Assembly (NCBI GenBank): GCA_900540385.1
Contig: UQFY01000011.1
Span: forward strand, 6,043 to 70,042
DNA: 64,000 nucleotides
Origin: an uncultured Mollicutes bacterium
GTDB lineage: Bacteria > Bacillota_I > Bacilli_A > RFN20 > CAG-826
Direction: 5' to 3'
Part shown: piece after piece, positions 1-64,000 of the stretch
Layout of the letters: the number at the start of each line of letters is the position of its first letter
How positions within the stretch are numbered: position 1 is the first letter of the stretch
Made by a program: the position numbers and the translations under genes
Notes under the pieces: generated by a model
Databases searched by the model: none
Seen by the model: the letters and a program-made list of their open reading frames with translations, nothing else
What the model was told of the DNA's origin: nothing

Positions 1-1
1 A

Positions 2-418
2 AGACTGGAATATCTTTCGAAATATTTCCAAACCGACATCTATCGCGTCTTCCTTTCTACCATTCGACTTTATCAAGAAGAAGGAGGGGAGATTCTAGAT
101 ATTGCTTCGCCTCTTCTAAAAGAAAGCACAGCCATAGAAGAAGATAGGATCTCACATTCTAAAAACGTGACCGCCTCGCTTGTTCAATTTTCCTCTCTTT
201 GGCTAATGAGCTTACTGGTAATGGGAATTCTTCGTTTCGGTCTTTCGTCCTTTTATCAGATACTTATCAACCATATCGGCTTTATACTGCTTGTTCTGGC
301 ATATTTCTTAATCGCTTATATATCTTTCTTTCTCTTTGCTTTAGGCATTACCAAAGAAAAAATTCAATTTAAGGGGGTGAAAATCCATGGCTTCAAAAAG
401 AAAAAACAAGTTAATTGA
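2..418 (+). CDS. Tad/type II secretion system F-family membrane protein (TadB-like), C-terminal part; 5' end outside window
   Basis: Frame 2 is open from base 2 with no stop before the ORF-track Met at 167. C-terminal hydrophobic helices. Directly precedes and overlaps a GspF/TadC-like paralogue. Confidence 0.45.
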   Translation, partial: RLEYLSKYFQTDIYRVFLSTIRLYQEEGGEILDIASPLLKESTAIEEDRISHSKNVTASLVQFSSLWLMSLLVMGILRFGLSSFYQILINHIGFILLVLAYFLIAYISFFLFALGITKEKIQFKGVKIHGFKKKKQVN

Positions 419-1070
419 ACTGTATTTAGAAGCAAAACTGAATCCAAAAATAGAACTTATCACTTTGGGAATTGTCGATTTAGCTCTTCTTGCTATGGGC
501 ATTCTCCTTTATTGGAAGACAAAGCAGATCGTAGGTTTATTAGCAGTCGTGCTTCTTCTTTTAGGGGTGGACTATTACCTCTTAGGAAAGCCAAAACGAA
601 TCCTCGATAACAAAAAGAAAGAATTAGAAAACGAATTTGTGCATATTTTCGCCTATTTCGAAATCTTCGTAAAAAACGGAAGGCCAGTTTATAACGCATT
701 AGAAGATTGCCTTCGTTATGCAAGTAAGGAATTGTCTGAAAAGATACGTGCTTTATTAAATGATATCGATCATGACAAAAGCGTAACCCCTTATATGAAA
801 TTTGCCGAAAACTTCACCAATCTAGAAATACGTCAGGTTTTAGTATCCGTTTACAAAATGTCTATTGAAGGTGGAGGGGAAGAGTATCTCACTCAATTTG
901 ATACCCTCTTTCATTCCCTCTCTGTTTCAAAACGTCAACAAAACCTAGAGAACGAGAAAGCACGCTTTGGAAACTTCAACTTTCTTCCCTTGCTTGCTTC
1001 CGCTTTATCGATGGGGATTATCGCTGTTTCTGTCGTTATCTTGATGGAGGAATACGCAAATGTCATCTAA
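387..1070 (+). CDS. Type II secretion system F-family protein (TadC-like pilus assembly membrane protein)
   Basis: 227 aa. N-terminal double TM, a soluble helical domain and a C-terminal TM, as in TadB/TadC. GGGGGTG RBS 8 nt upstream of the ATG. Confidence 0.55.
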   Translation: MASKRKNKLIELYLEAKLNPKIELITLGIVDLALLAMGILLYWKTKQIVGLLAVVLLLLGVDYYLLGKPKRILDNKKKELENEFVHIFAYFEIFVKNGRPVYNALEDCLRYASKELSEKIRALLNDIDHDKSVTPYMKFAENFTNLEIRQVLVSVYKMSIEGGGEEYLTQFDTLFHSLSVSKRQQNLENEKARFGNFNFLPLLASALSMGIIAVSVVILMEEYANVI

Positions 1071-1404
1071 TATCAGTTTCCTTTTATCGTTAGCGTTCGT
1101 TTTATCGATGTTTGCTTATGCCGGTGACCTTTGCCATATGCAAATGGTTTATGCGCAATTAGATAGTTTGGCCATTTCTGCTGGAAAACTAATTAGCAGA
1201 AACTGGAGTATAAACGAAGACGTTATCAAACTTGTCTCGAATGATAACGCTCATATTGTCTCTCTAAACAAGGAGAGCTACATACCAGGGGAAGGTGACG
1301 CTTTTCTTTTCCAAATATGGAAAGAATATAAGTCTCTCGCCTTCTCTAGTGAGACAAAACAAATATGTATCAATCGATCCGTGGTTCTCGGATATAAAGG
1401 TTGA
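1060..1404 (+). CDS. Hypothetical membrane-anchored protein, possibly TadE-like pilus-associated
   Basis: 114 aa with one N-terminal hydrophobic helix. Overlaps the upstream tadC-like stop and is translationally coupled. Sits between tadC-like and pilin-like genes. Confidence 0.4.
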   Translation: MSSNISFLLSLAFVLSMFAYAGDLCHMQMVYAQLDSLAISAGKLISRNWSINEDVIKLVSNDNAHIVSLNKESYIPGEGDAFLFQIWKEYKSLAFSSETKQICINRSVVLGYKG

Positions 1405-1424
1405 AAAGAAAGGAGGAAAAAACA

Positions 1425-1610
1425 ATGAGTGAATTAAAAGGACAATTATTGGCCATGATTCTTACTTTAGCTGCATTTGGAACAATTGCCGCAGTCTTAA
1501 TCCCAACATTCCAAAAGAGCGCGAAAGAAGTGGATAGAGAAATCACTATCACCGATTCTAACTCGATTAGCAATGTTAAAGGCTCTTCAGCTAATATGTT
1601 TGAAATCTAA
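1425..1610 (+). CDS. Putative Flp/type IV-like prepilin
   Basis: Starts MSELKG then QLLAMILTLAAFGTIAAVLIP: a short charged leader ending in Gly followed by a hydrophobic helix. AGGAGG RBS 8 nt upstream of ATG 1425; the ORF-track TTG at 1401 is less likely. Confidence 0.45.
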   Translation: MSELKGQLLAMILTLAAFGTIAAVLIPTFQKSAKEVDREITITDSNSISNVKGSSANMFEI

Positions 1611-1684
1611 GAAATGAAATCGTTTCTTTGATTGCCTCATCATAAAAAGTCCTTATAATAATGAAAGTTAAGAGGTCATTAACG

Positions 1685-1921
1685 ATGAGCGCAAACCAAT
1701 TAGACGAAATTAGAAAACAATTCTGTGAAAAACTTCACCTTGATTCCATCGACGATAGCAAACCAATGAAAGATCTTGGTTTGGATAGCCTTGATGTTGT
1801 CGAGATGTGCTTAGATTTGGAAGATAAATATGGCTTCCAATTCACCACAGAAGAGCTTGCTTCATTCAAGACTGTCGGTGATTTATTCGATCTCATCGAT
1901 AAAAAGCTTGAAAGCAAATAA
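1685..1921 (+). CDS. acpP: Acyl carrier protein
   Basis: LGLDSLDVVE phosphopantetheine-attachment motif in a 78-aa acidic protein. AGAGG RBS before ATG 1685. A TATAAT at 1654-1659 makes the ATG at 1661 unlikely. Confidence 0.85.
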   Translation: MSANQLDEIRKQFCEKLHLDSIDDSKPMKDLGLDSLDVVEMCLDLEDKYGFQFTTEELASFKTVGDLFDLIDKKLESK

Positions 1922-1938
1922 TTATTTCGTTTCTTAAA

Positions 1939-1963
1939 GGCGCTTCGTTTGAAGCGCTTTTTC
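1939..1963 (+). terminator. Rho-independent terminator of acpP
   Basis: GGCGCTTC-GTTT-GAAGCGCT hairpin followed by a T-run. Confidence 0.7.
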
Positions 1964-2166
1964 TGTAGTTAAGACGACATAATTCAACTTTTAGATGATG
2001 ATTTCGGATAGGAAGTAGGAATCTTGTTCAAACCATATGCAAATGAAGATTTCTTTAGGAAAAATCTAAGTTTTTCTTTAGAAGAACAAAAAAGAAAATA
2101 TTGCTTGCAAAGAATATGGGTAATTAGTAATATATTTCGTGCGCGGTAACTCGCGTGTAATGATGC

Positions 2167-2241
2167 GCTCACTTAGCTCAATGGCAGAGCAATCGGCTGT
2201 TAACCGATTTGTTGTAGGTTCGAGCCCTATAGTGAGCGCCA
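2167..2241 (+). tRNA. tRNA-Asn (GTT)
   Basis: Hand-folded cloverleaf. Acceptor GCTCACT/AGTGAGC, D arm GCTC-AATGGCA-GAGC, anticodon loop CTGTTAA, T arm GTAGG-TTCGAGC-CCTAT, encoded CCA. Confidence 0.9.
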
Positions 2242-2247
2242 TTTTAT

Positions 2248-2324
2248 GGCCTGTTGGAGAAGAGGCTTAACTCATATCCCTTTCAAGGATACATTCATGG
2301 GTTCGAATCCCGTACAGGTCACCA
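2248..2324 (+). tRNA. tRNA-Glu (TTC)
   Basis: Begins GGCCTGTTGG. Anticodon stem TATCC/GGATA with loop CTTTCAA, T loop GGTTCGAATCC, 3' ACAGGTCACCA. Close to the Firmicute tRNA-Glu pattern. Confidence 0.9.
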
Positions 2325-2334
2325 ACAAGAAAAT

Positions 2335-2361
2335 AACGGCACTGGAAAATGCCGTTTTTTA
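2335..2361 (+). terminator. Rho-independent terminator after the tRNA pair
   Basis: AACGGCA-CTGGAAAA-TGCCGTT followed by T6. Confidence 0.75.
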
Positions 2362-2406
2362 TATTTTTAGGGAGATCTAAAGTTTCAATAGAGTATGTTT
2401 TTATTT

Positions 2407-2700
2407 TTAAAACTCATTTTTTAAGCGATAATATTTAGTTTTTGTAATTCCTAATTGTTGAATGGCTACTTTTGGGGTCGTTTCCTTGTTTTCAACCTTT
2501 GCTAAAAGTTCAAGAAATAATAATTTATCGGTTTTAATAGGCTTTCTTCCTTTATAGAGATGTTCTTTTTTGGCCACATCGATTCCCTTCATTTGTTTTT
2601 CTTTATCTTGCTTATATGAGCGGGTATGTCTTCATTTTTTGCGAACGAACAAATCTTCCTTCTGATTGGTTTAATAGCCCAATGGCTCCTTTTTCTAATA
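2407..2700 (-). pseudogene. Serine recombinase (resolvase/invertase) remnant: intact C-terminal HTH, decayed catalytic domain
   Basis: The 61-aa ORF reads KGIDVAKKEHLYKGRKP...VAIQQLGITKTKYYRL, which is the resolvase linker plus HTH_7-type helix. In the same frame a TGA lies 13 codons upstream of its Met. No N-terminal Ser catalytic domain ORF is left. Confidence 0.55.
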
Positions 2701-2872
2701 GTGATTGACATTGGTATAATGAAGCCTCAAATACGGATGGTCGGCATTGGCACTATATTGATGGCAAACCAACAATCTGGACAAAGCAACGTTTCTTTCT
2801 AAAACGTTTTTGTCTATTTCCTTTTTCTTTTCGTTTCTTCTATAATTTTCGTTGTTTTTTTGGAGGAAAATT

Positions 2873-3466
2873 ATGAGCAGTAACACAAAAACAAATAAGA
2901 CTCCTTTGGCACATATCTTCTTTTTAATCGCTGGGATTCTTCTTGTTGTCTATTATCTTTTGAGTGAAGGAATGCCTTCTTTAGGCAATAACATCGTTTC
3001 TTTGATGAAATTCATTGTGGAATTATTCATCCTTATTCTTTTGATTGGTTTCTATTTTTATTTCTTGTTTGGCGGAAAGGGATGCGAAGGTACGATTAAA
3101 TCCATTGCTCCGGCCTTATTGGTCCTTATTGTCGTTGGCGCTTATTCAATGAATTTCGGAAGTTCTGAAGCGTCCTCTGTTATTTCTGGCATTGCCAAAA
3201 TGTTCTATGTCTTAATGATCGCCTGCGGTTTCACCTTCTTATTTGTCCATAACAAAGTATTAGGCTTAACCTTTGCTTATGCGAGTGTTGTATACGCATG
3301 TTTTGTCTCAGTTTCCTATACGGTCGTCGTGATTATGGATCTTGTGAATGGTGGAAGTTTCTCTACTAGTAAACTCTTTGAAACCATTTGCTATGCAACA
3401 TCACTTTGCTTACTTTTTGCTGGTGCCTATAAAGCAAACAAAAACAAAGCGCTTACTCTAAACTAA
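2873..3466 (+). CDS. Hypothetical polytopic membrane protein
   Basis: About 6 predicted hydrophobic helices. GGAGGA RBS before ATG 2873. Confidence 0.6.
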   Translation: MSSNTKTNKTPLAHIFFLIAGILLVVYYLLSEGMPSLGNNIVSLMKFIVELFILILLIGFYFYFLFGGKGCEGTIKSIAPALLVLIVVGAYSMNFGSSEASSVISGIAKMFYVLMIACGFTFLFVHNKVLGLTFAYASVVYACFVSVSYTVVVIMDLVNGGSFSTSKLFETICYATSLCLLFAGAYKANKNKALTLN

Positions 3467-3481
3467 TTGTTACCTAAAATG

Positions 3482-3513
3482 AAAAGCGTTCCCCAACCGA
3501 GGGAACGCTTTTT
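3482..3513. terminator. Bidirectional terminator between convergent genes
   Basis: AAAGCGTTCCC-CAACCGA-GGGAACGCTTT, flanked by an A-run on the left and a T-run on the right. Confidence 0.75.
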
Positions 3514-3526
3514 CCTTAATGATGAA

Positions 3527-4126
3527 TTAAACCTTAAGCGTGTACTTCAACGTATACACGCCATTTCTAGACATACCAGCGTCTTCAATAAAAATCTTCA
3601 GCAAATAAGAGGTTGCATCCGTATTTAATTCGTAACGCATATCCAAAGACCAAACAGCTCCATCCTTTAAATATCCGTTTTCTAATTCTGCATCTCTCAC
3701 GTAATAGAATTTATAAAGAGAAGAAGGGTTTGTGTCGTGATAATCCTCTAAATCTGTCTTGGGAAGAATGTAATACCAAGTTGTATCTTCACTTAAAGCA
3801 TGAAGATGGGTGATTCCAAATTGTCCTTCATAATTTGTTTTAAAATAATCCAAGTATGTTTGGGCGTTTTGTTTCATGATTTCTTCACTTGGACAAGTTT
3901 GGTGGAAAGAATAGCCATTGTTGAACCAATGAAGGTCGCTACTCATATCGCCTGTTAAACCTGTTGGAGCGGCTAACCCCTCTAAGCCAACGGCTTTTAA
4001 TTCCTCGTTTGTAAACCAAGCAGAGGAATCGTGCGTTTCATTTGATCCAACAATTGTTTCTTCTCCGCAAGAAGCTAACATAAATAAAGAAGATAATAGT
4101 AATGGTAAGAGAACTTTCTTTTTCAT
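3527..4126 (-). CDS. Hypothetical lipoprotein
   Basis: MKKKVLLPLLLSSLFMLASCGEE gives a signal peptide with lipobox LASC. Start set at the internal Met at 4126. Confidence 0.7.
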   Translation of the reverse strand: MKKKVLLPLLLSSLFMLASCGEETIVGSNETHDSSAWFTNEELKAVGLEGLAAPTGLTGDMSSDLHWFNNGYSFHQTCPSEEIMKQNAQTYLDYFKTNYEGQFGITHLHALSEDTTWYYILPKTDLEDYHDTNPSSLYKFYYVRDAELENGYLKDGAVWSLDMRYELNTDATSYLLKIFIEDAGMSRNGVYTLKYTLKV

Positions 4127-4334
4127 AGCCTTTAAAACCCAACTGGGTTCCCTCCTAGGTGAATGAACACCTTTTATATTTAAGACCATCAAGATATTTT
4201 TGTATATGAAATTAAAATAAGATAGTAAAAAGAGGAATCTTTTACTTCCTGTTTTGTTAATCGATTTGCCTCCATTTTTGATTGCTAAGCGATATTCGTT
4301 GCCTTAAACTATCCTCAAGAAATGTAAGAAAAGT

Positions 4335-4541
4335 ATGAAAAGTAAAACAAAAACAATAGGCACAGCCATCGTAGGAAAGAAAGGACAAATCGTCATTCCC
4401 TCGGAGATTCGTAACATGTTTGGAATTGAAGAAGGGGATACGCTTATCTTAATGGCGGATAAAAAAAGAGGCATTGCCATCGTTAAAGGTGACTTTGTTT
4501 CTTCTGTCTTGGAAAAAGAAGGAGTTCTTTCTAATGAGTGA
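4335..4541 (+). CDS. AbrB/MazE/SpoVT-family DNA-binding protein
   Basis: GQIVIPSEIRNMFGIEEGDTLIL is the swapped-hairpin SpoVT-AbrB signature. 68 aa. Overlaps the downstream ABC gene by 8 nt (ATGAGTGA). Confidence 0.75.
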   Translation: MKSKTKTIGTAIVGKKGQIVIPSEIRNMFGIEEGDTLILMADKKRGIAIVKGDFVSSVLEKEGVLSNE

Positions 4542-5406
4542 ATGTATTTTAGAACTAAAACATGTTGAAAAACATTACCCATCTTTTTCCTTAAAAGATG
4601 TCTCTTTCTCTCTTCATGAAGGAGAAATCATGGGCTTTATTGGAAGAAATGGCTCTGGGAAGACGACGACTATCAAAGCTATATCTGGCTTAATTGATAT
4701 CAATAAAGGGGACATTCTTTTTCAAGGGAAACCCGTATCCGAGAACGAAAAAGGAATGAAAAACGAAATTGGTCTCCTTTTTGGTGGAGTTGATTTCTAT
4801 CCTAACGCCAAGGTGAAAGACCTTACGAAAGTAAGTTCTCGTTTCTATCATTCTTGGGATCAAAGTCTTTATGAAAAATGGTTAAAATTCTTCGAAATTA
4901 ACGAAGAAAAGAAAATCAAAGAACTTTCCAATGGCATGAAAGTAAAATACGGTCTTTCTTTAGCCTTATCCCATCAAGTAAAGCTTCTTCTGCTTGATGA
5001 GCCTACAAGCGGGCTTGACCCTGTATCTCGTGACGAATTGCTGGATTGTTTTAGGGATATTGCTAAAAAGAAAAACATTGCCATTCTTTTTAGCACCCAC
5101 GTTATTTCTGACTTAGAAAAATGTGCAGATTCCATAACCTATATCCGTAAAGGTGAGATTCTTTCTTCAAAAAACGTCTCCTCTTTTAAAGAAGACTATC
5201 TCTATGTAAAAGGGAAAGAAGAGGATCTTAGCGAGGAGAAAATCCTTAAAATGGAGCATCTTCGTAAAAAAGATGACTTCTTTGAAGGAATTATCGAAAA
5301 GAAAGATGAAACACTCTTTTCCCTTGAAGAAAAACGTCTTCCATCGTTAGAAGAAATCATGATTGCCAAAGAAAGGACTGATGAAAATGAAGAATCTCCT
5401 TTATAA
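4534..5406 (+). CDS. ABC transporter ATP-binding protein
   Basis: Walker A GRNGSGKTT, signature LSNGMK, Walker B LLLLDEPTSGLD, H-loop STH. Confidence 0.9.
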   Translation: MSECILELKHVEKHYPSFSLKDVSFSLHEGEIMGFIGRNGSGKTTTIKAISGLIDINKGDILFQGKPVSENEKGMKNEIGLLFGGVDFYPNAKVKDLTKVSSRFYHSWDQSLYEKWLKFFEINEEKKIKELSNGMKVKYGLSLALSHQVKLLLLDEPTSGLDPVSRDELLDCFRDIAKKKNIAILFSTHVISDLEKCADSITYIRKGEILSSKNVSSFKEDYLYVKGKEEDLSEEKILKMEHLRKKDDFFEGIIEKKDETLFSLEEKRLPSLEEIMIAKERTDENEESPL

Positions 5407-6049
5407 AGAACTGAAACTCTGTGTGCCTCTCCAAACCTGGATTTTTATATTTTTATCCATCACCATCATGATTCCTTCCTGGCCTAGCTTGATTTCTTTC
5501 TTTTATCCTTTAGCGGGAATTACCGTGGTTTTTACCCTCTCTAACGCCAATCGTGATTTGTTATACACCTCGATTTTACCTTTAAGGAAAAAGGATGTGG
5601 TCAAAGGGAAAGTCCTCCTTATTTCTTCCTTAGAAATTATTAGCATGCTTGTTTCCCTTCCTTTTGGTTTCTTAAAGCTCTTTCTTCAAAAGGGCTTACC
5701 AGAAGAGCAAATCTATCCTGAACTCGGATTTAATCTTGCTTTATATGGCTTCGTCTTCCTTGTCTTTGGTGTCTTTAATTTGATTTGTTTCCCATGGTAC
5801 TACAAGAAGCCTGAAGCCAAAGTCACCTTGCCATTTCTTATTTCTGATTTGGTTACCATTCTTTTAATTAGCTTTATTATGGCCGTTTTCATTCTTTTCC
5901 CAGAATTTGCTAACTACGTGAATTCATATGAGCTGCCGAATCTTTTAACCCAGATTGCCATTCTATTGGGTGGTTTACTTAGCTTCTTAGGCTTTACCTT
6001 CTTGGCTAATCATCTTGCTCAAAGGAACTTTCAAAAGGTAGATATTTAG
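5381..6049 (+). CDS. ABC-2-type membrane permease partner
   Basis: About 6 TM helices. Starts inside the 3' end of the ATPase gene. Typical three-gene AbrB/ATPase/ABC-2 unit. Confidence 0.6.
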   Translation: MKMKNLLYKELKLCVPLQTWIFIFLSITIMIPSWPSLISFFYPLAGITVVFTLSNANRDLLYTSILPLRKKDVVKGKVLLISSLEIISMLVSLPFGFLKLFLQKGLPEEQIYPELGFNLALYGFVFLVFGVFNLICFPWYYKKPEAKVTLPFLISDLVTILLISFIMAVFILFPEFANYVNSYELPNLLTQIAILLGGLLSFLGFTFLANHLAQRNFQKVDI

Positions 6050-6077
6050 CAACCAACGAATTTAATTGTTACCCAAA

Positions 6078-6112
6078 AGAGTCTTAGAGAAACGTTGCTA
6101 AGTCTCTTTTTT
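6078..6112 (+). terminator. Probable terminator of the ABC-2 operon
   Basis: AGAGTCTTAG ... CTAAGTCTCT with one mismatch, followed by T6. Confidence 0.5.
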
Positions 6113-6310
6113 GAAAAAGTTTTCTTTTTAACAATCATCTCATTTTAAAATTTCGCTTTTTCATGCAGGGATGAACGAAACACACGATTTCAAGTCAATT
6201 AGTTCCCTACAAAAACGCACTTTTTATTGAACGCTTTTCTATAGAATAGGAAGAAAAGAAAGGTAACAAAAAAGAACAAGAATCATAAAGAATCTTTCTT
6301 TCTAAGCGCA

Positions 6311-6328
6311 TTGTTAACTTGTTAACTA
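6311..6328. promoter_or_regulatory. Tandem GTTAAC motif (TTGTTAAC TTGTTAAC), candidate LacI-family autoregulatory operator
   Basis: Near-palindrome GTTAAC-TT-GTTAAC about 20 nt upstream of the lacI-family ATG. Shares the AGTTAAC/GTTAACT half-site with the palindrome at 7439-7458. Confidence 0.35.
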
Positions 6329-6346
6329 ACGTCTATACTAAAACTA

Positions 6347-7393
6347 ATGAAAAAACCAAGCATCTATGACATTGCTAAGAAAGTAGGGGTATCTGCTGCT
6401 ACCGTATCCTACGTATTGAATGGCAAAGAAGGAAAGGTTTCTCTCCCAACAAAGAAAAAGATTTATCAAGCTATGGATGAACTCGGCTACACCCGTGATC
6501 ATGCGGCTGTATCTTTGTCCACCGGCAAAAGCCATTTGATTGGTCTAACCTTCCCATATCTTTCCCCATCGGAGGCTTTTTTGAATAACCCATTCTACGC
6601 TGAATTTCTTGGTTTCTTTGAAGAAACCCTTCAAAAGAATGGATACGATGTTATCTTAGGTTCCTCTATCTCGCCCTTAGATTTAGAAAAATGGTATAAA
6701 TCTCGCGCATTAGATGGAATTATGGTTCTTGGATCACTTAGCAAGGAAATCGAAAAAGAACTTCTTAAACTCAATGCGAAGGTCGCTCTTGCAGACGTAT
6801 ATGAAGAGTATGAAGCACCTTTTCCAAACATTCGTATCAATGATGAAAATGGTGAGTATCGGGCAACGAATCATTTAATTTCGCTAGGACATCATAAAAT
6901 CGGCTACTTGGGTGGCCCATCCTCTTCCATTGTTAACCGTAAACGTTATTGGGGCTATGAAAGAGCCATGATTGAACATGATTACCCTATCCCTAAGGAT
7001 TGTATCTTTCATTCTTTGACAACCTTAGAAGGCGGATACCAAATTGGTGATACGATTAAAGAAAAACTATCTAATATGACAGCAATTGTAGTGGATGCGG
7101 ATATCGTTGCAATTGGCCTTGTTCGTCGTCTTTTAGAACTTGGCGTAAAACTGCCTGAAGAACTCTCCATCATCGGCTTCGACGATATTCAGCCGGCGCA
7201 ATATATCTATCCAACTCTTAGTACGGTTCATCAAGACATTAAAGAAAAGGCGATTCTTTCTGCGAAAACGATTTTAGAAGAAATCAAAAAGCCTTCTTCA
7301 AATAAAAAAACATACGTCATGGAGCCTCGTATTGTAAGCCGTTCCTCTTGTTTGAAAATAGATGAAAAGAAAGCCCTTACAGAAATGATTTAA
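6347..7393 (+). CDS. LacI-family transcriptional regulator
   Basis: N-terminal HTH PSIYDIAKKVGVSAATVSYVLNG followed by a periplasmic-binding-fold sugar sensor domain. Confidence 0.9.
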   Translation: MKKPSIYDIAKKVGVSAATVSYVLNGKEGKVSLPTKKKIYQAMDELGYTRDHAAVSLSTGKSHLIGLTFPYLSPSEAFLNNPFYAEFLGFFEETLQKNGYDVILGSSISPLDLEKWYKSRALDGIMVLGSLSKEIEKELLKLNAKVALADVYEEYEAPFPNIRINDENGEYRATNHLISLGHHKIGYLGGPSSSIVNRKRYWGYERAMIEHDYPIPKDCIFHSLTTLEGGYQIGDTIKEKLSNMTAIVVDADIVAIGLVRRLLELGVKLPEELSIIGFDDIQPAQYIYPTLSTVHQDIKEKAILSAKTILEEIKKPSSNKKTYVMEPRIVSRSSCLKIDEKKALTEMI

Positions 7394-7408
7394 GTTAACA
7401 TTTTTCGT

Positions 7409-7428
7409 TATATCTCTATAGAGATATA
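7409..7428. terminator. Perfect 20-bp palindrome TATATCTCTATAGAGATATA: weak terminator of the regulator gene or a second operator
   Basis: Perfect dyad 16 nt after the lacI-family stop, followed by TTTT. Confidence 0.4.
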
Positions 7429-7438
7429 TTTTAAAGAA

Positions 7439-7458
7439 ATAGTTAACCGATTAACTAT
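7439..7458. promoter_or_regulatory. Candidate LacI-family operator ATAGTTAACCGATTAACTAT
   Basis: 20-bp dyad (one mismatched pair) with a central CG, as in LacI/GalR operators. Lies 55 nt upstream of the first structural gene. Confidence 0.5.
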
Positions 7459-7512
7459 TTTTCTTTTCTATTCTATTTTTTGGTGAAATAATAATGTCAG
7501 TGAGGAATAAAA

Positions 7513-10182
7513 ATGATGAAAAGAACATCTATCTATCATTCTAAAAAAGTAACCGCTTACAATCTGCTTTCGATTCTTTTTTTGCTTACTTCGTGTGGTG
7601 GAGATGTTACGAAATCTTCTTCCTCAATAGATTCAACCGAACCCGTAAAGGATTATTTCAATTCCGAAAACTTTGTGACGCCTGAAAAGGAAGTTACAAC
7701 AAGCAAGCTTGTGACCTATGAAGGTCCAAAAATGATGGAATCTTCTAAGAAAGTCTCCGTTAAGGTAAATGGCGAAGACTTGTTTGTGTATGAAACAAGA
7801 GTCAATCACGATCGTTCTTTCTCTTGGACAGCTCCTGAAACGTATACGCAGGCTGTTATATTTGATTTTGAGGGTAAGGTTCATCTTGATGTAACCATTC
7901 AAGAAACTCTTATTTCTTCGGCAATTCTTCGTCCACAAGTCTATGGAATTCATCCAACTTTTCAAGAACACACTATTTCTTTTGATTTAACTTCATCGGG
8001 TAACTATGTTTTGGAATATAACGATAATTCAGATGAAGCAATTCAAATTTTCGCCAATCCAATCGAAAAAGAAACCATCACGGAAGAGACCGCTAAAAAC
8101 GATCCTAACATGATCTATGTTGGTCCGGGTGTTTACGATGCGGGTGCTTTCCCAATCAAAGACAATACGACCGTTTATTTGGCTGGCGGATCTTTTGTGT
8201 ATGGCCAATTCTCTGCTGAAGGGGCAAACAACGTTACGATCAAAGGAAGAGGCGTTGTCTCTGGCGCTATCTATTCTCGAAAGAGCGATGGCGACTATAC
8301 AATTCCTGTAGTTATGCGAAAGGTAAAACACCTTACTATAGAAGATGTTGCCTTCTTTGATCCTGCAGGATGGACCCTTCATTTATGGAAATGTGAAGAC
8401 GTTCATATCAACAACGTTAAAATCATTACTGCTAGAAGCAATGGCGATGGTATTTCCATCCAATCTTGCAAGGATGTGGAAGTCTCTGGCGGCTATGTCC
8501 GTTCTTGGGATGACGCTCTTGTCGTCAAAAATTCTGATTTAGGCTCTACATCTAATATCAACATTCATGATGTCGTGCTTTGGTCAGATTTAGCCCAATG
8601 CATGGAAATCGGGTATGAAACCTATGGACCAACGATGGATGGTATCACCTTCCAAGACATCACTGTTGTGCATGCGATGCATAAGGCTGTTATTTCTCTT
8701 CATAACTCCGACCAAGCAAAAATTACAAACGTTACTTATAAAAATATTACGGTGGAAGATTGCCAAACACTCGGCGATGATCGTAATGACAATGAAAATG
8801 ACTTTTTGATTGATTTCACGATTGCTTATAACGCTGATTGGACGAAAAGCAAAGAAAAACGCGGCATCGTCGAGGGCGTCAACATTGAAAATGTGAAAGT
8901 ATATGAAAAAGCACCATCTGTCGTTGCAAGAATGAGAGGAGAGGATGATGTCTCTTCCATTCGAAACGTGAAGATTAAAGGACTAGAAATCGCTGGCAAA
9001 CAAATCACATCTGGAGAAGACCTCGGATTAACAACCAACGATTATGTGAAAAACGTTACTTTTGAGACTTCAGAAAAGGTCCTTGGAGCTTCCATTCATT
9101 TGCCTTATAAACTCTCCTTGGCCAACGAAAATATTTCGAAAACGACCAAAACCAATATTGTTCAAGAAGGTCTCATCGTTCCTTCCTTTGCAAGAATGAC
9201 TGGGGAAGCCTCTTTTGTCGGAGTGAAAGCCTCCGGAGAAGGAAATGCTTCTTCTTCTCATGGGGCTGGAAGCAAAACTTCAACACCTGGAGATGATGGA
9301 ACAGGCAGCTTTTTAGGAAACTCTTCGAAAGCTGAATACGCTTTTGATGGAAAGAAAGACACGCTCTATATTTCTGGAGAATGGAAAAACCAAGAAAATG
9401 AATTTGCAACCCTTACCTACGATTTAGAAAACATCACTAATATCGGTCTGATTCGTTTATTCGGTGATCCAACAAACGAATATTCCTATATCTATTCCCT
9501 CCAAGTTTGGGCGAAGAAAGTCAAAAAGAATTCTGACGGAACGTCGACTATAGCTACGAAATACACTCGTTTAATGGCAGGAAAGGAATACAAGATGACT
9601 CCGGCCAATAACAATTACTTCGATATCAATGTCCCTACCCAGGACTACGCTGGCATTCAACTTCGTTTCAACCGCACAGAAACTTTATTATCCCCAAAAC
9701 ATTACGCAATATCTGAAATCGAATTCTATCCACCTTCCTTAACTTTTGGTAAACCAATCGTCGATAGCACAGAACATAACGATGTCTATCCGGTGGGGAA
9801 TACTGTTGATGGAGATCCAACAGGCACAAGCTATTACGAAAGTAAAACTCTTCCGGCCTTAATTGTTATCGATTTAAAGGATGTTTACAAATTAAACAAA
9901 ATCGTTCTCTCCCTTCCTCCTATTCTTACTTGGGCGGAAAGACATCAAAAGATTGAAATATCTGTTTCTGATAGCAATGTATCCTACACCGAGAAAAAGC
10001 CTGAATTCACCATTGTTAAAGAAGCAACCGATTACCTCTTTAATCCACAAACAGGTAATCGTGTGATACTTGAAATGAACGATGTTTCCTGCCGATTCTT
10101 AAAAATAGTTATTCTCTCCAATGACGCTGCTGGCGGATATGGTGGCCAACTTTCCGAAATTAGCGCATATGGAGTTAAATAA
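7513..10182 (+). CDS. Surface lipoprotein: right-handed beta-helix glycoside-hydrolase-like domain (GH28/clan GH-N-like D...DD) plus two C-terminal F5/8 type C (discoidin/CBM32-like) domains
   Basis: Lipobox LLTSCGG. RSNGDGISIQSCKDVEVSGGYVRSWDDALVVKN has an Asp then Asp-Asp 21-22 residues later, as in GH28. Two discoidin-like modules, ending AISEIEFY and LSEISAYG. Confidence 0.7.
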   Translation: MMKRTSIYHSKKVTAYNLLSILFLLTSCGGDVTKSSSSIDSTEPVKDYFNSENFVTPEKEVTTSKLVTYEGPKMMESSKKVSVKVNGEDLFVYETRVNHDRSFSWTAPETYTQAVIFDFEGKVHLDVTIQETLISSAILRPQVYGIHPTFQEHTISFDLTSSGNYVLEYNDNSDEAIQIFANPIEKETITEETAKNDPNMIYVGPGVYDAGAFPIKDNTTVYLAGGSFVYGQFSAEGANNVTIKGRGVVSGAIYSRKSDGDYTIPVVMRKVKHLTIEDVAFFDPAGWTLHLWKCEDVHINNVKIITARSNGDGISIQSCKDVEVSGGYVRSWDDALVVKNSDLGSTSNINIHDVVLWSDLAQCMEIGYETYGPTMDGITFQDITVVHAMHKAVISLHNSDQAKITNVTYKNITVEDCQTLGDDRNDNENDFLIDFTIAYNADWTKSKEKRGIVEGVNIENVKVYEKAPSVVARMRGEDDVSSIRNVKIKGLEIAGKQITSGEDLGLTTNDYVKNVTFETSEKVLGASIHLPYKLSLANENISKTTKTNIVQEGLIVPSFARMTGEASFVGVKASGEGNASSSHGAGSKTSTPGDDGTGSFLGNSSKAEYAFDGKKDTLYISGEWKNQENEFATLTYDLENITNIGLIRLFGDPTNEYSYIYSLQVWAKKVKKNSDGTSTIATKYTRLMAGKEYKMTPANNNYFDINVPTQDYAGIQLRFNRTETLLSPKHYAISEIEFYPPSLTFGKPIVDSTEHNDVYPVGNTVDGDPTGTSYYESKTLPALIVIDLKDVYKLNKIVLSLPPILTWAERHQKIEISVSDSNVSYTEKKPEFTIVKEATDYLFNPQTGNRVILEMNDVSCRFLKIVILSNDAAGGYGGQLSEISAYGVK

Positions 10183-10212
10183 AAATAAAAATCTTTCAGA
10201 AAGGAATGAAAT

Positions 10213-12843
10213 ATGAAAGGTAAAAAATTACTTTTTGGGATGTTGCCTTTAAGCGCAGCAATGATTCTTGCTGCTTGTAATCCATCCGTCCCAGCCTCAT
10301 CTTCTAGCAATCCTGCTAGTGAAGAAACGCCAAGCTCGGAGATCGTCACTCCTACACCAACAAGCTCTGAAACATCAAAAGAAGAAGTCACTCATCGTGA
10401 AGGACTCAATAAAACTCTTGCTGAAGGAGCCGTCACTCGCGATTATGACGAAAGATTCGACAAAACCATCGAAGATTTCTCCGGCGAAAGTCTAAATGGT
10501 GTCAGCGATGCTACAAGACATAACGCCTTCCTTCGTGAAGTCGTTGACTCAAATTTGCCTGATTTCCAAAATTCTCCTGATGCTGCCATCTTTAAAATGG
10601 CTGCTGGAGCATTGGATGGAGACAAGACTCTTTTAGGTTCTTCCATCGTTCATCTCTCTATGCGCGTTACGGAAGGGAAACTTCCTTTAAAGGACTTAGT
10701 TTTTGCCATCCGTCCAAGCGATGATAATTCAGCCCACGTTTTTGAAATTAACCTCGCCGAAGCAGTTAACGAAGATGGCGATAAGAATCCTGAACTTACA
10801 AACGAATTCCAAGATATTACCATCGACGTTGGAAACTCTATTGATGATGCAACAACCACCTTCCCAGGAACGGCTTTAAAAGTCTTAGAAAATGCGGTTG
10901 GTTTCCACCTTTATGTAAAGAAAGAGGCGGAAGTGTCTGCTGTTATCGAGATGGAAAAAGTCTCCACCAAGAAAGGTGATACGGAAACCGTCTTCGATAC
11001 TTTTGATCGTCCAAATCTTTCGAAGAGCGATATGGTCTATTGGGGACCTACGGATAATCCAAACTCTGTCTTTGTTAGAAAAGGCCTTCTTATTGGGAAA
11101 GATAAGAAATATACGACTCCAACCCTCACGGAAGAACAAAGAAAGAGCCATGTTGTTTTCTCTGTTCTTGGCGATATGAGCCAAAGCAAGGTCTCTGTTG
11201 CTTATGATGATGCCGAAAACACCACAAAAACGTTACCTTTTGCGGAATTAAAAGCCCAAGAAGACAAAGCGGTGGTGAACGCTATCGATGGTGCCTATAC
11301 CAATTTGGCAATTGACCTTAGCAAGTTTGCTGGACCGGAAGGCGCCAACGTGAAAACCATCACTTTAGAGAATGCAGGTGATAATGAACTTCAGCTCAGC
11401 AATGTCTTTATGACCTCTTTCGAAATGCCAGATTTGGTTAAGAAATATCCAACCTTCAACACAAAGACCGCAGTCACCTTTGATAACTTCAATCGTGAAT
11501 ATGCCAAAATGCCTTCTGGCGCTGATGGTTATACGGCCTCGACAACTGACGAAAGAAACGTTTCTGCTGGCATTAATGGCATGACCTCTTGGTCAAATGC
11601 AGATAATATCAGCATGACAGGTGGAACGTTAAATCTCCCTGCAACCGAGGGTTATAATGAGGTTTCCATCGATTCTAGCCATGTTTTACCTGGTGCACAA
11701 TATATCGTTTTCTCCATCAAAGCGGATGATGATGCGGATTTGAATAGCTTCCGTTTCGCAATGGGCGGGAAAACCGTTTGGTTTAACGCTGCTTTAGCTA
11801 TGGAAGGCGTGAAGACCTACAAAGATCCAGTTTATGAAACTCCATATACCACCGAAGATGGCTTTAAATGGTATGTCGTTGATTTAAAACAACACGAAAT
11901 CAATTCTACTGGCAGTATTGAAATCTATTACACCGGTGCAAAAGATATCAAACTTGACAGTGTCTTCTTAGCCAATGGCTTTAGTGCTGTCCATGGTAGA
12001 AAAGGGGATTTAGATCTTGCTAATCTCAATGAAGCTGAATTAGATTTGGCTGGTTATCATTATATTGGTGGAGTTGGCCCATCCGTCAATGCAAGATATG
12101 GCGCTGTCACAATGAAAGGCGATGGAACTGCAACTTTAGCAACATTCCGCGCTTCTTATAATGACGATGACGCGAAGTGGATCAAAGATTCTGCAATTGA
12201 CGTGTATACCGAAGATGGCCGTAAAGTCACAAAAGACGAAGTCATTCCTGACACCTACGCGACCTATTATGTTGATTTAGAATCCGTTAGCTATGCCAAA
12301 ACTGGAACGGGTTGGTTCAAAGCCCATATCGGTGGTGAAGGGGCAACCGGGAAAATTAACATTAAAGAAATCTTCATGGCCTCTCAAGGGTATGCAAAAG
12401 ATCTTGGAAGCAAAGAAATCGTCTCTAATGGTTCATATGTGGGTGAAGTTGTAAGCGAATCTCTCCCATTTGATGCCTCAATGATGATTCTTCATGTCAC
12501 TGGAGATGAAGGAACAACTTTGAAAGACTGGAGATTCACCTTAGAAAAAGACGGCAAAGTCGATGAGGCTTGGCCAAGCGGAAATCCAGGGCTCTTAAAA
12601 GTCATGTGGGGTGACGCTTTCGATTTCGAAAATACGGCTATTGGAAGTGGTTTAGATCTTATCGTTGATTTAAGCGCCCTTCCGAAGGAAAAGCAGTCAA
12701 CTGCTGGAAAACTCCTTAAATACCACATCGGTGGAGGAGTTGGAGCGAATGGCAAGAAGATTCAAATTGAAACGAAACTTGTTGCTAAAGAAACCCCATC
12801 CAATATGGCTTTGGCAGACTACAGCCAACTTTGGACGAAATAA
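10213..12843 (+). CDS. Large surface lipoprotein of unknown function (candidate glycan-binding component)
   Basis: Lipobox ILAACNPS followed by an S/T/P/E-rich linker. 876 aa with no motif I can assign. Embedded in the carbohydrate operon. Confidence 0.65.
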   Translation: MKGKKLLFGMLPLSAAMILAACNPSVPASSSSNPASEETPSSEIVTPTPTSSETSKEEVTHREGLNKTLAEGAVTRDYDERFDKTIEDFSGESLNGVSDATRHNAFLREVVDSNLPDFQNSPDAAIFKMAAGALDGDKTLLGSSIVHLSMRVTEGKLPLKDLVFAIRPSDDNSAHVFEINLAEAVNEDGDKNPELTNEFQDITIDVGNSIDDATTTFPGTALKVLENAVGFHLYVKKEAEVSAVIEMEKVSTKKGDTETVFDTFDRPNLSKSDMVYWGPTDNPNSVFVRKGLLIGKDKKYTTPTLTEEQRKSHVVFSVLGDMSQSKVSVAYDDAENTTKTLPFAELKAQEDKAVVNAIDGAYTNLAIDLSKFAGPEGANVKTITLENAGDNELQLSNVFMTSFEMPDLVKKYPTFNTKTAVTFDNFNREYAKMPSGADGYTASTTDERNVSAGINGMTSWSNADNISMTGGTLNLPATEGYNEVSIDSSHVLPGAQYIVFSIKADDDADLNSFRFAMGGKTVWFNAALAMEGVKTYKDPVYETPYTTEDGFKWYVVDLKQHEINSTGSIEIYYTGAKDIKLDSVFLANGFSAVHGRKGDLDLANLNEAELDLAGYHYIGGVGPSVNARYGAVTMKGDGTATLATFRASYNDDDAKWIKDSAIDVYTEDGRKVTKDEVIPDTYATYYVDLESVSYAKTGTGWFKAHIGGEGATGKINIKEIFMASQGYAKDLGSKEIVSNGSYVGEVVSESLPFDASMMILHVTGDEGTTLKDWRFTLEKDGKVDEAWPSGNPGLLKVMWGDAFDFENTAIGSGLDLIVDLSALPKEKQSTAGKLLKYHIGGGVGANGKKIQIETKLVAKETPSNMALADYSQLWTK

Positions 12844-12862
12844 GTAAAATAGTAGAAGATTT

Positions 12863-12887
12863 GGAGAGAGGGCAAAACCCTCTCTCC
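12863..12887 (+). promoter_or_regulatory. Intercistronic perfect 10-bp GC-rich stem-loop (partial terminator or mRNA stabiliser) before the SBP gene
   Basis: GGAGAGAGGG-CAAAA-CCCTCTCTCC with no long U tract. Lies between the 876-aa lipoprotein gene and the solute-binding protein gene. Confidence 0.6.
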
Positions 12888-12904
12888 TTATGGAGGTTTA
12901 ACAT

Positions 12905-14320
12905 ATGAAAAAGAAAACTTGTGCTTTAGGAATCTTATTATCGTTGTCTGGAATTCTTTTTACTTCTTGTAAAGGAGATAACGGCAATAAGATCGAGTTG
13001 AAAATCGGTTTTTGGCCAGAAGAAGCCTCCACGGCTGATGTTGAGATGTACCAAGTTTGGAAAGAAAAATTTGAAAAAGACAACCCTCAATATGTAATTA
13101 AAGGAGATCCTTATACCTATAGTACAGAGACGGTTGGCAGCAAACAAATGATGGGTCAACTCCCTGATGTATGGCAAACCTGGTTCACTGAACCTCAAAA
13201 ACTCAAAGAAAAGAACATTATTCGTCCAATCAGCAAACTTCTAAAAGAAACGGGTTGGGATGAAAAAATGGATGAAGAGATGAAACAAACTCTTACTTTT
13301 GGTGATGACATCTACGGCATTCCAAGAGATGGATATGGTCTTGGACTTTTACTTAACAAACGTATTCTTGGAGAAAATGGCATCCTACCAGAAAAGAAAA
13401 AAGACGGAAAAACGTATTATTCTTTAACAAAAGATGATGGAACGCCAGCTTATCCAACGACTTGGGAAGAAGTTTACGATGTTTCATCGACGATTGCGGA
13501 GAACGATTCTGCAAAAGGCTTCATGATGTACTCCTCCAATAAGAACGGGGGTTGGGTTTTTAGCAATATGGTTTGGAATTTTGGTGGAACCCTCCAAAAG
13601 AAAGAAGGGAATAAAGTCCTTGCGAATTTAAATTCCAAAGAGGCCGTTTCTGCCCTTGAATGGATTCAAAAGATGAAGAAAGACGATCTTCTTCAGGAAA
13701 AAATCGCTTGTGTTTATAACGATTGGTATTCAAATATCAATGAAAAAGTAGCTATGGCGGTAGTTGGAAGCGACGTTCTTCAACAAGCCGCCCTTCAAGG
13801 CCATTGTGATATGAATGATCTTGCTTTTGTTCCAATGCCAGCAGGGGATGGAATTCATCATTATTCCTTATACGGTGGAACTCCATATGTTTTCACTAAA
13901 GGCATTTCTGATGAAAAAGTTAGAGGAATTTTGAAATTTTTTGACTATATTGGTCGTTCTCCAAGTGTTTCTTCCAATAATATGGAAGCGAAAAAAGAAG
14001 GATATGAGGTTGCTAAAAAGAAAGGCCAACCAATCCTCCCGAGCATTATGCCATGGAAAAATTCAGATTATTTAACGAAAGCTAAAGAACTTGAAGATCA
14101 ATACATCAACGTCAATATGGAGGATTATTCCCCTTTCTTTAACCACATCCAAGAAAACAAACATTCCGAAGAACCGTATAATGCGCAAGAAATGTATGAG
14201 GTCTTGGATACTGCTCTTCAAAGCATTTTCAATTCTCCTGAAACAAGTGATTGCGATTCTCTTTTGACAACCGCTAACTCTTCTTTCCAAAAGACTTTAG
14301 ATAAAAACGTCAACAAATAA
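12905..14320 (+). CDS. Sugar ABC transporter solute-binding lipoprotein (family 1)
   Basis: Lipobox LFTSCKG. Size and composition typical of SBP_bac_1. Followed by MalF/MalG-type permeases. Confidence 0.85.
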   Translation: MKKKTCALGILLSLSGILFTSCKGDNGNKIELKIGFWPEEASTADVEMYQVWKEKFEKDNPQYVIKGDPYTYSTETVGSKQMMGQLPDVWQTWFTEPQKLKEKNIIRPISKLLKETGWDEKMDEEMKQTLTFGDDIYGIPRDGYGLGLLLNKRILGENGILPEKKKDGKTYYSLTKDDGTPAYPTTWEEVYDVSSTIAENDSAKGFMMYSSNKNGGWVFSNMVWNFGGTLQKKEGNKVLANLNSKEAVSALEWIQKMKKDDLLQEKIACVYNDWYSNINEKVAMAVVGSDVLQQAALQGHCDMNDLAFVPMPAGDGIHHYSLYGGTPYVFTKGISDEKVRGILKFFDYIGRSPSVSSNNMEAKKEGYEVAKKKGQPILPSIMPWKNSDYLTKAKELEDQYINVNMEDYSPFFNHIQENKHSEEPYNAQEMYEVLDTALQSIFNSPETSDCDSLLTTANSSFQKTLDKNVNK

Positions 14321-14331
14321 AAAGGCAAATT

Positions 14332-15249
14332 ATGTTTAGAAAACCTACAATTGAACGCAAAAGGAACTGGAAAAGCGTCCTAAAGAGAAATGCTTTAGGA
14401 TGGGCTTTTATGATTCTCCCGCTTCTTTTGTTTACTTTTTTTGTTTGGTATCCGATGATAAGAAATTTCATTCTCGCTTTTCAAGATGGATATGAAGACG
14501 CTTCTTTTGTTGGTTTTCAGAATTTTATCGATGTATTTGAGGATCCCACATTCCTCTCTGCATTGAAAAACACCTTTCTTTATATCGGTTTCTCCTTGCT
14601 AATCGGATATTTGGTCCCTGTTATTTTAGGTTTTCTCCTATCCGAAGTAATTCACGCAAAAGGCTTCTTCCGAGTCGTTTTATATCTTCCTTGCATGATT
14701 TCTGGAATGGCAGTGGTCTTTCTTTTTAATTCCATGTATGGTGATGGATCAACCGATCTTTTCAACGTAATCATTATGAAAATGGGTTTTCAAGCCCATC
14801 CATGGAAAGGTTCCACGAATCTCGTTATTCCTCTTATCGTCCTTGCCATGACTTGGAAAGGGGCTGGAAGTACGGCTCTTATCTATCTTTCTGCTTTTCA
14901 AAGCATTGATGATTCGATGTATGAGGCGGCACGTATTGATGGAGCAAGTTCCGTTCAAAGATTTTCACGTATTACGATTCCTGCTTTAAGAGGGACTCTT
15001 CTTACCTTGTTTGTCTTACAAATTATCTCTGTTTTTCAAGTCTTCTATGAGCCTCTTGTCATTGGTCCTAAGGGAGGACCATTGGATGCGTCGATGTCTT
15101 TGATGTTACTTAGCTATTTATACGCTTTCGAGGATTTTGAATACGGAAAGAGCGCTGCTACTGCCTTAATTTTGGGCGGAATCATCATCCTTTTCACAAT
15201 TTTATATGCCCTTTTAGACAATTATTTAAAGAAAAAGGAGGGAAAATAA
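14332..15249 (+). CDS. Carbohydrate ABC transporter permease (MalF/UgpA-like)
   Basis: EAA loop EAARIDGASSVQRFSRITIPALRG. 6 TM helices. Confidence 0.9.
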   Translation: MFRKPTIERKRNWKSVLKRNALGWAFMILPLLLFTFFVWYPMIRNFILAFQDGYEDASFVGFQNFIDVFEDPTFLSALKNTFLYIGFSLLIGYLVPVILGFLLSEVIHAKGFFRVVLYLPCMISGMAVVFLFNSMYGDGSTDLFNVIIMKMGFQAHPWKGSTNLVIPLIVLAMTWKGAGSTALIYLSAFQSIDDSMYEAARIDGASSVQRFSRITIPALRGTLLTLFVLQIISVFQVFYEPLVIGPKGGPLDASMSLMLLSYLYAFEDFEYGKSAATALILGGIIILFTILYALLDNYLKKKEGK

Positions 15250-15250
15250 T

Positions 15251-16165
15251 ATGAAAAAATACGTTTTTCCTCGCTTAAAAGACAAAAGAAGTGGTTTTCT
15301 TAATTTTGCCGATTATCGTAACCCTGCCCATAAAGTTGGATATGCTTTTATCGTCTTTTTCCTTCTTCTTTTCTCTTTCATCGCCTTATTTCCAATTATT
15401 TATCTTTTAGCCTCTGCTTTAAAATCCGATGGGGAAATCAACTCTAGCATTTACACCTTTTGGCCAAAAGTATGGGATTTCGGTAGATTCGTCCGCATTT
15501 GGCAAACAATTGATTTCACCAAATATTATCTCAATACGTTTGTATACGTTATTGGGGCCGTCATTTGTGCCGTTCTCTTTAATTCTTTGCTTGCTTATGC
15601 AATCGCCATCATTAAACCATTCGGCTATAAGGTAATCGATAAATTCATCTTCCTCGGGTATATGATCCCGGCGACCTTAAACATCTTACCTCTTGCTAAA
15701 GAAATCGCTGATTTCGGGTTTCTTTCCAATCCAGATTCTTACCTTACTTTCTTGCCTTTGTGGCTTTCTTTTGGTGCTAACGCTTATTATTACATGCTTT
15801 TTAAAGATTATTTTTCTCGCCTTCCAAAATCTCTTATGGAAGCGGGAAGCATGGATGGAGCAGACCAACTACAAATTTTTAGAAGAGTAGTTCTTCCTTT
15901 AAGTAAACCAATGATTGGCATCGTGGCTATATTTTCGATGACCGCTTCCTATAGCGATTTCCTTCTTCCATATTTGGTTTTGCAAAGTAACAAACTAAAG
16001 ACCCTTATGGTCGGTATCTATAACATTGGCTCGGCTGGAGACATCCTAAAACCGGAAGATTTCTTGATGTTATTGGTCTTCTCTATCATCCCTCAATTAA
16101 TTATTTTCCTTATTTTCCAACGTCAAATTATGGGCGCTGGAGCGAATAAAGGAAGCAAGGAGTAG
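15251..16165 (+). CDS. Carbohydrate ABC transporter permease (MalG/UgpE-like)
   Basis: EAA loop EAGSMDGADQLQIFRRVVLPLSKP. 6 TM helices. Confidence 0.9.
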   Translation: MKKYVFPRLKDKRSGFLNFADYRNPAHKVGYAFIVFFLLLFSFIALFPIIYLLASALKSDGEINSSIYTFWPKVWDFGRFVRIWQTIDFTKYYLNTFVYVIGAVICAVLFNSLLAYAIAIIKPFGYKVIDKFIFLGYMIPATLNILPLAKEIADFGFLSNPDSYLTFLPLWLSFGANAYYYMLFKDYFSRLPKSLMEAGSMDGADQLQIFRRVVLPLSKPMIGIVAIFSMTASYSDFLLPYLVLQSNKLKTLMVGIYNIGSAGDILKPEDFLMLLVFSIIPQLIIFLIFQRQIMGAGANKGSKE

Positions 16166-16169
16166 TATT

Positions 16170-18434
16170 ATGGCTAAAGTAAGAACGAAATACTTAGAAA
16201 CAGAGCCTTTTTCCGTCAAAGAAATTGGGTTTCATAAAGAACGTAACCAAGTTAGCGAATCCATTTTCTCCTTAGGAAATGAATATAGTGGGGTTCGTGG
16301 TTTCTTTGAAGAAGGAATCTCTCTTCCATCCTTGATTGGAACCTATTACAACGGTATTATCGAAAACTCCTTAGAAGACACCCCAAGCGCCTATAAGGGG
16401 ATTGTGAAAAGAGGCCATTTCACGATCAACTCCACAAACTATCTTAAATGTGAGATTTACGCCAATGGGGAAAAGCTAGATTTAGCAAAAGTCTCTTTCT
16501 CTAATTTTGAAAGAACTCTTTCTTTTAAAAGTGGCCTTCTTGACCGCCGTTTTCTTTGGAAATTAAAAGACGGCACGGAAATCAAAGTCACCTTCCTCCG
16601 TCTTTTAGGCATGAAATCCCCCTTTGAAGCAATTCAAAGAATCTCCTTTGAAAGCAATCATGACGTCTCTCTTTCTCTTTCTTTATCCTTAAACGGCAAC
16701 ATTCTCCATTGGGGGAATCATTGTTATTGGGATAAAGGGGAAGTCATTAACGAAAATGAAGAATATGGTCTCTTTTTAAAAACGCCAACTACCCATCAAT
16801 CCTTATTAACTTTAATGAAGGTAGATTCGTCTTCTCTTCCAACCCACGCGGAAATGAAAGAAAAAGAAATTACCCTTTTCTATGAGATTCCTTTAAGAGC
16901 CAATAAGCAAGAAGAAGTCACCCGTTATGTGGTGAATATTGCGGATAAAGTGAGCGATAATCGTTTCTTAGAGAGAAAAGAAGAAGGGGAGAAAGAACTT
17001 TCTCTTCTAACGAAGAAAGGCTTCGAAGGCCTTTTAAAAGAAAACGAAGAATTCTTCCAAGACGCTTATCAAAAAAGCGATATCGAAATTGATGGGGATC
17101 CAGAGGATCAACAAGGTATCCGTTTTTGCTTGTTCAATCTTCAACAAGCCTATTGGGGTTTCTCGGAAGATAATAACATCGGGGCGAAAGGCTTAACAGG
17201 CGAGGCTTATTCTGGCCATGCCTTCTGGGATAGCGAAACATATTGCCTTCCTTATTATTTATTTACTAATAGAAAGGCTGCTAAAGACCTTCTTTTATTC
17301 CGTTATAACACTTTGAAAGAAGCGAAGGAAAGAGCAAAAGACCTCGATTGTGAAGGAGCGGCGTATCCTATTGCAACGCGTAATGGTAAAGAAGCGTGTA
17401 CGCTTTGGCAACATGCCTCCACCCAAATTCAGCCAACGACTGCGGTCGCATATGCGATATTCCATTACATGAATCTTTATCAAGATGTTGCTTTTATGAA
17501 CGAATATGGCTTAGAAATGTTGCTAGAAATCGACAAATTCCTTCTAACCCGTGGGCAATGGAACCAAACTCATAGCCATTTTGGCTATTATGGTGTGATG
17601 GGACCGGATGAATTCGAAGTCATGGTTAACCATAATATGTATACAAACATCATGGCTAAAAAGACTTTTGAATACACTTTAAAAGTGCTTTCGGATTCCC
17701 GCTTTGATTCTAAAAAGATCTTAGTAAAAACAAAATTTGATGAGAAACACATCCAAGAAATGAGAGAATGCATGGATAAAATGCTCATTCTTTATGATCC
17801 AAAAACTCATTTATATGAACAACATCAGAGTTTTTATGACCTCCCACACATTGACGTTGATAAGATTCCGGTAACGGATTTCCCTCTTTATTCTCATTGG
17901 AGCTACGATCGAATCTATCGTAATGACATGATTAAACAACCAGACGTCTTGATGTTCCTTTTCCTTTATAACCAGGATTTCTCCTATGAAGATAAAAAAG
18001 CCAACTATGAATATTACGAGCCTCGTTGTATTCATGAATCTTCCCTTTCTCCGTCGGTTCATAGCATTCTTGCTGAAGAGTTAGGAAAAGAAAAGGAAGC
18101 ACTTGATTTCTTTGGCTTTGCAACCCGACTTGACTTAGATGACTATAACCGTAATACCTCAGAAGGACTTCATATGACATCTATTGCCGCGGCATGGATG
18201 AATATCGTTTATGGCTATTTAGGACTTCGTTCCGATAAAGAGGAACTCTCCGTTAACCCATCCTTGCCTAGTAGATGGAAACATTATTCCGTTAAAATCA
18301 CCTATCACGGTTCTTTATTGCGTTTCGATGTTTATCCTAAGAAACTTCTTATTCATAACGAAGGAAAGCCTGTTGAAGTGAACCTTTATCATAAGAAAGT
18401 TCTTCTTGATGGTTTAATGGAGTTCTCTCGATGA
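16170..18434 (+). CDS. GH65 family alpha-glucoside phosphorylase (kojibiose/nigerose/maltose-phosphorylase type), copy 1
   Basis: GEAYSGHAFWDSETYCLPYY, catalytic-acid motif GPDEFE, phosphate-site HESSLSPS. 754 aa. Confidence 0.9.
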   Translation: MAKVRTKYLETEPFSVKEIGFHKERNQVSESIFSLGNEYSGVRGFFEEGISLPSLIGTYYNGIIENSLEDTPSAYKGIVKRGHFTINSTNYLKCEIYANGEKLDLAKVSFSNFERTLSFKSGLLDRRFLWKLKDGTEIKVTFLRLLGMKSPFEAIQRISFESNHDVSLSLSLSLNGNILHWGNHCYWDKGEVINENEEYGLFLKTPTTHQSLLTLMKVDSSSLPTHAEMKEKEITLFYEIPLRANKQEEVTRYVVNIADKVSDNRFLERKEEGEKELSLLTKKGFEGLLKENEEFFQDAYQKSDIEIDGDPEDQQGIRFCLFNLQQAYWGFSEDNNIGAKGLTGEAYSGHAFWDSETYCLPYYLFTNRKAAKDLLLFRYNTLKEAKERAKDLDCEGAAYPIATRNGKEACTLWQHASTQIQPTTAVAYAIFHYMNLYQDVAFMNEYGLEMLLEIDKFLLTRGQWNQTHSHFGYYGVMGPDEFEVMVNHNMYTNIMAKKTFEYTLKVLSDSRFDSKKILVKTKFDEKHIQEMRECMDKMLILYDPKTHLYEQHQSFYDLPHIDVDKIPVTDFPLYSHWSYDRIYRNDMIKQPDVLMFLFLYNQDFSYEDKKANYEYYEPRCIHESSLSPSVHSILAEELGKEKEALDFFGFATRLDLDDYNRNTSEGLHMTSIAAAWMNIVYGYLGLRSDKEELSVNPSLPSRWKHYSVKITYHGSLLRFDVYPKKLLIHNEGKPVEVNLYHKKVLLDGLMEFSR

Positions 18435-20560
18435 AAGATATCATTTCGTGTGACACATATAACAGAAATGAACGTATCCTTGAAGGAAATCGTTTTCTTA
18501 TTGGCAATGGCCATTTAGGGTATCGCGGTTCTTTAGAAGAGGAAAACAAGGAAGAGATGAAAGGCCTTAACCTTGTTGGAGTCTATGATAAATACGAGGA
18601 TAAGTGGAGAGAATCCATCAATATGCCTGATCCTCTTTTCTTAAGAACTTTCGTTGAAAATTCCGAAGAAGATATCAAAACAGCGGACTCATTATGCCAT
18701 AATATGTCTCTCCATTTGGAGAAAGGATACTTCTCTAGAAAGTCTTCCTTCCCGAATTATTGCATTTCAAGTGAACGTTTTCTTTCATTTGAAAGAGATA
18801 ATTTGCTTGCTTCAAAAATTGAAATCGAGGCGAAGCATTCTCATTCTTTTTTCTTCCATTATGGATTGGATTTGAACGTCTATGAAATAAATGGCCCCCA
18901 TTTTAAAGTGAAAAACGTTAAAGAATTACGTAATTGTCTCCTTTTTGAAGGTGTTACAAACGAAGGAAGACATCTTTTTGAGGCGGTTTCTTATCGCGTT
19001 CATCCTTTGAAAGGAAACTCAGAAACAACCTCTCCCCATTTAGAAAACCGTTCTATCTATGTTTCGAATTTCTCTTTAAAAGAAGGAGAAAAAGTACAAT
19101 TTGAAATCTATTCTCTTATCTTTGAAGAAGAAAAAGACTTCGAAAAAGAGATGGATAAAATTCTATCTTTAGGATACGAAGAGTTGAAAAACGAACACAC
19201 GTCCCTCTTCTTTTCGCTATATAAGAATGCGAAAGTCTCCTTAAAAGGTGATCCAAACGGAGAAATAGAAAGCAACTACTCCATCTATATGTTGCTTATT
19301 TTAGGCGATAGGAATCGATTCCGTTCTATTCCTGCTAGAGGGGTAAGCGGTCAAACCTATAAAGGCGCGATTTTTTGGGATACGGAGATTTTTCTTTTGC
19401 CATTCTTTTCTTTCCAAGAACCAGCAGTAGCCAGAAACCTATTGAAATATCGTATTCATACTTTAGAAGGAGCGAAAAAGAAAGCGAAAGAATTTGGATA
19501 CGAAGGTGCTTTCTTTGCTTGGGAAAGCCAAGATAATGGTCTTGAAGCCTGTTCAAAATATAACGTGACAGACTATAAGACGGGCAAGCCAATCCGCACC
19601 TACTTTAACGAAAAACAAATTCATATTAGTGCGGATATCGCCTATGCTTTCGAGAATTATGAAAAAATCACCGGTGATTCCTCTCTTCTATATGAAGGAG
19701 GCATGGAGCTTCTTCTTGAGATCTCGCGTTTCTTTTTATCTTACGCAACCTTTAGAAATGGAGAATATCATCTAGACGACGTCATTGGTCCAGATGAGTA
19801 TCATGAAAGAATCAACGACAACGCTTTTACCAACTACATGGTTCAACACGCTTTACGTTACACATTAAGGAAATTAGAGGAAAACCCTTCTTTCTTGGAC
19901 AAATACTCCTTGGATAAAATGAAAATAGAGGACTTCCTATCTAATTTCTATCTTCCGAAAGCAAATTCCTCAGGGGTTATCGAACAATTTGAAGGCTATT
20001 TCCAAAAAGAAGACTGTTCCGTGGATGAAGTTCGTTCTCGCCTTAAGGATCCTAAGCAATACTGGGGTGGAAAAGACGGGCCTGCTTCACCGACACAAAT
20101 TATTAAACAAGCAGATGTTGTCGCGATGCTCGTTCTCCTTAGCGATGAGTTCCCGCTTGCGATAAAGAAAGCAAACTACGATTATTATTTCCCTCGAACG
20201 GAACACGGTTCCTCCCTTTCTTCCAGTATGTATTCTTTATTAGCCACGGAAATCGGTGAAAAAGAATACGCTTATAAGATGTTCCGGAAATCCGCTTCCA
20301 TCGATTTATACGGCCCACAAAAGCTCTTTGCTGGGGGCGTTTATATTGGAGGCAGCCATCCTGCTAGCGAAGGAGGAGCGTATATGTCTCTTCTCTATGG
20401 CTTTTCAGGATTAAAAATCCATGGGAAAGAAATCAACGTCTCAAACAACTTGCCAAAAGAAATAAAGGAATTGAAGTATTCCATCTTCTTCCAAGGCGAA
20501 CGTTATCTAATTGATATTCAAGAAAATAAAAATACTATCAAGAAGGAGGTATCCAAATGA
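18431..20560 (+). CDS. GH65 family alpha-glucoside phosphorylase, copy 2 (divergent paralogue)
   Basis: GQTYKGAIFWDTEIFLLPFF, GPDEYHE, HGSSLSSS. ATGA overlap with copy 1. Confidence 0.9.
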   Translation: MKDIISCDTYNRNERILEGNRFLIGNGHLGYRGSLEEENKEEMKGLNLVGVYDKYEDKWRESINMPDPLFLRTFVENSEEDIKTADSLCHNMSLHLEKGYFSRKSSFPNYCISSERFLSFERDNLLASKIEIEAKHSHSFFFHYGLDLNVYEINGPHFKVKNVKELRNCLLFEGVTNEGRHLFEAVSYRVHPLKGNSETTSPHLENRSIYVSNFSLKEGEKVQFEIYSLIFEEEKDFEKEMDKILSLGYEELKNEHTSLFFSLYKNAKVSLKGDPNGEIESNYSIYMLLILGDRNRFRSIPARGVSGQTYKGAIFWDTEIFLLPFFSFQEPAVARNLLKYRIHTLEGAKKKAKEFGYEGAFFAWESQDNGLEACSKYNVTDYKTGKPIRTYFNEKQIHISADIAYAFENYEKITGDSSLLYEGGMELLLEISRFFLSYATFRNGEYHLDDVIGPDEYHERINDNAFTNYMVQHALRYTLRKLEENPSFLDKYSLDKMKIEDFLSNFYLPKANSSGVIEQFEGYFQKEDCSVDEVRSRLKDPKQYWGGKDGPASPTQIIKQADVVAMLVLLSDEFPLAIKKANYDYYFPRTEHGSSLSSSMYSLLATEIGEKEYAYKMFRKSASIDLYGPQKLFAGGVYIGGSHPASEGGAYMSLLYGFSGLKIHGKEINVSNNLPKEIKELKYSIFFQGERYLIDIQENKNTIKKEVSK

Positions 20561-22362
20561 AAAAAGGAATGATATTCGATTTAGATGGAGTCATTGTCTC
20601 TACTGACCATTACCATTATTTAGCGTGGAAAAATATGGCAGATAAAGAGGGTATTCCTTTTGATGAGGAAACAAACAATCGTCTTAGAGGAATCTCTCGC
20701 ATGGCTTCCTTGGAAATTATTCTTGAGAAAGCATCAAAGACCTACAGCCAGGAAGAAAAAGAAAAACTATGCGAAAAGAAAAACAATATTTACCGCGAAT
20801 CTTTGAATCAACTTACCCCAAAAGACGTCGATCCCGATACTCTAGCAACGCTCATTCAAATCAAAAACATGGGGATTAAAACAGCCATTGGTTCCTCTAG
20901 CAAGAACACCAAATTCATTCTTGAAAGAATTGGCTTATTAGACTTCTTCGATGAAATTGTTGACGGAACGATGATCTCTCATTCAAAGCCGGACCCAGAA
21001 GTCTTTCTTCTTGCAGCAAAGAAAATTGGGCTAGAACCAAAAGATTGTGGTGTAGTGGAAGATGCATACGCAGGGGTGGAAGCCGCAAAACGTGGAGGCT
21101 TCACTTCTTATGGCATTGGCGATGCTTCAACCTCTCCCAATACGGATTACCCATTAAAGAAGATGAGCGACCTTCTTATCTATTTAAACGAAAAAAAGGA
21201 AGACAAACCTAGAATTGCCATCGAACATTTATATAAGACTTATCCGAATGGATTTACAGCCACAAAAGACTTTAGCCTTACTATCAATGATGGGGAATTT
21301 GTGGTATTTGTTGGCCCTTCAGGCTGTGGAAAATCCACCGTCTTAAGAATGATTGCAGGCTTAGAAGATGTCACAAAAGGAAAAATTCTTCTCGATGGGG
21401 AGGATATCACGGATAAAGAAGCGAAAGACCGTGACATCGCAATGGTTTTCCAAAACTATGCTTTATACCCACATTTAAGTGTTTTTAAAAACATTGCTTT
21501 CCCACTTGAGGTGGAACGTGTTCCTTTAAAACATTTCTTTGACTTTAAATATCGTAAACAAAGAAAAGCAGACATTAAAAAGAAAGTAGAAGACGCAGCC
21601 TCTAAAATTGGCTTAAGCGACTACTTAGAAAGCAAACCAGCAAATCTTTCGGGTGGGCAAAGACAACGTGTGGCTTTAGGAAGAGCCATTGTCCGTGATC
21701 CAAAAGTCTTCCTTCTTGATGAACCTCTTTCCAATCTCGATGCCAAGATGCGTGTTCAAATGAGATCGGAAATCACCCGTCTTCATGACAAGCTAAAAAC
21801 TATTTTCATCTACGTCACACACGACCAAGTCGAAGCGATGACCATGGGCACAAAGATCGTTGTCTTAAAAGATGGAGTTATCCAACAAGTCGGCACACCA
21901 GAAGACATCTTCCTTAATCCAGTGAACCAATTTGTTGCAGGTTTTATTGGAACGCCTCAGATGAATTTCTTTAATGCCCGCATTCGAAAAGAAGGGAACC
22001 AGTATTACGCTTCTTTGGAAGGCAGACAAAAAGAACTCCTTCTTCCTAAGGAAAGAATGAAAAACTTCTCTGATCAATACCTTGATAAAGAAATGGTTTT
22101 AGGAATCCGTCCAGGAGCCATCTCCGTTAAAGGGGATTTAGATTATCAAGAACAAGGTTTCTTAGCCCACATCAACCTCTTTGAACAACTCGGAGAAGAA
22201 ACCCTCTTATATGTTACCTTCCCCGGAAAAAAGGAAGACCTTATCATTTCTACGACAGGTTTAGGTAGATTTCATAAAGAAATGGATGTTGGAATATCTT
22301 TCAACTTAGAACATGTATGTTTATTTTCCAAAGAAACAGGCGAATCTCTCTTAAAAAGATAG
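20557..22362 (+). CDS. Fusion protein: beta-phosphoglucomutase (HAD) N-terminal domain plus MsmK/UgpC/MalK-type sugar ABC ATPase
   Basis: N-terminus FDLDGVIVST (HAD motif I), SSSKN and EDAYAGVEAAK. From about residue 215: GPSGCGKST (Walker A), LSGGQRQR, FLLDEPLSNLD and a MalK-type C-terminal regulatory domain. One uninterrupted 601-aa ORF. Confidence 0.85.
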   Translation: MKKGMIFDLDGVIVSTDHYHYLAWKNMADKEGIPFDEETNNRLRGISRMASLEIILEKASKTYSQEEKEKLCEKKNNIYRESLNQLTPKDVDPDTLATLIQIKNMGIKTAIGSSSKNTKFILERIGLLDFFDEIVDGTMISHSKPDPEVFLLAAKKIGLEPKDCGVVEDAYAGVEAAKRGGFTSYGIGDASTSPNTDYPLKKMSDLLIYLNEKKEDKPRIAIEHLYKTYPNGFTATKDFSLTINDGEFVVFVGPSGCGKSTVLRMIAGLEDVTKGKILLDGEDITDKEAKDRDIAMVFQNYALYPHLSVFKNIAFPLEVERVPLKHFFDFKYRKQRKADIKKKVEDAASKIGLSDYLESKPANLSGGQRQRVALGRAIVRDPKVFLLDEPLSNLDAKMRVQMRSEITRLHDKLKTIFIYVTHDQVEAMTMGTKIVVLKDGVIQQVGTPEDIFLNPVNQFVAGFIGTPQMNFFNARIRKEGNQYYASLEGRQKELLLPKERMKNFSDQYLDKEMVLGIRPGAISVKGDLDYQEQGFLAHINLFEQLGEETLLYVTFPGKKEDLIISTTGLGRFHKEMDVGISFNLEHVCLFSKETGESLLKR

Positions 22363-24050
22363 GATTTTTCTTCCTCGGTTTATTTATGCTTTCATCTTGT
22401 AAGGAAAACCTTCCTTCTTTTTCGAGTCAAGTAAACACAAGTGACATTTCTTCTTTAGATTCAAAAGAAGACTTTGCCTCAAGCTTTCCTAAGGATGAGA
22501 ATGGTTTTAAGATTGTCGAAAAAGATTATTTTTCAAATAAAGAAGATCCCTCCTCTAAAGGCGAGACCAATCAGGTTAAATTTGGAGAAAAGATTGAGGG
22601 CGTGCCTATATATTCCTCTTTCAAACTCTTTCTTGCTGGAGAAGAAGTTCCGGTATATTCGGTTAAAATCAATCAAGATCAAACATGGAGCGCAGAGGCT
22701 AAAAACCGCGTTGCTACAGGAGTGGCCTCTTTTTCTCTTAAAGGGAAAGCAACATTAAAACTCCAATGTGCTTTTAATCCATTAAATGACGTTAAAATTC
22801 GTCCTTTAGGAAGAAATATTCCTTTTCAAATAGATTCTGCACGTTGGGTCATTTCTTTTGAAATTGATACCCCAGGGCAATATGTAATTGAAACGAGGTA
22901 CCGTACCCTTCATCTTTTCGTAAATGAATGGAAAGAGACGCCTCAAAACACAATTGTTTTTTCCTCTGGGCTTCACACGAAAGAAAATGATAATCGCATC
23001 AATTCTAACAACGAGATTATTTTACATAATGGGTCTCATATTTTCTTGGAAGAAGGCGCAATCGTTCGAGCAAAAATCAAAGCCTACGATGCTTATCATA
23101 TTTCTATTTCTGGTCCTGGTTTTATCGACGGCTCCCTTTTTGAAAGAAATGTGAGTAAAGGGATTGCGAATGTCCCTTTAGATATTTCATTTTGTAATGA
23201 TGTAACTTTGGAGGACTTTTTCGTTCTTGATCCCGCTGGATGGGCATTTAATCTATATTTTTCAAGTAATCTTCATCTTAAAAATACAAAAATCATCTCT
23301 TCTCGCTCAAATGGAGACGGAATATCCGTCCAATCTTGTAAGAACCTGGAGGCAGACTCTTGCTTTGTGAGAAGCTGGGATGATTCTTTGGTCGTGAAAA
23401 ACTACGTCAATTGGAGAACGAATCAAGAGGGGGAGACCTCTTCCATCCATTTTAAGAATTGCCTGATTATTACAGATCTCGCTCAATCAATGGAAATCGG
23501 TTACGAAACCATCGGAGAGAAAATGGAAGACATCTCTTTCGAAAATATCAGTGTTCTTCACGCTTATCACAAACCCGTATTTTCCATTCATAATGGGAAT
23601 AACGCTAAAATACGCAATGTAACTTATAAGAACATAACGGTAGAGGATCTTTCTATCGGAAAAGGAGATGGAACACCCTATCTTTTTGATTTTGACGTGT
23701 CGCATTCTTCTACTTGGTCCGATGCCCATAAAATCACTTCGCTGGGGGACATCGATGGAGTTCATGTTGAGAATATAAAAATCATTGCTGGAAGAGAGGC
23801 CCCTAAAATCAAAATTACAGGTTCCTTAGAAAAAAGAAACGGCTTTCCGAATGTTGCGCATAAGTTTTTTAATGTCACTTTCAAAGATGTTGATATATAT
23901 GGTAAAACGCTTGATTCATCTTATTCTTATTTAGAAACGGCTTATGCCGAGAACGTTCAATATCAAAAGACGGGGAAAGTAATTACCGGAGCGACTTATC
24001 CAAAGACAGATGTTTCCTCTTTTAGTAATAATATCATCCGTGTGAAATAA
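22317..24050 (+). CDS. Beta-helix glycoside-hydrolase-like lipoprotein, paralogue of 7513..10182 without discoidin domains
   Basis: Lipobox FMLSSCKEN. SRSNGDGISVQSCKNLEADSCFVRSWDDSLVVKNY and AQSMEIGYET match the first paralogue. The start at 22317 overlaps the upstream gene by 46 nt and is uncertain. Confidence 0.7.
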   Translation: MFIFQRNRRISLKKIGFFFLGLFMLSSCKENLPSFSSQVNTSDISSLDSKEDFASSFPKDENGFKIVEKDYFSNKEDPSSKGETNQVKFGEKIEGVPIYSSFKLFLAGEEVPVYSVKINQDQTWSAEAKNRVATGVASFSLKGKATLKLQCAFNPLNDVKIRPLGRNIPFQIDSARWVISFEIDTPGQYVIETRYRTLHLFVNEWKETPQNTIVFSSGLHTKENDNRINSNNEIILHNGSHIFLEEGAIVRAKIKAYDAYHISISGPGFIDGSLFERNVSKGIANVPLDISFCNDVTLEDFFVLDPAGWAFNLYFSSNLHLKNTKIISSRSNGDGISVQSCKNLEADSCFVRSWDDSLVVKNYVNWRTNQEGETSSIHFKNCLIITDLAQSMEIGYETIGEKMEDISFENISVLHAYHKPVFSIHNGNNAKIRNVTYKNITVEDLSIGKGDGTPYLFDFDVSHSSTWSDAHKITSLGDIDGVHVENIKIIAGREAPKIKITGSLEKRNGFPNVAHKFFNVTFKDVDIYGKTLDSSYSYLETAYAENVQYQKTGKVITGATYPKTDVSSFSNNIIRVK

Positions 24051-24052
24051 CG

Positions 24053-24120
24053 AACTTCAGTCAAAATGAAGTGAAGTATGAAGTAACAATGAAGTAATAC
24101 TTCACTCTTACTTCATTCTT
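24053..24120. repeat. Direct repeat DR-B copy 1 (59-bp core 24062-24120) with four TGAAGT and two inverted ACTTCA hexamers
   Basis: The 59-bp core matches 25625-25683 at 58 of 59 positions. Weaker similarity extends 9 bp leftwards. Starts just after the stop codon of the preceding gene. Confidence 0.9.
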
Positions 24121-24150
24121 TCGTTATAATATTGATGGGAGGTAAAGAAA

Positions 24151-25617
24151 ATGCTTTTTGAAGAACTAGTCCCCAATACAAATCTCGAAGATTATGAAGT
24201 GGAATTTAAAGGAATTATCAATGAAGGCTTTGATAATGAAACAAAGCAAAGAGTAGAGAATGGGTGGCTAAAAGAAATTGCTGCTTTTGCAAATACTTTT
24301 GGCGGAGTCCTCTATGTTGGTGTAGAAAACAAAACCCATAAAATCGTTGCCTTATCCCACGAATGCGCAGATAAAATCACCTTAATGGTTCAAAGATTAA
24401 TCCCTTTACACATCGAGCCTCCTATTCGCTATACAATCGAAAAAATACCGGTTCCAGAAGTTTCGCCAACTCGCTATGTTCTAGGGATACATGTAGAAAA
24501 AAGCAAATTTCCACCGGTTTCTCTTCACATTAATGGGACGAGTGTTATTTATGTAAGACACTTTGGAAAAACAAGCCCTGCAACAGGTGAAGAAATACGT
24601 AACCTAGTGTTATCTAGCGATTCTGTCTCCTATGACATTATGGAAACAGATGAATTTTTCCATAAAGAAGATTTTCAAATGCTGTTCTCTTTCTACAAGG
24701 AGCAGAACAACGGGAAAGAATTGACGGAAAAAGATTTATTTAACATTGGTTTTTTCACGCTTGATAAAAAATTAAAAAGAGGAGCCATTCTTTTCCGTGA
24801 TAATTGCAATGATTCAAGAACGTTAATCGAATGTTCTGCCTTCCCTGGCATCAGCAAAGGGGACAATCTTTTCCTTGCAAGCAAAAAAATACAAGGAAAC
24901 TTAATTGAAGAATACAAAGAAGCCATGGACTTTATTGAATCTCGTTCTATCAACGGCTTTGAAAAAACACCTAACGGAAGAAAAGATATCTTTTCCTTTC
25001 CAAAACGTTCCCTCTCAGAAGGAATTGCCAATGCCATCGGACATCGCAACTATTTTATTCAAGGTGGACAAATTGAAATCAATGTTTTTAAAGACCGCTT
25101 GGAGATTATTTCGCCAGGTTCTTTGCCCACCCATAAATGGTTGCAAAAAGAAACCAATCTAGCTCAAATTCCTCCACTTCGGAGAAATGAACTTATTTGC
25201 GCAGTCTTTACTCTTTGCAAAATCATGGATCATAAAGGCAGTGGTTTTGACAAAATTGAGCAAGAATACAAAGAATATGGACCGAAATTCGCACCCTTTG
25301 CGGATTCTGACGATTCCTTTTTCTCTTTAACTCTTCCCGATCTTACTCATCCTTCGGGCCTCGTATCAAGCAACGAAAAACCAGCCGTTTATACGATAAA
25401 TGGGGAAGAAACAGCTAAACAATTAGAAATACTTTCTTATTGTTGGAATGCTCCACATACCGCTTTAGAAATCGCTGAAATGCTTGGCATAAAGCCTTCT
25501 AATTATTTCCGAAAAGAAATCATCCAACCTTTAATGGAGAAAAACCTACTTTTGATGAGCAATTCGACTTATCCGGCCAAATATTATTCCAATCACAACA
25601 CCGTCTTCCCAAAATAA
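24151..25617 (+). CDS. AlbA_2 (Schlafen-like) / HATPase_c_4 / winged-helix putative transcriptional regulator (RecG-like misnomer family)
   Basis: EDYEVEFKG...LKEIAAFANTFGGVLYVGVEN (AlbA_2). GIANAIGHRNYFIQGGQIEINVFKDRLEIISPGSLP (HATPase_c_4). C-terminal wHTH-like region. Confidence 0.8.
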   Translation: MLFEELVPNTNLEDYEVEFKGIINEGFDNETKQRVENGWLKEIAAFANTFGGVLYVGVENKTHKIVALSHECADKITLMVQRLIPLHIEPPIRYTIEKIPVPEVSPTRYVLGIHVEKSKFPPVSLHINGTSVIYVRHFGKTSPATGEEIRNLVLSSDSVSYDIMETDEFFHKEDFQMLFSFYKEQNNGKELTEKDLFNIGFFTLDKKLKRGAILFRDNCNDSRTLIECSAFPGISKGDNLFLASKKIQGNLIEEYKEAMDFIESRSINGFEKTPNGRKDIFSFPKRSLSEGIANAIGHRNYFIQGGQIEINVFKDRLEIISPGSLPTHKWLQKETNLAQIPPLRRNELICAVFTLCKIMDHKGSGFDKIEQEYKEYGPKFAPFADSDDSFFSLTLPDLTHPSGLVSSNEKPAVYTINGEETAKQLEILSYCWNAPHTALEIAEMLGIKPSNYFRKEIIQPLMEKNLLLMSNSTYPAKYYSNHNTVFPK

Positions 25618-25683
25618 CTTCGCACAAAATGAAGTGAAGTGTGAAGTAACAATGAAGTAATACTTCACTCTTACTTCATTCTT
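25616..25683. repeat. Direct repeat DR-B copy 2
   Basis: See copy 1. Begins within the stop codon of the AlbA_2 gene and lies upstream of the giant lipoprotein gene. Confidence 0.9.
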
Positions 25684-25856
25684 AAAAAACCTTGAAAAAT
25701 AAGCATCTTTTTGGAATTTATATGCTTTCCTATTCCTCTAGAGTAGATTTATATAGATATCTTTATTAAAATTAGGCTATGTTCAAAAGAAAGAGAAACA
25801 GGCTTATCGATAAACGAAAACCTTTTTTCTTAATCTTTTATATATAGGAGATAAAT

Positions 25857-28800
25857 ATGAACAAAAAGAAGCTACTCGTTCTCTTACCTGCAGCTCTCCT
25901 TGCTCTCAGTGGATGCAATCCTAGCGAACCAGGACCATCATCCTCTGAAAAATCAAGTGAAGCTAGCCAAGTTGTCTCTTCAGAAGAGGCTAAAAAGACT
26001 TACCAAGTAACCATTACGCAAGTGGAACACGCTCACGTTGAAGCTGACAAAACGCAAGCGGAAGTGGGTGAAACGTTACTTTCACTATCACAACCGATGA
26101 AGACTATCACGTTTCTTCCTTCAAAGTGAACGGAAACGATGTCACTATTACCGGCAACAAAGCTACCGCTACAATGGTGGAAAATGGCTTAACTGTCACA
26201 ATTGCAGTGGAAGCAAACACTCATGACGTTACCATCCACTCTTCGGAAAATGGTACGGTAGTTGCCGATAAAACAACGGCAATCGTTGGCGATAGAGTTA
26301 CTTTCACCATCACACCAAATGATGACTTTGAACTGGATACTTTCAAAGTCAATGGTGAAGCAAAAGAAGTAACAAACAACACTTACGAAGCCACAATGGT
26401 CAAAGAAGGATTAACCGTTGATACGACCTTCAAAGCAATCAAACATGCCGTTACCATCAATAAAAATGCTGGTGGAACAGTCACCGCAGATAAATTAGAA
26501 GCGATCACCGGAGAAGACGTCACCTTAACCGTCACTCCAGATACGAACTATCATTTATCCGCATTATATGTTAACGGCAATTCTGTTTCTGTCGGAGAAA
26601 GTGGAACCGTCGTCGTTAAGATGGTTAAAACTGGATTAATCGTTTCTGGCGTCTTTGCTAAAAAGAGAGCGCCTATTACGGTTACTGACACAAAAGGCGG
26701 AACCATTCGTACATCGTCAACAACGGATGCCACTATTGGAGAAGAAATTGAAATTCAAGTCTATGCAGATGATGGCTATGAATTAGATAAACTCCTCGTC
26801 AATGGGGAAGAGACGGAGGTTGATTCCGAAGGGTTTGCCTATGTTACAATGGTCGAAGGCGGACTTACTATCACGGCAACCTGGAAAGAACTTGCTAAAG
26901 CAATCACCATTGCTCCATCCACAAACGGCACCGTTACTGCCAATAAAGAAAAAGCTGCTGTTGGAGAAAGCGTTACTTTCACTATCTCCCCAGCCGAAGG
27001 CTACCACCTCGAATCCTTTAAAGTAAATGGAGCTGAAGTGGAAGTCACTGGCAATAGCTATGTCGCCAATATGACTGAAGCAGGCCTTTCTATCGAAGCA
27101 ACCTTCTCTGATACTTACCGCGTTGCATCTATCTCTGAATCCTTAAAGACAACCATCAAAGGATTAGATACTGCTAAGGTTACTTTAACTGCTGATTCAA
27201 CAATTGATACCATCCCTCTTGCTAAGAAAGATACTATCATCGATTTAGGTGGAAAGACCTTAACGGTTACCTCGGCTGTTGCTATCTATGCCTTACCAGG
27301 AGAAGGTGGCACACACGTTCAAAATATCACCGTTAAAAACGGAACCATCAATGTCACGGGTGCTCTTGCAAACGGAAACATCATCAATGCTTCTGATGCT
27401 CTATCCTTCACTTTAGATGGTGTTACGCTTACCAACACGACTTTAACTTACACAGGTATCTATTGTTCTTCCTCTACAGACTTAGAAATTAAGAATTCTA
27501 CTTTGGATCTTAAAGCCATCTTCGGTATTGGAACGAATAACCTCGAAGGAAAGAATGCTAAGATCCTTATGGATAATTCCCATCTTACCGTCACCACCGA
27601 TGATAAAGATAATGCTGCCTTCTTAGGAAATGTCGAAGGCATCAACGTCACCTTCAAAAACTCCACACTCCAAGCTGATAGACAAGCTCTTATCGCTCGT
27701 ACTGGCACTTGGAAAGCCGATGCTACAACTTTCGAAACCACTGGTGCTTGGTTAACCGAAGCTACAAAAGCCAAGAATGATTCTTATCTTACTGGCGTTT
27801 GGAAAGCAGGAAACGAAGTTCCATCTGCTGCAGTCGTTATCGGTGATAATGTTGCAGACGCTTATAACGAAGACGTCAACTTTACTTTCGCCAATTCTTG
27901 TAAATTCGTTGCTCCAGCTGGAAACAAAGTCGTTTCTAGAGTTGATGGAACACATAACACAACCATCAACTTTGATGCCTTAACCTATGTCAACGCTTAC
28001 GATTCTATGGATAATGGCACAGGTGTTAACGTTGTGACTCCAAACGTTCTTACAAAAACCATCGCTGAGATGAATGCGTTAACCGAAACTGATGATAAGA
28101 ACTTATATGTTGTTAAAGGCGTTATCGAAAACGTTACTAATGAAAAGTATGGCAATTGTGTTATTAGAACCGTTGAAGGCGAAACATTAACAGTTTATGG
28201 TTCTTACACATCAGGAGTTACCTATCAAAAAAATGCACAAGGCTCTTACGAGATCGCCAAAAAGTCTTCCGTGCCAACTAAGCGTGTCTATGTTGGATAC
28301 GAAGTAACGATGATTGGCACCTTCTTGAAATACAACACCACAGCCGAGCTTATTGATGCCAAAGTCTTCGTTGGAGATATTTCTCAAGGCTATAAAGCAA
28401 GCATTTCTTCTAACGATGCTAGCTTTGGAACTGTCGCTTTAAGCAAAACAGAAAATTTGATCTATGGTGAAGAAATTACCGTAACCGCAACACCTGCGGA
28501 AGGCTACAAAGTCGCATCGGTCATGTTAGATGATGATTCTACAAATCAAAAAGACATCACTGCTGATATGAAATTTAATGCTTCTTTTAAAAACGAAGTT
28601 ATAGTCACTTTTGTTCACGAAGATGCAAAGGTCGCAAAAACATACAATGTTGCTTTCAAAAAAGAAAACCAACAATCGCCTTGTGATCAATACAATCAAA
28701 CCTGGAAAAATGTTTCTGAAAATCGCAGCTACACGATAGAGAATTGTAGCAACTACAAGAATGGTTGGGATTTCATCAAGGCCGGAAGAAAAGCTGATGC

Positions 28801-29116
28801 TTCGGTCGCTTCCATAACTACAGATGCTCCGTTTGCCGAAGCGATTGGTGTCGCCTCCATTACATTTAAAAAATTTAAGGGAAGTAATGTAAATTCCATT
28901 AAGGTGATTTCTTCTACTGATGCTAAGTTTGAAAATGTGATTGAAGAAGTTGGCATTACGGGAAAGGCTGATTCAACCATCAAAGCCACATTCACCAAAC
29001 CAACTGCAAACGCTTATTACAAATGGGTCTTGGATTTGAAATCTGACGGAGGCACTAAAAAGAGTAAAAACGGCTTCATTGAAATTGATTCTCTCTCATT
29101 CGTTGAAGCAATCTAA
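25857..29116 (+). pseudogene. Giant surface lipoprotein (divergent InlB B-repeat-like ~80-aa repeats + parallel beta-helix + OB-like module) split by a 1-nt frameshift at about 26072
   Basis: Lipobox LALSGCNPS. The repeat consensus VTI..GTV.ADK..A.VG..VTFTITP......FKVNG starts in ORF 25857-26129 and continues in the frame of ORF 26126-29116, which is open from 26072. One extra A in AAA 26071-26073 would read GENVTFTITTDEDY. Confidence 0.65.
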
Positions 29117-29141
29117 TTCTCACCCCGTCGTCCTTCTAATT

Positions 29142-29167
29142 AGCACGTCCTTGTGACGTGCTTTTTT
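29142..29167 (+). terminator. Rho-independent terminator of the giant lipoprotein gene
   Basis: AGCACGTC-CTTGT-GACGTGCT followed by T6. Confidence 0.8.
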
Positions 29168-29351
29168 AAAGGATGGACAACATTCCTGCATTACTGTAGA
29201 AATCAATCTTCCCTCTGTAAAATGCAGTTGGTAATAAGTGAAATAGATAACTATCTATAACATATTCAATCATTTTGTTTGTTTATTAATCTAAAAACTA
29301 TTTTTGTAACCCCTTTATCTTTAATAACCTATCTTTTATACTTATCTTAAG

Positions 29352-31163
29352 ATGAGTAAGACAGACTTAGAAATTCAATATGAACAAATTCAAGAAAAGA
29401 TAGATTCTCTTCCCAAAGGATATCTTTCCAAAAAGAAGATTAATGGCAAGGAAAGAATTTATCGTCAATGGAATGAGAATGGGAAAAAATATAGTAAATA
29501 CGTGCCAAATGAAGAAATATCATTGGTTTCAAAAGAAATAGAGATTCGAAAAAACTTAGAGAACATTCTTTCCTCTATTTCTTCTTACGCTTTAGAAATA
29601 AATTCCGCAAAAAAGAGAGTTTCTTCGAATAAGAAACATGGAATTTCCTATTTTGTTGGTAAGGATCTAAAAGGACTAATTGAAGATTATAGGGGTTACA
29701 AACATCGTTACGCTTTCAAGGAATTGGAACGTTTTCTTTATGATACAAAAACATTAGATAAGAAACGCCTTCTTATCCTTTATGGCTTAAGAAGGACAGG
29801 GAAAACGACCCTTATTATGCAAGCCCTTTTGAATATGAAAGAAGAGGACTTTAAAAAATCTGCTTTCATTGAATTAAATTCTCATTCTGAAATGGGTGAC
29901 CTTTATGAACTTTTAAAGAGCCTTAAAGAAAAAGGTTATCGCTACATCTTTTTAGATGAAGTAACAGATATGAAAGACTTCATTGATGGTTCAGCTTTTC
30001 TTTCAAACCTCTTTGCTTCGGAAAATATGAGAATCGTTCTTTCTGGGACGGATTCTTTAGGATTTATTTTTTCTAAAGAAGACTCCTTATATGACCGTTG
30101 CTATTTTTTACATATTTCCTTCATTCCATTTAAAGAATTCTCTTCGGTTTTGGGCATCAATGATATCGATTCCTACATCGAATATGGTGGCACGATGTCT
30201 CTATCAGGGATGATTTATTCTCAAAGAAAATCGTTAAGCAAAACAAATCCTTATGTCGATGCGGCTATTGCGGATAACATTCAACATTCTTTGGCCTATT
30301 ATAAAAATGGAACTTATTTTCGCGATCTATATGAATTATATGAACGAAAAGAACTCAAAAATGTCATCAATCGTGTTGTAGAGGATTCAAACCATCGCTT
30401 TGCTCTAGAGGTTTTAAATCAAGATTTCATATCCCATGATTTAGGCATATCACGAAACAACCTTCGAAAAGAAGATGATAAATATCACGTTCTTGATCGA
30501 ATTCAAAGAAATAAAGTGGAGGATGTCCTAAAAACATCTTTAGGCATCTTAAACAAAAAAGAACGCTCCATTTCTTTAAAAGAAGCTCACCGAGAGGAAA
30601 TCGAAACCTATTTAGAAGAGCTAGAAATCATTAACAAAGTAGATCTTCTCTCAGAGAATTCTTTAACACAAAGAAATGTCATCACGATTGCAGGGCTTCG
30701 CTATTCTCAAGCAAAGGAGTTGATCTTAAGCTTAAAGAAAGATAAAGCTTTTCAGTCTTTAGAAAGAGAAACGGAAGAATACGTTATTGAAAGAATCCTC
30801 AATGAAATCAAAGGAAGAATGCTTGAAGATATCCTTCTTTTGGAAACTTCTTTAGCAAATCCTTCTCTTCAAGTGAGCAAATTCCTATTCCATTCTGGTG
30901 AATTTGATATGGTTATTATCTACAGAGACCATTCTGAAATCTTTGAAATCAAACATAGTAAGGAAAGAAACATAAGCCAAGCGAAAAACCTTTTAGATGA
31001 CAAGAAATGCGTTCTTTTCGAAACAAAGTTCCCCAAAATAACAAGAAAAGTCGTTCTTTATCGAGGGGAAAGGGCAAAAGAAGGCGAAATTGAATACCAA
31101 AACCTGGAGAAATACCTTAATTCCCTATCTTTTGAAAACTATTTCTCCTTGGCCCCCCATTAA
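29352..31163 (+). CDS. AAA_14-type ATPase with DUF4143-like C-terminal domain and about 130-aa N-terminal extension
   Basis: Walker A GLRRTGKTT, Walker B IFLDEVTD. The C-terminal FDMVIIYRDHSEIFEIKHS resembles the restriction-endonuclease-like DUF4143 core. Confidence 0.7.
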   Translation: MSKTDLEIQYEQIQEKIDSLPKGYLSKKKINGKERIYRQWNENGKKYSKYVPNEEISLVSKEIEIRKNLENILSSISSYALEINSAKKRVSSNKKHGISYFVGKDLKGLIEDYRGYKHRYAFKELERFLYDTKTLDKKRLLILYGLRRTGKTTLIMQALLNMKEEDFKKSAFIELNSHSEMGDLYELLKSLKEKGYRYIFLDEVTDMKDFIDGSAFLSNLFASENMRIVLSGTDSLGFIFSKEDSLYDRCYFLHISFIPFKEFSSVLGINDIDSYIEYGGTMSLSGMIYSQRKSLSKTNPYVDAAIADNIQHSLAYYKNGTYFRDLYELYERKELKNVINRVVEDSNHRFALEVLNQDFISHDLGISRNNLRKEDDKYHVLDRIQRNKVEDVLKTSLGILNKKERSISLKEAHREEIETYLEELEIINKVDLLSENSLTQRNVITIAGLRYSQAKELILSLKKDKAFQSLERETEEYVIERILNEIKGRMLEDILLLETSLANPSLQVSKFLFHSGEFDMVIIYRDHSEIFEIKHSKERNISQAKNLLDDKKCVLFETKFPKITRKVVLYRGERAKEGEIEYQNLEKYLNSLSFENYFSLAPH

Positions 31164-31396
31164 TAACGAGCTTTTTGTATCTAGATACCCATCAAATTGT
31201 ATTCTTTGGGACAGCTTTCTTAAAACATTTCAAAATAACACGAAAAAACATCTCTAAATAAGGAGATACGATAAGAGAAAAAGAAAATGAAAATAAAATG
31301 CGAAACGATACTCAATTTTCTCCCTTTTAATGGTGTTTTTTCCTAAATTTCCATTAAAGAACTCGGCTTTATAAAAATCCGATATAATATTTTCAT

Positions 31397-32410
31397 ATGG
31401 AAAAGAAACTACAAATCCGTAACAGCGCAGTGGACTTTCTCGTTTTCACGAAAGACGTTCATCAAAATGGAATTGAAGTCAGAGTTTATAATAACGACGT
31501 TTGGCTTTCTCAAAAGGCTATAGCCCAACTTTTTGATGTTGACAGAAGTGCGGTGGTTAAGCATCTTCGAAATATCTTTGAGAGTGGAGAGCTAAATGAA
31601 AATTCAACTTGTGCCAAAATGGAACAAGTTGCAAATAATGGCAAAAAATACCAATATAAATATTATTCTTTAGCCGCTATTATTGCCGTTGGATATCGTA
31701 TCAATTCTCAAAGAGCAACGGAGTTTCGCCAATGGGCGACCAATATTCTAGACACCTTTACAAAACAAGGCTACGTACTAGATAAAGACAGACTAATAAA
31801 TGGGCAAATCTTCGATGAAGATTATTTTGAACATCTTCTTTCAGAAATTCAAGAAATTCGTGCCAGTGAGCGCCGTTTCTATCAAAAGATAACGGATATT
31901 TATGCGACGGCTGTGGATTATTCTCCTGAAAGCCAAACTACAAAAGATTTCTTTGCGACGATTCAAAACAAAATGCACTATGCCGTTCATAAGAGTACTG
32001 CGGCCGAAATGATTATGGCTCGTGCTGATCACACAAAAGAACATATGGGCCTTACTTCTTGGAAAAACGCGCCCAAAGGCAAGATTGTTAAAGCGGATGT
32101 TTCCGTTGCTAAAAACTACTTAACGAAAAATGAACTTCAGGACTTGAATGAAATTGTCACGATGTATTTGGATTATGCGACAAGACAAGCAAAGAAACAT
32201 ATTCCAATGACAATGGAAGATTGGGCAAAGAAATTAGATACGTTCTTGCAATTTAACGAGGAAGACATTTTGCAAAATAAAGGCAAGGTTACTATGGCTA
32301 TCGCGAAATCCTTTGCGGAAAGTGAATTTGAACAATATCGTCTTATTCAAGACCGTCTATATGAAAGTGATTTCGACCGTCTTATCTCAAGTTTAGACAA
32401 AAAGAAATAA
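31397..32410 (+). CDS. RhuM-family virulence/island-associated protein
   Basis: IEVRVYNNDVWLSQKAIAQLFDVDRSAVVKHLRNIFESGEL ... AVGYRINSQRATEFRQWAT is the characteristic RhuM N-terminal region. Confidence 0.85.
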   Translation: MEKKLQIRNSAVDFLVFTKDVHQNGIEVRVYNNDVWLSQKAIAQLFDVDRSAVVKHLRNIFESGELNENSTCAKMEQVANNGKKYQYKYYSLAAIIAVGYRINSQRATEFRQWATNILDTFTKQGYVLDKDRLINGQIFDEDYFEHLLSEIQEIRASERRFYQKITDIYATAVDYSPESQTTKDFFATIQNKMHYAVHKSTAAEMIMARADHTKEHMGLTSWKNAPKGKIVKADVSVAKNYLTKNELQDLNEIVTMYLDYATRQAKKHIPMTMEDWAKKLDTFLQFNEEDILQNKGKVTMAIAKSFAESEFEQYRLIQDRLYESDFDRLISSLDKKK

Positions 32411-32411
32411 G

Positions 32412-32813
32412 TTATATTTGCATCAAATCCCGGATTTTAAAGAAGATATCTTTATCGGCTGGACACCAAGATAAAAACTCTCCTTCTTCTTTATTAATCC
32501 ATTTTTCATCCGAATGGATTCCTTTTTCAATTGTTAAGTTTCCTTCGATAGGTGTTACAAGGAAGGCGTCCATATCCAAAATAAAAGATGGATATTCATA
32601 CACTTCATTTAGTAAGAATCTCTCTACTTTTATAGTGGTTTCAAGTTCCTCTTTGATTTCACGGATGATCGCCTCTTTAGGCGTTTCACCCTCTTCGATC
32701 TTTCCACCAGGAAATTCATAGAGACCTTTGAATTCTCCATAATCTCTTTGAGCGACAAAGATACGGTTATTTTTCTTGATGAGGGCACACACGACCCGAA
32801 TTCTCTTCTTCAT
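32412..32813 (-). CDS. Nudix hydrolase (MutT/NudG-like (d)NTP pyrophosphohydrolase)
   Basis: Nudix box GGKIEEGETPKEAIIREIKEELE. Its start overlaps the 3' end of the helicase reading frame by 47 nt. Confidence 0.85.
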   Translation of the reverse strand: MKKRIRVVCALIKKNNRIFVAQRDYGEFKGLYEFPGGKIEEGETPKEAIIREIKEELETTIKVERFLLNEVYEYPSFILDMDAFLVTPIEGNLTIEKGIHSDEKWINKEEGEFLSWCPADKDIFFKIRDLMQI

Positions 32814-35604
32814 CTTTTTCTATCCCGAAATCATCATAATACATAAGGGGGACCTTTTCTTCTAATTCGATGTCAAATAACAAGGTTTCTTTAGGATTAT
32901 CCGACACTCTTGGATTCTTTAGATACCCTCTTCCTAAATAATAGAAAGGCATTTCCGCTCCATCCTCTCTTTTGGCTTTTCTCACAAAGATATAGGAATA
33001 GGGGTCCTTTAATAAAGAAATGCCCTTTGAATTATTCATTCTTGTCCCTGTCTGAGATTCCCATTGTAAGAGAGATGGAGATAAGAAACGGTCCTTATAT
33101 TTCAAATGAGACAAGACTTGTTCATCTTTCTTTAAATCGATATAAATCACGCGCTCTTTATCTACCTTGAAAACACCCATCATCCGGAAAAGATTCTCAC
33201 TATTTAAAGCTAAAAGAGAGGAAAAAGACGTATATGGGTGGTAACGTTTTAATCTTCCCTCCACGTTATAGAACTCAATTTGGTAACGAGTTAAGCCATA
33301 CTCTAACAAAGAAATAAGCCAGTCTTTAAAAGAGTCTTTGCTCACTTCAAAATTCAAAGAGTAATAATCCCCTTCTTTTTTCACTAATGTGTGGTGATAA
33401 GAAGGTTTGGTGTAATAAAACTCATCTTGTAACACTTTTAAGGCATAAGAAAACGTATCTTCCTTAAAATGGTCCACATCCTTTAAAGAAGAATAAAGTT
33501 CCTCTTCCGTTTTCTTTCCATTTAATAATTCTTTGATAATGAGATATTCCTCAGGATGAACAAGGGGGAGATATTCATAGATTGTTTCGATCCATTCTCT
33601 TTCTTCTTTGGAGAAAAAAGGAACGTCTTCGCCCATTCTTTCTAAGAAGTCATAATAAGAAGGAAATTTCTTCGTGAAATGCAAAATATCCACGCCTGTT
33701 TCTTGATCTAAGAACACTTCATGTTTTGGATATTCATTCGGCCCCAATTTCAAATAACTCTTCAAATTCTGATAATCCGCTTTCAAGAAGGCAAGCGAAT
33801 TGAAATTCGTTTTCTCAATGGATTGCAAGATTTCTTCCTGGGCCTTTTCTTCGAAATGAATTTCTAGATTGGGTATTGCTAAAGAAGAGAAATTATCCCT
33901 TACCATATTCGCAAGAGCCAATTTGTCAGAAACTCCACTTTTGGAAAGACTTCCTAACGCTAAGGCAATCTGGACAGACCTCAAATAAGAATTGGCGATA
34001 AAATCCAAAACAATAAGATATTGCTTATTCTCGTATTTTCTTAATCCTCTCCCCAATTGTTGAATAAAAATGGTGGAAGATTCCGTAGGACGTAAGAAAA
34101 GAACCATATTGATGGATGGAACGTCGATTCCTTCATTTAAAATATCAACGGCAAAAACAAGTTCCAAAGGATCGTTCTTATCCTCTAATCTTTGAAAGAT
34201 ACGGATTCTTTCACCCAAAGAGGAAGAACCAGTTAAATAGGCAGTGGAATAACCAAGATTCATCATCTGCATGGCCATTTCCTTAGCGTGTTCGACATTT
34301 CGTCAGAAACCGATGCAACGTAACTTTCCTTCCGGACGATGTTTCTCGATTTCATCCCCAACAAAAGAGCAATGAAGAGAAGAAGATATAGATTGAATAA
34401 GAAGACGGTTACCTTCCACGCTTCCATCGCTAGCATAGCTAATCAAATCATCCTTGATGCCATAATAATGAAAAGGAACGATGAGATGATTTTCTAACGC
34501 GTCACGTAATCTCAAATCAAAAGGCACGTTATTGCCAAACATCTGATAGACATCTTCCCCGTCCATGCGGTCAGGTGTTGCGGTTAAACCAAGTAAAAAC
34601 GAAGGCTTAAAATACTCGATGATTTTTTGATACGTTGAGGCAGCCGCGTGATGAACTTCATCGATAATGATGTAATCGAATTCTTCGGGGGAGAATAATT
34701 CCAAATGTTTCGATAACATTTGGTTTGAAGCAAAGATAAAATCCTTATCGATTTCCGAATATTCCCCATTAAAAAGACCGTAGCTTCTTTCTTGTCCGAA
34801 TACTTTGCTAAAAGTGTTCAAAGCCTGTGTAAGAATCGTATCTTTATGAACGATAAATAGTAAACGTTTTGCTCCAAAAAATTTCGCATCAAAAGCGGCT
34901 AAGTAAGTCTTTCCTGAGCCCGTGGCCGCAATGACCATTGCTTTATTGATATTTCTATTCCTTGTGTTTTGAAGTTCTTTTAAAGCCTGTCTTTGCATGA
35001 AATTTGGTTTCAACGTTCCGTTTTCTTTGTCATAGGAATAATCCATATCCCAAGAAACAATCGCATAAGATAAGGCAATCTCATATTCCTTCACATTTTC
35101 TCTTGTTAAAGGCTTTACCTTATTCCAAAGATAATTGAATTCCTCAAGGATTTTTCGAACGAATTGGTATTCCTTAGAGGAGCTTATCCCAACATCCCAT
35201 TCCTTGTTTTTAAGCAAAGCAAAACGCGTGATATTAGAGGAACCTACGATGCTTTCGAAGGAAGAGTCCTCATATTCAAAAAGATAGCCCTTCGTATGGA
35301 AACCATCGTCATCAAAAGAATGATTCTCTAAGCGACATTCAAAATTCGGATATCTTCTTTGAAGTTCTAAAAAGGTTTCTAAAGAGGCAATATCGGTGAA
35401 ATTCTGATAGGTTGAGGTTAGAATTTTCCCTTTTGCACCCCGAGATAAGGCTTTCTCTAAATGGGGTAAAAGAAGAATCAATCCCGCTTTCTTAATAAAA
35501 GATACGGACCAAGAAAAAGAAGCGCATCGATCCAAACATTGAATGATTCTATTTAAGAAATTGGGTTCGCTTTGATTGGTGTAAAAGGAGGCTTCAAGCA
35601 TCAT
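32767..35604 (-). pseudogene. PLD-nuclease / SF2 helicase (ResIII + Helicase_C) / DUF3427 protein interrupted by one in-frame TGA (34303-34305)
   Basis: N-terminal ORF: HKD motif HTKGYLF...GSSNIT, Walker A ATGSGKT, DEVHH. C-terminal ORF: helicase motifs V-VI VDILNEGIDVP and QQLGRGLR plus a long DUF3427-like tail. The two ORFs are in the same frame and read ...RCIGF*RNVEHAKEMAMQ... Confidence 0.75.
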
Positions 35605-35695
35605 TCTTATCCTTGCTTTACAGAATAACCGTGCCGATCCTTTAGATCAAGCTAAATATAGAGATAGCCAAAGCTTTTCAACCGATTGAAAGGAT

Positions 35696-36235
35696 TTATT
35701 TGAAGAGCGAGTAAAAGTAAGTGGTCATTTCTATGGCGCTTTCTTTATGCTCGTGAATCACATAATCTTTTAAAAGGTCCACAAAAGCGCCAGAAAGGCA
35801 GTTTTCTAATATATCATCAGGAATATTTGGGTGTTTTATTTTAATAGAGGGCATTGCCACTCTCATAAGGTGATGAACTTCCTTTCCTAAGGTGGAATAG
35901 AAAAGATGGGAGGCACCGGAAGCAAAGATGGCGGATATTAGTTTCTCCTGTTCTTTGAAATGATAGAAGATATGCGCGGTCATTTCGCGATAATCATAGA
36001 GAGTGATATTCCCTTCCTTGGTGTGATTGGAAGAAAAAGCGTGATTAAAGATAGAAGTGCAGACGTTTCTTAAAACATCATCTTTCTTTTTATAATGAGC
36101 ATAGAAAGTGGATCGAGAAACCGTGCTTTCTAAAATAATGTCGCTAACAGAAATATCCGTATAGCTTTTCTTTTCTAATAGTCTTTCTAAGGCAGCTAAG
36201 ATCAATTCGTTCGTCTTTTCTTCTTTTTTGTTCAT
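35696..36235 (-). CDS. TetR/AcrR-family transcriptional regulator
   Basis: N-terminal HTH YTDISVSDIILESTVSRSTFYAHYKKKDDV. 179 aa. Confidence 0.85.
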   Translation of the reverse strand: MNKKEEKTNELILAALERLLEKKSYTDISVSDIILESTVSRSTFYAHYKKKDDVLRNVCTSIFNHAFSSNHTKEGNITLYDYREMTAHIFYHFKEQEKLISAIFASGASHLFYSTLGKEVHHLMRVAMPSIKIKHPNIPDDILENCLSGAFVDLLKDYVIHEHKESAIEMTTYFYSLFK

Positions 36236-36362
36236 CTTTTTATCCTCAAAATACGAATAAATATCGAATATTATGTTCTAATTATATAAAAAGAAACGAA
36301 CAAAATATTCTAAATTGTTCATCTTCATTCAAAAAAGATGAAAACATTGCTAGACTACCACA

Positions 36363-37439
36363 ATGGATATGCATAAAAGAGAGATACCATCACCATTTGA
36401 AACAAGCAAAAAGAAAGTTTTAAGCACTCTTTTTATTTTGCTTGGCGTAAGCATCCTTCTTTTTTGTCTTTCTTTCTTTATAACTCCAACGAACATGTCT
36501 ATTGATCGTTGTTTCTTTGGCTTATTTGGTAGAAGCGATGTCGCGGCAAACCGGATTATGCAGAGAATTATTCTCCCGAGGAATCTTGCCGCATTTCTCA
36601 TTGGTGGAGGGCTTTCTCTTTCTGGGCTTTTAATGCAAACCTCATTAAAGAATCCTATGGCTTCACCTGCGACACTAGGCGTTTCGAACGCGGCTGTATT
36701 TGGGGCTAACGTGATTATTCTTTGTTTGTATGGAACGAGTAGCAATTCTTTCGTCTCTGCGAGTGACTCTCCCTTTCAAACGTCGATGGTTGCTTTCCTA
36801 TTCTCTTTCCTTTGCATTCTTTTGGTTCTCTTTTTATCCTCATTTCATAAATTTCATCCAACGACCGTTGTTCTTGTTGGAATTGTTTTGGGCTCTTGTT
36901 TTCAAGCTTTGACAACTCTTTTGCAATATTTTGCAGATGATGTTGCTCTTTCCGCTATCGTGGGTTGGTCTTTTGGAAACTTAGAAAGAATCACGATGGG
37001 AGAGAATGGAATATTGGGCATTGTTTTATTCGTCTCTCTTTTATCCTTCTCTTTGCTTGGGTATCGCTTTAACGCCCTTGACGCAGGAGATGGCTTTGCT
37101 AAAAGTGTGGGGGTTCATACTTCCCTTCTACGTTTTATCTCTTTGCTTGTTGCCTCTCTTTTAGGGGCTTTATGCGTTTCTTTTTGCGGAATGATTGGTT
37201 TTGTGGGAATCATTGCCCCTCACATTATGAAAAGACTAATTGGAAGAGATCATCGTTTCCTTTTTCCAACTTCTTTCTTAGCCGGATCCTCTCTTCTTCT
37301 TGTTTGTGATATTTTTACGCGCTTGATTGGAAGAGGCACCTCTCTTCCAGTGGGTGCTATTACCGCTTTGATAGGGACACCATTGTTCTTAATCATTCTC
37401 TTCACGAAGAAAGGAGACAAATATGCTTTATCTAAATGA
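36363..37439 (+). CDS. FecCD-family iron-siderophore/cobalamin ABC permease
   Basis: ILPRNLAAFLIGGGLSLSGLLMQTSLKNPMASPATLGVSNAA is typical of FecCD. About 9-10 TM helices. Confidence 0.85.
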   Translation: MDMHKREIPSPFETSKKKVLSTLFILLGVSILLFCLSFFITPTNMSIDRCFFGLFGRSDVAANRIMQRIILPRNLAAFLIGGGLSLSGLLMQTSLKNPMASPATLGVSNAAVFGANVIILCLYGTSSNSFVSASDSPFQTSMVAFLFSFLCILLVLFLSSFHKFHPTTVVLVGIVLGSCFQALTTLLQYFADDVALSAIVGWSFGNLERITMGENGILGIVLFVSLLSFSLLGYRFNALDAGDGFAKSVGVHTSLLRFISLLVASLLGALCVSFCGMIGFVGIIAPHIMKRLIGRDHRFLFPTSFLAGSSLLLVCDIFTRLIGRGTSLPVGAITALIGTPLFLIILFTKKGDKYALSK

Positions 37440-38196
37440 CGTCTCCTTCGCTTATTCAAAACGCTCAGAACCCGTCTTAAAACATGTCTCTATTCAACTA
37501 GAGGAAGGAAAAGTAGGGGTTTTGCTAGGTCCTAATGGTGTCGGAAAGAGCACAATTATTAAGTTAATATGCGGACTTTTGAAGCTAAAAGAAGGTGAAA
37601 TTATTTTGGGTGATAAGAAGCTTAAAGAAATGAAGCTGTCCGAACGAAGCAAACTCATTTCCTCCGTTCCTCAAAATATTGAATTCTCTTCCTTAAGCGT
37701 TATGGATTCTATTCTTCTAGGGCGTCTCCCTTATTTCTATTCCTTCCCTTGCAAGTACGATAAAGAAGAAACCTTCAAAGTCATGGAGGAACTTCATATC
37801 CTTCCATTAAAGGATAGACCAGCAGATTCTCTTTCTGGGGGTGAGAAACAAATGGTCGCGATAGCTCGAGCCCTTGTTTCTAATCCGAAACTCCTTATCT
37901 TGGACGAACCAACAGCCAATCTTGACTTAAAGCATCAGGTTTTAATTTTGAAACTGCTTAAGAAGATTGCTAAAGAAAGAAAGTTGACAATCTTATTATC
38001 CTTGCATGATCTTTCCGAAGCATCCTTCCTCGGAGATACCCTCTTTTGGCTAAAGGAAGGGGAGCTTCTTTATCAAGGGGATAGCTCTTCGATTACGGAA
38101 GAAAGAATCTTTGAGACCTATGGCGTTAAAGCCAACTTAATTCAAAAAGATGATGAAACTTTCATCTCATTATTTTCAGGAGAAAAACAACAATGA
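37423..38196 (+). CDS. Iron/B12-type ABC transporter ATP-binding protein
   Basis: GPNGVGKST, LSGGEKQM, LILDEPTANLD. Confidence 0.9.
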   Translation: MLYLNDVSFAYSKRSEPVLKHVSIQLEEGKVGVLLGPNGVGKSTIIKLICGLLKLKEGEIILGDKKLKEMKLSERSKLISSVPQNIEFSSLSVMDSILLGRLPYFYSFPCKYDKEETFKVMEELHILPLKDRPADSLSGGEKQMVAIARALVSNPKLLILDEPTANLDLKHQVLILKLLKKIAKERKLTILLSLHDLSEASFLGDTLFWLKEGELLYQGDSSSITEERIFETYGVKANLIQKDDETFISLFSGEKQQ

Positions 38197-39374
38197 AAAA
38201 ACAATTCCTTTGGCTTCTTTTAGCCTCAAGTCTCATTTCTTGTGGAGGAGGACAAGAAAGTTCTAGCGAAACTTCTCAAGAAGAAATTCTCGTTAGTGAC
38301 GGTATCGGAAGAGAAAATAGTTACCTTCCAGGTTCCTATTCCCGTATCGCTTGCGTCGGTGCTGGCGCTCTTCGCTTATATTCCTATGTTGGTGAACTTA
38401 ATAAACTCGTTGGCGTAGAAGATATCGATAATCCAAGCAAAAGAGAAGAGAAAACCCATCCATTCGAAGGGGTTGCAAGGCCTTATTATGACGCTAACAA
38501 AGAAGCTTTTAGAAACCTTCCTTCCCTTGGAGTAGGAGGGCCGGTTGCTAATCAAAGTGGTCCTAACCTCACTCTTTTAACAAGCCTTGCTCCTGATTTA
38601 GTCATTTCTGATTTTGAAACAGTTGAACAAGCCAAAGCCATTGAAAATGCTACAGGTGCCAAAGTATTCACCATCCGTTATGGCAAGAAGGCCGTCTATG
38701 ATGAAACCATCGTTTCTGTTTTAACTTCCTTAGGCAAAGTTCTTGACCGTAATGAAAGAGCGAAAACCTTAACGGACTACATCTCTTCTTCCATTACGGA
38801 ATTAAAAATAATGACAAAAAACGTAAAGGAAGAAGATAAGCCTCTTACTTATGTTGGGGGAATTGGAAACTGGGGACAAAAAGATTATCTTGCCACCCAT
38901 AGTGGTTATCCAATGTTTGAAGTTGCCAATATTAAAAACGTCCTTTCAGAAGTTCCATTAAGCGCGGCTGGTCAACAAGATATCTCCAAAGCCACTTTTG
39001 AAGAGCTTGCCCCTAAAATGGACAAACTCATTTTAGACGCGGCGGGAATGAAACAAACCATTCAAGCCTATCACACGGATAAGCATGTTTTTGATAACGT
39101 CAAAGCAGTAACTTCAGGCGAAGTCTATCTTCAAATGCCATATAACGCCTATTATACAAATCTCGAAATCTCTCTTATGAATGGTTATTTTGATGCCTAT
39201 GCCGTCTATCCTGAGCTCTTCAAGGACTTTGATTTAGAAAAGAAATATTCGGAAATCTTAAAGACCTTTGTAGGAAAGGATACTTACAACGAAGAAAAGG
39301 GAATGTCCGGCTCTTATGGCGGATATCAAAAAATCAGTGATTTAAAGAAATTCTGCGAAGAGCATATTCAATAA
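38193..39374 (+). CDS. ABC substrate-binding lipoprotein (Peripla_BP_2-like, iron complex/cobalamin type)
   Basis: Lipobox SLISCGGG. ATGA overlap with the ATPase gene. Operon context with FecCD. Confidence 0.75.
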   Translation: MKKQFLWLLLASSLISCGGGQESSSETSQEEILVSDGIGRENSYLPGSYSRIACVGAGALRLYSYVGELNKLVGVEDIDNPSKREEKTHPFEGVARPYYDANKEAFRNLPSLGVGGPVANQSGPNLTLLTSLAPDLVISDFETVEQAKAIENATGAKVFTIRYGKKAVYDETIVSVLTSLGKVLDRNERAKTLTDYISSSITELKIMTKNVKEEDKPLTYVGGIGNWGQKDYLATHSGYPMFEVANIKNVLSEVPLSAAGQQDISKATFEELAPKMDKLILDAAGMKQTIQAYHTDKHVFDNVKAVTSGEVYLQMPYNAYYTNLEISLMNGYFDAYAVYPELFKDFDLEKKYSEILKTFVGKDTYNEEKGMSGSYGGYQKISDLKKFCEEHIQ

Positions 39375-39425
39375 ACCTCTCATTCTTTTTCTTCCAGAAA
39401 AACCTATAATATCCGAGGAGAATAT

Positions 39426-40037
39426 ATGTCGCATCCTTGGAAACATTTAAGGCTCATCACCTCACATCGCCATCTTGTTATTAAAAATGCCTTCCACATG
39501 GGCATTTTTTGGCATGCTTTGAAACATGATTTAAGCAAATATTCCTATACGGAATTTCATACTTCTGCCAAATATTACGCTGGGAATCACTCCCCGGTGT
39601 TCGAAGAGAGAATCCATAATCAGTATTTCTCACGTATTTGTCAACACCACACGAGAAGAAATCCTCATCATTGGGAATATTGGACGGATTTCTTTTGTGG
39701 AAGGATCCTGATGAAAACCATGCCATGGGTATACGCTACAGAATACGTATGTGATGTATTGAGTGCTTCCTATACCTATAATCCAAAAGAATTCACCCCC
39801 GAAAGTGGTCTTCGTTATTTTAATGCCCATAAAGATCGTTATTTTATGACGACGGCAAGCAAAGAATATATCACATGGTGCTTAGAAAAATATGCTCAAA
39901 CAGGTTGGAAAGAACTCAAAAAGAAAAACACTCAAAAGAAATATCAGGAAATTATTTCTTCTTATCCGGATGTCGAGCTTTTCGAGACAAACAAAGCCAG
40001 CTCTTCTTTGCCACCTTTGCTAAGCAAAAACAAGTGA
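39426..40037 (+). CDS. DUF5662-like protein (His-rich, often mis-annotated as catalase)
   Basis: WKHLRLITSHRHLVIKNAF...HDLSKYSYTEF...YYAGNHSP...HHTRRNPHHWEYW matches my recollection of the DUF5662 pattern. Confidence 0.5.
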   Translation: MSHPWKHLRLITSHRHLVIKNAFHMGIFWHALKHDLSKYSYTEFHTSAKYYAGNHSPVFEERIHNQYFSRICQHHTRRNPHHWEYWTDFFCGRILMKTMPWVYATEYVCDVLSASYTYNPKEFTPESGLRYFNAHKDRYFMTTASKEYITWCLEKYAQTGWKELKKKNTQKKYQEIISSYPDVELFETNKASSSLPPLLSKNK

Positions 40038-40053
40038 TATAAAATATTGAAGT

Positions 40054-40479
40054 ATGGCAATTCGAAACAAAATATTAATCATCGGAGCCGGAAGACTTGG
40101 CTCCATCATCGCCGATCGTGCCTCCTCAAGGGGAGAAAACGTCATCGTCTTGGACGAAAATGATTCGTCCTTCCGTAAATTAGATGAGGCGTTTACTGGT
40201 TTTAAAGTCACAGGTGACGCAACCGATATCGCCCTTTTAAAACAAGATTGTTATATCGATTCCGTCGAGGAAGTAGTCATCGTAACAGGAAATGACAATA
40301 CCAATCTTTTCTTAGCCCATTTATGCGCGATTATTTTTAAAATTCCTAAGGTATACGTACGTTTTGATGACCCAGATAAAGATATTCTTATCAATGGCGT
40401 TCCCAATGTGAAGGCTGTTTATCCATCGGATTTAAGCGCCAATAAATTCTTCCAAATCGAAGCGGAGGGCAACAAATAA
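40054..40479 (+). CDS. TrkA-N (NAD-binding) potassium-uptake regulatory subunit
   Basis: ILIIGAGRLGSIIA is a Rossmann GxGxxG, followed by VIVLDEN. 141 aa. Confidence 0.8.
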   Translation: MAIRNKILIIGAGRLGSIIADRASSRGENVIVLDENDSSFRKLDEAFTGFKVTGDATDIALLKQDCYIDSVEEVVIVTGNDNTNLFLAHLCAIIFKIPKVYVRFDDPDKDILINGVPNVKAVYPSDLSANKFFQIEAEGNK

Positions 40480-41399
40480 TGATTGTCGTTATTGCAAATG
40501 GTAACCTTGAAGCTGCCTACGTTATTGATTCTTTTAAAGAAGACAAACATAACAAAATCATCGTCATTAACTCCGATAAAGAAGTCGCGGAATATTTGAT
40601 GAAACGCCAACACGTTTCCGTTTATGTCGGAAACCCTTGGAGAATCTACGCTCTTGAAGAGGCAGGTGTTTACGACGCGGATCTATTTATTTCTCTTTCC
40701 GATAACGATACAGACAATTACGTATCTTGTATCCTTGCTAAGAAAGTCTTTAACGTTCGTAAATGCATCTGCGTCGTTAAAAACCCAGACAACGTTGAAA
40801 TCTATAAGAAACTCGGAATCGATTCCGTTATTTCTTCCACCTACCTTTTAACACAGAATATCAAAACAGAGTCTTTGGAAGGAAACCTCATCCGTTCGAT
40901 GAATTTAGATTCCAACAAGATTGTGATGGTGGAGGCGACCCTCTTATCCAAATACCGTATCTGCAATAAAGCCATTATGGATATTCATTTCCCTCCTTAT
41001 GCGAATATTGCTTATATCATGCGTGATAATGAATTCATCATCCCAAAAGGTAACGTTGTTTTAAAACCACGCGACACTCTTGTTATTGCCTGCGATAAAG
41101 CGGATGAAAATAGTTTAAAGAAATATCTCACCCAAAGAGCCTCGGCAAGAGATCTTCAAAAGAATATTGCTTCGCAGATTGAAAAATCCTTAGTGAAAAT
41201 CAAAAACACCGAAGTAAAAGAAGAAGCCCCTCTTCCTAAAGAAACGGAAGAAGCCCCTAAAGTAGTAGAGGAAGCCCCTCTTCCTCAGGAAGAAAAAGAG
41301 GAGGCCCCTGTCGCAAATAAGAGCGAAAAGAAGAAAGTAGCCCCTAAGAAAACAACAACAAAGAAAACTTCTTCAACCAACAAGAAGAAAACCATATGA
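40479..41399 (+). CDS. TrkA-like regulatory subunit (degenerate N domain + TrkA-C) with EEAP-repeat/Lys-rich C-terminal tail
   Basis: RCK-like fold without a glycine loop (MIVVIANGNLEAAY). TrkA-C-like GNVVLKPRDTLVIA. Tail is EEAPLPKETEEAPKVVEEAPLPQEEKEEAP followed by a K-rich stretch. Confidence 0.65.
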   Translation: MIVVIANGNLEAAYVIDSFKEDKHNKIIVINSDKEVAEYLMKRQHVSVYVGNPWRIYALEEAGVYDADLFISLSDNDTDNYVSCILAKKVFNVRKCICVVKNPDNVEIYKKLGIDSVISSTYLLTQNIKTESLEGNLIRSMNLDSNKIVMVEATLLSKYRICNKAIMDIHFPPYANIAYIMRDNEFIIPKGNVVLKPRDTLVIACDKADENSLKKYLTQRASARDLQKNIASQIEKSLVKIKNTEVKEEAPLPKETEEAPKVVEEAPLPQEEKEEAPVANKSEKKKVAPKKTTTKKTSSTNKKKTI

Positions 41400-43087
41400 A
41401 CAAAGTAAGAGAAGCAAAAGGAATTCGTTTGATTCTTGGCTATTTTGGCCTCTTCATGATTGTAGAAGGCCTAGTCACTATTTTTCCTTTGCTCATTTTA
41501 GCCTTCTATCCAAAAGAATGGGAATGTTATCTGGATTTTGTTATTCCAGGCGTTTCCTATATGTTTTTAGGTCTCTTTATCTATTTATGCACGACTGCCT
41601 TCCGGAAAAAGGGAAAACTCCAAAAGAACGAAGACTCTCTTTTGCTTGTTCTTCTTTGGCTTTCCGCTTTGCTTATTGGGGCAATACCATTTTATCTAAC
41701 GGCATTCCCAGAGTTTAATAATGGCAATGAAGCAATTAATTTAGGGATGTCCTTCACGGATTCTTTCTTTGAATCCACCTCTGGATATTCGGCGACAGGA
41801 TTAACCGTTTTCCCTAAAAAAGCCTTCTTAACGGGCGTTGATTCTTCGGAATATCAATGGGCCCATGTCTTTTTATTCCATCGAGCGGTTATGCAATTTG
41901 TTGGTGGGGTTGGTCTTGTTTTGCTTGTAGCTTCGGTTATTTCAAGCAAAAACAACTTCAAGCTTTTCTTTGCTGAAGGCCATAATGACCGCCTTCTCCC
42001 AAATTTAGGGAAGAACGCTAAACTCATTTTTGGTATTTATTTTGGCTGGATTGTAGTTGGAAGCCTTGCTCTTTGGATAGCGGGAATGACACCATTTGAT
42101 TCTTTCTGCCATGCGACCGCCGCTCTTGCCACAGGTGGTTTCTCTACACGTTATTCTTCCATTATGTTCTATTCCGAAGCGACGTATTCTTCTTTTACGA
42201 ATGGAAACCTTCTTTATACGGGAAACGCTTTAGCGATCGAGGGAATCACGGTTGTTTTAATGCTTGCAGGCGCAACGAATTTCGTTTTGCATACCTTCCT
42301 TCTTACAGGAAAAATAAAGAGCTTCTCAAAGGATGTGGAAATTAAAACAGCGACAGCTTTGATTATTTTCTCTACCATCCTGACTGCCGTTTTAACCTTT
42401 AGTGAGCATACTTATTATTATGAAGAAATGGAGAACATTTCTATTTGGTTATCCCTTCGTTACAATTTCTATAATATTGTCTCTTCGATTACCACAACCG
42501 GATTCACCAACTTCCCAAATCTTGCTTATCTAGGGCATTTCTCTATCTTTATCGGTTTGATTGTCATGTCTATTGGCGGAGGTATGGGTTCGACGGCAGG
42601 TGCTTTGAAACAATACCGTTTTGCCTTACTGTTTAAAGAATTCTCTTCCTCCTTTAAAAACCGTAACTCTTCTGATAGGTATCTTCATACCAATCCGATT
42701 ACGCGTTTGGGACAGACAAAAGAAGTGGATGAGGAAAGCGTTAAGGAAGCAACCGATTATGCCATTCTCTATATCAGTTTTATCTTGCTAGGGACGATTG
42801 GTTTGTTATGTCTTAAAAACATGAACCTGGAAGAAGCTGCATACGAATGGGGAACCTCTCTTTCTGGCACAGGCATTAGCATTATTGACTTTGCTTCCTA
42901 TAAGGCAAATAATGGAATTGTCCATTATAACGTCCTTCTTTGGCTACTTGATGTGGCAATGTTCTTAGGACGTTTGGAAATCTTGCCAGCCTTCTATGGC
43001 TTTAGGAGATTCTTTATCACCCCATTTGAAGAACTAGCCAAACATCATCAGAAAATGAAACACAAAAAACACGCATTGGAGGAATAA
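41396..43087 (+). CDS. TrkH/KtrB-family potassium transporter membrane subunit
   Basis: Multiple M1-P-M2 repeats with SGYSATGLTV, TGGFS and TTTGFTN selectivity-filter-like motifs. ATGA overlap with the upstream gene. Confidence 0.85.
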   Translation: MNKVREAKGIRLILGYFGLFMIVEGLVTIFPLLILAFYPKEWECYLDFVIPGVSYMFLGLFIYLCTTAFRKKGKLQKNEDSLLLVLLWLSALLIGAIPFYLTAFPEFNNGNEAINLGMSFTDSFFESTSGYSATGLTVFPKKAFLTGVDSSEYQWAHVFLFHRAVMQFVGGVGLVLLVASVISSKNNFKLFFAEGHNDRLLPNLGKNAKLIFGIYFGWIVVGSLALWIAGMTPFDSFCHATAALATGGFSTRYSSIMFYSEATYSSFTNGNLLYTGNALAIEGITVVLMLAGATNFVLHTFLLTGKIKSFSKDVEIKTATALIIFSTILTAVLTFSEHTYYYEEMENISIWLSLRYNFYNIVSSITTTGFTNFPNLAYLGHFSIFIGLIVMSIGGGMGSTAGALKQYRFALLFKEFSSSFKNRNSSDRYLHTNPITRLGQTKEVDEESVKEATDYAILYISFILLGTIGLLCLKNMNLEEAAYEWGTSLSGTGISIIDFASYKANNGIVHYNVLLWLLDVAMFLGRLEILPAFYGFRRFFITPFEELAKHHQKMKHKKHALEE

Positions 43088-43089
43088 AT

Positions 43090-43506
43090 ATGTTAATTGA
43101 TAACATCAAAAAGGCCAATATGATGGCCATGAAAGAAAAGAATCAGGCGAAAAGAAGTGCTTACTCTTCTGTTATCTCTCGTTACCAACTCTTAAAGAGC
43201 AATGATCCTAGCAAGGAAATTTCGGATACCGATGTCCTTTCTTTGATTCAAAAAATCGTGAAAGAACTTGATGAAGAATTAGATTCTTATCAAAAGGCCG
43301 GAAGAGAAGAAAGCGTCCAAGAAATCCAAAAACAAAAAGACGCTTTAAAAGAATTTGTCCCAGCCCAGCTTTCCGAAGAAGAGATCAAAACCATCATTCT
43401 TTCCTTACCAGATCGCTCTATCCCACTTGTAATGAAGCATTTTAGCATGAATTATCGTGGAAAAGTCGATATGTCCCTTGTAAACAAGGTTTTAAAAAGC
43501 TTATAA
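43090..43506 (+). CDS. yqeY: GatB/YqeY domain protein
   Basis: N-terminal IKKANMMAMKEKNQAKRSAYSSVIS and 138-aa length are typical of YqeY. Confidence 0.8.
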   Translation: MLIDNIKKANMMAMKEKNQAKRSAYSSVISRYQLLKSNDPSKEISDTDVLSLIQKIVKELDEELDSYQKAGREESVQEIQKQKDALKEFVPAQLSEEEIKTIILSLPDRSIPLVMKHFSMNYRGKVDMSLVNKVLKSL

Positions 43507-43561
43507 TACGTAAGCCCTTTAAGGGCATAACCCAAGAGCTTATTAGCGATAATAAGCCCCT

Positions 43562-43635
43562 AGGAGAATGGTTCAATGGTAGAACAGCGGTCTCCAAAAC
43601 CGTTAATGAGGGTTCGATTCCTTCTTCTCCTGCCA
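43562..43635 (+). tRNA. tRNA-Trp (CCA)
   Basis: AGGAGAA acceptor stem, D arm GTTCAATGGTAGAAC, anticodon loop CTCCAAA, T loop GGTTCGATTCC, 3' TTCTCCTGCCA. Confidence 0.9.
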
Positions 43636-43647
43636 TTTAGCAAATTC

Positions 43648-43677
43648 GCACTTTCCGCACCAAGGAGAGTGCTTTTT
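43648..43677 (+). terminator. Terminator after tRNA-Trp
   Basis: GCACTTTCC-GCACCAA-GGAGAGTGC followed by T5. Confidence 0.7.
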
Positions 43678-43766
43678 CTTTAAAAAATAGGGGATTTTGG
43701 CTCAAAAATGAGTCTTTTTCCGTTTTGTATCGCTTCAAATCGTACTAGTTAATCAGACCTGAAATT

Positions 43767-43823
43767 CTAATAGTGCGCTTTTCTACTATTAGAGCGCTTT
43801 TTCTCTATTAGTGCGCTTTTCCT
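43767..43823. repeat. Three tandem 19-bp direct repeats (CTAWTAGWGCGCTTTTYYT)
   Basis: Units at 43767-43785, 43786-43804 and 43805-43823: ctaatagtgcgcttttcta / ctattagagcgctttttct / ctattagtgcgcttttcct. Confidence 0.85.
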
Positions 43824-43859
43824 CTTGACTGGCTCTCTTTTTAGAGCGAGCAATTGATA

Positions 43860-44387
43860 ATGATGAAGAGATTCGTGTTTAGAAAAAGCTGGGACGGCTA
43901 CTTCGATTGGATAGCCAACATAAGCAAGGCGAGGAACATCATATCGTCTTATAGGGCAGCGGGCGAATGCATGAAAAAGGGCCCCGATCACATCTTTGCT
44001 TACCATGAGGCGATAAGGGTATACAACAATTACCTTGCGTTGAAATCGATGCTGAATGATAGGCAAGCCAATCATTTGGAGCTTAGGAGCAAGCACAAGA
44101 TACCCGAATGGGGATCGATATCCTCGGAAGAGCGAGACGAGATGTATGAGAAGTGGTTGCAGATTGAGTTCCCAAATGATTCCGTTCCTTTGGAATGCCA
44201 TACCGCCGAGGAGATAGGCGCCGCGATAAAAGAAGCCAGGGTAAACGATGGCAGATCTATGACCAAAGTCGCACAGTTGCTCGACATAAGTTTCAACACA
44301 TACAAATGCTATGAAAGCGGTAGGAGAATGATCCCTGCCAATACGCTTCTGATGTTAGAAAAGTTATACTGCGTCAAATTCTCTTAA
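43860..44387 (+). CDS. XRE-family HTH protein with unknown N-terminal domain (G+C-richer foreign codon usage)
   Basis: C-terminal IGAAIKEARVNDGRSMTKVAQLLDISFNTYKCYESGRRMIPANTLLMLEKLY is an HTH_3-like helix-turn-helix. Start is ambiguous (TTG 43854, ATG 43860 or 43863). Confidence 0.6.
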   Translation: MMKRFVFRKSWDGYFDWIANISKARNIISSYRAAGECMKKGPDHIFAYHEAIRVYNNYLALKSMLNDRQANHLELRSKHKIPEWGSISSEERDEMYEKWLQIEFPNDSVPLECHTAEEIGAAIKEARVNDGRSMTKVAQLLDISFNTYKCYESGRRMIPANTLLMLEKLYCVKFS

Positions 44388-44464
44388 ATTTTATAGATAG
44401 ACATATTGACATATTTAGATGACATAACTTGATTTTATGCACTTTTTTCAATATAATATAAAAT

Positions 44465-46120
44465 ATGAAACGCGGCGGAAAAAGAGAGGGTTCTGGAAGA
44501 AAACCAATTGTTGGGAAAGACATAAAGATAAAATTGCCTTTTGAAACAATTGATACTATTGAACGCCTTTATGGAGGCGATTCATTATCCGATAAAATTC
44601 GTGAATCCATTTCTTCGGGAATTAGATCAAGCTTGAATAACTATGGTGTTGTTTACACCCCATCTTTTTTATCTGAATTCGTTGCATGGCTTTGCAAAAG
44701 GTACTTTGACTCAAGTAAAGAGTCGCTTGTTATCTTTGATCCTGCTTGTGGCGAATGCTCCTTGCTTGAGGCTGCTTCAAAACAATTTACAGAAGGGAAG
44801 CGACAAATCAAACTCATAGGTAACGATGTCGACAATCATTACGTTCAAATTGCGAACAATGAAGGCATTACTTTTTTTAATTATGATGCATTGTTTCCAG
44901 ATGCCAAACTAAGACCGGAAAAGTTTTGGAAAAAGAAAACTGGCAATATTGATTTAATAATTGAAAACCCGCCTTGGTCAGGTGATAAGATCTATAAAAA
45001 AACAGAGTTACAAAAAAATAACTATGTCCTTGGAGAAGGGCAATATGATGCCTTTTCATTATTTATTGAAATGTCGCTTCGAATAGCTGATGAAGGTACG
45101 ATTTGTGCTTTTATTGTCCCTGATTCCATTTTCACTTCAGAAGACGATTCAACTCGCAAATACATCCTTAATCATTCAAACATTCTTGCTATAGCAAGAC
45201 TTGGCGAAAAACTTTTTCCGTCCGTCCATAGATCGACAGCTGTCGTTGTTTGTCAAAAAGGCAGAAAGATTGAACACAATGTCGAATGCTTTAGGCTTCT
45301 AACCGAAGATAAAAAGAACGTTTTAAATTCAAAGGATAATCTAATTAATTTGTTTGAAAAAAAGTTGCACATTGTGCCAGAAAAGAGGTTTGTTGACAGT
45401 GGTTATGTTTTTGATATTGACACAACAGACAACGATGTTTCTGTTTTATCAAAAATTAAGAAAGGATCTAGTTCTCTATCGGAAAAATTCACATTTGGGA
45501 GAGGGGTTGAAATCTCAAAAAAGGGAAACCAAGTCAAGTGCCCACATTGTGGAATAATTCAGCCGTTCTTAGGTTCTTCTAAAACTAAAAAATGTCAACG
45601 ATGCGGCGAAGAATTTGATGTTCAAGACAACATTTTTGAAATGATGATTGATAATAAAAAAAGCGGTTTTTCACCAATTTTGGTTGGAGAGAATATTCAA
45701 CGTTATTACATTAAAGGGCACAAATATGTACTTCCAAAAATGGAAGGCATTAACTACAAAGAGGATGATCTCTACAAGGGAGCAAAGATTTTAGTTAGGA
45801 AAACTGGACTAGGTATAAAAGCATCTTATGATGGCGGCGATCATGAAACATTTGATTCTAAACAAGGGTATCGCTATGTGGAGGCTCACCATTTGATTCC
45901 AATGAAAGCACAAAAGGACTTTCCAAATATAAATCTCGATAGAACTGAAAATATCGTTGCTCTTTGCCCGACGTGTCATCGAGCGGTTCATCTTGGGACA
46001 AAGGAAGAAAAAATGAAACATCTTAAACCACTATATGACGAAAGAATGCCTTTGTTGCAACAGATTTATCCTGATTTTAGTTTGACGTTTGAAGATTTAA
46101 TTAGGGAATACTATCGATAG
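44465..46120 (+). CDS. RHH-like N-terminus + gamma-class N6-adenine DNA methyltransferase (Eco57I/TaqI-like) + Zn-ribbon + C-terminal HNH nuclease, single polypeptide
   Basis: GGKREGSGRKP...IKLPFETIDTIERL (RHH-like). VYTP; motif I FDPACGECS; motif IV ENPPWSG. CPHCG...CQRCG. HNH region VEAHHLIPM...NIVALCPTCHRAVH. Confidence 0.8.
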   Translation: MKRGGKREGSGRKPIVGKDIKIKLPFETIDTIERLYGGDSLSDKIRESISSGIRSSLNNYGVVYTPSFLSEFVAWLCKRYFDSSKESLVIFDPACGECSLLEAASKQFTEGKRQIKLIGNDVDNHYVQIANNEGITFFNYDALFPDAKLRPEKFWKKKTGNIDLIIENPPWSGDKIYKKTELQKNNYVLGEGQYDAFSLFIEMSLRIADEGTICAFIVPDSIFTSEDDSTRKYILNHSNILAIARLGEKLFPSVHRSTAVVVCQKGRKIEHNVECFRLLTEDKKNVLNSKDNLINLFEKKLHIVPEKRFVDSGYVFDIDTTDNDVSVLSKIKKGSSSLSEKFTFGRGVEISKKGNQVKCPHCGIIQPFLGSSKTKKCQRCGEEFDVQDNIFEMMIDNKKSGFSPILVGENIQRYYIKGHKYVLPKMEGINYKEDDLYKGAKILVRKTGLGIKASYDGGDHETFDSKQGYRYVEAHHLIPMKAQKDFPNINLDRTENIVALCPTCHRAVHLGTKEEKMKHLKPLYDERMPLLQQIYPDFSLTFEDLIREYYR

Positions 46121-46221
46121 ACATCAAACAACAAGATTGATACTCCATATGGAGTATTTTTCTTTTTTGCAATTTTTTTAATTTTTTTCCGGACAAAAGA
46201 CCATTTTGTGAAAAGGTATAT

Positions 46222-46608
46222 ATGGGAGGAACTCTCGGAAAGGAAATCAAAACGATGAATGAAGAAGAAAGAAAAATGAGGATCTTCGCGATCCATAAAG
46301 ACAAGAAGGGCGAGCAAGCGATGGTGGACATCACCGATTTGGTCGAGGCAAGGAAAATCGAGTTGGAGAAGCAGAAGGAGTTGGAGAGGCCGATCCGCTA
46401 CTGCAGGAACTGTGGGAAGAGGATGGAGTACGGCTATTTCTATTGCTCCAAGGAATGCTGCGACGAGTATAGGAAGAAAAACAGGAAGAAGGAGAAGGAT
46501 GAGGAAAGAGTTTGCCCGGTATGCGGAAAGACTTTCATGGTAGAGAAATGGAGGAAGCAAGTCTGCTGCTCCAAATCATGCGCGAACAGGCATAAGAAAA
46601 TGGGGTAG
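46222..46608 (+). CDS. Small basic protein with two FCS/TRASH-like zinc-ribbon motifs
   Basis: CRNCGKRMEYGYFYCSKECC and CPVCGKTF...VCCSKSC. AAG/GAG/AGG-rich codon usage unlike the host genes. The antisense ORF 46111-46560 is a mirror artefact. Confidence 0.55.
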   Translation: MGGTLGKEIKTMNEEERKMRIFAIHKDKKGEQAMVDITDLVEARKIELEKQKELERPIRYCRNCGKRMEYGYFYCSKECCDEYRKKNRKKEKDEERVCPVCGKTFMVEKWRKQVCCSKSCANRHKKMG

Positions 46609-46663
46609 TGTCATTTTTGAAAAAGAGTGTCATTTCCAAAAAAGAGTGTCATTGTATCATTTC
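46607..46663. repeat. Three direct AGTGTCATT-containing repeats with 19-bp period
   Basis: AGTGTCATT starts at 46607, 46626 and 46645. Units 1 and 2 also share the AAAAAG tail. Confidence 0.8.
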
Positions 46664-46667
46664 TATA

Positions 46668-48341
46668 CGAGGCGGGACCCCGGACAAAAAGTTGGACCAT
46701 CCGAATGGTTACATAAATGTATACTAATGATCAAAAAATACATGCAATTGAGATTGTTAAGAAGTGCAAAGGTATTATTAATAATTGTTAGGGTATCCTG
46801 ATAGCAGAGATACTTTAAAGCTGTGGTATAAAAATTTCCAAGAAGATAATAATAAAATCACAAAAACTCCGCGTTATAGCGATAAGGAAATTGATAAGGC
46901 AGTTTCCTATTATTTGGAGTGCAAAAACATTCAAAAAACTATTGATGATTTAGGCTACCCAGACTCAAGAATGACGTTATGGAGATGGATTAAATCACAG
47001 GACATCAATATTTCTAATAAACGTGGTAGAGTTTCGTCGCTTGACGAAGAGGCAAAATCATCAATCATCTTAGAATATCTAAATTCCGATGAAACTATGC
47101 TAAAATTCTCATTAGAAAAAGGCATTGCTACCTCTACATTAAAAGGATGGCTTGATGCCTATAATCCAAAAAAGGAGGAAGTCTCTATGCCGAAAGAAGA
47201 AAGCAATAATGTCGATGAAACAGTTATTCCTCCTCGCAGTGATCAAGAAGAAATAGACGAACTTAAAAAGGAAATTGCTAAATTAAAAGCGGAAAAGATA
47301 GAAGCAAATCGTAAGACCAAAGAAGCTGAAGCAGAGCTCAAATTAGCAAAAGCCAAATTAGCGGAAACTCAACTAGAATATGACATCTTAGAAAAGGCGG
47401 CAGAACCATTAAAAAAAGTTAATGGCATTAATATCAAAACTCTTAAAAACAAGGAGAAGGCCATCGTTATTAATGCCTTAAGAAGTAAGTATAAGTTAGC
47501 AGAGCTGCTTAAATCTCTAGAGATGGCCAAATCATCATATGAATATCAAGTAAAAGCTCTTAACCATGATAAATATCAAGAGTTAAGACCTATAATCAAA
47601 CAAATATTCGATGATAGTTATCAAGCATATGGTTCAGAAAGAATATATGGTGAATTAAAAAATCAAGGAATCACAGTTTCTGAAAAAGTTATTAGAAGAT
47701 TAATGAAAGAAGAAAATATCCATCCATTTGTTCCTAGAATGAAGAAATATTCTTCTTATCAAGGAGAAATATCTCCAGAAGTTACTGATTTATATAAGCA
47801 CGACTTTAAAGCGGATGGACCATATAAGAAGCTAGTAACAGATATTACTGAATTCTCACTTAGAGATGGTAAAGTATATCTATCTCCAATGATTGATTTA
47901 TACGATGGATGTCAATTAATTGGAAGATAGGATATTCTCCAAATAAAGAATTAACTAACTCCATGTTAATAGAACTACATAACATCATTCCTAGCGATGC
48001 TAAACCCATCATCCATAGTGACAGAGGTTGCCATTATCGAATCCCTGATTGGATTAATCTCATGGAAGAATATGGTTATACAAGATCAATGTCCAGAAAG
48101 GGATGTTCCCCGGATAATGCAGCGTGTGAAGGATTCTTCGGAATAATGAAAAGAGAATTCTTCCATAATCATGATTGGGGTAATGCGACAAGGGAAGAAT
48201 TCATAAAAGAATTAGACAAGTACTTAACTTGGTTTAAAATAAAGAGAATAAAGGAAAGGTTAGGATATTTAAGTCCAACAGAATATCGTTCTAGAGCAAG
48301 TCTCTAAAATGGTACGAAAAAATGTCCGGACTCCCGGCTTG
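46668..48341 (+). mobile_element. IS3-family insertion sequence (degenerate copy)
   Basis: Imperfect terminal inverted repeats share the core GGGA..CCGGACA (left about 46668-46686, right about 48323-48341, roughly 15 of 19 matches). Encodes HTH/leucine-zipper OrfA-like and rve (DDE) OrfB-like sequence. Confidence 0.65.
46717..48307 (+). pseudogene. IS3-family transposase, reading frame broken at about 46786 and about 47908
   Basis: MYTNDQKIHAIEIVKK... (ATG 46717) stops at TAG and continues in another frame as LGYPDSRDTL. Coiled coil EIDELKKEIAKLKAEK. rve motifs HSDRGCHY and SMSRKGCSPDNAACEGFFG lie in a third segment after IDLYDG. An A7 run sits at 47411-47417. Confidence 0.7.
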
Positions 48342-48357
48342 CCATATTGAAACAACA

Positions 48358-48388
48358 GGATTGATACCAAAAATATCAGTCCTTTTTT
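48358..48388 (+). terminator. Orphan terminator-like hairpin right of the IS
   Basis: GGATTGATA-CCAAAAA-TATCAGTCC followed by T6. No intact gene lies upstream of it. Confidence 0.45.
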
Positions 48389-48553
48389 CATTTTATAGGG
48401 CTGTTTCGCTTATTTTAGACATAAATCGCTTATTATCAGCGTCAAGTTTATATAGGGCCTCATCTTATTTTTTGATACATGGAGGAACGAAAAAATATAA
48501 ATTGCTATAAATCATATTAGAAGTAAAAATAAATAGTGATAGTAGGAGAAAAT

Positions 48554-49021
48554 ATGGAACAAAAGAATTTGATGGTAAGAAAAGCGACCCCAAAGGACAT
48601 GGGCCTTCTTTATGAAATGATTAATGGTTTGGCAACATATGAGAAACGTCCAGAAGACATGACAGGGTCAATTAAGATGCTGAAATATTTTCTTTTCGAA
48701 AAGAAAATTGCCACTGCGGTTATAGCTGAAATAGATAATAAACCTATCGGTTATGCCATTTATTATCCAACGTTTGCTTCTTTTGCAGCCAAAATGAATG
48801 CCTATATAGAAGACCTATTCATAAAGCTCGAATATCGAGGCAAAGGCTTTGGAAAAGAGCTCTTTCACAAACTTTTAGAAATGATAAAAGAAGAGGGCTA
48901 TTCGAAATTAGAATGGAGTTGCCTAGATTGGAATACTCCTTCCATCGAATTCTATAAAAAGCTTGGTGCAAAAGAAGAAACAGGAAGAGTCTATTTTGAA
49001 TACGATCCGAAGAACGATTGA
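48554..49021 (+). CDS. GNAT-family N-acetyltransferase
   Basis: The acetyl-CoA-binding region YRGKGFGKELF has the Q/RxxGxG/A-like motif. AGGAG RBS before ATG 48554. Confidence 0.85.
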   Translation: MEQKNLMVRKATPKDMGLLYEMINGLATYEKRPEDMTGSIKMLKYFLFEKKIATAVIAEIDNKPIGYAIYYPTFASFAAKMNAYIEDLFIKLEYRGKGFGKELFHKLLEMIKEEGYSKLEWSCLDWNTPSIEFYKKLGAKEETGRVYFEYDPKND

Positions 49022-49329
49022 AATTGGCCCATTGCCACTTACCAAGATGGGAAAGGCCTATCTTTCTTAAATGGGATATATTTATCTAAACGTTGCTAGA
49101 GACATAAACCTGTTTTCCTCGGGGGGAAAAGTAACTTACATAAAAAACTAAAGTGGTAACACATTAAAGGAGAAAGCCCATCCTATAAAACCTTCTTCAA
49201 AGGGCGAATATTGTCGCATTGTTTGATATGTAGGAGAAAAATTTGAAAAGTTCTTATTACCTCTTAGTTATCTTTTCTTTCGCTAATTCCCCAAAATGAT
49301 ACAATCTAATAAAGTTTTGGGGCGTTTAT

Positions 49330-50442
49330 ATGGAAAAAAGATTCTTAACAGCCGTATTGGTTACGACATTTTTGCTTAATGGATGCTTTACGGACAACGG
49401 AATTTACTCTTCTTTTCAAGATGTTACAGGCGTTACGATTTCAGACATTAATGAATTTAAGATTAGTGAAAATGTAACTGCTTCCTTTGCCTGGCAATAC
49501 CAATATGATGACTATACGTTTTTAAATACGAAATATGTGAAAGTTAATTTCAATATTAAAAACGAGCTACTTGATAAACCCTTATCCGATGGTGGAGGGG
49601 CAATATGTTTACATTTCATGACCGACGTTCTTTTAGAAACGTATCCTGTTCAACATTACTCCTTCGATATGTATATTGGTCAAAAAGACCATTATTTATA
49701 TTATGGTTCGACTATGGAAAACTCCGTTGAAGCCTATCGTTCTTTTAGCAAAATACCCGACAAATACATAACCATGATAAAGGATAGAACAAATAAAGAT
49801 GGGGAATATCGTCTTAAAGTAAGTGGTGATGTAACGATCTCACCAGATTTACCTAAAACGGCCCATTATCCTGAGAATCATCCGTTCCGTTTCAAAGTAG
49901 GGCATGTTCTTGACGCTACACTTTATGTCTACTTAAATAACGAATTACTTAAGCCCTTTAAGGAAGATCCAACTCTTGATGGCTATTCTTACTATGAATT
50001 TAAAATGCCCGCTTTAGATTCGGCCTTAGCAATTACCACGAATCGTTTTTATCTAAATAAAACATATTCTTTCGTAGAGGTGTTTCCTTATCTACGTTCC
50101 GTCACGAAAGAATCTTTAAAAGGGGTGCGTATTGAAACTGGTTATTTTGGTGTTAATCCAGAAGGCAGGAAACCGACTATCAAATATAGCGAAGATAAGA
50201 GAGACATCGAATACAATCTCGACATCCTAAACAATCAACCCCTTCTTAAATATGATGAAAATCAACCGGTAGATGGTGGAAATTATCGGAAAGTAACCTA
50301 CATCCTTTTTAACGAGAGTGAATACGAGATTGAAATTGAAAACAACCATGTCGTTTATAGAGACTTCTCCTCTTATCAAATGTTTCGATTTGCTTCTACC
50401 ATAACGAAAATGCCTGATATTTTTTATCCTCAAAGCAATTAA
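49330..50442 (+). CDS. Hypothetical lipoprotein
   Basis: Signal peptide with lipobox FLLNGCFTD. 370 aa. Confidence 0.65.
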   Translation: MEKRFLTAVLVTTFLLNGCFTDNGIYSSFQDVTGVTISDINEFKISENVTASFAWQYQYDDYTFLNTKYVKVNFNIKNELLDKPLSDGGGAICLHFMTDVLLETYPVQHYSFDMYIGQKDHYLYYGSTMENSVEAYRSFSKIPDKYITMIKDRTNKDGEYRLKVSGDVTISPDLPKTAHYPENHPFRFKVGHVLDATLYVYLNNELLKPFKEDPTLDGYSYYEFKMPALDSALAITTNRFYLNKTYSFVEVFPYLRSVTKESLKGVRIETGYFGVNPEGRKPTIKYSEDKRDIEYNLDILNNQPLLKYDENQPVDGGNYRKVTYILFNESEYEIEIENNHVVYRDFSSYQMFRFASTITKMPDIFYPQSN

Positions 50443-50598
50443 ACTTGCTATCCTAAAACCATCATCCTTAGAAAGAAATGAGTTCTATTTATCAAACAAA
50501 TAACTGAGAATTATAATAAAGAAGACAAAAACACACGCTTTCTTTTATGGAAATATATTCGTATATCAAAGAAAGCCAAGATAATAAAAGGGGGATTT

Positions 50599-50793
50599 AT
50601 GATTCAAAAACTTACGTTAAAGGATGCACATTATCACATCATTGGTTATGTAGAAATCAAAGAAAATGGTGATAAAACTTTGAAAGATTCTCATTACCAC
50701 ATCAAAGGCTATTACATTGCAAGTAACGATGTCACAAAGGATGAGCATTATCATATCGTTGCTCATGGGGATGTTTTAACCTCCCTCTTATAA
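50599..50793 (+). CDS. 64-aa protein with three KD.HYHI repeats
   Basis: LKDAHYHIIGY / LKDSHYHIKGY / TKDEHYHIVAH spaced about 20 aa apart. GGGGG RBS-like sequence upstream. Confidence 0.45.
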   Translation: MIQKLTLKDAHYHIIGYVEIKENGDKTLKDSHYHIKGYYIASNDVTKDEHYHIVAHGDVLTSLL

Positions 50794-50869
50794 TCTTTTT
50801 AAACAAAGCTATTCATTCCTTTGAGTGAGGAGAGAATTGCTTGGTGAATTATTCTATTAAAATTGAGAT

Positions 50870-51265
50870 ATGAACGAAGAACTTGAGCAATACATCGCTA
50901 AACACCAAAAGAACCGTGAAAAATCGGAATCTTTTGTAGACTATTTATACGAATTGATGGAAAAACATCAGATAGAAAATCCTTCTGATGTTTATAAGAA
51001 AGCCTTCCTTTCTCGCCAACTATACTCTTCGATCATTTCCGCTAAATCTAGCCCATCATTAAACACCTGTATCAAACTCGCTTTAGCCATGCATTTAGAC
51101 AATCATGAATGCAAATATCTTTTGAAAAAGGCTGGATATACTCTTTCTTCCTCTAGCAGATTTTCTTTAACCATCCGTTTTGCGATAGAAAACCATATTT
51201 ATGACATCTATGAGGTTAATAAACTTCTTATAGATGCAGGATACGAAGATTCTTTGCTCCTTTAA
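50870..51265 (+). CDS. Putative HTH-type regulator (short Clostridia-type family)
   Basis: DVYKKAFLSRQLYSSIISAKSSPSLNTCIKLALAMHLDNHECKYLLKKAGYTLS resembles the XRE-like single-domain proteins common in Firmicutes. Confidence 0.45.
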   Translation: MNEELEQYIAKHQKNREKSESFVDYLYELMEKHQIENPSDVYKKAFLSRQLYSSIISAKSSPSLNTCIKLALAMHLDNHECKYLLKKAGYTLSSSSRFSLTIRFAIENHIYDIYEVNKLLIDAGYEDSLLL

Positions 51266-51340
51266 GAAATGTCAAATCCCATTTGACCATTTATCCTCTC
51301 TTTTTCTTTATCCTTTTCTTGCATTGGGAGGAAAAAGAAA

Positions 51341-51955
51341 ATGCAAGAAATCATCGAACATTATAGAGCCTTCAACCTTGCTAAAAAGATTATGGAAAAA
51401 GCTCATAAAAACCAAACAAGGGTGAGTGGAGAACCTTATGAATTACACCCTATTAGATGTTTTAATAACTACGCGGCTTTCATTGGATATCTGGATGAAC
51501 CCGAAACAAAATGCTATCGGTTAGAAGAAGATGGAATCCCTTTCTTTGGCGTAGTGGAAGTGGCTCTTCTTCATGATGTTATTGAAGATACGCCTTTTAC
51601 TATCGAAAAGATTGAAAAACTCTTCCAAGAGGAGGGATTATCTAGCTATTTCCATAAACGTATCAAGGATGCCTTAGAAAGAATCACCCATGATAAAACG
51701 ATGGATTACCCATCTTATATTGAAATATGCATGGGTAATCCTATCTCTGCTCTTTGTAAAATGTTGGATCTTCAAGATAACCTCACCGTTTTATCTTTGT
51801 CCAAACTTGATTCAAAAAATTATAAACGTGCCGAGAACTATCTAAAATATATCTATCAAATCAACAATGAATATCACTTCATTGAAAGAACCCATAAATA
51901 TCGCCAAGAACATTACCAAAAAAAGAGTAGAAACAAACGATCTTCTTCCATATAA
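51341..51955 (+). CDS. HD-domain protein, RelA/SpoT-type (p)ppGpp hydrolase-like (small alarmone hydrolase candidate)
   Basis: KAHKNQTRVSGEPYELHPIRC ... VALLHDVIEDT are the HD_4 signature residues. Confidence 0.7.
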   Translation: MQEIIEHYRAFNLAKKIMEKAHKNQTRVSGEPYELHPIRCFNNYAAFIGYLDEPETKCYRLEEDGIPFFGVVEVALLHDVIEDTPFTIEKIEKLFQEEGLSSYFHKRIKDALERITHDKTMDYPSYIEICMGNPISALCKMLDLQDNLTVLSLSKLDSKNYKRAENYLKYIYQINNEYHFIERTHKYRQEHYQKKSRNKRSSSI

Positions 51956-51956
51956 T

Positions 51957-52083
51957 TCTTCTGCCATAAAGAGAAGACGAGGGACAGGCCCTACGACTCT
52001 TCAGCAACCTGCATTCGTAAGGTGCTAAATCCTGAACGATGGGAAATAAACAATTATCTCTCATCGTGAAGATGGGAGTTTTT
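51957..52083 (+). promoter_or_regulatory. SAM-I (S-box) riboswitch with intrinsic terminator
   Basis: Conserved cores AGAGAAGACGAGGGACAGGCCC, CAGCAACC and GGTGCTAAATCC. P1 is CCAT/ATGG. Terminator CTCTCATC-GTGAA-GATGGGAG plus T5 (52058-52083). The 3' P1 strand GATGGGAA can alternatively pair with CTCTCATC as an antiterminator. Confidence 0.85.
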
Positions 52084-52111
52084 CTTTCTCTTGTGGCTAG
52101 GAGAAAGAAAA

Positions 52112-52771
52112 ATGAAAATCTTATTACATCTTCCTCACGTCTCATTAGACGTACCAAATTATTTTTATAAGGGGCTAATCATCCCTAAGCCTCTTTTCCG
52201 GAAATACAATCTAGAAATGAGTGATTTAGGGGTGGAATATCTTTTGAAAGATCTTCCAGGAGTAAAGATAATACCTCCTTATTCGCGCTTATTTTGTGAT
52301 GTAGAACGTTTTCGTGACGATAAGAAAGAAAGGATGGCTCAATATGGGGAGGGTCTTTTATATACAAAGATGTATGATGGCATTCTATTTCATAAGCACG
52401 ATGAAATCTATCGAAAGAAAGTCCTTACTTATTACGATACGTACCATCAAAAACTAGATGAAATTACCAAAGGCCTCCTTTCTTTTGACGATGAACTCTT
52501 AATACTAGATTGCCATTCTTTCTCTGATAAGATGGCCTCGTATTTCTTTAAACCTCCTTTTCCAGATATCTGTATCGGAATAGAAAAAGACTTCTTTGAT
52601 CAAGAAATATTGCATCGCATCATTGAAGCAATCAAAAAGAGGGGATACACCTATCAAATAAACTATCCCTATCAAGGAAGTCTTGTCCCAAACTGTATCT
52701 ATAATAAGAAAGTTATTTATAAAAAAGTCGTATCCATCATGTTAGAAATCAACAAACGTATCTATCTTTAA
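52112..52771 (+). CDS. N-formylglutamate amidohydrolase (FGase) family protein
   Basis: MKILLHLPHVSLDVP, SRLFCDVERFRDD and LDCHSF are typical of Firmicute FGase-family proteins. GGAGAAAG RBS. Confidence 0.7.
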   Translation: MKILLHLPHVSLDVPNYFYKGLIIPKPLFRKYNLEMSDLGVEYLLKDLPGVKIIPPYSRLFCDVERFRDDKKERMAQYGEGLLYTKMYDGILFHKHDEIYRKKVLTYYDTYHQKLDEITKGLLSFDDELLILDCHSFSDKMASYFFKPPFPDICIGIEKDFFDQEILHRIIEAIKKRGYTYQINYPYQGSLVPNCIYNKKVIYKKVVSIMLEINKRIYL

Positions 52772-52780
52772 TTCCTAATG

Positions 52781-52821
52781 AACTGTTACAAATTCAAAAT
52801 TATTTTAAGTTTGTAACAGGT
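52781..52821. repeat. Direct repeat DR-E copy 1 (41 bp, contains a 10-bp inverted repeat)
   Basis: AACTGTTACAAATTCAAAATTATTTTAAGTTTGTAACAGGT is identical to 54128-54168. Internal arms are CTGTTACAAA/TTTGTAACAG with a 17-nt spacer. Confidence 0.95.
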
Positions 52822-52905
52822 CGTGATAAAATGAAATTGTCTCTTAAGAAGGAAAAAATCTTGTTCTCATATTTCCAAAAGCGTTAAAAAAAGAAAGGAT
52901 GCCTT

Positions 52906-54129
52906 ATGTATATTCTAAGAAAACAATATCTAGAAGAAATTAGAAAATATTATGATTCCAACTTGATTAAGGTTTTAACAGGCATTAGACGTGTGGGCAA
53001 GAGCGTTCTTTTAGAACAAATACGTGAAGAATTGAAAAAAGATCGCAATTTGGATGAGGAACATATTATTTGCGTCAATTTCGAAGATATTTCTTTTTCT
53101 TCCATTAAAAATGCCTATCAACTAAATGACTATATTTCTGCTTGCATTAAAGATGAGAGGAAATACTATATTTTTCTCGATGAAATCCAACATGTAAAAG
53201 AATTTGAAAAAGTTCTTGCCTCCTTGAAGGCAACGAAAAACGTTTCTATTTTTGTTACTGGCAGCAATTCAAAGCTTCTTTCTGGAAGACTGGCTTCCCT
53301 TTTAGTCGGACGTTGCAAGGAATTCAAAATTCAGCCATTCACATACAAAGAATTCTTGGACTTTTATCAAGAAAATCAGCTTCCTCTCCCTACAAAGCCT
53401 CTCAATAATTACATCCGCTATGGGGGAATGCCACAAAGATTGGATTATTTTTTAGAAAAAGACATCGTTGCTTATTTGTCTGATCTTTTTAATGGCATCG
53501 TGGAGAAAGATATTTGTTCAAGTAAATCGAGAATCGACAAAGAAACATTCTTGAACATTGCCAAATATATCATCTCCAACTCTGCAAAGGATTTTTCTCC
53601 TGATAACATCGTTGATTATTACAACATGAACAATTCCGATAAAATACAACGCGTCACGCTTTATCGCTATTTAGAAAAGATGGAGCACGCTTGCCTTATT
53701 CAGCGAGTGAAACGTTATGATATCGCTTCAAAAAGAACTCTAAAATCGATAGAAAAGCGATTCGCCATGGACACAGGGCTTATTTTAGCGTGTAGTAATT
53801 CAAATCGAATTTTTCCTTCTAGAGCACTAGAAAACCTTGTTTATAACGAACTTATTTATAGAGGATATGAAGTAAAAATAGGAAAGACATATAAAGGTGA
53901 AATTGATTTCGTCACGATGAAAGAAAACAAAAAATGTTTCATTCAAGTCGCTTATCTTCTTTCTGATGAAGAAACCATCATCAGGGAATTCTCTCCTTAT
54001 AATTCTGTACGTGATCCCTCTCCGAAATACGTCATGAGTTTGGATGAGTTTGATATGTCACAAAACGGAATAACACATATCAATATCGAAGATTGGCTGC
54101 TTGGAAAAGTAGACTTGTTCCTTTCTTAA
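52906..54129 (+). CDS. AAA_14 ATPase with DUF4143 domain
   Basis: Walker A GIRRVGKSV, Walker B IFLDEIQHV. VTGSNSKLLSG, then C-terminal EIDFV...FIQV, a restriction-endonuclease-like core. Confidence 0.85.
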   Translation: MYILRKQYLEEIRKYYDSNLIKVLTGIRRVGKSVLLEQIREELKKDRNLDEEHIICVNFEDISFSSIKNAYQLNDYISACIKDERKYYIFLDEIQHVKEFEKVLASLKATKNVSIFVTGSNSKLLSGRLASLLVGRCKEFKIQPFTYKEFLDFYQENQLPLPTKPLNNYIRYGGMPQRLDYFLEKDIVAYLSDLFNGIVEKDICSSKSRIDKETFLNIAKYIISNSAKDFSPDNIVDYYNMNNSDKIQRVTLYRYLEKMEHACLIQRVKRYDIASKRTLKSIEKRFAMDTGLILACSNSNRIFPSRALENLVYNELIYRGYEVKIGKTYKGEIDFVTMKENKKCFIQVAYLLSDEETIIREFSPYNSVRDPSPKYVMSLDEFDMSQNGITHINIEDWLLGKVDLFLS

Positions 54130-54168
54130 CTGTTACAAATTCAAAATTATTTTAAGTTTGTAACAGGT
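54128..54168. repeat. Direct repeat DR-E copy 2
   Basis: Perfect 41-bp copy. Overlaps the TAA stop of the AAA_14 gene. Confidence 0.95.
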
Positions 54169-54199
54169 GACCATCATTTTGAAGAATTATAATAAGCAT

Positions 54200-54925
54200 A
54201 TGAATCAATTAAAAAAGATTAAAAGCTGGATACATAAAGATACCCGTATTGTCTTCTTGGGAGGAGCAGGGGTTTCTACTGCAAGCGGAATTCCAGACTT
54301 CCGTTCTCCGACAGGGTTATATAAAATCCAAAACAAATATGGTCTTCCTGCAGAAAGAATGCTCTCCCATTCTTATTTCTTTGAACATACGGACACTTTC
54401 TATGATTTCTATTGGAACTTCATGGTCTTTCCTAATGCAAAACCAAATAAAGCCCATATCGCTTTAGCAAACTACGAAAAAAGAGGGGGCCATATCGAAA
54501 TATTGACCCAAAATATTGATGGCCTTCATCAAGAAGCGGGTTCTAGACGCGTCTATGAACTCCATGGTTCCACCAAGCGTTATTTCTGCTTAGATTGTGG
54601 GAAAGAATACACTCTTGATCAAATTCCCCAAAAGAAAGAGATCCCGCATTGTTTGTGTGGAGGAATTCTGAAACCGGACGTGGTTCTTTATGAAGAGCCC
54701 TTAAACGAAACCATTCTTTATCAATCCGTGAACGCTTTACGTTATTCTGATTTATTAATCGTTGGAGGAACCTCTTTAAATGTCTATCCTGCCGCCGGAC
54801 TTATCTATGAATTCGGTGGAAAACATAAGGTTCTTATCAACAAAGAAAGAACCCCTCTAGATTCCTTCTTCGATGAAGTCATACATGAAGATATTGGAGA
54901 TGTTTTAGAATATCTTCTTTCTTGA
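54200..54925 (+). CDS. cobB: NAD-dependent protein deacylase, Sir2 family
   Basis: GAGVSTASGIPDFRS, QNIDGLH, Zn-binding CLDCG...CLCGG, GTSLNVYPAA. The start is uncertain (ATG 54200, or GTG 54167 inside DR-E). Confidence 0.85.
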   Translation: MNQLKKIKSWIHKDTRIVFLGGAGVSTASGIPDFRSPTGLYKIQNKYGLPAERMLSHSYFFEHTDTFYDFYWNFMVFPNAKPNKAHIALANYEKRGGHIEILTQNIDGLHQEAGSRRVYELHGSTKRYFCLDCGKEYTLDQIPQKKEIPHCLCGGILKPDVVLYEEPLNETILYQSVNALRYSDLLIVGGTSLNVYPAAGLIYEFGGKHKVLINKERTPLDSFFDEVIHEDIGDVLEYLLS

Positions 54926-54949
54926 AATTTGTTTGAATTCTCTAACCTT

Positions 54950-54981
54950 TTCTAAAAGAAAATCCATAGTTTCCTATGGGC
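54950..54981 (-). terminator. Terminator of the 835-aa lipoprotein gene
   Basis: CCATAG-GAAA-CTATGG hairpin on the minus strand, followed by ATTTTCTTTT. Confidence 0.5.
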
Positions 54982-54999
54982 TTCTACCGAAAGAAATAC

Positions 55000-57507
55000 T
55001 TAAGCTGCCTTATGGCAAACAAAGGTGAACTTAGGCGTAGATTGATATGTGTTTGTACCGAAATAGATATCGCAATAAGTTCCTTTATAACATTCCTTAT
55101 TGGAGGAATCTAATCCCTTGGTATAACCACATTTTAAGAGATAGGCCGCATATTTGTTGGCGTAGATTTGACGATCAGAGCTTGTTCCGCAACTCTTATC
55201 CAAACTAATCTCTAAAGTCACGCCATCAATTGGACCATAACTAAATGGATAAGAAGAATCGGTGTAATCAAGAGCAAGATATGGTACGGAATCGGCTGCA
55301 GTTTTTGCATCCGCATCAGACATTCCGAGTTTTTCTTTGAAAACCTTTAACAATTGATAGTTATAGAAACTTGCATAACCCGTTTCCCATGTTAACCAAG
55401 AAGAATTCGCTTTTAATGGAGAGAAATCGATGAAATCCTTATCGGAGAAATAGAATTTATCATTCTCCACGCTGATAGATTGATAGTTAAAGGAGAGTTT
55501 ACGGTATCCGCCATTATTCGGAGACCAATATTCATAGGTAGAAACCTTACCATCTTCCCCTAAGGTGATGTAGGTATCGTAATCTTTTGCATCATCGTCA
55601 TCTTTAGGGAACATCGTTAAGCCAACGCCATCGACAAAAGGTTTCACCGCATATTTGTTCTCAGAGACTTTGGTGAATAATTCAGGATGAGTGCTAAAAG
55701 ACATGAAATCAGAGAGAGTTTTGCCCTTTTGAACATCACCAGAACGAACCGCTCTACCTTCAAAATGATCCGAAGGATCTTCCGTTTCGGCATTTTTATA
55801 AATTAGTTTATAGCTGATGCTAAATGGCTGGACGCCATCTTCCGTCTTTAAATATCCGTAGCTTTCTTTTCCAGAGAATTCTGGGACATAGAAAGAATAA
55901 TCCCCGGTATGGTAATAATCACCGATATCACGATTGGTGATGGTGTTATTATTGGAATTATTGATTTCATGCGCTTGCCAAACGTTATTATCGTTTTGGA
56001 AATAAGAGAAAGCAGTGCTTAATTTTTGATAATCCTCTTCTTCGGAGTTAACGGCATACTTTTCTAAAGAAATAGCGGTAGGTGTTTCGAGATTGGTTAC
56101 GAATTCGTAATGATGCCCATCGGTATAGGTATAGCCTAATCCGTGGAAAGATAAGGCGTTATTCTCATATGTAAGATCTAAGGAACGAATATTTCCGAAG
56201 GTAACATAGTTATAGTCGCAAAGGGATTCAATTATGCCATCGGCTCCTGGACCAAAATAATGGTAGGAACCATCATCTGTTTTTCTACAGGCTAAAGGAT
56301 CGAAATACTCCTTTAAGAAACGATAGGATAAATCTTCCCAAAGGTAAGAAGTACGTTTGCTAGCAATTTCATTATTCCCGTTAATATAGACTTCTTCGGC
56401 ATAACCTGAAGCACTCTTACGGAGATATTGGCAATCATCGATAGCCCCACGGACATTATCATAACGGTTATGAATCTTTTTCTCGTTTTCGTTTGCTTCC
56501 AAAGAAACACTTGCTTTCCAAGAGGAAACGCCTTCGCTAGAAATCTTATTCATTTCCGTTTTGGCTTTAATCTTATTATCAAGCGCCAACTTCGAAGCCT
56601 CTTCAGGCAAAGACTCCGTTGGTAAAGAGAAAGAAGAGATAAAATCTTCTAATTCTTGGTTCACTGTTTCGCCAACTTTCGTGAGGAATCCTTTTGCAAG
56701 AGGGACAATTCTCGTATTCTCATCATCGTTTGCATCTTCCCAAGTATAAAGTTGGATAATAACGGACTTATCTTCTCTCACGCCAAAACGAACTTCGGCA
56801 ATTCTTCCGGTTATGGAAGCATTTTTATACCCAAGCAAGGTCCCGCAAGCAACGATGAAGGCTTGCTTATCGGAATAAATGCCATGTTCCGCGTCATAAG
56901 AAACGAACTCTTCGGTTACACGGTTTTCTGGATTTGCTAAAGAACCAAGAAGGTTCATGCGGTATAAGAAATCGTCTTCATTTGCAGGCGTTCTATAAGA
57001 AGCCCCATCAAGACGGTGGGCATTTGTAATCTTAATCGAGGAGCCTTCCTTATCGTATTCGTAATAAATGTCATTAGGGAATTCCGTTTGGTTATAGCTC
57101 TTTAAAAGAAGGTAACCCGTATTGGCATAATTTCTTGTGATGTATTTACGAGTGACTGTATCTTTTAAAGTAGAAGTCACATTTCCTTCCGTATCATACA
57201 TCTCGTATTCAACGGTATAGTTTCCGGAATTGGCAGCAGCCATAAGCGTGCTATAGATGTAAGCTTTATCACCAGAATTTGTATCGATTGGAGGAACGTA
57301 TTGAGAAGATTCGGAGCTTCCTTTTTGAGAATTGCTGCTAGAACTTTCGCTAGAAGAATCTTTTCTAGAATCGTTACTAGAAGAAGGGGCAATGGAAGAA
57401 ACGTTTTCTTCCGAAGGAATTGTATCATTACTGCTTTCATTCGTGCTTACGCAAGAAAGTAACATTCCTACGCTTAAGCACAACGGCATAAAATATCTTT
57501 TTTTCAT
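55000..57507 (-). CDS. Large hypothetical surface lipoprotein
   Basis: Lipobox GMLLSCVST followed by a long Ser-rich linker. 835 aa with no recognisable catalytic motif. Confidence 0.7.
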   Translation of the reverse strand: MKKRYFMPLCLSVGMLLSCVSTNESSNDTIPSEENVSSIAPSSSNDSRKDSSSESSSSNSQKGSSESSQYVPPIDTNSGDKAYIYSTLMAAANSGNYTVEYEMYDTEGNVTSTLKDTVTRKYITRNYANTGYLLLKSYNQTEFPNDIYYEYDKEGSSIKITNAHRLDGASYRTPANEDDFLYRMNLLGSLANPENRVTEEFVSYDAEHGIYSDKQAFIVACGTLLGYKNASITGRIAEVRFGVREDKSVIIQLYTWEDANDDENTRIVPLAKGFLTKVGETVNQELEDFISSFSLPTESLPEEASKLALDNKIKAKTEMNKISSEGVSSWKASVSLEANENEKKIHNRYDNVRGAIDDCQYLRKSASGYAEEVYINGNNEIASKRTSYLWEDLSYRFLKEYFDPLACRKTDDGSYHYFGPGADGIIESLCDYNYVTFGNIRSLDLTYENNALSFHGLGYTYTDGHHYEFVTNLETPTAISLEKYAVNSEEEDYQKLSTAFSYFQNDNNVWQAHEINNSNNNTITNRDIGDYYHTGDYSFYVPEFSGKESYGYLKTEDGVQPFSISYKLIYKNAETEDPSDHFEGRAVRSGDVQKGKTLSDFMSFSTHPELFTKVSENKYAVKPFVDGVGLTMFPKDDDDAKDYDTYITLGEDGKVSTYEYWSPNNGGYRKLSFNYQSISVENDKFYFSDKDFIDFSPLKANSSWLTWETGYASFYNYQLLKVFKEKLGMSDADAKTAADSVPYLALDYTDSSYPFSYGPIDGVTLEISLDKSCGTSSDRQIYANKYAAYLLKCGYTKGLDSSNKECYKGTYCDIYFGTNTYQSTPKFTFVCHKAA

Positions 57508-57611
57508 TTTTTAACCTCAGGATGACTACATAAATTTATCATTTTTTTAATTTCTTGAAAGAAAAAAATAATTCATTAGAATAAAGAAGTTATCGCTTTT
57601 GGAGGATAATT

Positions 57612-59198
57612 ATGCCTAAGTCTAAAAAATATTTATCATTGCTTATCTTGCCTTTTTTATTTTCTTGTGGGGAAAAGCCAAATGTTTCATCAAGCGAACC
57701 TGCTTCTTCAGAAACGCCAAGTGTTTCTAGCGAAATACCTACAAAGGATGTTTTTTCTTCCTTTATAGAGAAAGGAAAAACCAATATCGGGGTTTTTGAG
57801 ATTCGCTCCACAGGATTCAGCTCGCCTATTTCTACTTATTCTTTCTATGGCGAAAAAGCTCAACTTCAACAATATAGTGATGATTTCAAAGAGTATTACA
57901 AAGAAGGATATAATGCGGACCTTCTTGATGGAGGGATCTTAATCAATGGGGAACAGGGTGCATTCACTTACCGTATTGAAAATAACCAAGTGATGTTAGA
58001 AAGCCCTGTGGGATACGCAACTAATCTCATTGATTTAAAATCCTATGGCCCCGCATTATTAGCGAATGCCTCTCTTTATGAAGAAACGGATTCTTCTTTT
58101 GCTTATACTTCAAAAAAGAATAAAGACGGAAGCTTAGCTGCAGCCAAATATTGGGCGGCTGTTGCTGGTATTAATTCAACATTTGAGCAATATATGGACG
58201 GTTTCTCTCTTATTTTGGATGAGAATCTTGAAAATATCGTCACCATCATGCATTTCCAAATAAATGACCAACAGATGACTTATCAAATCAGACTTACGCA
58301 TTTAGGGGATACAAGCCTTCTTCCTCCAAGTGTGCTTACTTCTTATCTTTCTTCCCCAAAAGTAGTGCCAGCCCCTACGACTTGGACAGAAGAAAGCAAA
58401 GCCTATATCCACGCTAATAAGCCAGTGGAAAATCTTCTTCCTTTCCCAGAAGGAACGACTGCTCAATATTCTGAAAGCTATACAAGCGATGGCATTATTA
58501 TCGTGAATTATGGCGTGAATCTTGTAAGTAGCTACGGCAAACAACTTCTAGCAAAAGGCTTCAAAAAGAGAATGAGCTTAAATACGGAATATCTTCTTGA
58601 ACTTACCCCAGAAGAAGGAGACACCTCTTTCTTATATTCTGCCGCAAAAGTAACGATGAAGTACGCATCCAACGCGACCATGATCTTGATTGAATTAAGC
58701 ACAGATTATCAAAATTTCAACCAAGCCAATGAAGAGCTTTCCCTTTGGAATAACGGAACATATAACAAAGAGTATGACTTAGGGTTAAACTACGCCACTC
58801 TTCCTGAATCGAATAAAGTAACCCGCGTTCATTCTTACGATATGACGTTGGCCATTAAAGAAAAACTCGCTTCGAGTGGCTACGCTAACGATATTCTCTA
58901 TTATTGGCTCGCCGAAGTTGATATTTCTTCTAAAGAAGACGCAATCGCCTATGCCAATAGCCTTTTTGAAGCCCAAAAGAAGAACGGTTTCTTCCTTGAT
59001 GAGAAGACGACCTTAGAGAAAGATGGCTATCTCTATGTGTATAAAGTAAATTCCAAACATAGCACTGAAGCAGTTCTTCGTGTCGTCTTAGATAGAGATG
59101 ATATGGGCGAATATTCTGGAACCATTGTTCTTCAAGCGATTGTTGGTAATTATCAATTGCTCGATCAAATGCTAAAAGAAAACCCATACGAAAAATAA
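57612..59198 (+). CDS. Hypothetical surface lipoprotein
   Basis: Lipobox PFLFSCGEK followed by an S/E/P linker. GGAGG RBS. Divergent from the 835-aa lipoprotein gene. Confidence 0.7.
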   Translation: MPKSKKYLSLLILPFLFSCGEKPNVSSSEPASSETPSVSSEIPTKDVFSSFIEKGKTNIGVFEIRSTGFSSPISTYSFYGEKAQLQQYSDDFKEYYKEGYNADLLDGGILINGEQGAFTYRIENNQVMLESPVGYATNLIDLKSYGPALLANASLYEETDSSFAYTSKKNKDGSLAAAKYWAAVAGINSTFEQYMDGFSLILDENLENIVTIMHFQINDQQMTYQIRLTHLGDTSLLPPSVLTSYLSSPKVVPAPTTWTEESKAYIHANKPVENLLPFPEGTTAQYSESYTSDGIIIVNYGVNLVSSYGKQLLAKGFKKRMSLNTEYLLELTPEEGDTSFLYSAAKVTMKYASNATMILIELSTDYQNFNQANEELSLWNNGTYNKEYDLGLNYATLPESNKVTRVHSYDMTLAIKEKLASSGYANDILYYWLAEVDISSKEDAIAYANSLFEAQKKNGFFLDEKTTLEKDGYLYVYKVNSKHSTEAVLRVVLDRDDMGEYSGTIVLQAIVGNYQLLDQMLKENPYEK

Positions 59199-59203
59199 AA
59201 AAT

Positions 59204-59227
59204 AAAAGGCCCTTCGGGGCTTTTTTT
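59204..59227. terminator. Bidirectional terminator
   Basis: AAAAGGCCC-TTCG-GGGCTTTTT between convergent genes. Confidence 0.75.
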
Positions 59228-60617
59228 AATCCAGTATGTTTCCGATCTGTTCCAATCTTTTTCGGAATATCCTCGGTCGAAGAAGAAAATAAGCGACAGT
59301 GGATACCAAAGAAGCAAGGATATCGGCGATAGGCTCGGCATAAAAGACAAGGAAAGCGTTCTTTGAAAGAATTGGAAGCAGGATCGTTAAAGGCAAAAGA
59401 AGAATAAACTTCCGGTTCAAGGAAAGCCAAATCGAATACTTCGCCTGTCCCATGCCGGTAAGCCCATCAACAAACACATATTGCAAAGCCAAAGGAATAA
59501 CCCCATACATATAAATAGAAATGGTTTGATTCGATATCGTGATGGCTCTTTCATTAGGCGTAGAGGAGGAAAGAGAGATGAAAAGCCTAGCAAAAGGCTT
59601 GCCAAGGAAGAAAGATAAACCAACGCAAAGGGTGCAAAAAGCAAGAGCAAATCCTACAAGCTGCCATTCCGCTTTCTTAATCAAATCCATTTTTCTTGCC
59701 CCATAACAATAGGCAAGTAAAGGCTGAGTTCCGCTTGATATTCCTAATAAAGGACCGGTAACCAAAGAGAAGAAGGCCTGCGTAATGGTCGCAACCTCAA
59801 TATAGAAATCCCCATCTCCTCCCCCAAAGTTTTTAAGGCAAGTGTTCAAACAAATAAAAACAACAGAATCCGTCGCCATGATAATAAAGGGAGAAAAACC
59901 TAGTTTAAAAATCTTTTTGACGATTTTCTTTTCGAGCTTTTGAAAAGAAAGGCGGATGTCCGTCACTTTTAAAAGAAGGATAAGAACAAAAACAAAAGAG
60001 AGGAATTGAGAGATGAGGGTTGCTAACGCCGCTCCGGAAACACCCATCTTAAAAACATAGATAAACAAAGGATCCAATCCGATATTTGCCACGCATCCTA
60101 GCATTGTAACAAGCATCGCTAAAGTGGATTTCCCTTGAGCAATGACAAATTGATTCAATCCCAAAGTAAGGATAGAAAAGAAAGTCCCAGCTAAATAAAT
60201 CATGAAATAAGAATAAGCATAAGGAAATGAAGCTTCGGACGCCCCAAATAGATAAAGAAGCGGCCTTCCTAATGGATAAAAAACAACGACAATAAGAAGA
60301 CTCATAATCAAAAGAAGAATAAAAGAATTAGATAGAATCTTTTTCGCGTTTTCTTCATTCTTTTCACCTAAAGACATGGAGAAAATAGGCGCTCCTCCAA
60401 AACCAATCCAATAGGCAAAGGAAGTAATAAAGGTTGTAATAGGGGCAACAACCCCAATTCCAATCAAAGCAATCTCACCTTCTATAGGAATATTGCCAAT
60501 AAAAATACGGTCAACAATGCTATAAAGAACGCTCACAAACTGGGCTAACATGCTTGGAAGAGCCAAAGATAAGATATTTTTGAAGGTGCGCTTGTCACCT
60601 AAATCTAATTTCTGCAT
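59226..60617 (-). CDS. MATE-family efflux transporter
   Basis: N-terminal ILSLALPSMLAQFVSVLYSIVDRIFIG. 12 TM helices. 463 aa. Confidence 0.85.
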   Translation of the reverse strand: MQKLDLGDKRTFKNILSLALPSMLAQFVSVLYSIVDRIFIGNIPIEGEIALIGIGVVAPITTFITSFAYWIGFGGAPIFSMSLGEKNEENAKKILSNSFILLLIMSLLIVVVFYPLGRPLLYLFGASEASFPYAYSYFMIYLAGTFFSILTLGLNQFVIAQGKSTLAMLVTMLGCVANIGLDPLFIYVFKMGVSGAALATLISQFLSFVFVLILLLKVTDIRLSFQKLEKKIVKKIFKLGFSPFIIMATDSVVFICLNTCLKNFGGGDGDFYIEVATITQAFFSLVTGPLLGISSGTQPLLAYCYGARKMDLIKKAEWQLVGFALAFCTLCVGLSFFLGKPFARLFISLSSSTPNERAITISNQTISIYMYGVIPLALQYVFVDGLTGMGQAKYSIWLSLNRKFILLLPLTILLPILSKNAFLVFYAEPIADILASLVSTVAYFLLRPRIFRKRLEQIGNILD

Positions 60618-60662
60618 ACTAAAAATTTAGAACAAAAGAGAACGAATATATCAATAAAACGC

Positions 60663-61940
60663 TTACAATTCAGGATTATCTTGGTGAGAGATCTCTTCGG
60701 CTTGTTTGGCTAAAATCTTGATTTCTTGCGATTGTTTCTTTGCTAATTCGATTTCTAAGGCAATGGAAACAAACAAACCGAATAGAATAACGAAATAGTA
60801 GGTGTAACCTCTCCATAAAAGAGAGATGGTTTGAGAGGTGGCCCATACAGTTTCACTCGTAAACAAATTTCCACCTAAGCCAATAACAGACAAAGAAGCT
60901 AAAACAACCGCAAAGGCATAATCAATACCTCCGGTTGTGCCAGGCGTAGGAACCCAAACCACAGCCGTAATGGCAAAGGAAGTTCCAAACATAACCAAGA
61001 TATAGACAAAGAAAGGATTCACGTTACTTAATTCGACACCAACCGCTAAAAGTAAGAAGAAAGGAATCGAATAATAAGCCAAATCGGCTAACATACGATA
61101 AAGCAAAGAGAGCAAGAAGGCTTTCTTATGGGTGAAGATTTCTTTAAAAGCAGTTTGTGTCTTATCGCAATAATTCTCAAAAGCCTCAATCTTGCTAGGA
61201 AGAAACTTGCGGAACATCTTCCATTTGGAAATCTTCGTAAGCAAAGAGACTAAAAGGTTACGCACTCTTTTAGATAACCCCAAAAGCAGCATAATAACCA
61301 AAGTTAGAATGTTATTGAAATAACCAATGGCAACGATAATCGTGAAAACGGTTGGATTTAGCCAGCTAGTTAAGCCAGTGATGCCACCTTGTGAAAGACC
61401 CTTAATATAAAAAGGGAAGAAAAAGAGAGCGATAATAGCATAAATATTGGAAGCAACGACATGAACCACAAAAGTAGCAAGGATTGAACCAGTTGCTTTC
61501 GACATATCGGCTCCGCATTCTTTCATCAGATAAACTTCCATTGGCTGTCCACCGAAAGCGAATGGGGTAACGTTGTTATAGAATTGCTCAATCGTGGCAA
61601 TCTCGAATAATCTTCTTTTGCCAACCACCCTATCAATGCCGTTCGATTTACTAAAAGCAATCAAAGAAAGAGGCCATAAAAATAAGAAAATGATTAATAA
61701 GAGAAAAGCGACAAACAACCATACCCAGTGATGATTCTGACCAATGGAAAGGAAAACCTGCTTGATTTCCTCTAAATCGGTGAAATTAGTGATCAATAAA
61801 ACAACGGCGACTGTCAATGCGAGAATCATGATTCCGCCCATAATCGCGGAATTTCTCGTCTTCTTGTCTTTTTTCCTATTGATTTCTTGCAAGTTTTTCT
61901 TTATTTCCTGCAGTTCTTCTTTTTTCACTTCGTTTGGCAT
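60663..61940 (-). CDS. Lysylphosphatidylglycerol-synthase-TM-domain (flippase-like, UPF0104) membrane protein
   Basis: NNVTPFAFGGQPMEVYLMKECG is the family hallmark. Multi-pass membrane protein. Confidence 0.75.
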   Translation of the reverse strand: MPNEVKKEELQEIKKNLQEINRKKDKKTRNSAIMGGIMILALTVAVVLLITNFTDLEEIKQVFLSIGQNHHWVWLFVAFLLLIIFLFLWPLSLIAFSKSNGIDRVVGKRRLFEIATIEQFYNNVTPFAFGGQPMEVYLMKECGADMSKATGSILATFVVHVVASNIYAIIALFFFPFYIKGLSQGGITGLTSWLNPTVFTIIVAIGYFNNILTLVIMLLLGLSKRVRNLLVSLLTKISKWKMFRKFLPSKIEAFENYCDKTQTAFKEIFTHKKAFLLSLLYRMLADLAYYSIPFFLLLAVGVELSNVNPFFVYILVMFGTSFAITAVVWVPTPGTTGGIDYAFAVVLASLSVIGLGGNLFTSETVWATSQTISLLWRGYTYYFVILFGLFVSIALEIELAKKQSQEIKILAKQAEEISHQDNPEL

Positions 61941-62007
61941 AGATGTCAGTTTCCCCTGAACACCTTATTCTAGCATATTTATATGACTATTTTTCTATAA
62001 AAAATAC

Positions 62008-62037
62008 TTGAATATAAAAAATACAAAACAATATAAT
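62008..62037 (+). promoter_or_regulatory. Sigma-70-type promoter candidate for the 62057-63830 operon
   Basis: TTGAAT, an 18-nt spacer, then TATAAT, about 20 nt before the AGGAGG RBS. Confidence 0.45.
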
Positions 62038-62056
62038 ATGTACAAGGAGGTACGAA

Positions 62057-62428
62057 ATGAAAATAACCTGGTTTAACTTAAAACTAGCGGAAGGACAAGC
62101 TAGTTTGAATAAAAACTCCATCACGCTGAATAAAATAGCTATGTCACCCTTTGAGGGAGCATATCGCGTCAAAGTGGGAATGGATGAAAAGAACAACATC
62201 ATCATCCAACCTCTTAGCAAAGACTACATTTCGCATATGGATTTGAATGAAAATGATTATCTAGGAATTCAAATCACAAAGTCTTATGCTAGAATTAATT
62301 CAATTGAATTAATGAGTTTGCTCTCCTCGTGCTTAAAATTGAATCTTGGTAAGGAAGCCATTAAATATCCAACCAAATACAATGAAAATGAGGATCATCT
62401 TGTAATCTTAACGGGGAAAGGAGAATAA
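62057..62428 (+). CDS. Hypothetical protein
   Basis: 123 aa. Strong AGGAGG RBS. First gene of the NfeD/SPFH operon. No motif recognised. Confidence 0.5.
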   Translation: MKITWFNLKLAEGQASLNKNSITLNKIAMSPFEGAYRVKVGMDEKNNIIIQPLSKDYISHMDLNENDYLGIQITKSYARINSIELMSLLSSCLKLNLGKEAIKYPTKYNENEDHLVILTGKGE

Positions 62429-62430
62429 AT

Positions 62431-62883
62431 ATGGAACAGTGGATGTGGATTATTTGGCTTACGATCTTTGTTGTTTCTTTAATCATTGAAGCCATCGGAA
62501 CAGATTTAGTGAGCATTTGGTTTGCTTTCGGCGCTCTTGTTTCCTTAATCATTAGCTTTACCGCTTGCCCATGGTGGGTGGAATTAATCGTCTTTATCAC
62601 CGTCTCTGCGTCGACGTTATTAATTCTTCGTCCGCTTGCCCATAAATGGATGAGAAGAGGCATAACAAAGACCAATGTCGATGAAATCATTAATTCTAAA
62701 GGTGTCATGACAGCAAAATATGACCTTTTGCATCATGGTGAAGTGAAAATCAATGGCGTGATTTGGACAGCCATTGGTCAAAATGAAAAAGATGTGTTAA
62801 ATGTTGGGGATGTTGTAAGTGTCGTTGGCATCTCTGGCAACAAATTAATTGTTAAGAAATTTACCAAGGAAGGAGAAAATTAA
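62431..62883 (+). CDS. NfeD-family membrane protein
   Basis: Three N-terminal TM helices plus a C-terminal OB-like GEVKINGVIWTAIG...GDVVSVVGISGNKLIVK. Confidence 0.8.
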   Translation: MEQWMWIIWLTIFVVSLIIEAIGTDLVSIWFAFGALVSLIISFTACPWWVELIVFITVSASTLLILRPLAHKWMRRGITKTNVDEIINSKGVMTAKYDLLHHGEVKINGVIWTAIGQNEKDVLNVGDVVSVVGISGNKLIVKKFTKEGEN

Positions 62884-62885
62884 CT

Positions 62886-63830
62886 ATGCCTGGATTTGTC
62901 ATTGCAATTATTGTTATCTGTATTGTTCTTTTTATCGCTTTAGTTGTCGTTCTATCTTCGATTCGTGTGATTCGTCAAACGGAAAAAGCCATCGTTGAAA
63001 GAATGGGCGCCTATCATGCGACATGGGGTGTTGGCATTCATTTCTTGCTTCCGTTTGTGGATAGAATTGCCCATAAAATCTCTATGAAAGAGCAAGTGAA
63101 GGATTTCGAGCCTCAGTCGGTTATCACCAAAGATAACGTCACGATGCAAATCGATACTGTTATCTTCTTCCAAGTTACCGACCCAAAGCTTTATGCCTAT
63201 GGTGTTGATAACCCAATCGCTGCTATCGAATATCTTTCTGCTACAACTTTAAGAAACATCATCGGTGAACTTGATTTAGACGGAACTCTTACTTCCCGTG
63301 ACATCATCAATGAGAAAATGAGAAAGATTCTTGATGAAGCAACCGACCCATGGGGTATTAAAGTCAACCGTGTTGAAGTGAAGAACATTCTCCCTCCAAG
63401 AGACATCCGTGAGGCCATGGAAAGACAAATGAGAGCGGAACGTGAAAAGAGAGAAAAGATCCTTCTTGCCGAAGGTGAGAAACAATCCGCCATTCTTATT
63501 GCTCAAGGTAAGAAAGAATCCGAAATCTTAAATGCGGATGCCGAAAAGCAAGCAACCATCCTCCGTTCGGAAGGTGAAGCGGAAAAGACCCGTCAAATGA
63601 AAGCTGCTGAAGCGGATGCCATCAAGATGGTTCGTCAAGCCGAAGCGGATGGCTTAGAAATGCTTAAGAAAGCCGAATGCGACAATAACGTCTTAACTCT
63701 TAAATATCTTGAAGCCCTTGCGAAAGTTGCCGATGGAAAAGCCACAAAGATCGTTCTTCCAAGCAACTTAACCAATATTGCAAGCTTAGCAACCACTATC
63801 AAAGAAGTGGTTACCGATCCAAAAGAATAA
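62886..63830 (+). CDS. SPFH/band-7 (stomatin-like) protein
   Basis: N-terminal TM helix. IRVIRQTEKAIVERMG...TKDNVTMQIDTVIFFQV...LRNIIG, then a coiled-coil tail. Confidence 0.9.
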   Translation: MPGFVIAIIVICIVLFIALVVVLSSIRVIRQTEKAIVERMGAYHATWGVGIHFLLPFVDRIAHKISMKEQVKDFEPQSVITKDNVTMQIDTVIFFQVTDPKLYAYGVDNPIAAIEYLSATTLRNIIGELDLDGTLTSRDIINEKMRKILDEATDPWGIKVNRVEVKNILPPRDIREAMERQMRAEREKREKILLAEGEKQSAILIAQGKKESEILNADAEKQATILRSEGEAEKTRQMKAAEADAIKMVRQAEADGLEMLKKAECDNNVLTLKYLEALAKVADGKATKIVLPSNLTNIASLATTIKEVVTDPKE

Positions 63831-63848
63831 GCATCAAAATTATTCTCT

Positions 63849-63874
63849 AGAAGGCCTAATAAGCCTTCTTTTTT
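63849..63874 (+). terminator. Rho-independent terminator of the SPFH operon
   Basis: AGAAGGC-CTAATAA-GCCTTCT followed by T6. Confidence 0.75.
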
Positions 63875-64000
63875 CTTCCTTTATTTATCTAGAAACAACC
63901 TTTTCCTTTCAATTTTCTTGCATTCTTTATACGATATGGCTATTATTGTTAGGCTGTTTGAAAGAACAGTCCATATCGCGAGGTAGAGCAGGGGTAGCTT

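Follow-up and report, generated by a model that had tools for sequence, protein, structure and literature searches.

Paired TGAAGT hexamer arrays around an AlbA_2-GHKL gene as putative operators of the encoded protein

In the window, the stretch of 64,000 nucleotides analysed here, a single AlbA_2 gene lies between two copies of a repeat packed with short hexamers. What do these copies do for the gene? Alignment of positions 24053-24120 with positions 25616-25683 gave a 68-nt direct repeat, identical at 64 of 68 positions (94%), with a start-to-start spacing of 1563 nt. The original prediction of a 59-nt core with 58 of 59 positions identical, and of a 1563-bp unit made up of the repeat plus the gene, was borne out by this alignment. 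The core occurred exactly twice in the window, and 100 shuffles gave no match. Both copies had been placed directly after stop codons, which was correct: copy 1 begins 2 nt past the TAA of the ORF at 22317-24050, and copy 2 overlaps the TAA of the AlbA_2 ORF. Each copy carries the expected four direct and two inverted hexamers; in copy 1, TGAAGT starts at 24067, 24072, 24079 and 24090 on the plus strand and at 24099 and 24110 on the minus strand. We found a third inverted hexamer in copy 1, at 24054. The hexamer pattern of copy 2 is the same, but its first inverted hexamer is degenerate (ACTTCG). The features of the locus are listed below.

24053-24120, plus strand: left (5') TGAAGT hexamer array (repeat alignment, hexamer mapping, comparison of left copies)
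24054-24059, 24099-24104 and 24110-24115: ACTTCA in the left array (hexamer mapping)
24067-24072, 24079-24084 and 24090-24095: TGAAGT in the left array, with an overlapping extra hexamer at 24072-24077 (hexamer mapping)
24101-24130, plus strand: predicted core promoter of the AlbA_2 gene (sigma-70 match)
24137-24142: ribosome-binding site of the AlbA_2 gene, GGGAGG
24151-25617, plus strand: AlbA_2 gene, encoding a 488-aa protein with SLFN_AlbA_2, HATPase_c_4 and a predicted C-terminal winged helix-turn-helix (wHTH) domain (Pfam, family alignments, AF2 model, Foldseek)
25616-25683, plus strand: right (3') hexamer array, starting on the stop codon and without a -10 box

The upstream and downstream flanks of 43 ORFs in the window were tested for shared repeats. 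Only two ORFs, the AlbA_2 ORF and that of a second cassette, scored at least 24 (56 and 41); the rest scored at most 12. The second cassette had been described as having the same architecture, and we confirmed this description: a repeat identical at 41 of 41 positions brackets its ORF.

52781-52821, plus strand: left palindrome, GTTACAAA-N17-TTTGTAAC, followed by an extended -10 (TGATAAAAT) (repeat alignment, family loci)
52906-54129, plus strand: AAA_14 ATPase + DUF4143 gene, PADLOC phage-defence candidate PDC-S01 (Pfam, PADLOC)
54128-54168, plus strand: right palindrome, 41/41 identical to the left copy and overlapping the stop codon (repeat alignment)

The protein of the second cassette matched the PADLOC profile PDLC04787 over residues 2-401 (E = 7.7e-127). 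By this profile and its AAA ATPase and PD-(D/E)XK-type DUF4143 domains it belongs to PDC-S01, which makes it a candidate defence gene. The PDC-S01 gene is unrelated to the AlbA_2 gene, and has the same build around its own palindrome. The PDC-S01 cassette kept to this layout in 4 of 4 contexts. In two PDC-S01 loci (L058 and L063), the palindrome arms were kept in both copies and the loops had diverged. The model of the PDC-S01 protein (pLDDT 59) was too poor to judge a DNA-binding domain. No bracket was present at the third AAA_14 gene, at 29352-31163. Among the 353 ORFs tested, the bracket was confined to genes of the AlbA_2 and PDC-S01 families, and none of approximately 270 neighbouring genes had one.

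We next consider what the AlbA_2 gene encodes. Pfam assigned an N-terminal SLFN_AlbA_2 domain (E = 1.8e-16) and a central GHKL-type HATPase_c_4 domain (E = 8.3e-19) to the protein. The AF2 model (pLDDT 86.3) matched 3LMM, SLFN5/11/13/14, the SAMD9 tRNase domain and GHKL kinases in Foldseek, the SLFN matches being to their N-domains, and PDB profile matches included SLFN5/11/14 and CbCash; both the Pfam match and the fold assign the protein to the Schlafen/AlbA_2 group. A C-terminal wHTH was predicted at residues 422-480 of the AF2 model, with helices at 422-430, 438-445 and 451-463 and strands at 467-470 and 477-480. Pfam HTH matches in this region were weak, and one homologue (P0088) was above the Sigma70_r4 cutoff. 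The encoded protein is thus predicted to contain a DNA-binding domain, by the model together with the Pfam HTH matches. No known recombinase domain was matched in Pfam or Foldseek. E13, E18, K20 and D74 were invariant in the family alignments, and E13 and E18, compared by sequence spacing, lie as far apart as the catalytic pairs E17/D22 of Cash and E14/D19 of Avs9. Cash (PMC13462974) and Avs9 (PMC12680541) have an N-terminal AlbA_2 domain, a domain that is defence-associated and toxic when active; in these proteins the fusion partner of the nuclease is either the sensor Csx15 or a STAND NTPase. The AlbA_2 protein resembles them in its N-terminal AlbA_2 domain and in its acidic pair five residues apart, whereas its nuclease is fused to a GHKL ATPase and a predicted wHTH. 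By these similarities, the protein is likely a toxic, defence-type nuclease effector.

The hexamer arrays accompany this gene in other genomes. At least three TGAAGT hexamers were present within 160 nt upstream of 70 of 73 metagenomic homologues sharing 32-63% identity (chance expectation, approximately 0.08), and the upstream arrays of the homologues held 3-11 hexamers each. L088, L089 and L045 carry arrays of shifted motifs (TAGAAGT, ATCTAGAA and GCGAAGT). A homologue in the cultured Butyrivibrio proteoclasticus (35% identity) is preceded by seven direct TGAAGT hexamers. AlbA_2 homologues with 63-78% protein and 67-74% DNA identity were found between two array copies in at least seven different contexts. 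The array copies around them were 85-100% identical over the aligned parts, and homology to the window ran exactly from array edge to array edge. A scan of 185,579 species-representative genomes with a degenerate core returned 27 loci, approximately two thirds of them adjoining an AlbA_2 gene or its empty site, and any genome had at most a single cassette or a single solo array. As would be expected of an operator, the site is conserved upstream of homologues in unrelated contexts. This comparison shows that the repeat is cognate to the AlbA_2 gene family across hosts and contexts. In a blastn search, phage genomes gave no match. A phage origin or target was rejected; the lone viral-contig match (L149) proved to be an iteron-like run with no relation to the array, located within an ORF on a contig of high GC content.

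Is the array conserved as a folded structure or as a set of hexamers? Each copy can fold as single-stranded DNA into the long imperfect hairpin that had been predicted (-14.3 and -13.2 kcal/mol; z = -4.4 and -4.7). However, the hairpin did not stand as a conserved feature. Among 32 distinct copies, conservation was 0.967 at the hexamer positions versus 0.746 elsewhere in the array, and the spacer "pairs" of the hairpin were paired in just 25-78% of copies, with no compensatory changes. In addition, distant homologues, including those of clade I, carry arrays in which all hexamers are direct, as does L087. We therefore regard the hairpin as incidental, and rejected the folded form as a selected feature. 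Hexamers of the same orientation were spaced at 11 bp in 103 cases and at 12 bp in 49 cases. The predicted recognition helix starts with S-x-Y-x-R, a pattern conserved among the TGAAGT users and substituted in the members with a shifted motif; exceptions are L017 and L097, which have no R454 and yet carry TGAAGT arrays. This imperfect covariation of recognition helix and array motif is suggestive.

The left array is closely tied to the promoter of the gene. As predicted, copy 1 supplies the -35 region for the TATAAT at 24125-24130: the sequence TTCACT at 24101-24106, with an 18-nt spacer, gives a sigma-70 match at 10 of 12 positions. In this layout, the -35 sits over hexamer 5, the spacer contains hexamer 6, and the -10 follows just outside the repeat. 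The position of the -10 is shared by the bracketed loci. Counted from hexamer 6, a -10 box (at least 5/6 match) began 8-9 nt downstream in 13 of 13 left copies, in none of 14 right copies and in none of 9 solo copies. In 24 of 26 clade-I loci and all 12 unbracketed clade-II loci (36 of 38 together), the best promoter fell within the array or directly behind it. The array thus overlaps or abuts the core promoter of its own gene, which is the arrangement of an autoregulatory operator. From this geometry we infer that the left array is an operator overlapping the promoter of the AlbA_2 gene. Comparison across the family strongly supports such a putative operator. Of the original proposal of an operator array before both the AlbA_2 gene and the adhesin-like gene, the first half was supported by the arrays upstream of the homologues, the helical-turn spacing, the promoter overlap and the modelled wHTH.

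The second half was not supported. The right copies lack the -10 box, and the gene downstream of the 3' copy varied in orientation between loci, being either co-oriented or convergent, with the copy still starting at the stop codon; an operator of the downstream gene, be it the adhesin-like gene or another, was rejected on these grounds. The 3' copy is restricted to some lineages: 39 of the 58 family members on the tree have none, among them every member of clade I. Since most family members do without it, the 3' copy is dispensable for regulation. Where both copies are present, they are closely related. The identity of left and right copies was 0.957 within a locus versus 0.83-0.84 between loci, and the nearest relative of 15 of 16 array copies was the partner at its own locus. 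In L088 and L089, the same shifted motif occurs in both copies of each bracket, and in L087 both bracketing arrays are all-direct. These alignments show that the 5' and 3' copies evolve in concert. In five loci, the inner 25 bp of the array were inverted. When the 3' copy was considered as a possible stand-in for a canonical terminator, such terminators were found in 1 of 19 bracketed versus 9 of 39 unbracketed loci.

Empty sites were compared with occupied ones in related species. Three pairs (L027 vs. L017, L026 vs. L018, and L032 vs. L024/L041) hold a single array without the gene at the empty site, and this array is chimeric. In L027 vs. L017, the repeat is approximately 62 nt and both flanks are homologous. 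Evidently, recombination between the copies removes the gene and leaves a single chimeric array. For the locus of the window itself, no empty allele was found; its closest relative, L030, is occupied. The solo arrays of L020, L031 and L037, considered as possible operators of a regulon, have just 100-120 nt or so around the array in common and no clear downstream gene. The idea of a cassette that entered a hairpin site and duplicated it was right about a unit of the gene plus one repeat that is present or absent in three species pairs, and wrong about a pre-existing target, as the same element flanks the homologues in their unrelated contexts. The 3' copy may serve in looping, in titration or as a recombination site, and the locus poses this choice as a clear question.

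The explanation that we favour, and hold to be probable, is that the array is an operator of the encoded Schlafen-GHKL-wHTH protein and that the 3' copy is a second operator. The six TGAAGT/ACTTCA hexamers, one per helical turn, would form a duplex-DNA site for the winged-helix domain. The protein would bind the hexamers and repress its own promoter, a link suggested by co-occurrence and geometry. The best reading is autorepression of a probably toxic nuclease. The hairpin would be a by-product of the inverted hexamers, of which hexamer 5 would double as the -35 box. The 3' array would act through cooperative looping, comparable to OL and OR around cI-rexAB of phage lambda; alternatively, it may titrate the protein in the manner of the iterons that lie downstream of the P1 and F rep genes, or form a transcriptional roadblock. 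With a second operator, a dangerous gene would stay firmly repressed and insulated at any landing place. A life cycle based on recombination would also agree with the concerted evolution and with the close abutment of the 3' copy on the stop codon in both of the unrelated families.

Two known systems illustrate this arrangement. In phage lambda (OL-[rexB-rexA-cI]-OR), the repressor gene lies between two multi-site operator arrays that are 2-3 kb apart, one of which overlaps the cI promoter, and cI is co-transcribed with the RexAB abortive-infection system. The lambda repressor bridges both arrays in a loop, tightening autoregulation. The AlbA_2 locus likewise has a gene between two multi-site arrays, one overlapping its promoter. 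In lambda, however, both arrays belong to promoters of divergent lytic operons and consist of 17-bp palindromic sites, whereas the 3' array of the AlbA_2 locus is promoterless and its sites are hexamers at each turn. Moreover, the AlbA_2 arrays are direct, near-identical duplicates, the putative repressor and the effector are one polypeptide, and looping is a proposal. In P1 (incC-repA-incA) and F (incB-repE-incC), the gene is bracketed by iterons bound by its own product; the upstream iterons overlap the promoter and autorepress, and the downstream iterons titrate or handcuff. Here too the gene is bracketed by direct arrays of short repeats, the upstream one overlapping the promoter. The P1 and F initiators are WH1-WH2 proteins, their upstream array is the origin and their iterons are approximately 19-22 bp; the AlbA_2 loci, in contrast, show neither an origin feature nor a Rep fold, lack a plasmid context, and are chromosomal and stable.

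Several other explanations were weighed against this operator model. The arrays might be att-like sites of a mobile single-gene cassette, from which a circle of array plus gene is excised and site-specifically re-integrated at solo arrays, an account that we regard as possible but unlikely; its catalyst may be the encoded nuclease/GHKL/wHTH protein or a host recombinase, as for integron cassettes or IS26 translocatable units. The cassette resembles those elements in being a compact single-gene unit bracketed by direct repeats, with an imperfect palindrome at its 3' end and an indel unit of one repeat plus the gene. Mobility would agree with that indel unit in the three species pairs and the chimeric array at their empty sites, with homology between contexts that stops at the outer array edges, with left and right copies near-identical within a locus, with a 3' copy abutting the stop codon in two unrelated families, with the patchy bracket on the protein tree, with the family being found in MAGs labelled as different phyla and with the inverted inner 25 bp in five loci. 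Against this, identical or near-identical proteins were always in the same context across many samples, so no recent movement was seen; no scanned genome had a cassette plus extra solo "landing" arrays; no recombinase was consistently near the loci; and the protein has no known recombinase domain. Ordinary homologous recombination between 60-70-bp direct repeats accounts for the solo arrays, and an operator role suffices for the arrays of the 39 lineages without a bracket. Homology would be expected to end sharply in any case, because at approximately 70% DNA identity just the functional module stays alignable. Integron cassettes are usually promoterless, carry attC cores R'' (RYYYAAC) and R' (GTTRRRY), and come with an integrase or an array of differing attC sites. 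The AlbA_2 cassette, unlike integron cassettes and IS26 units, has its own promoter, the same sequence at both flanking sites, a non-coding repeat and no integrase; attC was rejected, as these cores were absent at the repeat ends and no integrase lay beside either cassette or related loci. IS200/IS605-type or PATE elements have subterminal hairpins that are recognised by their structure as single strands, with a Y1 transposase encoded in cis or in trans. Such ends were disfavoured, since the hairpin is not conserved as a structure and no TnpA was nearby, although a transposase might act in trans. It is also rather improbable, in our judgement, that the 3' copy is functionless, having arisen when the operator underwent tandem duplication or unequal crossing-over, and persists under homogenisation by gene conversion until recombination deletes the gene. 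Its absence from most lineages and its lack of a promoter would suit this; concerted evolution implies that the two array copies recombine, and the solo arrays imply that the bracket is unstable. Nevertheless, the bracket persists across lineages of just 40% protein identity, whereas deletion should quickly remove a neutral direct repeat around a gene. Two unrelated families share the design and its placement on the stop codon, no neighbouring gene shows it, and the kept arms and diverged loops of L058 and L063 point to selection on the 3' copy.

An element acting as RNA, be it a terminator, a 3' stabilising hairpin or an RNA that binds and inhibits the Schlafen RNase in the manner of a type III antitoxin, seems to us very unlikely. 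Several observations would be compatible with such a role: the family to which the N-terminal domain belongs is one of tRNA nucleases, transcription includes the 3' copy, which is able to fold, a canonical terminator is present in just one of the 19 bracketed loci, and the hexamers show a strong preference for the sense orientation. In type III toxin-antitoxin systems such as ToxIN, the ToxI repeats are approximately 36 nt, transcribed and act as RNA. The AlbA_2 loci share a short direct-repeat array immediately 5' of a toxin gene of endoribonuclease type (here predicted), but differ in a period of 11-12 nt, which suits the DNA helical repeat, and in a promoter within or after the array. Because of this promoter position, an RNA or type III-like role is disfavoured: the left array is upstream of the -10 in 13/13 bracketed and 12/12 unbracketed clade-II loci, and in clade I most of the array is untranscribed since the promoter is inside it. 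Moreover, compensatory pairing is absent, a hairpin is impossible for the all-direct bracketing arrays of L087, and unbracketed members are without any transcribed copy. Long target duplication, in which insertion of the gene duplicated a resident hairpin such as the terminator of the upstream gene, has very little to recommend it as a probability. Its model is the restriction-modification units of Furuta, Abe and Kobayashi (2010; PMC2853133), which are flanked by direct repeats of more than 30 bp and lack a transposase or integrase, with one copy of the repeat at the empty site in related genomes. The AlbA_2 cassette fits this published definition: its repeat exceeds 30 bp, a single copy is present at the empty sites of relatives and there are no mobility genes. 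The repeat also comes right after the upstream stop codon. However, a target-derived repeat differs locus by locus, as in those units, whereas the same hexamers were found at the seven or more unrelated targets in many hosts and upstream of nearly all members, with a promoter/operator role. We rejected long target duplication on account of this cognate link between repeat and gene family. Finally, the array is an extragenic imperfect palindrome, as would suit a generic host-genome repeat of the REP/BIME or terminator kind that is unconnected to the gene, but we give this reading almost no credence. REP/BIME palindromes come in many copies per genome, whatever the gene beside them, and the copy number here is far too low. 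Both copies in the window are at the AlbA_2 gene, no Rfam family matched the repeat, and the rarity of the core among species genomes, mostly at an AlbA_2 gene or its empty site, spoke against the widespread element that had been raised as a possibility.

The operator model bears on a widespread, defence-island-linked and uncharacterised family (AlbA_2 + HATPase_c_4 + wHTH, COG2865 type); we found no paper describing this family, its operator or its bracket. The family gains a concrete motif, one TGAAGT per helical turn overlapping the promoter, and a regulatory model. Two unrelated single-gene defence candidates have an unusual common architecture in which the gene sits between copies of its own putative operator that evolve in concert, and its loss can leave a solo array. 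Solo arrays may thus be used as a marker of past gene loss. If the arrays were recombination substrates, they would define a new kind of minimal mobile element. A broader and speculative idea, which we rate as improbable, is that this "operator bracket" is a general design, or a life cycle, of minimal single-gene defence modules that arose independently in two unrelated families, the effector using the arrays to repress, to excise and to re-insert as a circle. If true, it would be a recombinase-free or self-encoded translocatable unit, and PDC-S01 is among the commonest candidate prokaryotic defence genes. The bracket also explains why AlbA_2 and PDC-S01 genes break into contigs of approximately 1.3-1.6 kb in assemblies. 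Logan contigs break at the repeat.

The AlbA_2 gene of this uncultured gut 'Bacilli bacterium' (Bacillota lineage) lies between two TGAAGT-rich repeats, as the original prediction had stated. The gene with its repeat pair is a real, non-random feature. The 59-nt core of the repeat (58/59 identical between copies) occurs just twice in the 64-kb window, with matches in 0/100 shuffles. A second cassette that had been ascribed the same architecture is equally genuine. The relevant features are as follows.

24053-24120 and 25616-25683: direct repeat, 68 nt, 64/68 identical, spacing 1563 bp
24101-24130: promoter-like site, TTCACT, 18-nt spacer, TATAAT
24151-25617: AlbA_2 ORF, product matching SLFN_AlbA_2 and HATPase_c_4
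52781-52821 and 54128-54168: palindromic repeat, 41/41 identical, bracketing an AAA_14 + DUF4143 gene (cassette 2)

Copy 1 starts 2 nt past the stop codon of the GH28-like ORF that precedes it, and copy 2 overlaps that of the AlbA_2 ORF. Each copy contains four direct TGAAGT and two or three inverted ACTTCA hexamers, and an imperfect hairpin fold is predicted for either one.

We searched species-representative genomes with a degenerate hairpin core (24 specified bases) and obtained 27 loci. At least 12 of these hold an AlbA_2 homologue with one element copy on each side. The homologues share 63–78% identity in protein and only 67–74% in DNA, and the element copies around them are 85–100% identical in the aligned parts. 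Homology to the window spans 24046-24070 through 25682-25684, exactly from array edge to array edge. The homologue of L017 (L numbers denote contigs or loci fetched for comparison), just 40% identical, is bracketed too. Since the flanking genes vary over at least seven distinct contexts, the repeat belongs to the gene and not to the target. It can therefore be neither a target duplication specific to one locus nor a generic repeat of the genome, and the suggestion that the cassette had duplicated a resident hairpin site was not borne out. REP elements are ruled out by copy number. Several low-GC cassette contigs among L016-L042 sit in MAG bins named after E. coli, Alistipes, Bacteroides, Faecalibacterium or other taxa; one filed under E. 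coli has a GC content of 38%. These names most likely reflect mis-binning, and host range or taxonomy from MAG labels is therefore unreliable.

We aligned 32 distinct array copies in a common orientation, which gave the following layout in alignment positions.

2-7: ACTTCA
15-20, 27-32 and 38-43: TGAAGT
47-52 and 58-63: ACTTCA

Hexamer positions were 96.7% conserved, versus 74.6% for other positions. The spacer positions that pair in the hairpin were paired in just 25–78% of the 32 copies, with no compensatory pattern. A metagenome scan with the family profile yielded 80 loci (32–63% identity), 73 of them full-length; many of the 73 are closely related to each other, and the dereplicated set for the tree numbered 58. 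In 70 of the 73 full-length homologues, 3–11 TGAAGT/ACTTCA hexamers lie in the 160 nt upstream (chance expectation ~0.08). The upstream array of L088 uses the shifted motif TAGAAGT and that of L089 the motif ATCTAGAA; no hexamer array was found in the 160 nt upstream of L090. Another AlbA_2-family lineage uses GCGAAGT. The 35%-identical homologue of the cultured Butyrivibrio proteoclasticus pCY360 is accompanied by seven TGAAGT hexamers, all in direct orientation. Hexamers of the same orientation are spaced by 11 bp (n=103) or 12 bp (n=49), with harmonics at 22–23 bp, a period that places one site on each helical turn. The conserved feature is thus a hexamer array in duplex DNA. Because the spacers lack compensation, the distant array is all-direct and the spacing follows the helical turn, the hairpin in the window's clade is a by-product of some hexamers' inverted orientation.

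The inner 25 bp of the array (positions 33-57) are the exact reverse complement in L018, L024, L026, L032 and L041, reading AACAA..AAT..CTCTT versus AAGAG..ATT..TTGTT in the window version. The outer stem and gene orientation are unchanged, and where two copies exist both share the state. Template switching or recombination between inverted hexamers is a possible cause. In the pCY360 contig (L043), a different 25–28-nt palindrome, CGGTACGTAAAAT..ATTTTACGTAC, at 2279-2307 and 4024-4050, flanks the entire unit of hexamer array, gene and terminator, and a truncated tyrosine-recombinase gene adjoins it. A high-GC IMG/VR viral contig (L149, 1057-1105) carries two TGAAGT and three ACTTCA at 11-nt spacing within an ORF; these look iteron-like and are probably unrelated to the AlbA_2 family.

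In 13/13 left copies, a -10 box (at least 5/6 positions) begins 8–9 nt past hexamer 6, so that hexamer 5 carries the -35 (TTCACT or TTCATT) and hexamer 6 falls within the spacer. No -10 box was present at that position in 14 right copies or in nine solo copies, that is, arrays without a gene. Among clade-II members without the bracket, the best promoter directly follows the array (12/12), and in clade I it lies within the array or at its 3' end (24/26), the -35 coming from a conserved TTGACT spacer. The gene's own promoter therefore leaves most of the array untranscribed, evidence against an action at the RNA level. An AlbA_2-family protein would bind the array and repress its own promoter, as co-occurrence, geometry and domain content suggest. 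We consider it likely that the array is the predicted operator of the AlbA_2-family gene, one of the options originally offered and one that the comparison supports well. The locus is best read as an autoregulated defence-type module of a single gene, with copies of its own putative operator on either side. We found no paper describing an operator of the AlbA_2 family or the bracket.

The AF2 model of the AlbA_2 protein (pLDDT 86.3) has a Schlafen-like domain at its N terminus, then a GHKL ATPase, and ends in a winged helix (residues 422-480, helix-helix-helix-strand-strand). Pfam gave weak HTH matches in the last 70 residues, and one homologue, P0088, scored above the Sigma70_r4 cutoff. The best Foldseek match was the uncharacterised 3LMM, followed by the N-domains of SLFN5/11/13/14, the SAMD9 tRNase domain and GHKL kinases. 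Residues E13, E18, K20 and D74 are invariant across the family. E13 and E18 have the same spacing as the catalytic pairs E17/D22 of the tRNA nuclease Cash (PMC13462974) and E14/D19 of the toxic Avs9 (PMC12680541); a toxic nuclease would need tight control. An S-x-Y-x-R motif opens the recognition helix and is at least 80% conserved in TGAAGT users. Shifted-motif members carry substitutions there (Y to H in L089 and L090, S to T in L045, K to E in L088). Since L017 and L097 are exceptions, this covariation of recognition helix and motif is no more than suggestive.

Across a 58-member neighbour-joining tree of the family, the 3' copy occurs in none of the 27 clade I loci, in every member of the window's terminal subclade, and in scattered deeper lineages (L074, L086, L087, L088, L089 and L017/L097) whose sisters are unbracketed. 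Both arrays of L087 are all-direct, so the hairpin is not required, and L088 and L089 have the shifted motif in both copies. Mean left-right array identity was 0.957 within a locus versus 0.83–0.84 between loci, and the genes between array copies are 26–30% diverged. The nearest neighbour was the copy's own partner for 15/16 array copies, and the right copy of L030 is converted toward its left copy. The two arrays thus evolve in concert. A canonical terminator, for which the 3' copy might substitute, was found in 1/19 loci with a 3' copy versus 9/39 without. The gene past the 3' copy is co-oriented at some loci and convergent at others, so the 3' copy is not the operator of a particular neighbour; this and the missing -10 box in right copies speak against the proposed operator for the adhesin-like gene. 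By analogy, the closest architectural parallels of the bracket would be the lambda immunity region, whose cI-rexAB genes are enclosed by OL and OR, two sites that the repressor joins in a loop, and the P1 and F iteron replicons, which have arrays of the Rep-binding repeats on both sides of rep, the downstream one serving for titration or handcuffing.

Cassette 2 obeys the same bracket rule. Its protein gave a firm match to PDC-S01 (E 7.7e-127), an ATPase fused to a PD-(D/E)XK nuclease and described as the fourth most common, largely unvalidated, candidate defence system; its predicted model (pLDDT 59) is too low in confidence to judge a DNA-binding domain. In three other contexts, homologues of ~70% identity likewise lie, without exception, between two copies of GT[T/C]ACAAA-N17-TTTGT[A/G]AC. 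One copy lies 36–85 nt ahead of the start codon, followed by an extended -10, and the other begins at the stop codon. Because L058 and L063 keep the palindrome arms while the loops diverged between the two copies, selection on both copies is suggested. As a control, an upstream/downstream repeat test was applied to 43 window ORFs and 310 ORFs of fetched loci. It was positive for 2/43 and 35/310, all AlbA_2 or PDC-S01, and no neighbouring gene in either set was bracketed.

Empty sites with a single repeat, which the original prediction had proposed to look for, do exist. L017 has a clean empty counterpart in L027, with homologous flanks on both sides and one chimeric array whose left part resembles the left copy and right part the right copy. 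Further empty/occupied pairs are L026 versus L018 and L032 versus L024/L041. Solo arrays without a -10 box fit deletion between two copies, and pre-insertion sites would look alike. A recombination-based life cycle of arrays and gene is improbable. Recent movement was not seen, the same or near-identical proteins always occupying the same context across samples; no genome of the degenerate-core scan had a cassette plus extra solo arrays; and no recombinase was consistently found near AlbA_2 cassettes. The longest contig of many family members is 1565–1593 bp, which reflects assembly breaks at the repeats rather than circles. Integron attC elements come with core sequences, an integrase and promoterless cassettes, and the AlbA_2 cassette differs in all three, which rules out that identity. 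An 'insertion with long target duplication' (PMC2853133) resembles the AlbA_2 cassette in having a direct repeat, the same pattern of empty sites and no mobility genes, but its repeat is by definition target-derived, and that of AlbA_2 is not.

Several loci showed additional features. L040 (2054-3519, in a context common to L034) holds an AlbA_2 pseudogene read in three frames, with the right array intact and the left array core undetected. L063 (1-4668) carries three tandem AAA_14 + DUF4143 paralogues, then a Fic gene; the middle one is preceded by a different palindrome, TGAAAACTTT..AAAGTTTTCA, present twice, and lacks a 3' copy. Each of the three seems to be paired with a cognate site of its own. 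In the window, an N-formylglutamate amidohydrolase-family gene (52091-52771), the last before the cassette-2 gene (52906-54129) and its left palindrome, is directly preceded by a SAM riboswitch (51961-52078, Rfam RF00162, 62.8 bits). At 54165-54210, a Sir2-family gene starts ~32 nt past the right palindrome, with a TATAAT 23 nt past it; this junction may supply or influence the Sir2-family promoter.

The closest related contig, L030 (~90–93% identical), joins window ~6122 to ~23951 and lacks ~17.8 kb (6123-23950) of carbohydrate-utilisation genes (GH65, HAD/MalK-like ABC, GH28-like and others). On the right, the gap ends within the GH28-like ORF, ~100 nt short of its 3' end and just left of copy 1; it looks like a deletion in L030 that left a gene remnant. 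A third defence-like AAA_14 ATPase gene (29352-31163), with weak nSTAND6 and PDC-S01 matches and no flanking repeat found, lies 3.7 kb from the AlbA_2 cassette; this part of the window may be a small defence island. The adhesin-like gene appears split into a 90-aa ORF with a signal-peptide-like start (25857-26129) and, overlapping it by 4 nt, a GTG-initiated 996-aa ORF with InlB B-repeat (Flg_new_2) domains (26126-29116). A 99-aa product is called at this site in the related contig L001. A frameshift, pseudogene formation or phase variation could account for the split.

Follow-up and report, generated by a model that had tools for sequence, protein, structure and literature searches.

The DNA that follows tRNA-Trp in the 64-kb window (the whole stretch analyzed here) raises the question of how a foreign module lacking an integrase came to lie there, and what role is played by the two 19-bp-period triple repeats that the initial annotation took for its bounds. 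Both arrays are real: they are the two highest-scoring tandem repeats of the window (TRF scores 85 and 73), nowhere else does an 8-mer appear three times evenly spaced at 12–30 bp, and they lie far beyond chance, since 0/300 first-order-Markov simulated windows contained any such array. The claim that the two outer genes are G+C-richer and favor AAG, GAG, and AGG is borne out by counting; the XRE-family gene (GC 0.455, GC3 0.60) and the Zn-ribbon gene (GC 0.475, GC3 0.705) exceed all window ORFs of at least 200 aa (GC3 0.352 ± 0.035, maximum 0.42), are enriched in AAG and GAG, and use AGG for 7/12 and 9/12 of their Arg codons (vs 0–2 in host genes), while the MTase–HNH ORF between them has a GC3 of 0.30. 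As also described, the interval between the arrays is free of integrase and replication genes and of any intact transposase. We propose that the locus is probably the decayed remnant of a small mobile island at tRNA-Trp, descended from a serine-recombinase family with exchangeable anti-phage cargo and with the array functions set out below. Its features are as follows.

43562–43635, + strand: tRNA-Trp (CCA), called by ARAGORN (Rfam tRNA, 68.5 bits)
43631–43636, + strand: left attachment core TGCCAT, formed by the last bases of tRNA-Trp
43648–43682, + strand: element-borne terminator from the terminator scan, hairpin (43648–43672) plus T-run
43699–43714, + strand: second small hairpin, with AAAAATGAGTC
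43766–43825, + strand: array 1 (TRF period 19, 3.2 copies, score 85)
43825–43848, + strand: candidate XRE promoter region, with conserved CTTGA and a −35-like TTGACT at 43825–43830
43860–44387, + strand: XRE-family backbone gene (Pfam HTH_3, 6.5e-6, C-terminal; GC3 0.60)
44400–44457, + strand: three GACATA boxes and the region's best promoter match, TTGATT-17-TATAAT (44429–44457), before the cargo operon
44465–46120, + strand: chimeric ORF (Pfam N6_Mtase/Eco57I, partial TaqI_C covering 2–57 of 118, and HNH)
45832–45839, + strand: deletion junction at the 8-bp microhomology TGGCGGCG
46126–46167, + strand: cargo-operon terminator from the terminator scan (hairpin 46139–46158)
46222–46608, + strand: Zn-ribbon backbone gene (ORF of 128 aa; GC3 0.705)
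46607–46666, + strand: array 2 (TRF 46607–46653, period 19, score 73)
46674–48335, + strand: degenerate IS3-family insertion sequence of 1,662 bp (NCBIfam, Pfam, and end sequences)
48340–48345, + strand: right attachment core TGCCAT
48346–48390, + strand: displaced native tRNA-Trp 3′ flank and terminator, ATTGAAACAACAGGATTGATACC...GTCCTTTTTT (hairpin 48357–48383, terminator scan)

We delimited the element against comparison contigs and genomes (designated by L-numbers), of which L051, L058, and L061 are relatives in other organisms and L024–L038 are 15 related genomes. Comparison of the tRNA-Trp loci, suggested in the initial annotation, yielded element-free sites in all 15 related genomes and in the same-species strains L002 and L006, window homology ending exactly at 43635–43639 in each. 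This break at the tRNA 3′ end upholds the view that foreign DNA was inserted at tRNA-Trp, and it makes the element polymorphic for presence and absence at the site, the segment not being conserved in all relatives; neither a circular form nor an exact empty site in an otherwise identical strain was seen, L002 and L006 carrying a diverged allele of the native flank. The integration site lies downstream of trkH-yqeY. The sequence TGCCAT occurs at both junctions (a common core of just 6 bp), and the second copy is followed by DNA resembling that found right after tRNA-Trp in the element-free relatives L026, L027, and L038, giving the layout of an attL/attR pair with a common short core and the target restored on one side. 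As delimited by these junctions, the foreign element spans from the tRNA-Trp 3′ end (core 43631–43636) to the second TGCCAT (48340–48345), which is window 43636–48339, and the arrays are subterminal within it rather than its outer bounds, as had been thought. The terminator at 43648–43682 is missing from strains and species that lack the element, and L051 and L058 keep its hairpin, the changes in the stem being compensatory (left-end alignment); we read it as the terminator that now ends the tRNA-Trp transcript and as the P′ side of the attachment site. In the second hairpin, AAAAATGAGTC is a degenerate counterpart of the AAAATGACAC boxes that occur twice in L051 and L058, where they are inverted relative to the array-2 core.

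L051, L058, and L061 share a backbone of tRNA-Trp, terminator, array 1, XRE gene, cargo, Zn-ribbon gene, array 2, and TTGCCA. L051 (GC 31%) proceeds from the tRNA-Trp end and hairpin through two TGACAC boxes and array-1-like units to its XRE gene (53% identical), and from there through AbiU2, an m5C MTase, a MutH-like protein, the Zn-ribbon, and GmrSD to array 2 and TTGCCATC. L058 has the same ends, with the XRE gene, the Zn-ribbon, and one lipoprotein, and directly before array 2 it retains the C-terminal 71 aa of recombinase 2 (75% identical, E 7e-27), while L061 reads Zn-ribbon, SHOCT, LSR1 (432 aa), LSR2, array 2, TTGCCA. The family model was assembled from these three relatives, no single contig having both ends and both recombinases. 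Large serine recombinases, recognized by the combination of Resolvase, Recombinase, and Zn_ribbon_recom domains, are present in L056, L057, and L061 and as a remnant in L058; tblastn of both L056 recombinases against the 64 kb of the window found nothing at E ≤ 1e-4. Because the window has no recombinase, yet the gene is intact in L056, L057, and L061 and survives as a remnant in L058, the window copy is, on these comparisons, a derivative and not a functional member of a family of serine-recombinase integrative elements. The earlier description as integrase-less thus holds for the window but is incomplete, in that the intact relatives carry SHOCT and two large serine recombinases between Zn-ribbon and array 2, genes that appear to have been lost here.

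The Zn-ribbon gene product is small and carries two CxxCGKxF...CSxxC zinc ribbons. Alignments with homologues begin at the ATG at 46255, and the N-terminal HTH that characterizes the family is poorly conserved in the window's copy. In seven more contexts (L056, L057, L061, L073, L074/75, the truncated L052–55, and phage phi29961), large serine recombinase gene(s) come directly after a homologue, including homologues with as little as 21–23% identity that sit just upstream of tandem recombinase pairs (L056, L057, L073, L074/75). In the C. innocuum phage NatCom_9291, the homologue is instead upstream of an excisionase and a tyrosine integrase.

The central MTase–HNH reading frame, taken initially for one natural gene, is a deletion chimera of a three-gene restriction-modification operon that L001-type strains keep as M1–M2–HNH. 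Residues 1–458 of a gamma-class N6-adenine MTase (M1) are joined in frame with residues 307–402 of an HNH nuclease, 2,358 bp (L001 12751–15108) having been lost at TGGCGGCG; contig L022 (sample ERR414354) spans the identical deletion junction at 100% identity. The intact operon (590, 350, and 402 aa, in L001, L010–L012, and L015–L021) encodes a gamma-class Eco57I/TaqI_C-type MTase, a D12 (Dam-class) MTase, and an HNH protein, called by PADLOC as type II MTases/REase. Type II systems with two adenine MTases and an HNH nuclease are therefore like the intact cargo of these strains and unlike that of the window, which retains only the M1(1–458)::HNH(307–402) chimera and so has no complete type II system (TaqI_C 2–57 of 118, the last 96 aa of the nuclease, and M2 absent). 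The GACATA boxes and promoter match at 44400–44457 may form the promoter region of the cargo operon. At its other end an 18-nt AAACAACAAGATTGATAC precedes the terminator and occurs a second time in the displaced native tRNA flank, and homology with contigs that carry different cargo begins at ~46137 (L023) or ~46164 (L014); by these alignments, 46126–46167 marks the right edge of an exchangeable cargo slot.

The insertion sequence beyond array 2 has the hallmarks of the IS3 family, with its transposase, terminal inverted repeats (GGGACCCCGGACA and GGGAGTCCGGACA), and a target duplication of the 3–4-bp class (GGC at 46671–46673 and 48336–48338). Two ORFs match NCBIfam transpos_IS3 (178 bits over profile positions 54–244 and 128 bits over 247–369), broken by a stop upstream and a frameshift within the rve domain; this copy is probably inactive because its transposase reading frame is broken. 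It had been said to abut the right array, and it does start 7 bp after the conserved array-2 block, but it sits inside the element and not beyond its edge.

Comparison with the other contigs suggests the following history. The family would insert into the last bases of tRNA-Trp via the 6-bp TGCCAT and carry exchangeable, anti-phage cargo. On the left, the intact backbone would comprise the tRNA terminator, array 1 with its promoter, the XRE regulator, and the cargo slot; on the right, the HTH/Zn-ribbon and SHOCT genes, two tandem large serine recombinases, array 2, a conserved 21-mer, and the core. Three lesions would then have immobilized the window copy, each step being visible against other contigs: deletion of SHOCT and both recombinase genes, leaving the Zn-ribbon stop codon abutting array 2; insertion of IS3 7 bp beyond array 2, parting the right arm from the crossover core; and the 2,358-bp in-frame deletion that would have turned the M1–M2–HNH cargo into one chimeric ORF. 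Both arrays would be relics in the window copy.

Array 1 consists of three TATTAGnGCGCTTTT units at a 19-bp period (TAGWGCGC at 43771, 43790, and 43809), and a fourth operator-like unit, TTTTTAGAGCG, lies in the candidate XRE promoter region (TAGAGCG at 43842–43848). In L051 and L058, too, the XRE homologue is preceded by a homologous array with the same 19-bp steps, unit cores being invariant across the three elements and spacers variable; CTTGA and TTTTTAGAG are likewise invariant columns of the left-end alignment. The sigma-70 scan called no XRE promoter at 43825–43848, which we assign as the putative promoter. The XRE protein (175 aa from ATG 43860, or 177 aa from an alternative TTG at 43854) is 53% identical to its counterpart in L051 and 48% to that in L058, and couples its C-terminal HTH to a 120-aa N-terminal domain of unknown fold (single-sequence AlphaFold2 model, pLDDT 46). 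Its recognition helix (NTYKCYE) and the operator core (TATTAGnGC) are both conserved across the three elements. Since homologues occur beside AbiU2 in L051 and, in L058, with neither a restriction-modification system nor any other cargo, the gene belongs to the backbone and not to the cargo. A role as restriction-modification controller (C) protein was considered and rejected (no PADLOC control-protein match; 175 aa with a long N-terminal domain).

Because array 1 accompanies the XRE gene and spans the putative promoter of that gene, it is probably the operator set of the XRE protein, as one of the options in the initial annotation had it; the three units and the fourth inside the promoter/leader would all be XRE operators. 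The array is missing where the XRE gene is missing (L002), while variant B (L004) keeps the array with a different sequence after it, which weakens a strict link between the two. By analogy, the arrangement resembles XRE/CI-type operator sets (lambda OR and the asymmetric direct repeats of Bacillus phage phi105), with three evenly spaced sites that lie just ahead of the regulator's own promoter and run into it, and a further site downstream.

Array 2 is built differently, from three units of an A-run plus rGTGTCAy (AGTGTCATT at 46607, 46626, and 46645; GTGTCA at 46608, 46627, and 46646), and ends in the 21-mer GTGTCATTGTATCATTTCTAT (46646–46666), identical in four elements in the right-end alignment. 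In these four, GTGTCA recurs three times at the 19-bp period with invariant cores and variable spacers, and TTGCCA follows the third copy at 27–28 bp (27 bp in L051, L058, and L061, and 28 bp in the window after subtraction of the IS and of one copy of GGC). It comes after the stop codon of the second recombinase in L061 and after the remnant of the recombinase C-terminus in L058; L074 has four AAAAGTGAACCC repeats past its recombinase pair. Because it accompanies the recombination module and lies next to the crossover site, array 2 is probably a set of accessory sites, three phased sites that could control synapsis or directionality and would most likely be bound by the Zn-ribbon protein, the SHOCT protein, or the recombinases themselves. 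Both arrays look like functional elements; they recur in other organisms with XRE and Zn-ribbon homologues, and so are tied to these genes.

Large serine recombinases are known for simple 40–50-bp sites without accessory arrays, and tRNA genes are rare targets for them; for this reason array 2 may serve regulation and not recombination. A purely transcriptional array, acting as operators or terminator-proximal control of the Zn-ribbon–SHOCT–recombinase operon or on junction read-through, would suit its place directly after the operon's last gene, the weak promoter-like match that overlaps it (46633–46660), and the sigma-70 region-4-like HTH of the family protein, annotated as sigma-like in phage phi29961. 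We nevertheless think it unlikely, as the third unit, joined to the 21-mer that four diverged elements share unchanged, keeps a fixed 27–28 bp to the core, a geometry more in keeping with a recombination site than with an operator, and inverted copies of the core motif occur at the opposite end in L051 and L058. Similarly doubtful is the proposal that the element is integrase-less by design, a cis-mobilizable cassette whose arrays are arm-type or accessory sites for a recombinase that an autonomous relative provides in trans. Recombinases are missing from three of the four elements that have a right end, so this lack might reflect a stable lifestyle and not decay; the three independent members concerned (the window, L051, and L058) keep both ends, the 21-mer, and the core, and staphylococcal recombinase-less cassettes are moved by neighboring Ccr recombinases (PMC11470126). 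Yet the recombinase remnant in L058 indicates an autonomous ancestor for at least that copy; in the window, whose 64 kb hold no recombinase gene, the IS3 lies between the right arm and the core; and no cassette was seen in tandem with an autonomous element.

A tRNA 3′ end, a short identical core, and phased arm repeats form the classical tyrosine-integrase layout, and lambda-type complex attP sites (arm-type Int sites; Xis sites X1/X1.5/X2) have phased direct repeats of ~20-bp period beside the crossover; array 2 is analogous in lying on the crossover-side arm with spacing kept and spacers varied. Such sites serve tyrosine integrases; the recombinases linked to array 2 are of the serine type, which do not as a rule use accessory DNA sites. 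It is nonetheless quite improbable that the arrays are arm-type sites of a lost tyrosine integrase, with the relatives' serine recombinases as unrelated passengers, even granting the 6–7-bp identical core, the phased direct repeats on both arms, and the distant Zn-ribbon homologue that precedes an excisionase and a Tn916-type tyrosine integrase in the C. innocuum phage. No array-bearing member has a tyrosine (Phage_integrase-family) integrase or a remnant of one; the gene beside array 2 in L061 and the remnant in L058 are serine recombinases; and the array cores differ, whereas the arm sites of one integrase share a consensus. The 19-bp period and the two gene-flanking arrays also recall the P1 and F plasmid origins, and unrelated phage contigs carry iteron-like arrays of the GTGTCAT type, but iterons of a captured plasmid or phage replicon come close to being refuted: the window segment, L051, L058, and L061 contain no Rep, primase, or helicase, comparison with plasmid and phage records gave no similarity, and the arrays lie at element ends beside the attachment core, where no DnaA-box/AT-rich origin context was seen. 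Multi-site ends of a DDE transposon, also among the initial suggestions, would account for subterminal multi-copy repeats at both ends and for an IS3 next to array 2, and are scarcely credible here. Tn7- and Mu-like transposons have inverted end arrays of a single motif plus a DDE transposase, and duplicate the target at their outer ends; here the arrays are direct, differ in core and in gene association, the element ends coincide with the tRNA attachment core, and the family has no DDE transposase except that of the IS3. Service by the IS3 transposase in particular is refuted, this IS having its own inverted repeats and GGC duplication and being missing from L051, L058, and L061, which keep array 2.

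Our preferred reading, a serine-recombinase island in decay, places the element in a class that is cassette-chromosome-like, fossilized here. Like staphylococcal SCC (ccrAB) and the Enterococcus cassette chromosome (ECC; ccrABEnt), the family has a pair of neighboring large serine recombinase genes that differ in size (432 and 527 aa in L056), uses a conserved housekeeping gene's 3′ end for insertion, and carries highly variable cargo that includes restriction-modification and other defense genes. It differs in target (tRNA-Trp rather than the 3′ end of rlmH, also called orfX) and in the additional XRE, HTH/Zn-ribbon, and SHOCT genes of its backbone, and to our knowledge phased triple repeats beside both junctions are not a feature of SCC or ECC. 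CcrB is the best NCBIfam match for both recombinases; orthology with Ccr was rejected on the scores (CcrB 152.6 and 136.1 bits vs a cut-off of 900, CcrA 72 and 67 vs 700). Recombinase-less cassettes are described among SCC/ECC, and the recombinases are given as the only conserved genes (PMC6222049; PMC11470126). The window copy further resembles CIME-type elements and pseudo-SCC cassettes at tRNA genes in being bounded by cores, in lacking a recombinase of its own, and in deriving by deletion from an autonomous element; here that descent is documented by the L058 remnant and the intact pair of L061, and the right arm is broken further by the IS3.

Two triple repeats of 19-bp period follow tRNA-Trp in this window, with three open reading frames (ORFs) between them and an IS3-family element beyond the second.

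Features of the tRNA-Trp region (window coordinates)
43562-43635, tRNA-Trp, with a terminator hairpin next
43766-43825, array 1, period 19 bp, 3.2 copies, score 85 (Tandem Repeats Finder)
43860-44387, XRE ORF, 175/177 aa, C-terminal HTH_3
Between the XRE and Zn-ribbon ORFs, central ORF, 551 aa, N6_Mtase/Eco57I with truncated TaqI_C and an HNH motif
46222-46608, Zn-ribbon ORF, 128 aa, two zinc ribbons
46607-46653, array 2, period 19 bp, score 73 (Tandem Repeats Finder)
46674-48335, IS3-family element, inverted repeats GGGACCCCGGACA and GGGAGTCCGGACA, GGC target duplication

The arrays noted in the initial annotation are real: Tandem Repeats Finder scores them as the top two tandem repeats in the 64 kb, and nowhere else in the window does any 8-mer occur three times with an even spacing of 12-30 bp (such sites arose in 0 of 300 windows simulated under a first-order Markov model). 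Units start at 43771, 43790 and 43809 in array 1 (TAGWGCGC) and at 46607, 46626 and 46645 in array 2 (AGTGTCATT). The accompanying claim that the outer genes are compositionally foreign and the central one AT-rich is borne out by third-position GC (GC3; 0.60 for XRE and 0.705 for Zn-ribbon versus 0.352 ± 0.035, maximum 0.42, in 38 window ORFs; 0.30 for the central ORF) and by the share of AGG among arginine codons (7/12 in XRE, 9/12 in Zn-ribbon); arrays, genes and composition are thus present in the sequence as described. Plasmid and phage collections gave no blastn match to 43640-46700, an 85-nt array-2/attachment-site query returned nothing beyond one 20-nt chance match, and Rfam at a permissive threshold reported tRNA only.

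The limits of the insertion were set by comparing tRNA-Trp loci, recovered through a YqeY scan of the genome collection that led to uncultured Bacilli/Mollicutes-type metagenome-assembled genomes (MAGs). The order trkA-trkH-yqeY-tRNA-Trp is conserved in the 13 loci containing the tRNA-Trp gene, and in every locus aligning through that gene similarity to the window ends at 43635-43646; same-species strains (L002 and L006, 98.7-99.3% identical upstream) diverge at the same point. The segment is therefore foreign, as proposed, and is not conserved among relatives. The further proposal that the arrays are its outer bounds, with the IS3 outside, does not stand. The native terminator 3′ of tRNA-Trp in three relatives (L026, L027 and L038) is of the ATTGAAnnn...TTGATAC...TTTTT type, which the window contains only at 48346-48390, directly 3′ of a TGCCAT (48340-48345) that repeats the one at 43631-43636 (the tRNA-Trp end plus one base). 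The IS3 element, whose transposase is broken by a frameshift and, upstream of it, a stop, lies between array 2 and this second core; the inserted element therefore spans 43636-48339 (4,704 bp), with the IS3 inside its right end. A search for a duplicate of the tRNA 3′ end of 14-25 nt, mismatches allowed, found none, the core being just 6 bp, and the contigs examined show neither a complete autonomous element with both ends nor an excision product. Seven of the MAGs carrying trkH-yqeY-tRNA-Trp (L024, L026, L027, L029, L030, L033 and L034) are titled Escherichia coli, Alistipes, Prevotella, Faecalibacterium, Bacteroides, Gemmiger or Slackia and look like mislabeled bins.

The central ORF had been read as a single MTase-HNH gene. 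An ORF is present, but comparison with metagenome contigs, picked because their YqeY, Zn-ribbon or GNAT proteins are identical to those of the window, identifies it as a deletion chimera. In many samples (L001, L010-L012, L015-L021) three genes stand where the window has one: M1 (590 aa, a gamma-class adenine MTase), M2 (350 aa, a D12-class MTase) and an HNH protein (402 aa), which PADLOC and Pfam assign as type II MTases and an HNH nuclease. Apart from L001 12751-15108 (2,358 bp), which it lacks, the window aligns collinearly with L001; the junction is an 8-bp microhomology (TGGCGGCG, 45832-45839) at which residues 1-458 of M1 continue in frame into residues 307-402 of the HNH protein. Contigs of sample ERR414354 hold the same deletion at 100% identity. 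The window therefore carries a disarmed restriction-modification operon, and annotation of a natural bifunctional enzyme is unwarranted. Within 44400-44457, three GACATA boxes (GACATATTGACATATTTAGATGACATAAC) lie 5′ of the MTase gene and reach the -35 of the best regional sigma-70-like promoter match (TTGATT-17-TATAAT); they may be a control site of the cargo operon.

Both outer proteins appeared orphan in a word-indexed homologue search, which for XRE returned only itself and missed a 53%-identical gene later reached through its Zn-ribbon neighbor; an exact-protein look-up of the 177-aa XRE ORF found no record, and its single-sequence AlphaFold2 model was unusable (pLDDT 46.5). An exhaustive HMMER search gave the Zn-ribbon protein ~250 relatives, most of them phage HNH_3/NinG nucleases with 3-11 tandem CxxCGKxF...CSxxC units (the arrangement, behind HNH_3 or NinG, recurs in hundreds of phage-type proteins, P0003-P0151), and a few of 120 aa with an N-terminal sigma-r4-like HTH and two units. 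A PDB profile search with this family produced generic zinc-finger matches only. A subsequent profile search located Zn-ribbon-type proteins on readable contigs; viral scans yielded nothing for the XRE alignment and, for the Zn-ribbon alignment, only L061, a contig also located through an exact 21-mer in IMG/VR.

Three contigs from other organisms share the backbone. L051 (GC 31%) opens with the tRNA-Trp 3′ end, a hairpin, two copies of AAATGACACT and GCGC-containing repeats at 19-bp steps, followed by an XRE homologue of 175 aa (53% identity to the window protein, E 6e-66), then AbiU2, an m5C MTase, a MutH-like protein, Zn-ribbon and GmrSD, and closes with GGTGTCAC-N12-AGTGTCAC-N12-GGTGTCATTGTATCATTTCTAT, six bases and TTGCCATC. 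L058 has both ends as in L051 within 2.7 kb, enclosing XRE (48% identical), Zn-ribbon, a lipoprotein and, directly 5′ of array 2, the C-terminal 71 aa of a serine recombinase. L061 runs Zn-ribbon, SHOCT, a 432-aa large serine recombinase, a second recombinase (one internal stop), array 2 and TTGCCA; its cargo, a 729-aa HTH protein and a 251-aa protein, resembles genes 3′ of tRNA-Trp in L002 and L006. More distant Zn-ribbon homologues (21-51% identical) sit directly 5′ of tandem serine recombinase pairs (L056, L057, L073, L074/75), 5′ of a recombinase fragment in S. pyogenes phage phi29961, and 5′ of an excisionase and tyrosine integrase in a C. innocuum phage. On L052-L055 (~6569-7765) a first serine recombinase truncated at ~250 aa reads in frame into a YmdB-like C-terminus, and a tRNA-Trp begins 8 bp beyond this gene, which marks another decayed member beside a tRNA-Trp.

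The Zn-ribbon stop codon in the window overlaps the first unit of array 2, so the ~3 kb that in L061 holds SHOCT and both recombinases is absent. In addition, the IS3 parts the array-2 arm from its core, and the cargo operon is deleted; the window copy is a fossil. Its backbone genes are GC3-rich, while the cargo (GC3 0.30) and the backbone homologues of other elements (0.16-0.31) are AT-rich, so backbone and cargo differ in history. Exchange of cargo within the population is visible from sequence comparison: two contigs of one sample (L004 and L014) keep 43636-43827, including array 1, and rejoin the window at ~46164 after other sequence, and in L023 a different double D12 MTase is joined to the Zn-ribbon/array-2 block from 46137. 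What was annotated as an integrase-less module thus becomes a readable history, that of a mobile defense cassette that inserted at tRNA-Trp and swapped its cargo before two deletions and an incoming IS immobilized and disarmed it. An 18-nt sequence, AAACAACARGATTGATAC, occurs just past the HNH stop (46126-46143) and in the displaced native tRNA-Trp flank (48350-48367), and the breakpoints of the alternative-cargo contigs (L023 at 46137, L014 at ~46164) adjoin its first copy. The repeat may be a pseudo-attachment site inside the element, a tandem-cassette boundary or chance (E 0.4 within the window).

We aligned the right ends of four elements and the left ends of three. Invariant at the right are three GTGTCA cores, each with an A-run 5′, and the 21-mer GTGTCATTGTATCATTTCTAT; TTGCCA lies 27 bp past the third core, or 28 bp in the window if the IS and a single GGC copy are subtracted, and the 12-nt spacers vary freely. 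The left ends share a hairpin with compensatory stem changes and an AAAATGA box, represented by two TGACAC copies in L051 and L058 and by degenerate TGAGTC in the window. Also common to them are TATTAGnGC, three times with a 19-bp step, a -35-like CTTGA that is invariant, and a fourth unit, TTTTTAGAG, 5′ of the XRE start codon. Because cores and phase are kept while spacers are free and the proteins are just 35-53% identical, the units bear the signature of candidate protein-binding sites.

What might bind them differs between the arms. Array 1 occurs only with the XRE gene, being absent from the L002 left flank (where the first gene is a different HTH protein), and the XRE recognition helix NTYKCYE is conserved; on these grounds we lean toward array 1 being a set of XRE operators. 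That XRE is instead the C protein of the restriction-modification system was rejected on the PADLOC result and the L058 locus. Array 2 accompanies the Zn-ribbon/SHOCT/recombinase module and abuts the crossover core, and we give about an even chance to its units serving as accessory sites of recombination, the main rival being a purely transcriptional role. That array 2 is the IS3 left end is rejected, since it occurs without an IS in L051, L058 and L061; iteron, DDE-transposon-end and tyrosine-integrase readings founder on the absence of their defining genes from every member. Nor is the AGTG common to both window arrays meaningful, as array 1 of L051 does not keep it. A degenerate three-unit pattern spanning both arrays had 0 viral and 3 metagenome matches (L048-L050), the latter unrelated satellite-type repeats with no homology, and viral scans with the double TGACAC box and triple GTGTCAy returned unrelated iteron-like arrays (L062-L072) that lack XRE, Zn-ribbon or recombinase homologues. 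In the position that array 2 takes, a distant relative (L074) has four direct AAAAGTGAACCC repeats (spacing 21, 22 and 18 bp) and one inverted copy at 4530-4633, past the stop codon and terminator of its own, distantly related pair of serine recombinases; the sister contig L075 diverges straight after that terminator.

A more speculative possibility, which we consider rather unlikely, is that the phased arrays form a complex attachment site. In that scheme the conserved HTH/Zn-ribbon and/or SHOCT proteins, whose genes lie immediately 5′ of the recombinase pair, would occupy the three rGTGTCAy sites of one arm (L051 and L058 have inverted copies on the opposite arm); the bound complex would set directionality or synapsis, and recombinase-less defense cassettes that keep the arrays would be movable in trans. 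If true, this would be a new control logic for large serine recombinases, thought to need no more than two simple 40-50-bp sites and a protein-binding directionality factor, and would define an undescribed family of tRNA-Trp defense-cassette carriers in uncultured gut Bacilli.

Among described elements the staphylococcal and enterococcal cassette chromosomes come closest; for these, two reports (PMC6222049; PMC11470126) describe paired large serine recombinases, insertion at a conserved gene 3′ end, variable cargo including defense genes, and recombinase-less cassettes. The target here is tRNA-Trp whereas theirs is rlmH, and the relatives' recombinases fall far below Ccr cut-offs, so membership fails on two defining points. 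A literature search of limited coverage found no paper mentioning both SHOCT and serine recombinases. Several uncultured Firmicutes lineages share the conserved module, in which an HTH/Zn-ribbon gene and two large serine recombinases are often joined by a SHOCT gene. In two of the three clades it is followed by phased repeats beside the crossover site, and members at tRNA-Trp bear defense genes of the restriction, Abi and GmrSD types. Serine integrases are valued in genome engineering for their simple sites. A natural family in which accessory arrays and an upstream DNA-binding protein are both conserved would allow such additional control to be tested, and would offer a handle for finding defense cargo in poorly studied gut bacteria. 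The local finding is of moderate interest because the window copy is a fossil; the conserved arrays adjoining a serine-recombinase site are the part worth experiment.

The space after tRNA-Trp is occupied differently elsewhere. L002 (10547-14872) and L006 have a native-type tRNA-Trp terminator, a 718-aa HTH protein and a 239-aa protein (both homologous to cargo of the recombinase-bearing L061), a DEDDh/RNase_T exonuclease and IS3-type remnants, with a tRNA-like fragment (GGTTCGAACTCACGA) between the terminator and those genes. In the closest species (L024 10547-19101, L025 10551-12688) it holds other defense-type genes, encoding a DUF2971/PDC-S31 protein and a 666-aa protein with EF-Tu domains 2 and 3; next come the window's GNAT gene in L024 and its SIR2-family gene in L025, so the whole 43636-54173 stretch is variable in the genus. 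Within it, a 41-bp direct repeat that is itself a hairpin (AACTGTTACAAATTCAAAATTATTTTAAGTTTGTAACAGGT, 52781-52821 and 54128-54168) flanks an AAA_14/DUF4143 ATPase gene (52906-54129), and several metagenome contigs stop at 52810, suggestive of either an assembly break or a variable insertion there.

What the first reader, a model, noticed from the sequence alone, without database searches (positions are those of the whole stretch)
44465..46120. Four-module single-chain enzyme: RHH-like head, N6A methyltransferase, Zn-ribbon-containing TRD and C-terminal HNH nuclease
The ORF has a phage/plasmid-type GGKREGSGRKP plus RHH-like N-terminus and gamma-class MTase motifs (VYTP, FDPACGE, NPPW). It also has a TaqI_C-like target-recognition region interrupted by CPHCG/CQRCG, and then a complete HNH (AHH...CPTCHRAVH). 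Known Type IIG/IIL fusion enzymes that I recall use an N-terminal PD-(D/E)XK nuclease. An MTase with a C-terminal HNH and a built-in controller-like DNA-binding head would be an atypical self-contained restriction-modification or defence enzyme. Alternatively it is a deletion chimera of adjacent M and R genes; the junction ...ASYDGGDH|ETFDSKQGYRYVEAHH is abrupt.
Basis: partly seen in the sequence, partly recalled or inferred. Interest (0 to 1): 0.65.

Follow-up and report, generated by a model that had tools for sequence, protein, structure and literature searches.

The report
Deletion-fused remnant of a restriction-modification operon
The apparent four-module methyltransferase-nuclease is an accident: a recent 2,366-bp deletion joined the front of a methyltransferase gene, in frame, to the last 93 codons of a restriction-nuclease gene, so this is an ordinary dead restriction-modification system and not a new kind of enzyme.

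Summary
It is a deletion chimera, not an evolved single-chain enzyme.

- **Intact allele exists.** A metagenomic contig (L006) matches the window at 100.000% over 11,375 bp left of the junction and 99.96% over 2,556 bp right of it. It carries HTH gene, M1 (590 aa, gamma-class N6A methyltransferase with full TaqI_C), M2 (350 aa, D12/Dam-class) and R (402 aa, B3-like recognition domain plus HNH).
- **Exact deletion.** The window lacks 2,366 bp between two copies of the 8-bp repeat TGGCGGCG. One copy remains at 45832-45839.
- **The product.** M1 residues 1-458 are joined in frame to R residues 310-402.
- **What was lost.** The last 132 residues of M1 (half of TaqI_C and the GENEWKSHPY motif), all of M2, and 77% of R, including its DNA-recognition domain and the start of its HNH module.
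- **No other example.** None of the other 119 listed homologues (567 significant) carries HNH.

The chimera is probably still expressed but inactive. Interest is low.

The parts
44465..46120 (+). Chimeric 551-aa ORF: M1 residues 1-458 joined in frame to R residues 310-402
   Evidence: ORF list. BLASTP against intact M1 (P0121) gives 458/458 identical residues, then the match stops. The tail is identical to the end of the R gene in L006.
44465..44635 (+). N-terminal head, aa 1-57 (GGKREGSGRKP, then two predicted helices). It is inherited from M1 and may bind DNA.
   Evidence: Conserved in the closest M1 clade (P0002-P0005, P0121), absent from the wider family, and replaced by an XRE HTH in P0042. 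No Pfam hit. Low-confidence helices at 26-35 and 41-50.
44636..45286 (+). Gamma-class N6-adenine methyltransferase catalytic domain, aa 58-274 (motifs VYTP, FDPACGE, NPPW). It is intact.
   Evidence: Pfam N6_Mtase 69.4 bits and Eco57I 58.8 bits. PDB matches to M.BseCI and M.TaqI. AlphaFold2 pLDDT is about 80-95 over this domain.
45512..45634 (+). Zinc ribbon, aa 350-390 (C359, C362, C377, C380). It is a conserved part of the M1 family's recognition region.
   Evidence: The four Cys are invariant in alignments A1 and A2. Weak Pfam zinc-ribbon matches.
45674..45835 (+). First half only of the TaqI_C target-recognition domain, aa 404-457
   Evidence: The fusion matches profile positions 2-57 of 118 at 24.2 bits, below the 26.5 cut-off. 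Intact P0121 matches positions 2-118 of 118 at 61.9 bits.
45832..45839 (+). Deletion junction: the single remaining copy of the 8-bp direct repeat TGGCGGCG
   Evidence: In L006 the repeat lies at 11368-11375 (in M1) and 13734-13741 (in R), 2,366 bp apart. The left alignment ends at window 45839 and the right alignment begins at 45832.
45839..46120 (+). Last 93 codons and stop of the HNH restriction-nuclease gene R (parent residues 310-402). The HNH motif is at aa 470-509, which is nt 45872-45991.
   Evidence: 100% nucleotide identity to the R 3' end in L005-L008. Pfam HNH 28.4 bits on the tail alone. The parent's alignment to McrA begins at R aa 268, upstream of the breakpoint.
43854..44387 (+). 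Upstream HTH_3 (XRE-type) gene of the cassette, a putative controller protein. It is intact.
   Evidence: Pfam HTH_3 at aa 125-172. The same gene is present in the intact loci L005-L008, and a comparable gene lies upstream in L004.
44429..44457 (+). Promoter-like site (TTGATT-17-TATAAT) just upstream of the chimeric ORF
   Evidence: Consensus scan, 10 of 12 positions matched. This is a consensus match only; the number of sites in the region is no higher than in shuffles.
46139..46158 (+). Terminator-like hairpin followed by a T run, just after the stop codon (the original end of R)
   Evidence: Consensus scan. Terminator-like sites are enriched in the region: 11 found against 2.1 expected.
46222..46608 (+). 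128-aa Cys-rich ORF that travels with the cassette
   Evidence: Weak DUF2116 treble-clef match. A 128-aa ORF follows R in L005-L008 and in the distant loci L012 and L013.
46785..48307 (+). IS3-family transposase, split into 381-aa and 132-aa ORFs, downstream of the cassette
   Evidence: Pfam HTH_21, rve and rve_2. 100% identical in L005-L007.
43562..43635 (+). tRNA-Trp(CCA), the left boundary of the variable island that holds the cassette
   Evidence: ARAGORN. Synteny with related species L015, L016, L019, L020 and L026 ends at 43635-43643.

Best explanation
The ORF is a recent in-frame deletion chimera and marks the death of a Type II (IIS-like) restriction-modification cassette.

**Ancestral state (shown).** The island next to tRNA-Trp carried these genes:
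- An HTH regulator gene.
- M1, a 590-aa gamma-class N6-adenine methyltransferase with a zinc ribbon and a full TaqI_C domain.
- M2, a 350-aa D12/Dam-class N6-adenine methyltransferase.
- R, a 402-aa nuclease with an N-terminal B3-like DNA-recognition domain, a linker and a C-terminal HNH module.

**The event (deletion and repeats shown; mechanism inferred).** Slippage or illegitimate recombination between two copies of the 8-bp repeat TGGCGGCG, 2,366 bp apart, removed three things:
- The last 132 codons of M1.
- All of M2.
- The first 309 codons of R.

R is in the +2 frame relative to M1, and 2,366 is congruent to 2 modulo 3. The remnants therefore read through as one 551-aa ORF.

**Consequences (inferred).**
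- The chimera keeps M1's promoter-like site and R's terminator-like hairpin, so it is probably still made.
- It should not methylate a specific site. Half of its target-recognition domain is gone, including the most conserved GENEWKSHPY(I/V)TK motif.
- It should not restrict. The nuclease's recognition domain and the first part of the HNH module are gone.
- Losing R's recognition domain in the same event as M2 explains why the cell survived losing protective methylation.
For: 1. P0121 belongs to the same 90%-identity cluster as the window protein. It is 590 aa, is 458/458 identical to the window protein, and then continues as a normal TaqI_C domain.
2. Its contigs L005-L008 are syntenic with the window and carry M1-M2-R.
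3. L006 is 100.000% identical to window 34465-45839 and 99.96% identical to 45832-48386. A 2,366-bp segment is absent from the window, bounded by TGGCGGCG at both ends.
4. The same M1-M2-R(HNH) order occurs in distant relatives with 48-60% identical proteins (L001-L004, L012, L014), so the intact form is ancestral.
5. Apart from the window's own protein, none of the 120 listed M1 homologues (567 significant) has an HNH domain. All cover only 72-82% of the query.
6. The tail aligns with the last roughly 92 residues of R proteins from the other loci.
7. TaqI_C drops from 61.9 bits over the full profile to 24.2 bits over half the profile, which is below the cut-off.
Against: - No experiment shows that the chimera is inactive. 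Its catalytic methyltransferase domain and the H-N-H catalytic residues are intact, and the deletion is too recent for decay mutations to have accumulated (no substitutions in about 14 kb compared with L006).
- The contigs that carry the exact chimera could not be inspected. Its independent occurrence rests only on the database record of 3 contigs from 2 sources.
Confidence: 0.95

Rival explanations
1. This is a genuine, evolved single-chain restriction-modification or defence enzyme: a DNA-binding head, an N6A methyltransferase, a recognition domain and a C-terminal HNH that methylates self DNA and cleaves foreign DNA.
For: All four sequence modules are recognisable in one uninterrupted ORF that has a promoter-like site and a terminator-like hairpin.
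Against: - The architecture is found in no other homologue.
- The intact three-gene parent exists at 100% flanking identity.
- The recognition domain is cut in half.
- The HNH part is only the last 93 of the roughly 150 residues of the nuclease module, and it lacks the nuclease's own DNA-recognition domain.
Confidence: 0.02
2. The deletion is an assembly or sequencing artefact, and the organism really carries the intact M1-M2-R operon.
For: The source is probably a metagenome-derived or draft assembly. The contigs carrying the exact chimera could not be retrieved for inspection.
Against: - An 8-bp repeat is far shorter than assembler k-mers, so it cannot cause a collapse of 2.4 kb of unique sequence.
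- The exact 551-aa protein is recorded on 3 contigs from two sources, NCBI and ENA.
- The junction has the clean signature of a microhomology deletion.
Confidence: 0.03
3. The chimera is accidental but keeps a partial activity. Examples would be operator binding and autoregulation through the N-terminal head, weak or relaxed-specificity adenine methylation, or non-specific nicking by the HNH remnant.
For: The methyltransferase core is intact and confidently modelled. The HNH catalytic motif still scores above the Pfam cut-off on its own. Expression signals are retained.
Against: - The most conserved part of the recognition domain is missing.
- Residues 406-511 are modelled with pLDDT below 50. 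This is weak evidence, because the alignment used does not cover the tail correctly.
- There is no conservation of the fusion that would indicate selection.
Confidence: 0.08

Closest known systems
Intact allele of the same locus: M1 (P0121, 590 aa), M2 (350 aa) and R (P0122, 401-402 aa) on contigs L005-L008
   Same: 100% identical over chimera residues 1-458 (M1) and 459-551 (R tail). The chromosomal context is the same: TrkA/TrkH/YqeY, tRNA-Trp, HTH gene, 128-aa ORF, IS3 and GNAT.
   Different: The window lacks the 2,366 bp that hold the M1 3' end, all of M2 and the R 5' end.
Gamma-class N6-adenine DNA methyltransferases with a TaqI_C recognition domain (M.TaqI, M.BseCI)
   Same: The catalytic domain and motif order are shared: VYTP, then FDPACGE, then NPPW, with the recognition domain at the C-terminus. 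PDB sequence matches are 7qw5 (M.BseCI, E=1.6e-13) and M.TaqI.
   Different: The recognition domain is truncated after profile position 57 of 118. The family-specific zinc ribbon and the N-terminal head are additions of this clade.
McrA / ScoMcrA-type HNH nuclease domains
   Same: The ββα-Me catalytic motif (EAHH...N...CPxCH) is shared. Sequence match to E. coli McrA, 6ghc. Fold match of the parent R to ScoMcrA, 5zmm.
   Different: In the chimera the part of the module upstream of the β-hairpin is deleted. That part comprises the helices and the conserved Cys aligned to the first Cys of McrA's CENC. The parent R sits in an operon with two methyltransferases, which suggests it cuts unmodified DNA rather than acting as a modification-dependent Type IV enzyme. 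That is an inference from context.
LlaJI-type restriction-modification systems: two methyltransferases, a McrB-like R1 with an N-terminal B3 specificity domain, and R2 (PMC1459862; PMC7680126 citing Hosford & Chappie 2018)
   Same: - Wider relatives of M1 sit in M1-M2-R1(AAA_5)-R2(RE_LlaJI) cassettes.
- The N-terminal ~200 residues of the parent R are 46-53% identical to the N-termini of those R1 proteins.
- That domain is modelled as a B3-like fold.
   Different: - The parent here uses a single HNH nuclease instead of the R1/R2 GTPase-nuclease pair.
- Its methyltransferases are N6-adenine types, whereas LlaJI has two 5mC methyltransferases.
- The window itself retains none of the recognition domain.
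BfiI and UbaLAI (Type II enzymes built from a nuclease domain plus a B3-like recognition domain)
   Same: The parent R has the same logic: a B3-like sequence reader tethered to a non-specific nuclease module. Foldseek matches are 2c1l, 3zi5 and 5o63, with probability 0.91-0.99.
   Different: The nuclease here is HNH, not the PLD type of BfiI, and the domain order is reversed. The fold matches are weak (E of 4e-3 to 1.4e-2). None of this survives in the window.
Type IIG / IIL single-chain restriction-methylation enzymes (Eco57I, MmeI, BpuSI)
   Same: The methyltransferase domain is related (Pfam Eco57I; PDB 3s1s BpuSI at E=3.3e-6). The chimera superficially has nuclease and methyltransferase in one chain.
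   Different: By established knowledge, those enzymes have an N-terminal PD-(D/E)XK nuclease, a complete recognition domain and a conserved architecture. Here the fusion is a one-off deletion product with a C-terminal nuclease fragment.

Membership tests
Single-chain (Type IIG/IIL-like) restriction-modification enzyme | Nuclease, methyltransferase and recognition domains in one polypeptide, as an architecture conserved among homologues | tested here: not met
   Only the window's own protein combines N6_Mtase with HNH among the 120 listed hits (567 significant). All others are 440-610-aa methyltransferases with full TaqI_C.
Single-chain (Type IIG/IIL-like) restriction-modification enzyme | A complete target-recognition domain | tested here: not met
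   TaqI_C matches profile positions 2-57 of 118 at 24.2 bits (cut-off 26.5) in the chimera. Intact P0121 matches 2-118 at 61.9 bits.
Gamma-class N6-adenine DNA methyltransferase (Pfam N6_Mtase / Eco57I) | AdoMet-binding motif I (FxPxCG) and catalytic motif IV (NPPW/Y) in gamma order | tested here: met
   FDPACGE at 91-97 and NPPW at 168-171. N6_Mtase scores 69.4 bits against a cut-off of 20.4.
Gamma-class N6-adenine DNA methyltransferase (Pfam N6_Mtase / Eco57I) | Methyltransferase activity on a specific DNA site | not testable with these tools
   This needs methylome data or an enzyme assay. Loss of half the recognition domain predicts no specific activity.
HNH nuclease (PF01844 / PF13391) | The ββα-Me catalytic motif with His, Asn and His plus the C-terminal CxxC(H) metal ligands | tested here: met
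   HNH scores 28.3-28.4 bits (cut-off 21.4) and HNH_2 22.3-24.5 bits (cut-off 21) at aa 470-509.
HNH nuclease (PF01844 / PF13391) | The complete nuclease module as found in the parent family (about 150 residues, from 'DDxxV...SNNRxP' to the C-terminus, including the conserved Cys before the β-hairpin) | tested here: not met
   The chimera starts at parent residue 310. The parent's alignment to McrA starts at residue 268, and the conserved 'Y(I/A/V)C(Q/E/D)L' Cys lies upstream of the breakpoint.
Type II restriction-modification system with two strand-specific methyltransferases and one nuclease (the parent cassette) | Presence of M1, M2 and a nuclease with its DNA-recognition domain | tested here: not met
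   In the window M2 is absent, R residues 1-309 are absent and M1 is truncated. All three genes are intact in L005-L008.
LlaJI-type restriction-modification system | A McrB-like AAA+ GTPase subunit R1 and a RE_LlaJI nuclease subunit R2 | tested here: not met
   These are present in the wider relatives L009-L011. They are absent from the window and from its intact parent, which shares only the methyltransferase pair and the R1-type N-terminal domain.
Ribbon-helix-helix DNA-binding domain (the N-terminal head) | A β-strand followed by two helices, recognisable by profile or fold | tested here: inconclusive
   No Pfam match at E<=10 for aa 1-59. AlphaFold2 gives two helices (26-35, 41-50) at pLDDT of about 48-61 and no strand. 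A strand is expected only in a dimer.
Controller (C) protein of restriction-modification systems (upstream gene 43854-44387) | A small HTH protein encoded upstream that binds a C-box operator | tested here: inconclusive
   HTH_3 matches at aa 125-172. The protein is 177 aa, longer than typical C proteins. No operator search was done.

The most novel reading that the evidence does not exclude
The accidental chimera is expressed and has gained a new activity. One possibility is an orphan adenine methyltransferase with relaxed specificity. Another is a methyltransferase-tethered HNH nickase. It could also keep regulating the cassette promoter through its N-terminal head. In any of these cases the deletion would be a first step toward a new fused enzyme rather than plain decay.
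Probability: 0.04. Interest if true: 0.45.

Novelty: already known. Interest (0 to 1): 0.1.

Why it matters
It matters mainly as a caution. An uninterrupted ORF with several recognisable domains can be a days-old deletion product rather than a designed architecture, and one comparison with a near-identical strain settles the question.

The locus is also a clean example of how a bacterium can lose a restriction-modification system with two methyltransferases without killing itself. A single microhomology deletion removes the nuclease's DNA-recognition domain together with the methyltransferase genes.

The more interesting biology lies in the intact parent, which is not in the window. There, a B3-like recognition domain shared with LlaJI-type McrB-like subunits is attached to a simple HNH nuclease.

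Tried and rejected
- **Looking up the exact chimera's contigs**. Nothing was on record, so its independent occurrence could not be inspected.
- **Exact 28-mer left of the junction, shared by both alleles.** It gave no match in the GTDB species representatives or in the JGI metagenomes. No named genome or prevalence estimate was obtained that way. The junction itself was therefore not scanned, since it contains the same bases.
- **Organism name.** Related loci found with TrkH carry unreliable record titles, such as 'Escherichia coli ... cleanbin'. The credible ones say Bacillales bacterium UBA743 or uncultured Erysipelotrichaceae. No species name is claimed.
- **Pfam on the isolated N-terminal head.** No match, so RHH stays unverified.
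- **AlphaFold2 of the chimera**. The low confidence for aa 406-511 is only weak evidence of misfolding. The alignment supplied contained methyltransferase homologues whose recognition domain was forced against the HNH tail.
- **Was the repeat special?** The intact cassette has at least 60 families of direct repeats built from 8-bp exact seeds, so TGGCGGCG is ordinary microhomology.
- **IS3-mediated deletion.** Rejected. The IS is about 660 bp downstream and 100% identical in the intact alleles, and the breakpoints lie inside M1 and R.
- **Parent R as a Type IV (McrA-like) modification-dependent enzyme**, as one source annotates a homologue. Judged less likely for three reasons. Its start overlaps the M2 gene, it always follows two methyltransferases, and its N-domain is shared with LlaJI-type R1, which is the sole specificity-determining subunit of a system that restricts unmethylated DNA (PMC1459862). 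This was not tested.
Full report
**Observation.** The window holds an ATG-initiated ORF of 551 codons at 44465..46120 on the + strand. Pfam finds N6_Mtase (aa 58-274, 69.4 bits), Eco57I (58.8 bits) and HNH (aa 470-509, 28.3 bits, cut-off 21.4). It also finds weak zinc-ribbon matches around aa 350-390. TaqI_C matches only profile positions 2-57 of 118, at 24.2 bits, below the 26.5-bit cut-off. NCBIfam and PADLOC see only generic Type II, Type I or PglX-like methyltransferase similarity plus a short HNH match. In the PDB the methyltransferase part resembles M.BseCI and M.TaqI, and the tail resembles E. coli McrA.

**Homologues share only the methyltransferase part.** A search of the 5.8-billion-protein collection gave 567 significant hits. 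The 120 listed cover only 72-82% of the query. Apart from the window's own protein, all are methyltransferases of about 440-610 aa with a full TaqI_C domain, and none has HNH. In the alignment, similarity runs through ...KILVRKTGLGIKA..D..G and then stops. The homologues continue for about 130 residues: QTVY...NSRVVYY...GENEWKSHPYITKQ.... In the loci of the closest relatives (48-60% identity) the gene order is M1 (gamma-class N6A methyltransferase, about 600 aa), then M2 (D12-class methyltransferase, about 350 aa), then R (HNH protein, about 375-395 aa). The last roughly 92 residues of those R proteins align with the query's tail.

**The decisive comparison.**
- The 90%-identity cluster of the window protein has a second member, P0121, of 590 aa.
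- P0121 is 458/458 identical to the query and then continues as a normal TaqI_C domain. It matches profile positions 2-118 of 118 at 61.9 bits.
- Its contigs L005-L008 are syntenic with the window. The order is FecCD/ABC transporter, DUF5662, TrkA, TrkH, YqeY, HTH gene, M1, M2, R, a 128-aa ORF, an IS3 transposase and a GNAT gene.
- L006 is 100.000% identical to window 34465-45839 (11,375 bp) and 99.96% identical to window 45832-48386.
- The two alignments overlap by 8 bp. TGGCGGCG occurs in L006 at 11368-11375 (inside M1) and 13734-13741 (inside R), and once in the window at 45832-45839.
- The window therefore lacks 2,366 bp. R lies in the +2 frame relative to M1, and 2,366 is congruent to 2 modulo 3, so the two remnants read through.
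- The chimera is M1 residues 1-458 (...ASYDGG) plus R residues 310-402 (DHETF...EYYR).

**What was lost.**
- M1 residues 459-590, which hold the second half of TaqI_C, the family's most conserved recognition-domain motif and a C-terminal helical tail.
- The whole 350-aa M2.
- R residues 1-309.

**The parent nuclease.** R is modular.
- Its N-terminal ~200 residues are 46-53% identical to the N-termini of McrB-family AAA_5 proteins.
- Those proteins sit in M1-M2-R1(AAA_5)-R2(RE_LlaJI) cassettes next to homologues of M1. These are LlaJI-type systems.
- In LlaJI, R1 is the sole specificity subunit (PMC1459862). The H. pylori R1 N-terminal domain is a B3 fold (PMC7680126, citing Hosford & Chappie 2018).
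- An AlphaFold2 model of the parent R has mean pLDDT 77. Its N-domain gives Foldseek matches to the B3-type recognition domains of BfiI and UbaLAI and to plant B3 factors. Its C-terminus matches the HNH domain of ScoMcrA. The fold matches are weak (E of 4e-3 to 4e-2), but they agree with the literature.
- The HNH module of this family is about 150 residues and also occurs behind other N-domains (P0132, P0136, P0138, P0155). The parent's alignment to McrA starts at residue 268, 42 residues upstream of the breakpoint.
- The chimera therefore keeps the catalytic β-hairpin and helix and the C-terminal CPTCH. It lacks the upstream helices, the conserved Cys of 'YICQL' and all of the DNA-recognition domain.

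**Mechanism and consequence.** The deletion, the repeats, the frames and the ancestry of the intact form are shown by the sequence comparisons. The rest is inference.
- The event was a microhomology-mediated deletion, by replication slippage or illegitimate recombination.
- The chimera is probably still expressed. A TTGATT-17-TATAAT site lies at 44429-44457 and a hairpin with a T run lies at 46139-46158.
- It probably has neither specific methyltransferase activity nor restriction activity.
- An AlphaFold2 model of the chimera is confident for the methyltransferase core and below pLDDT 50 for aa 406-511. The alignment used was not appropriate for the tail, so this is weak support.
- The event is very recent. 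There are no substitutions in 11.4 kb on the left and a single 1-bp indel in 2.6 kb on the right. Absence of decay mutations therefore says nothing about selection.
- Removing R's recognition domain in the same step as M2 explains how the cell tolerated the loss of protective methylation.

- The GGxRxGSGRK head followed by two predicted helices is conserved in the closest M1 clade (P0002-P0005, P0121). It is absent from the wider family and is replaced by an XRE HTH in P0042. It is plausibly a DNA-binding, autoregulatory extension of M1. It has no Pfam match, so 'RHH' remains unverified.
- The four zinc-ribbon cysteines are invariant across the family. They are a normal part of the M1 recognition region.

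**Context.**
- Synteny with related species ends at the 3' end of tRNA-Trp, at window 43635-43643. The cassette therefore lies in a variable island.
- The island is 99.9-100% identical among strains whose flanking TrkH and YqeY genes differ by about 2%.
- The organism is an uncultured gut-type member of the Bacilli, related to 'Bacillales bacterium UBA743' and to Erysipelotrichaceae metagenome-assembled genomes.

**Verdict.** The primary interpretation, a novel self-contained four-module enzyme, is refuted. This is an ordinary inactivated restriction-modification locus. Interest is low (0.1). The residual chance that the chimera has a useful activity is a few per cent.

Noticed in passing
window 32767-35604 (- strand); stop codon at 34303-34305: The PLDc_2 / DEAD-helicase / DUF3427 gene is split by an in-frame TGA into 433-aa and 503-aa ORFs. 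Related species L015 and L016 have Cys codons (TGT, TGC) at that position. The contigs of L005 and L006 record an unbroken 944-aa product. This would be a second defence-like gene inactivated in the same strain, or a sequencing error.
   Followed up: partly
L006 12814-14022 (parent R, not in the window); L009-L011: The parent nuclease re-uses the N-terminal, B3-like recognition domain of LlaJI-type McrB-like R1 subunits (46-53% identity) on a simple HNH nuclease. The methyltransferase pair (gamma N6A plus D12 class) is shared between the HNH-type and the R1/R2-type cassettes. This nuclease-platform swap may deserve its own look.
   Followed up: partly
window 43562-49021 compared with L005 and L007: The island from tRNA-Trp to the GNAT gene is 99.9-100% identical between strains. 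The adjacent TrkH and YqeY genes differ by about 2%. This suggests recent spread or recombination of the island within the species.
   Followed up: no
window 43635-43643; L015 12240-20796; L016 12244-14383: Synteny with related species stops exactly at the 3' end of tRNA-Trp. L015 carries different cargo there: a DUF2971 protein and a 666-aa protein with EF-Tu domains 2 and 3. L016 has only about 2 kb there. This is a variable integration hotspot.
   Followed up: partly
window 46785-48307: The IS3-family transposase is split into 381-aa and 132-aa ORFs in the window and in L005-L007. The corresponding region in L008, 97% identical at the nucleotide level, is called as 257-aa and 261-aa genes. 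The copy in the window may carry a frameshift within the catalytic region.
   Followed up: no
window 46222-46608: A 128-aa Cys-rich ORF with a weak DUF2116 treble-clef match follows the nuclease gene here. A 128-aa ORF also follows it in the distant cassettes L012 and L013, which sit on an element with a MobL relaxase and, in L013, an integrase. It may be an unrecognised accessory gene of the cassette.
   Followed up: no
P0042 (homologue, not in the window): One M1 homologue carries an XRE-type HTH fused at its N-terminus where the window's clade has the GGxRxGSGRK head. This suggests that interchangeable DNA-binding heads regulate this methyltransferase family.
   Followed up: no
L015, L017-L022 and L026 (GTDB records): Several record titles of closely related contigs name unrelated organisms, including Escherichia coli, Prevotella, Bacteroides uniformis and Faecalibacterium. 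Yet these contigs are 81-97% identical in TrkH to this low-GC Bacilli-type genome. These public MAG records appear to be mislabelled.
   Followed up: no
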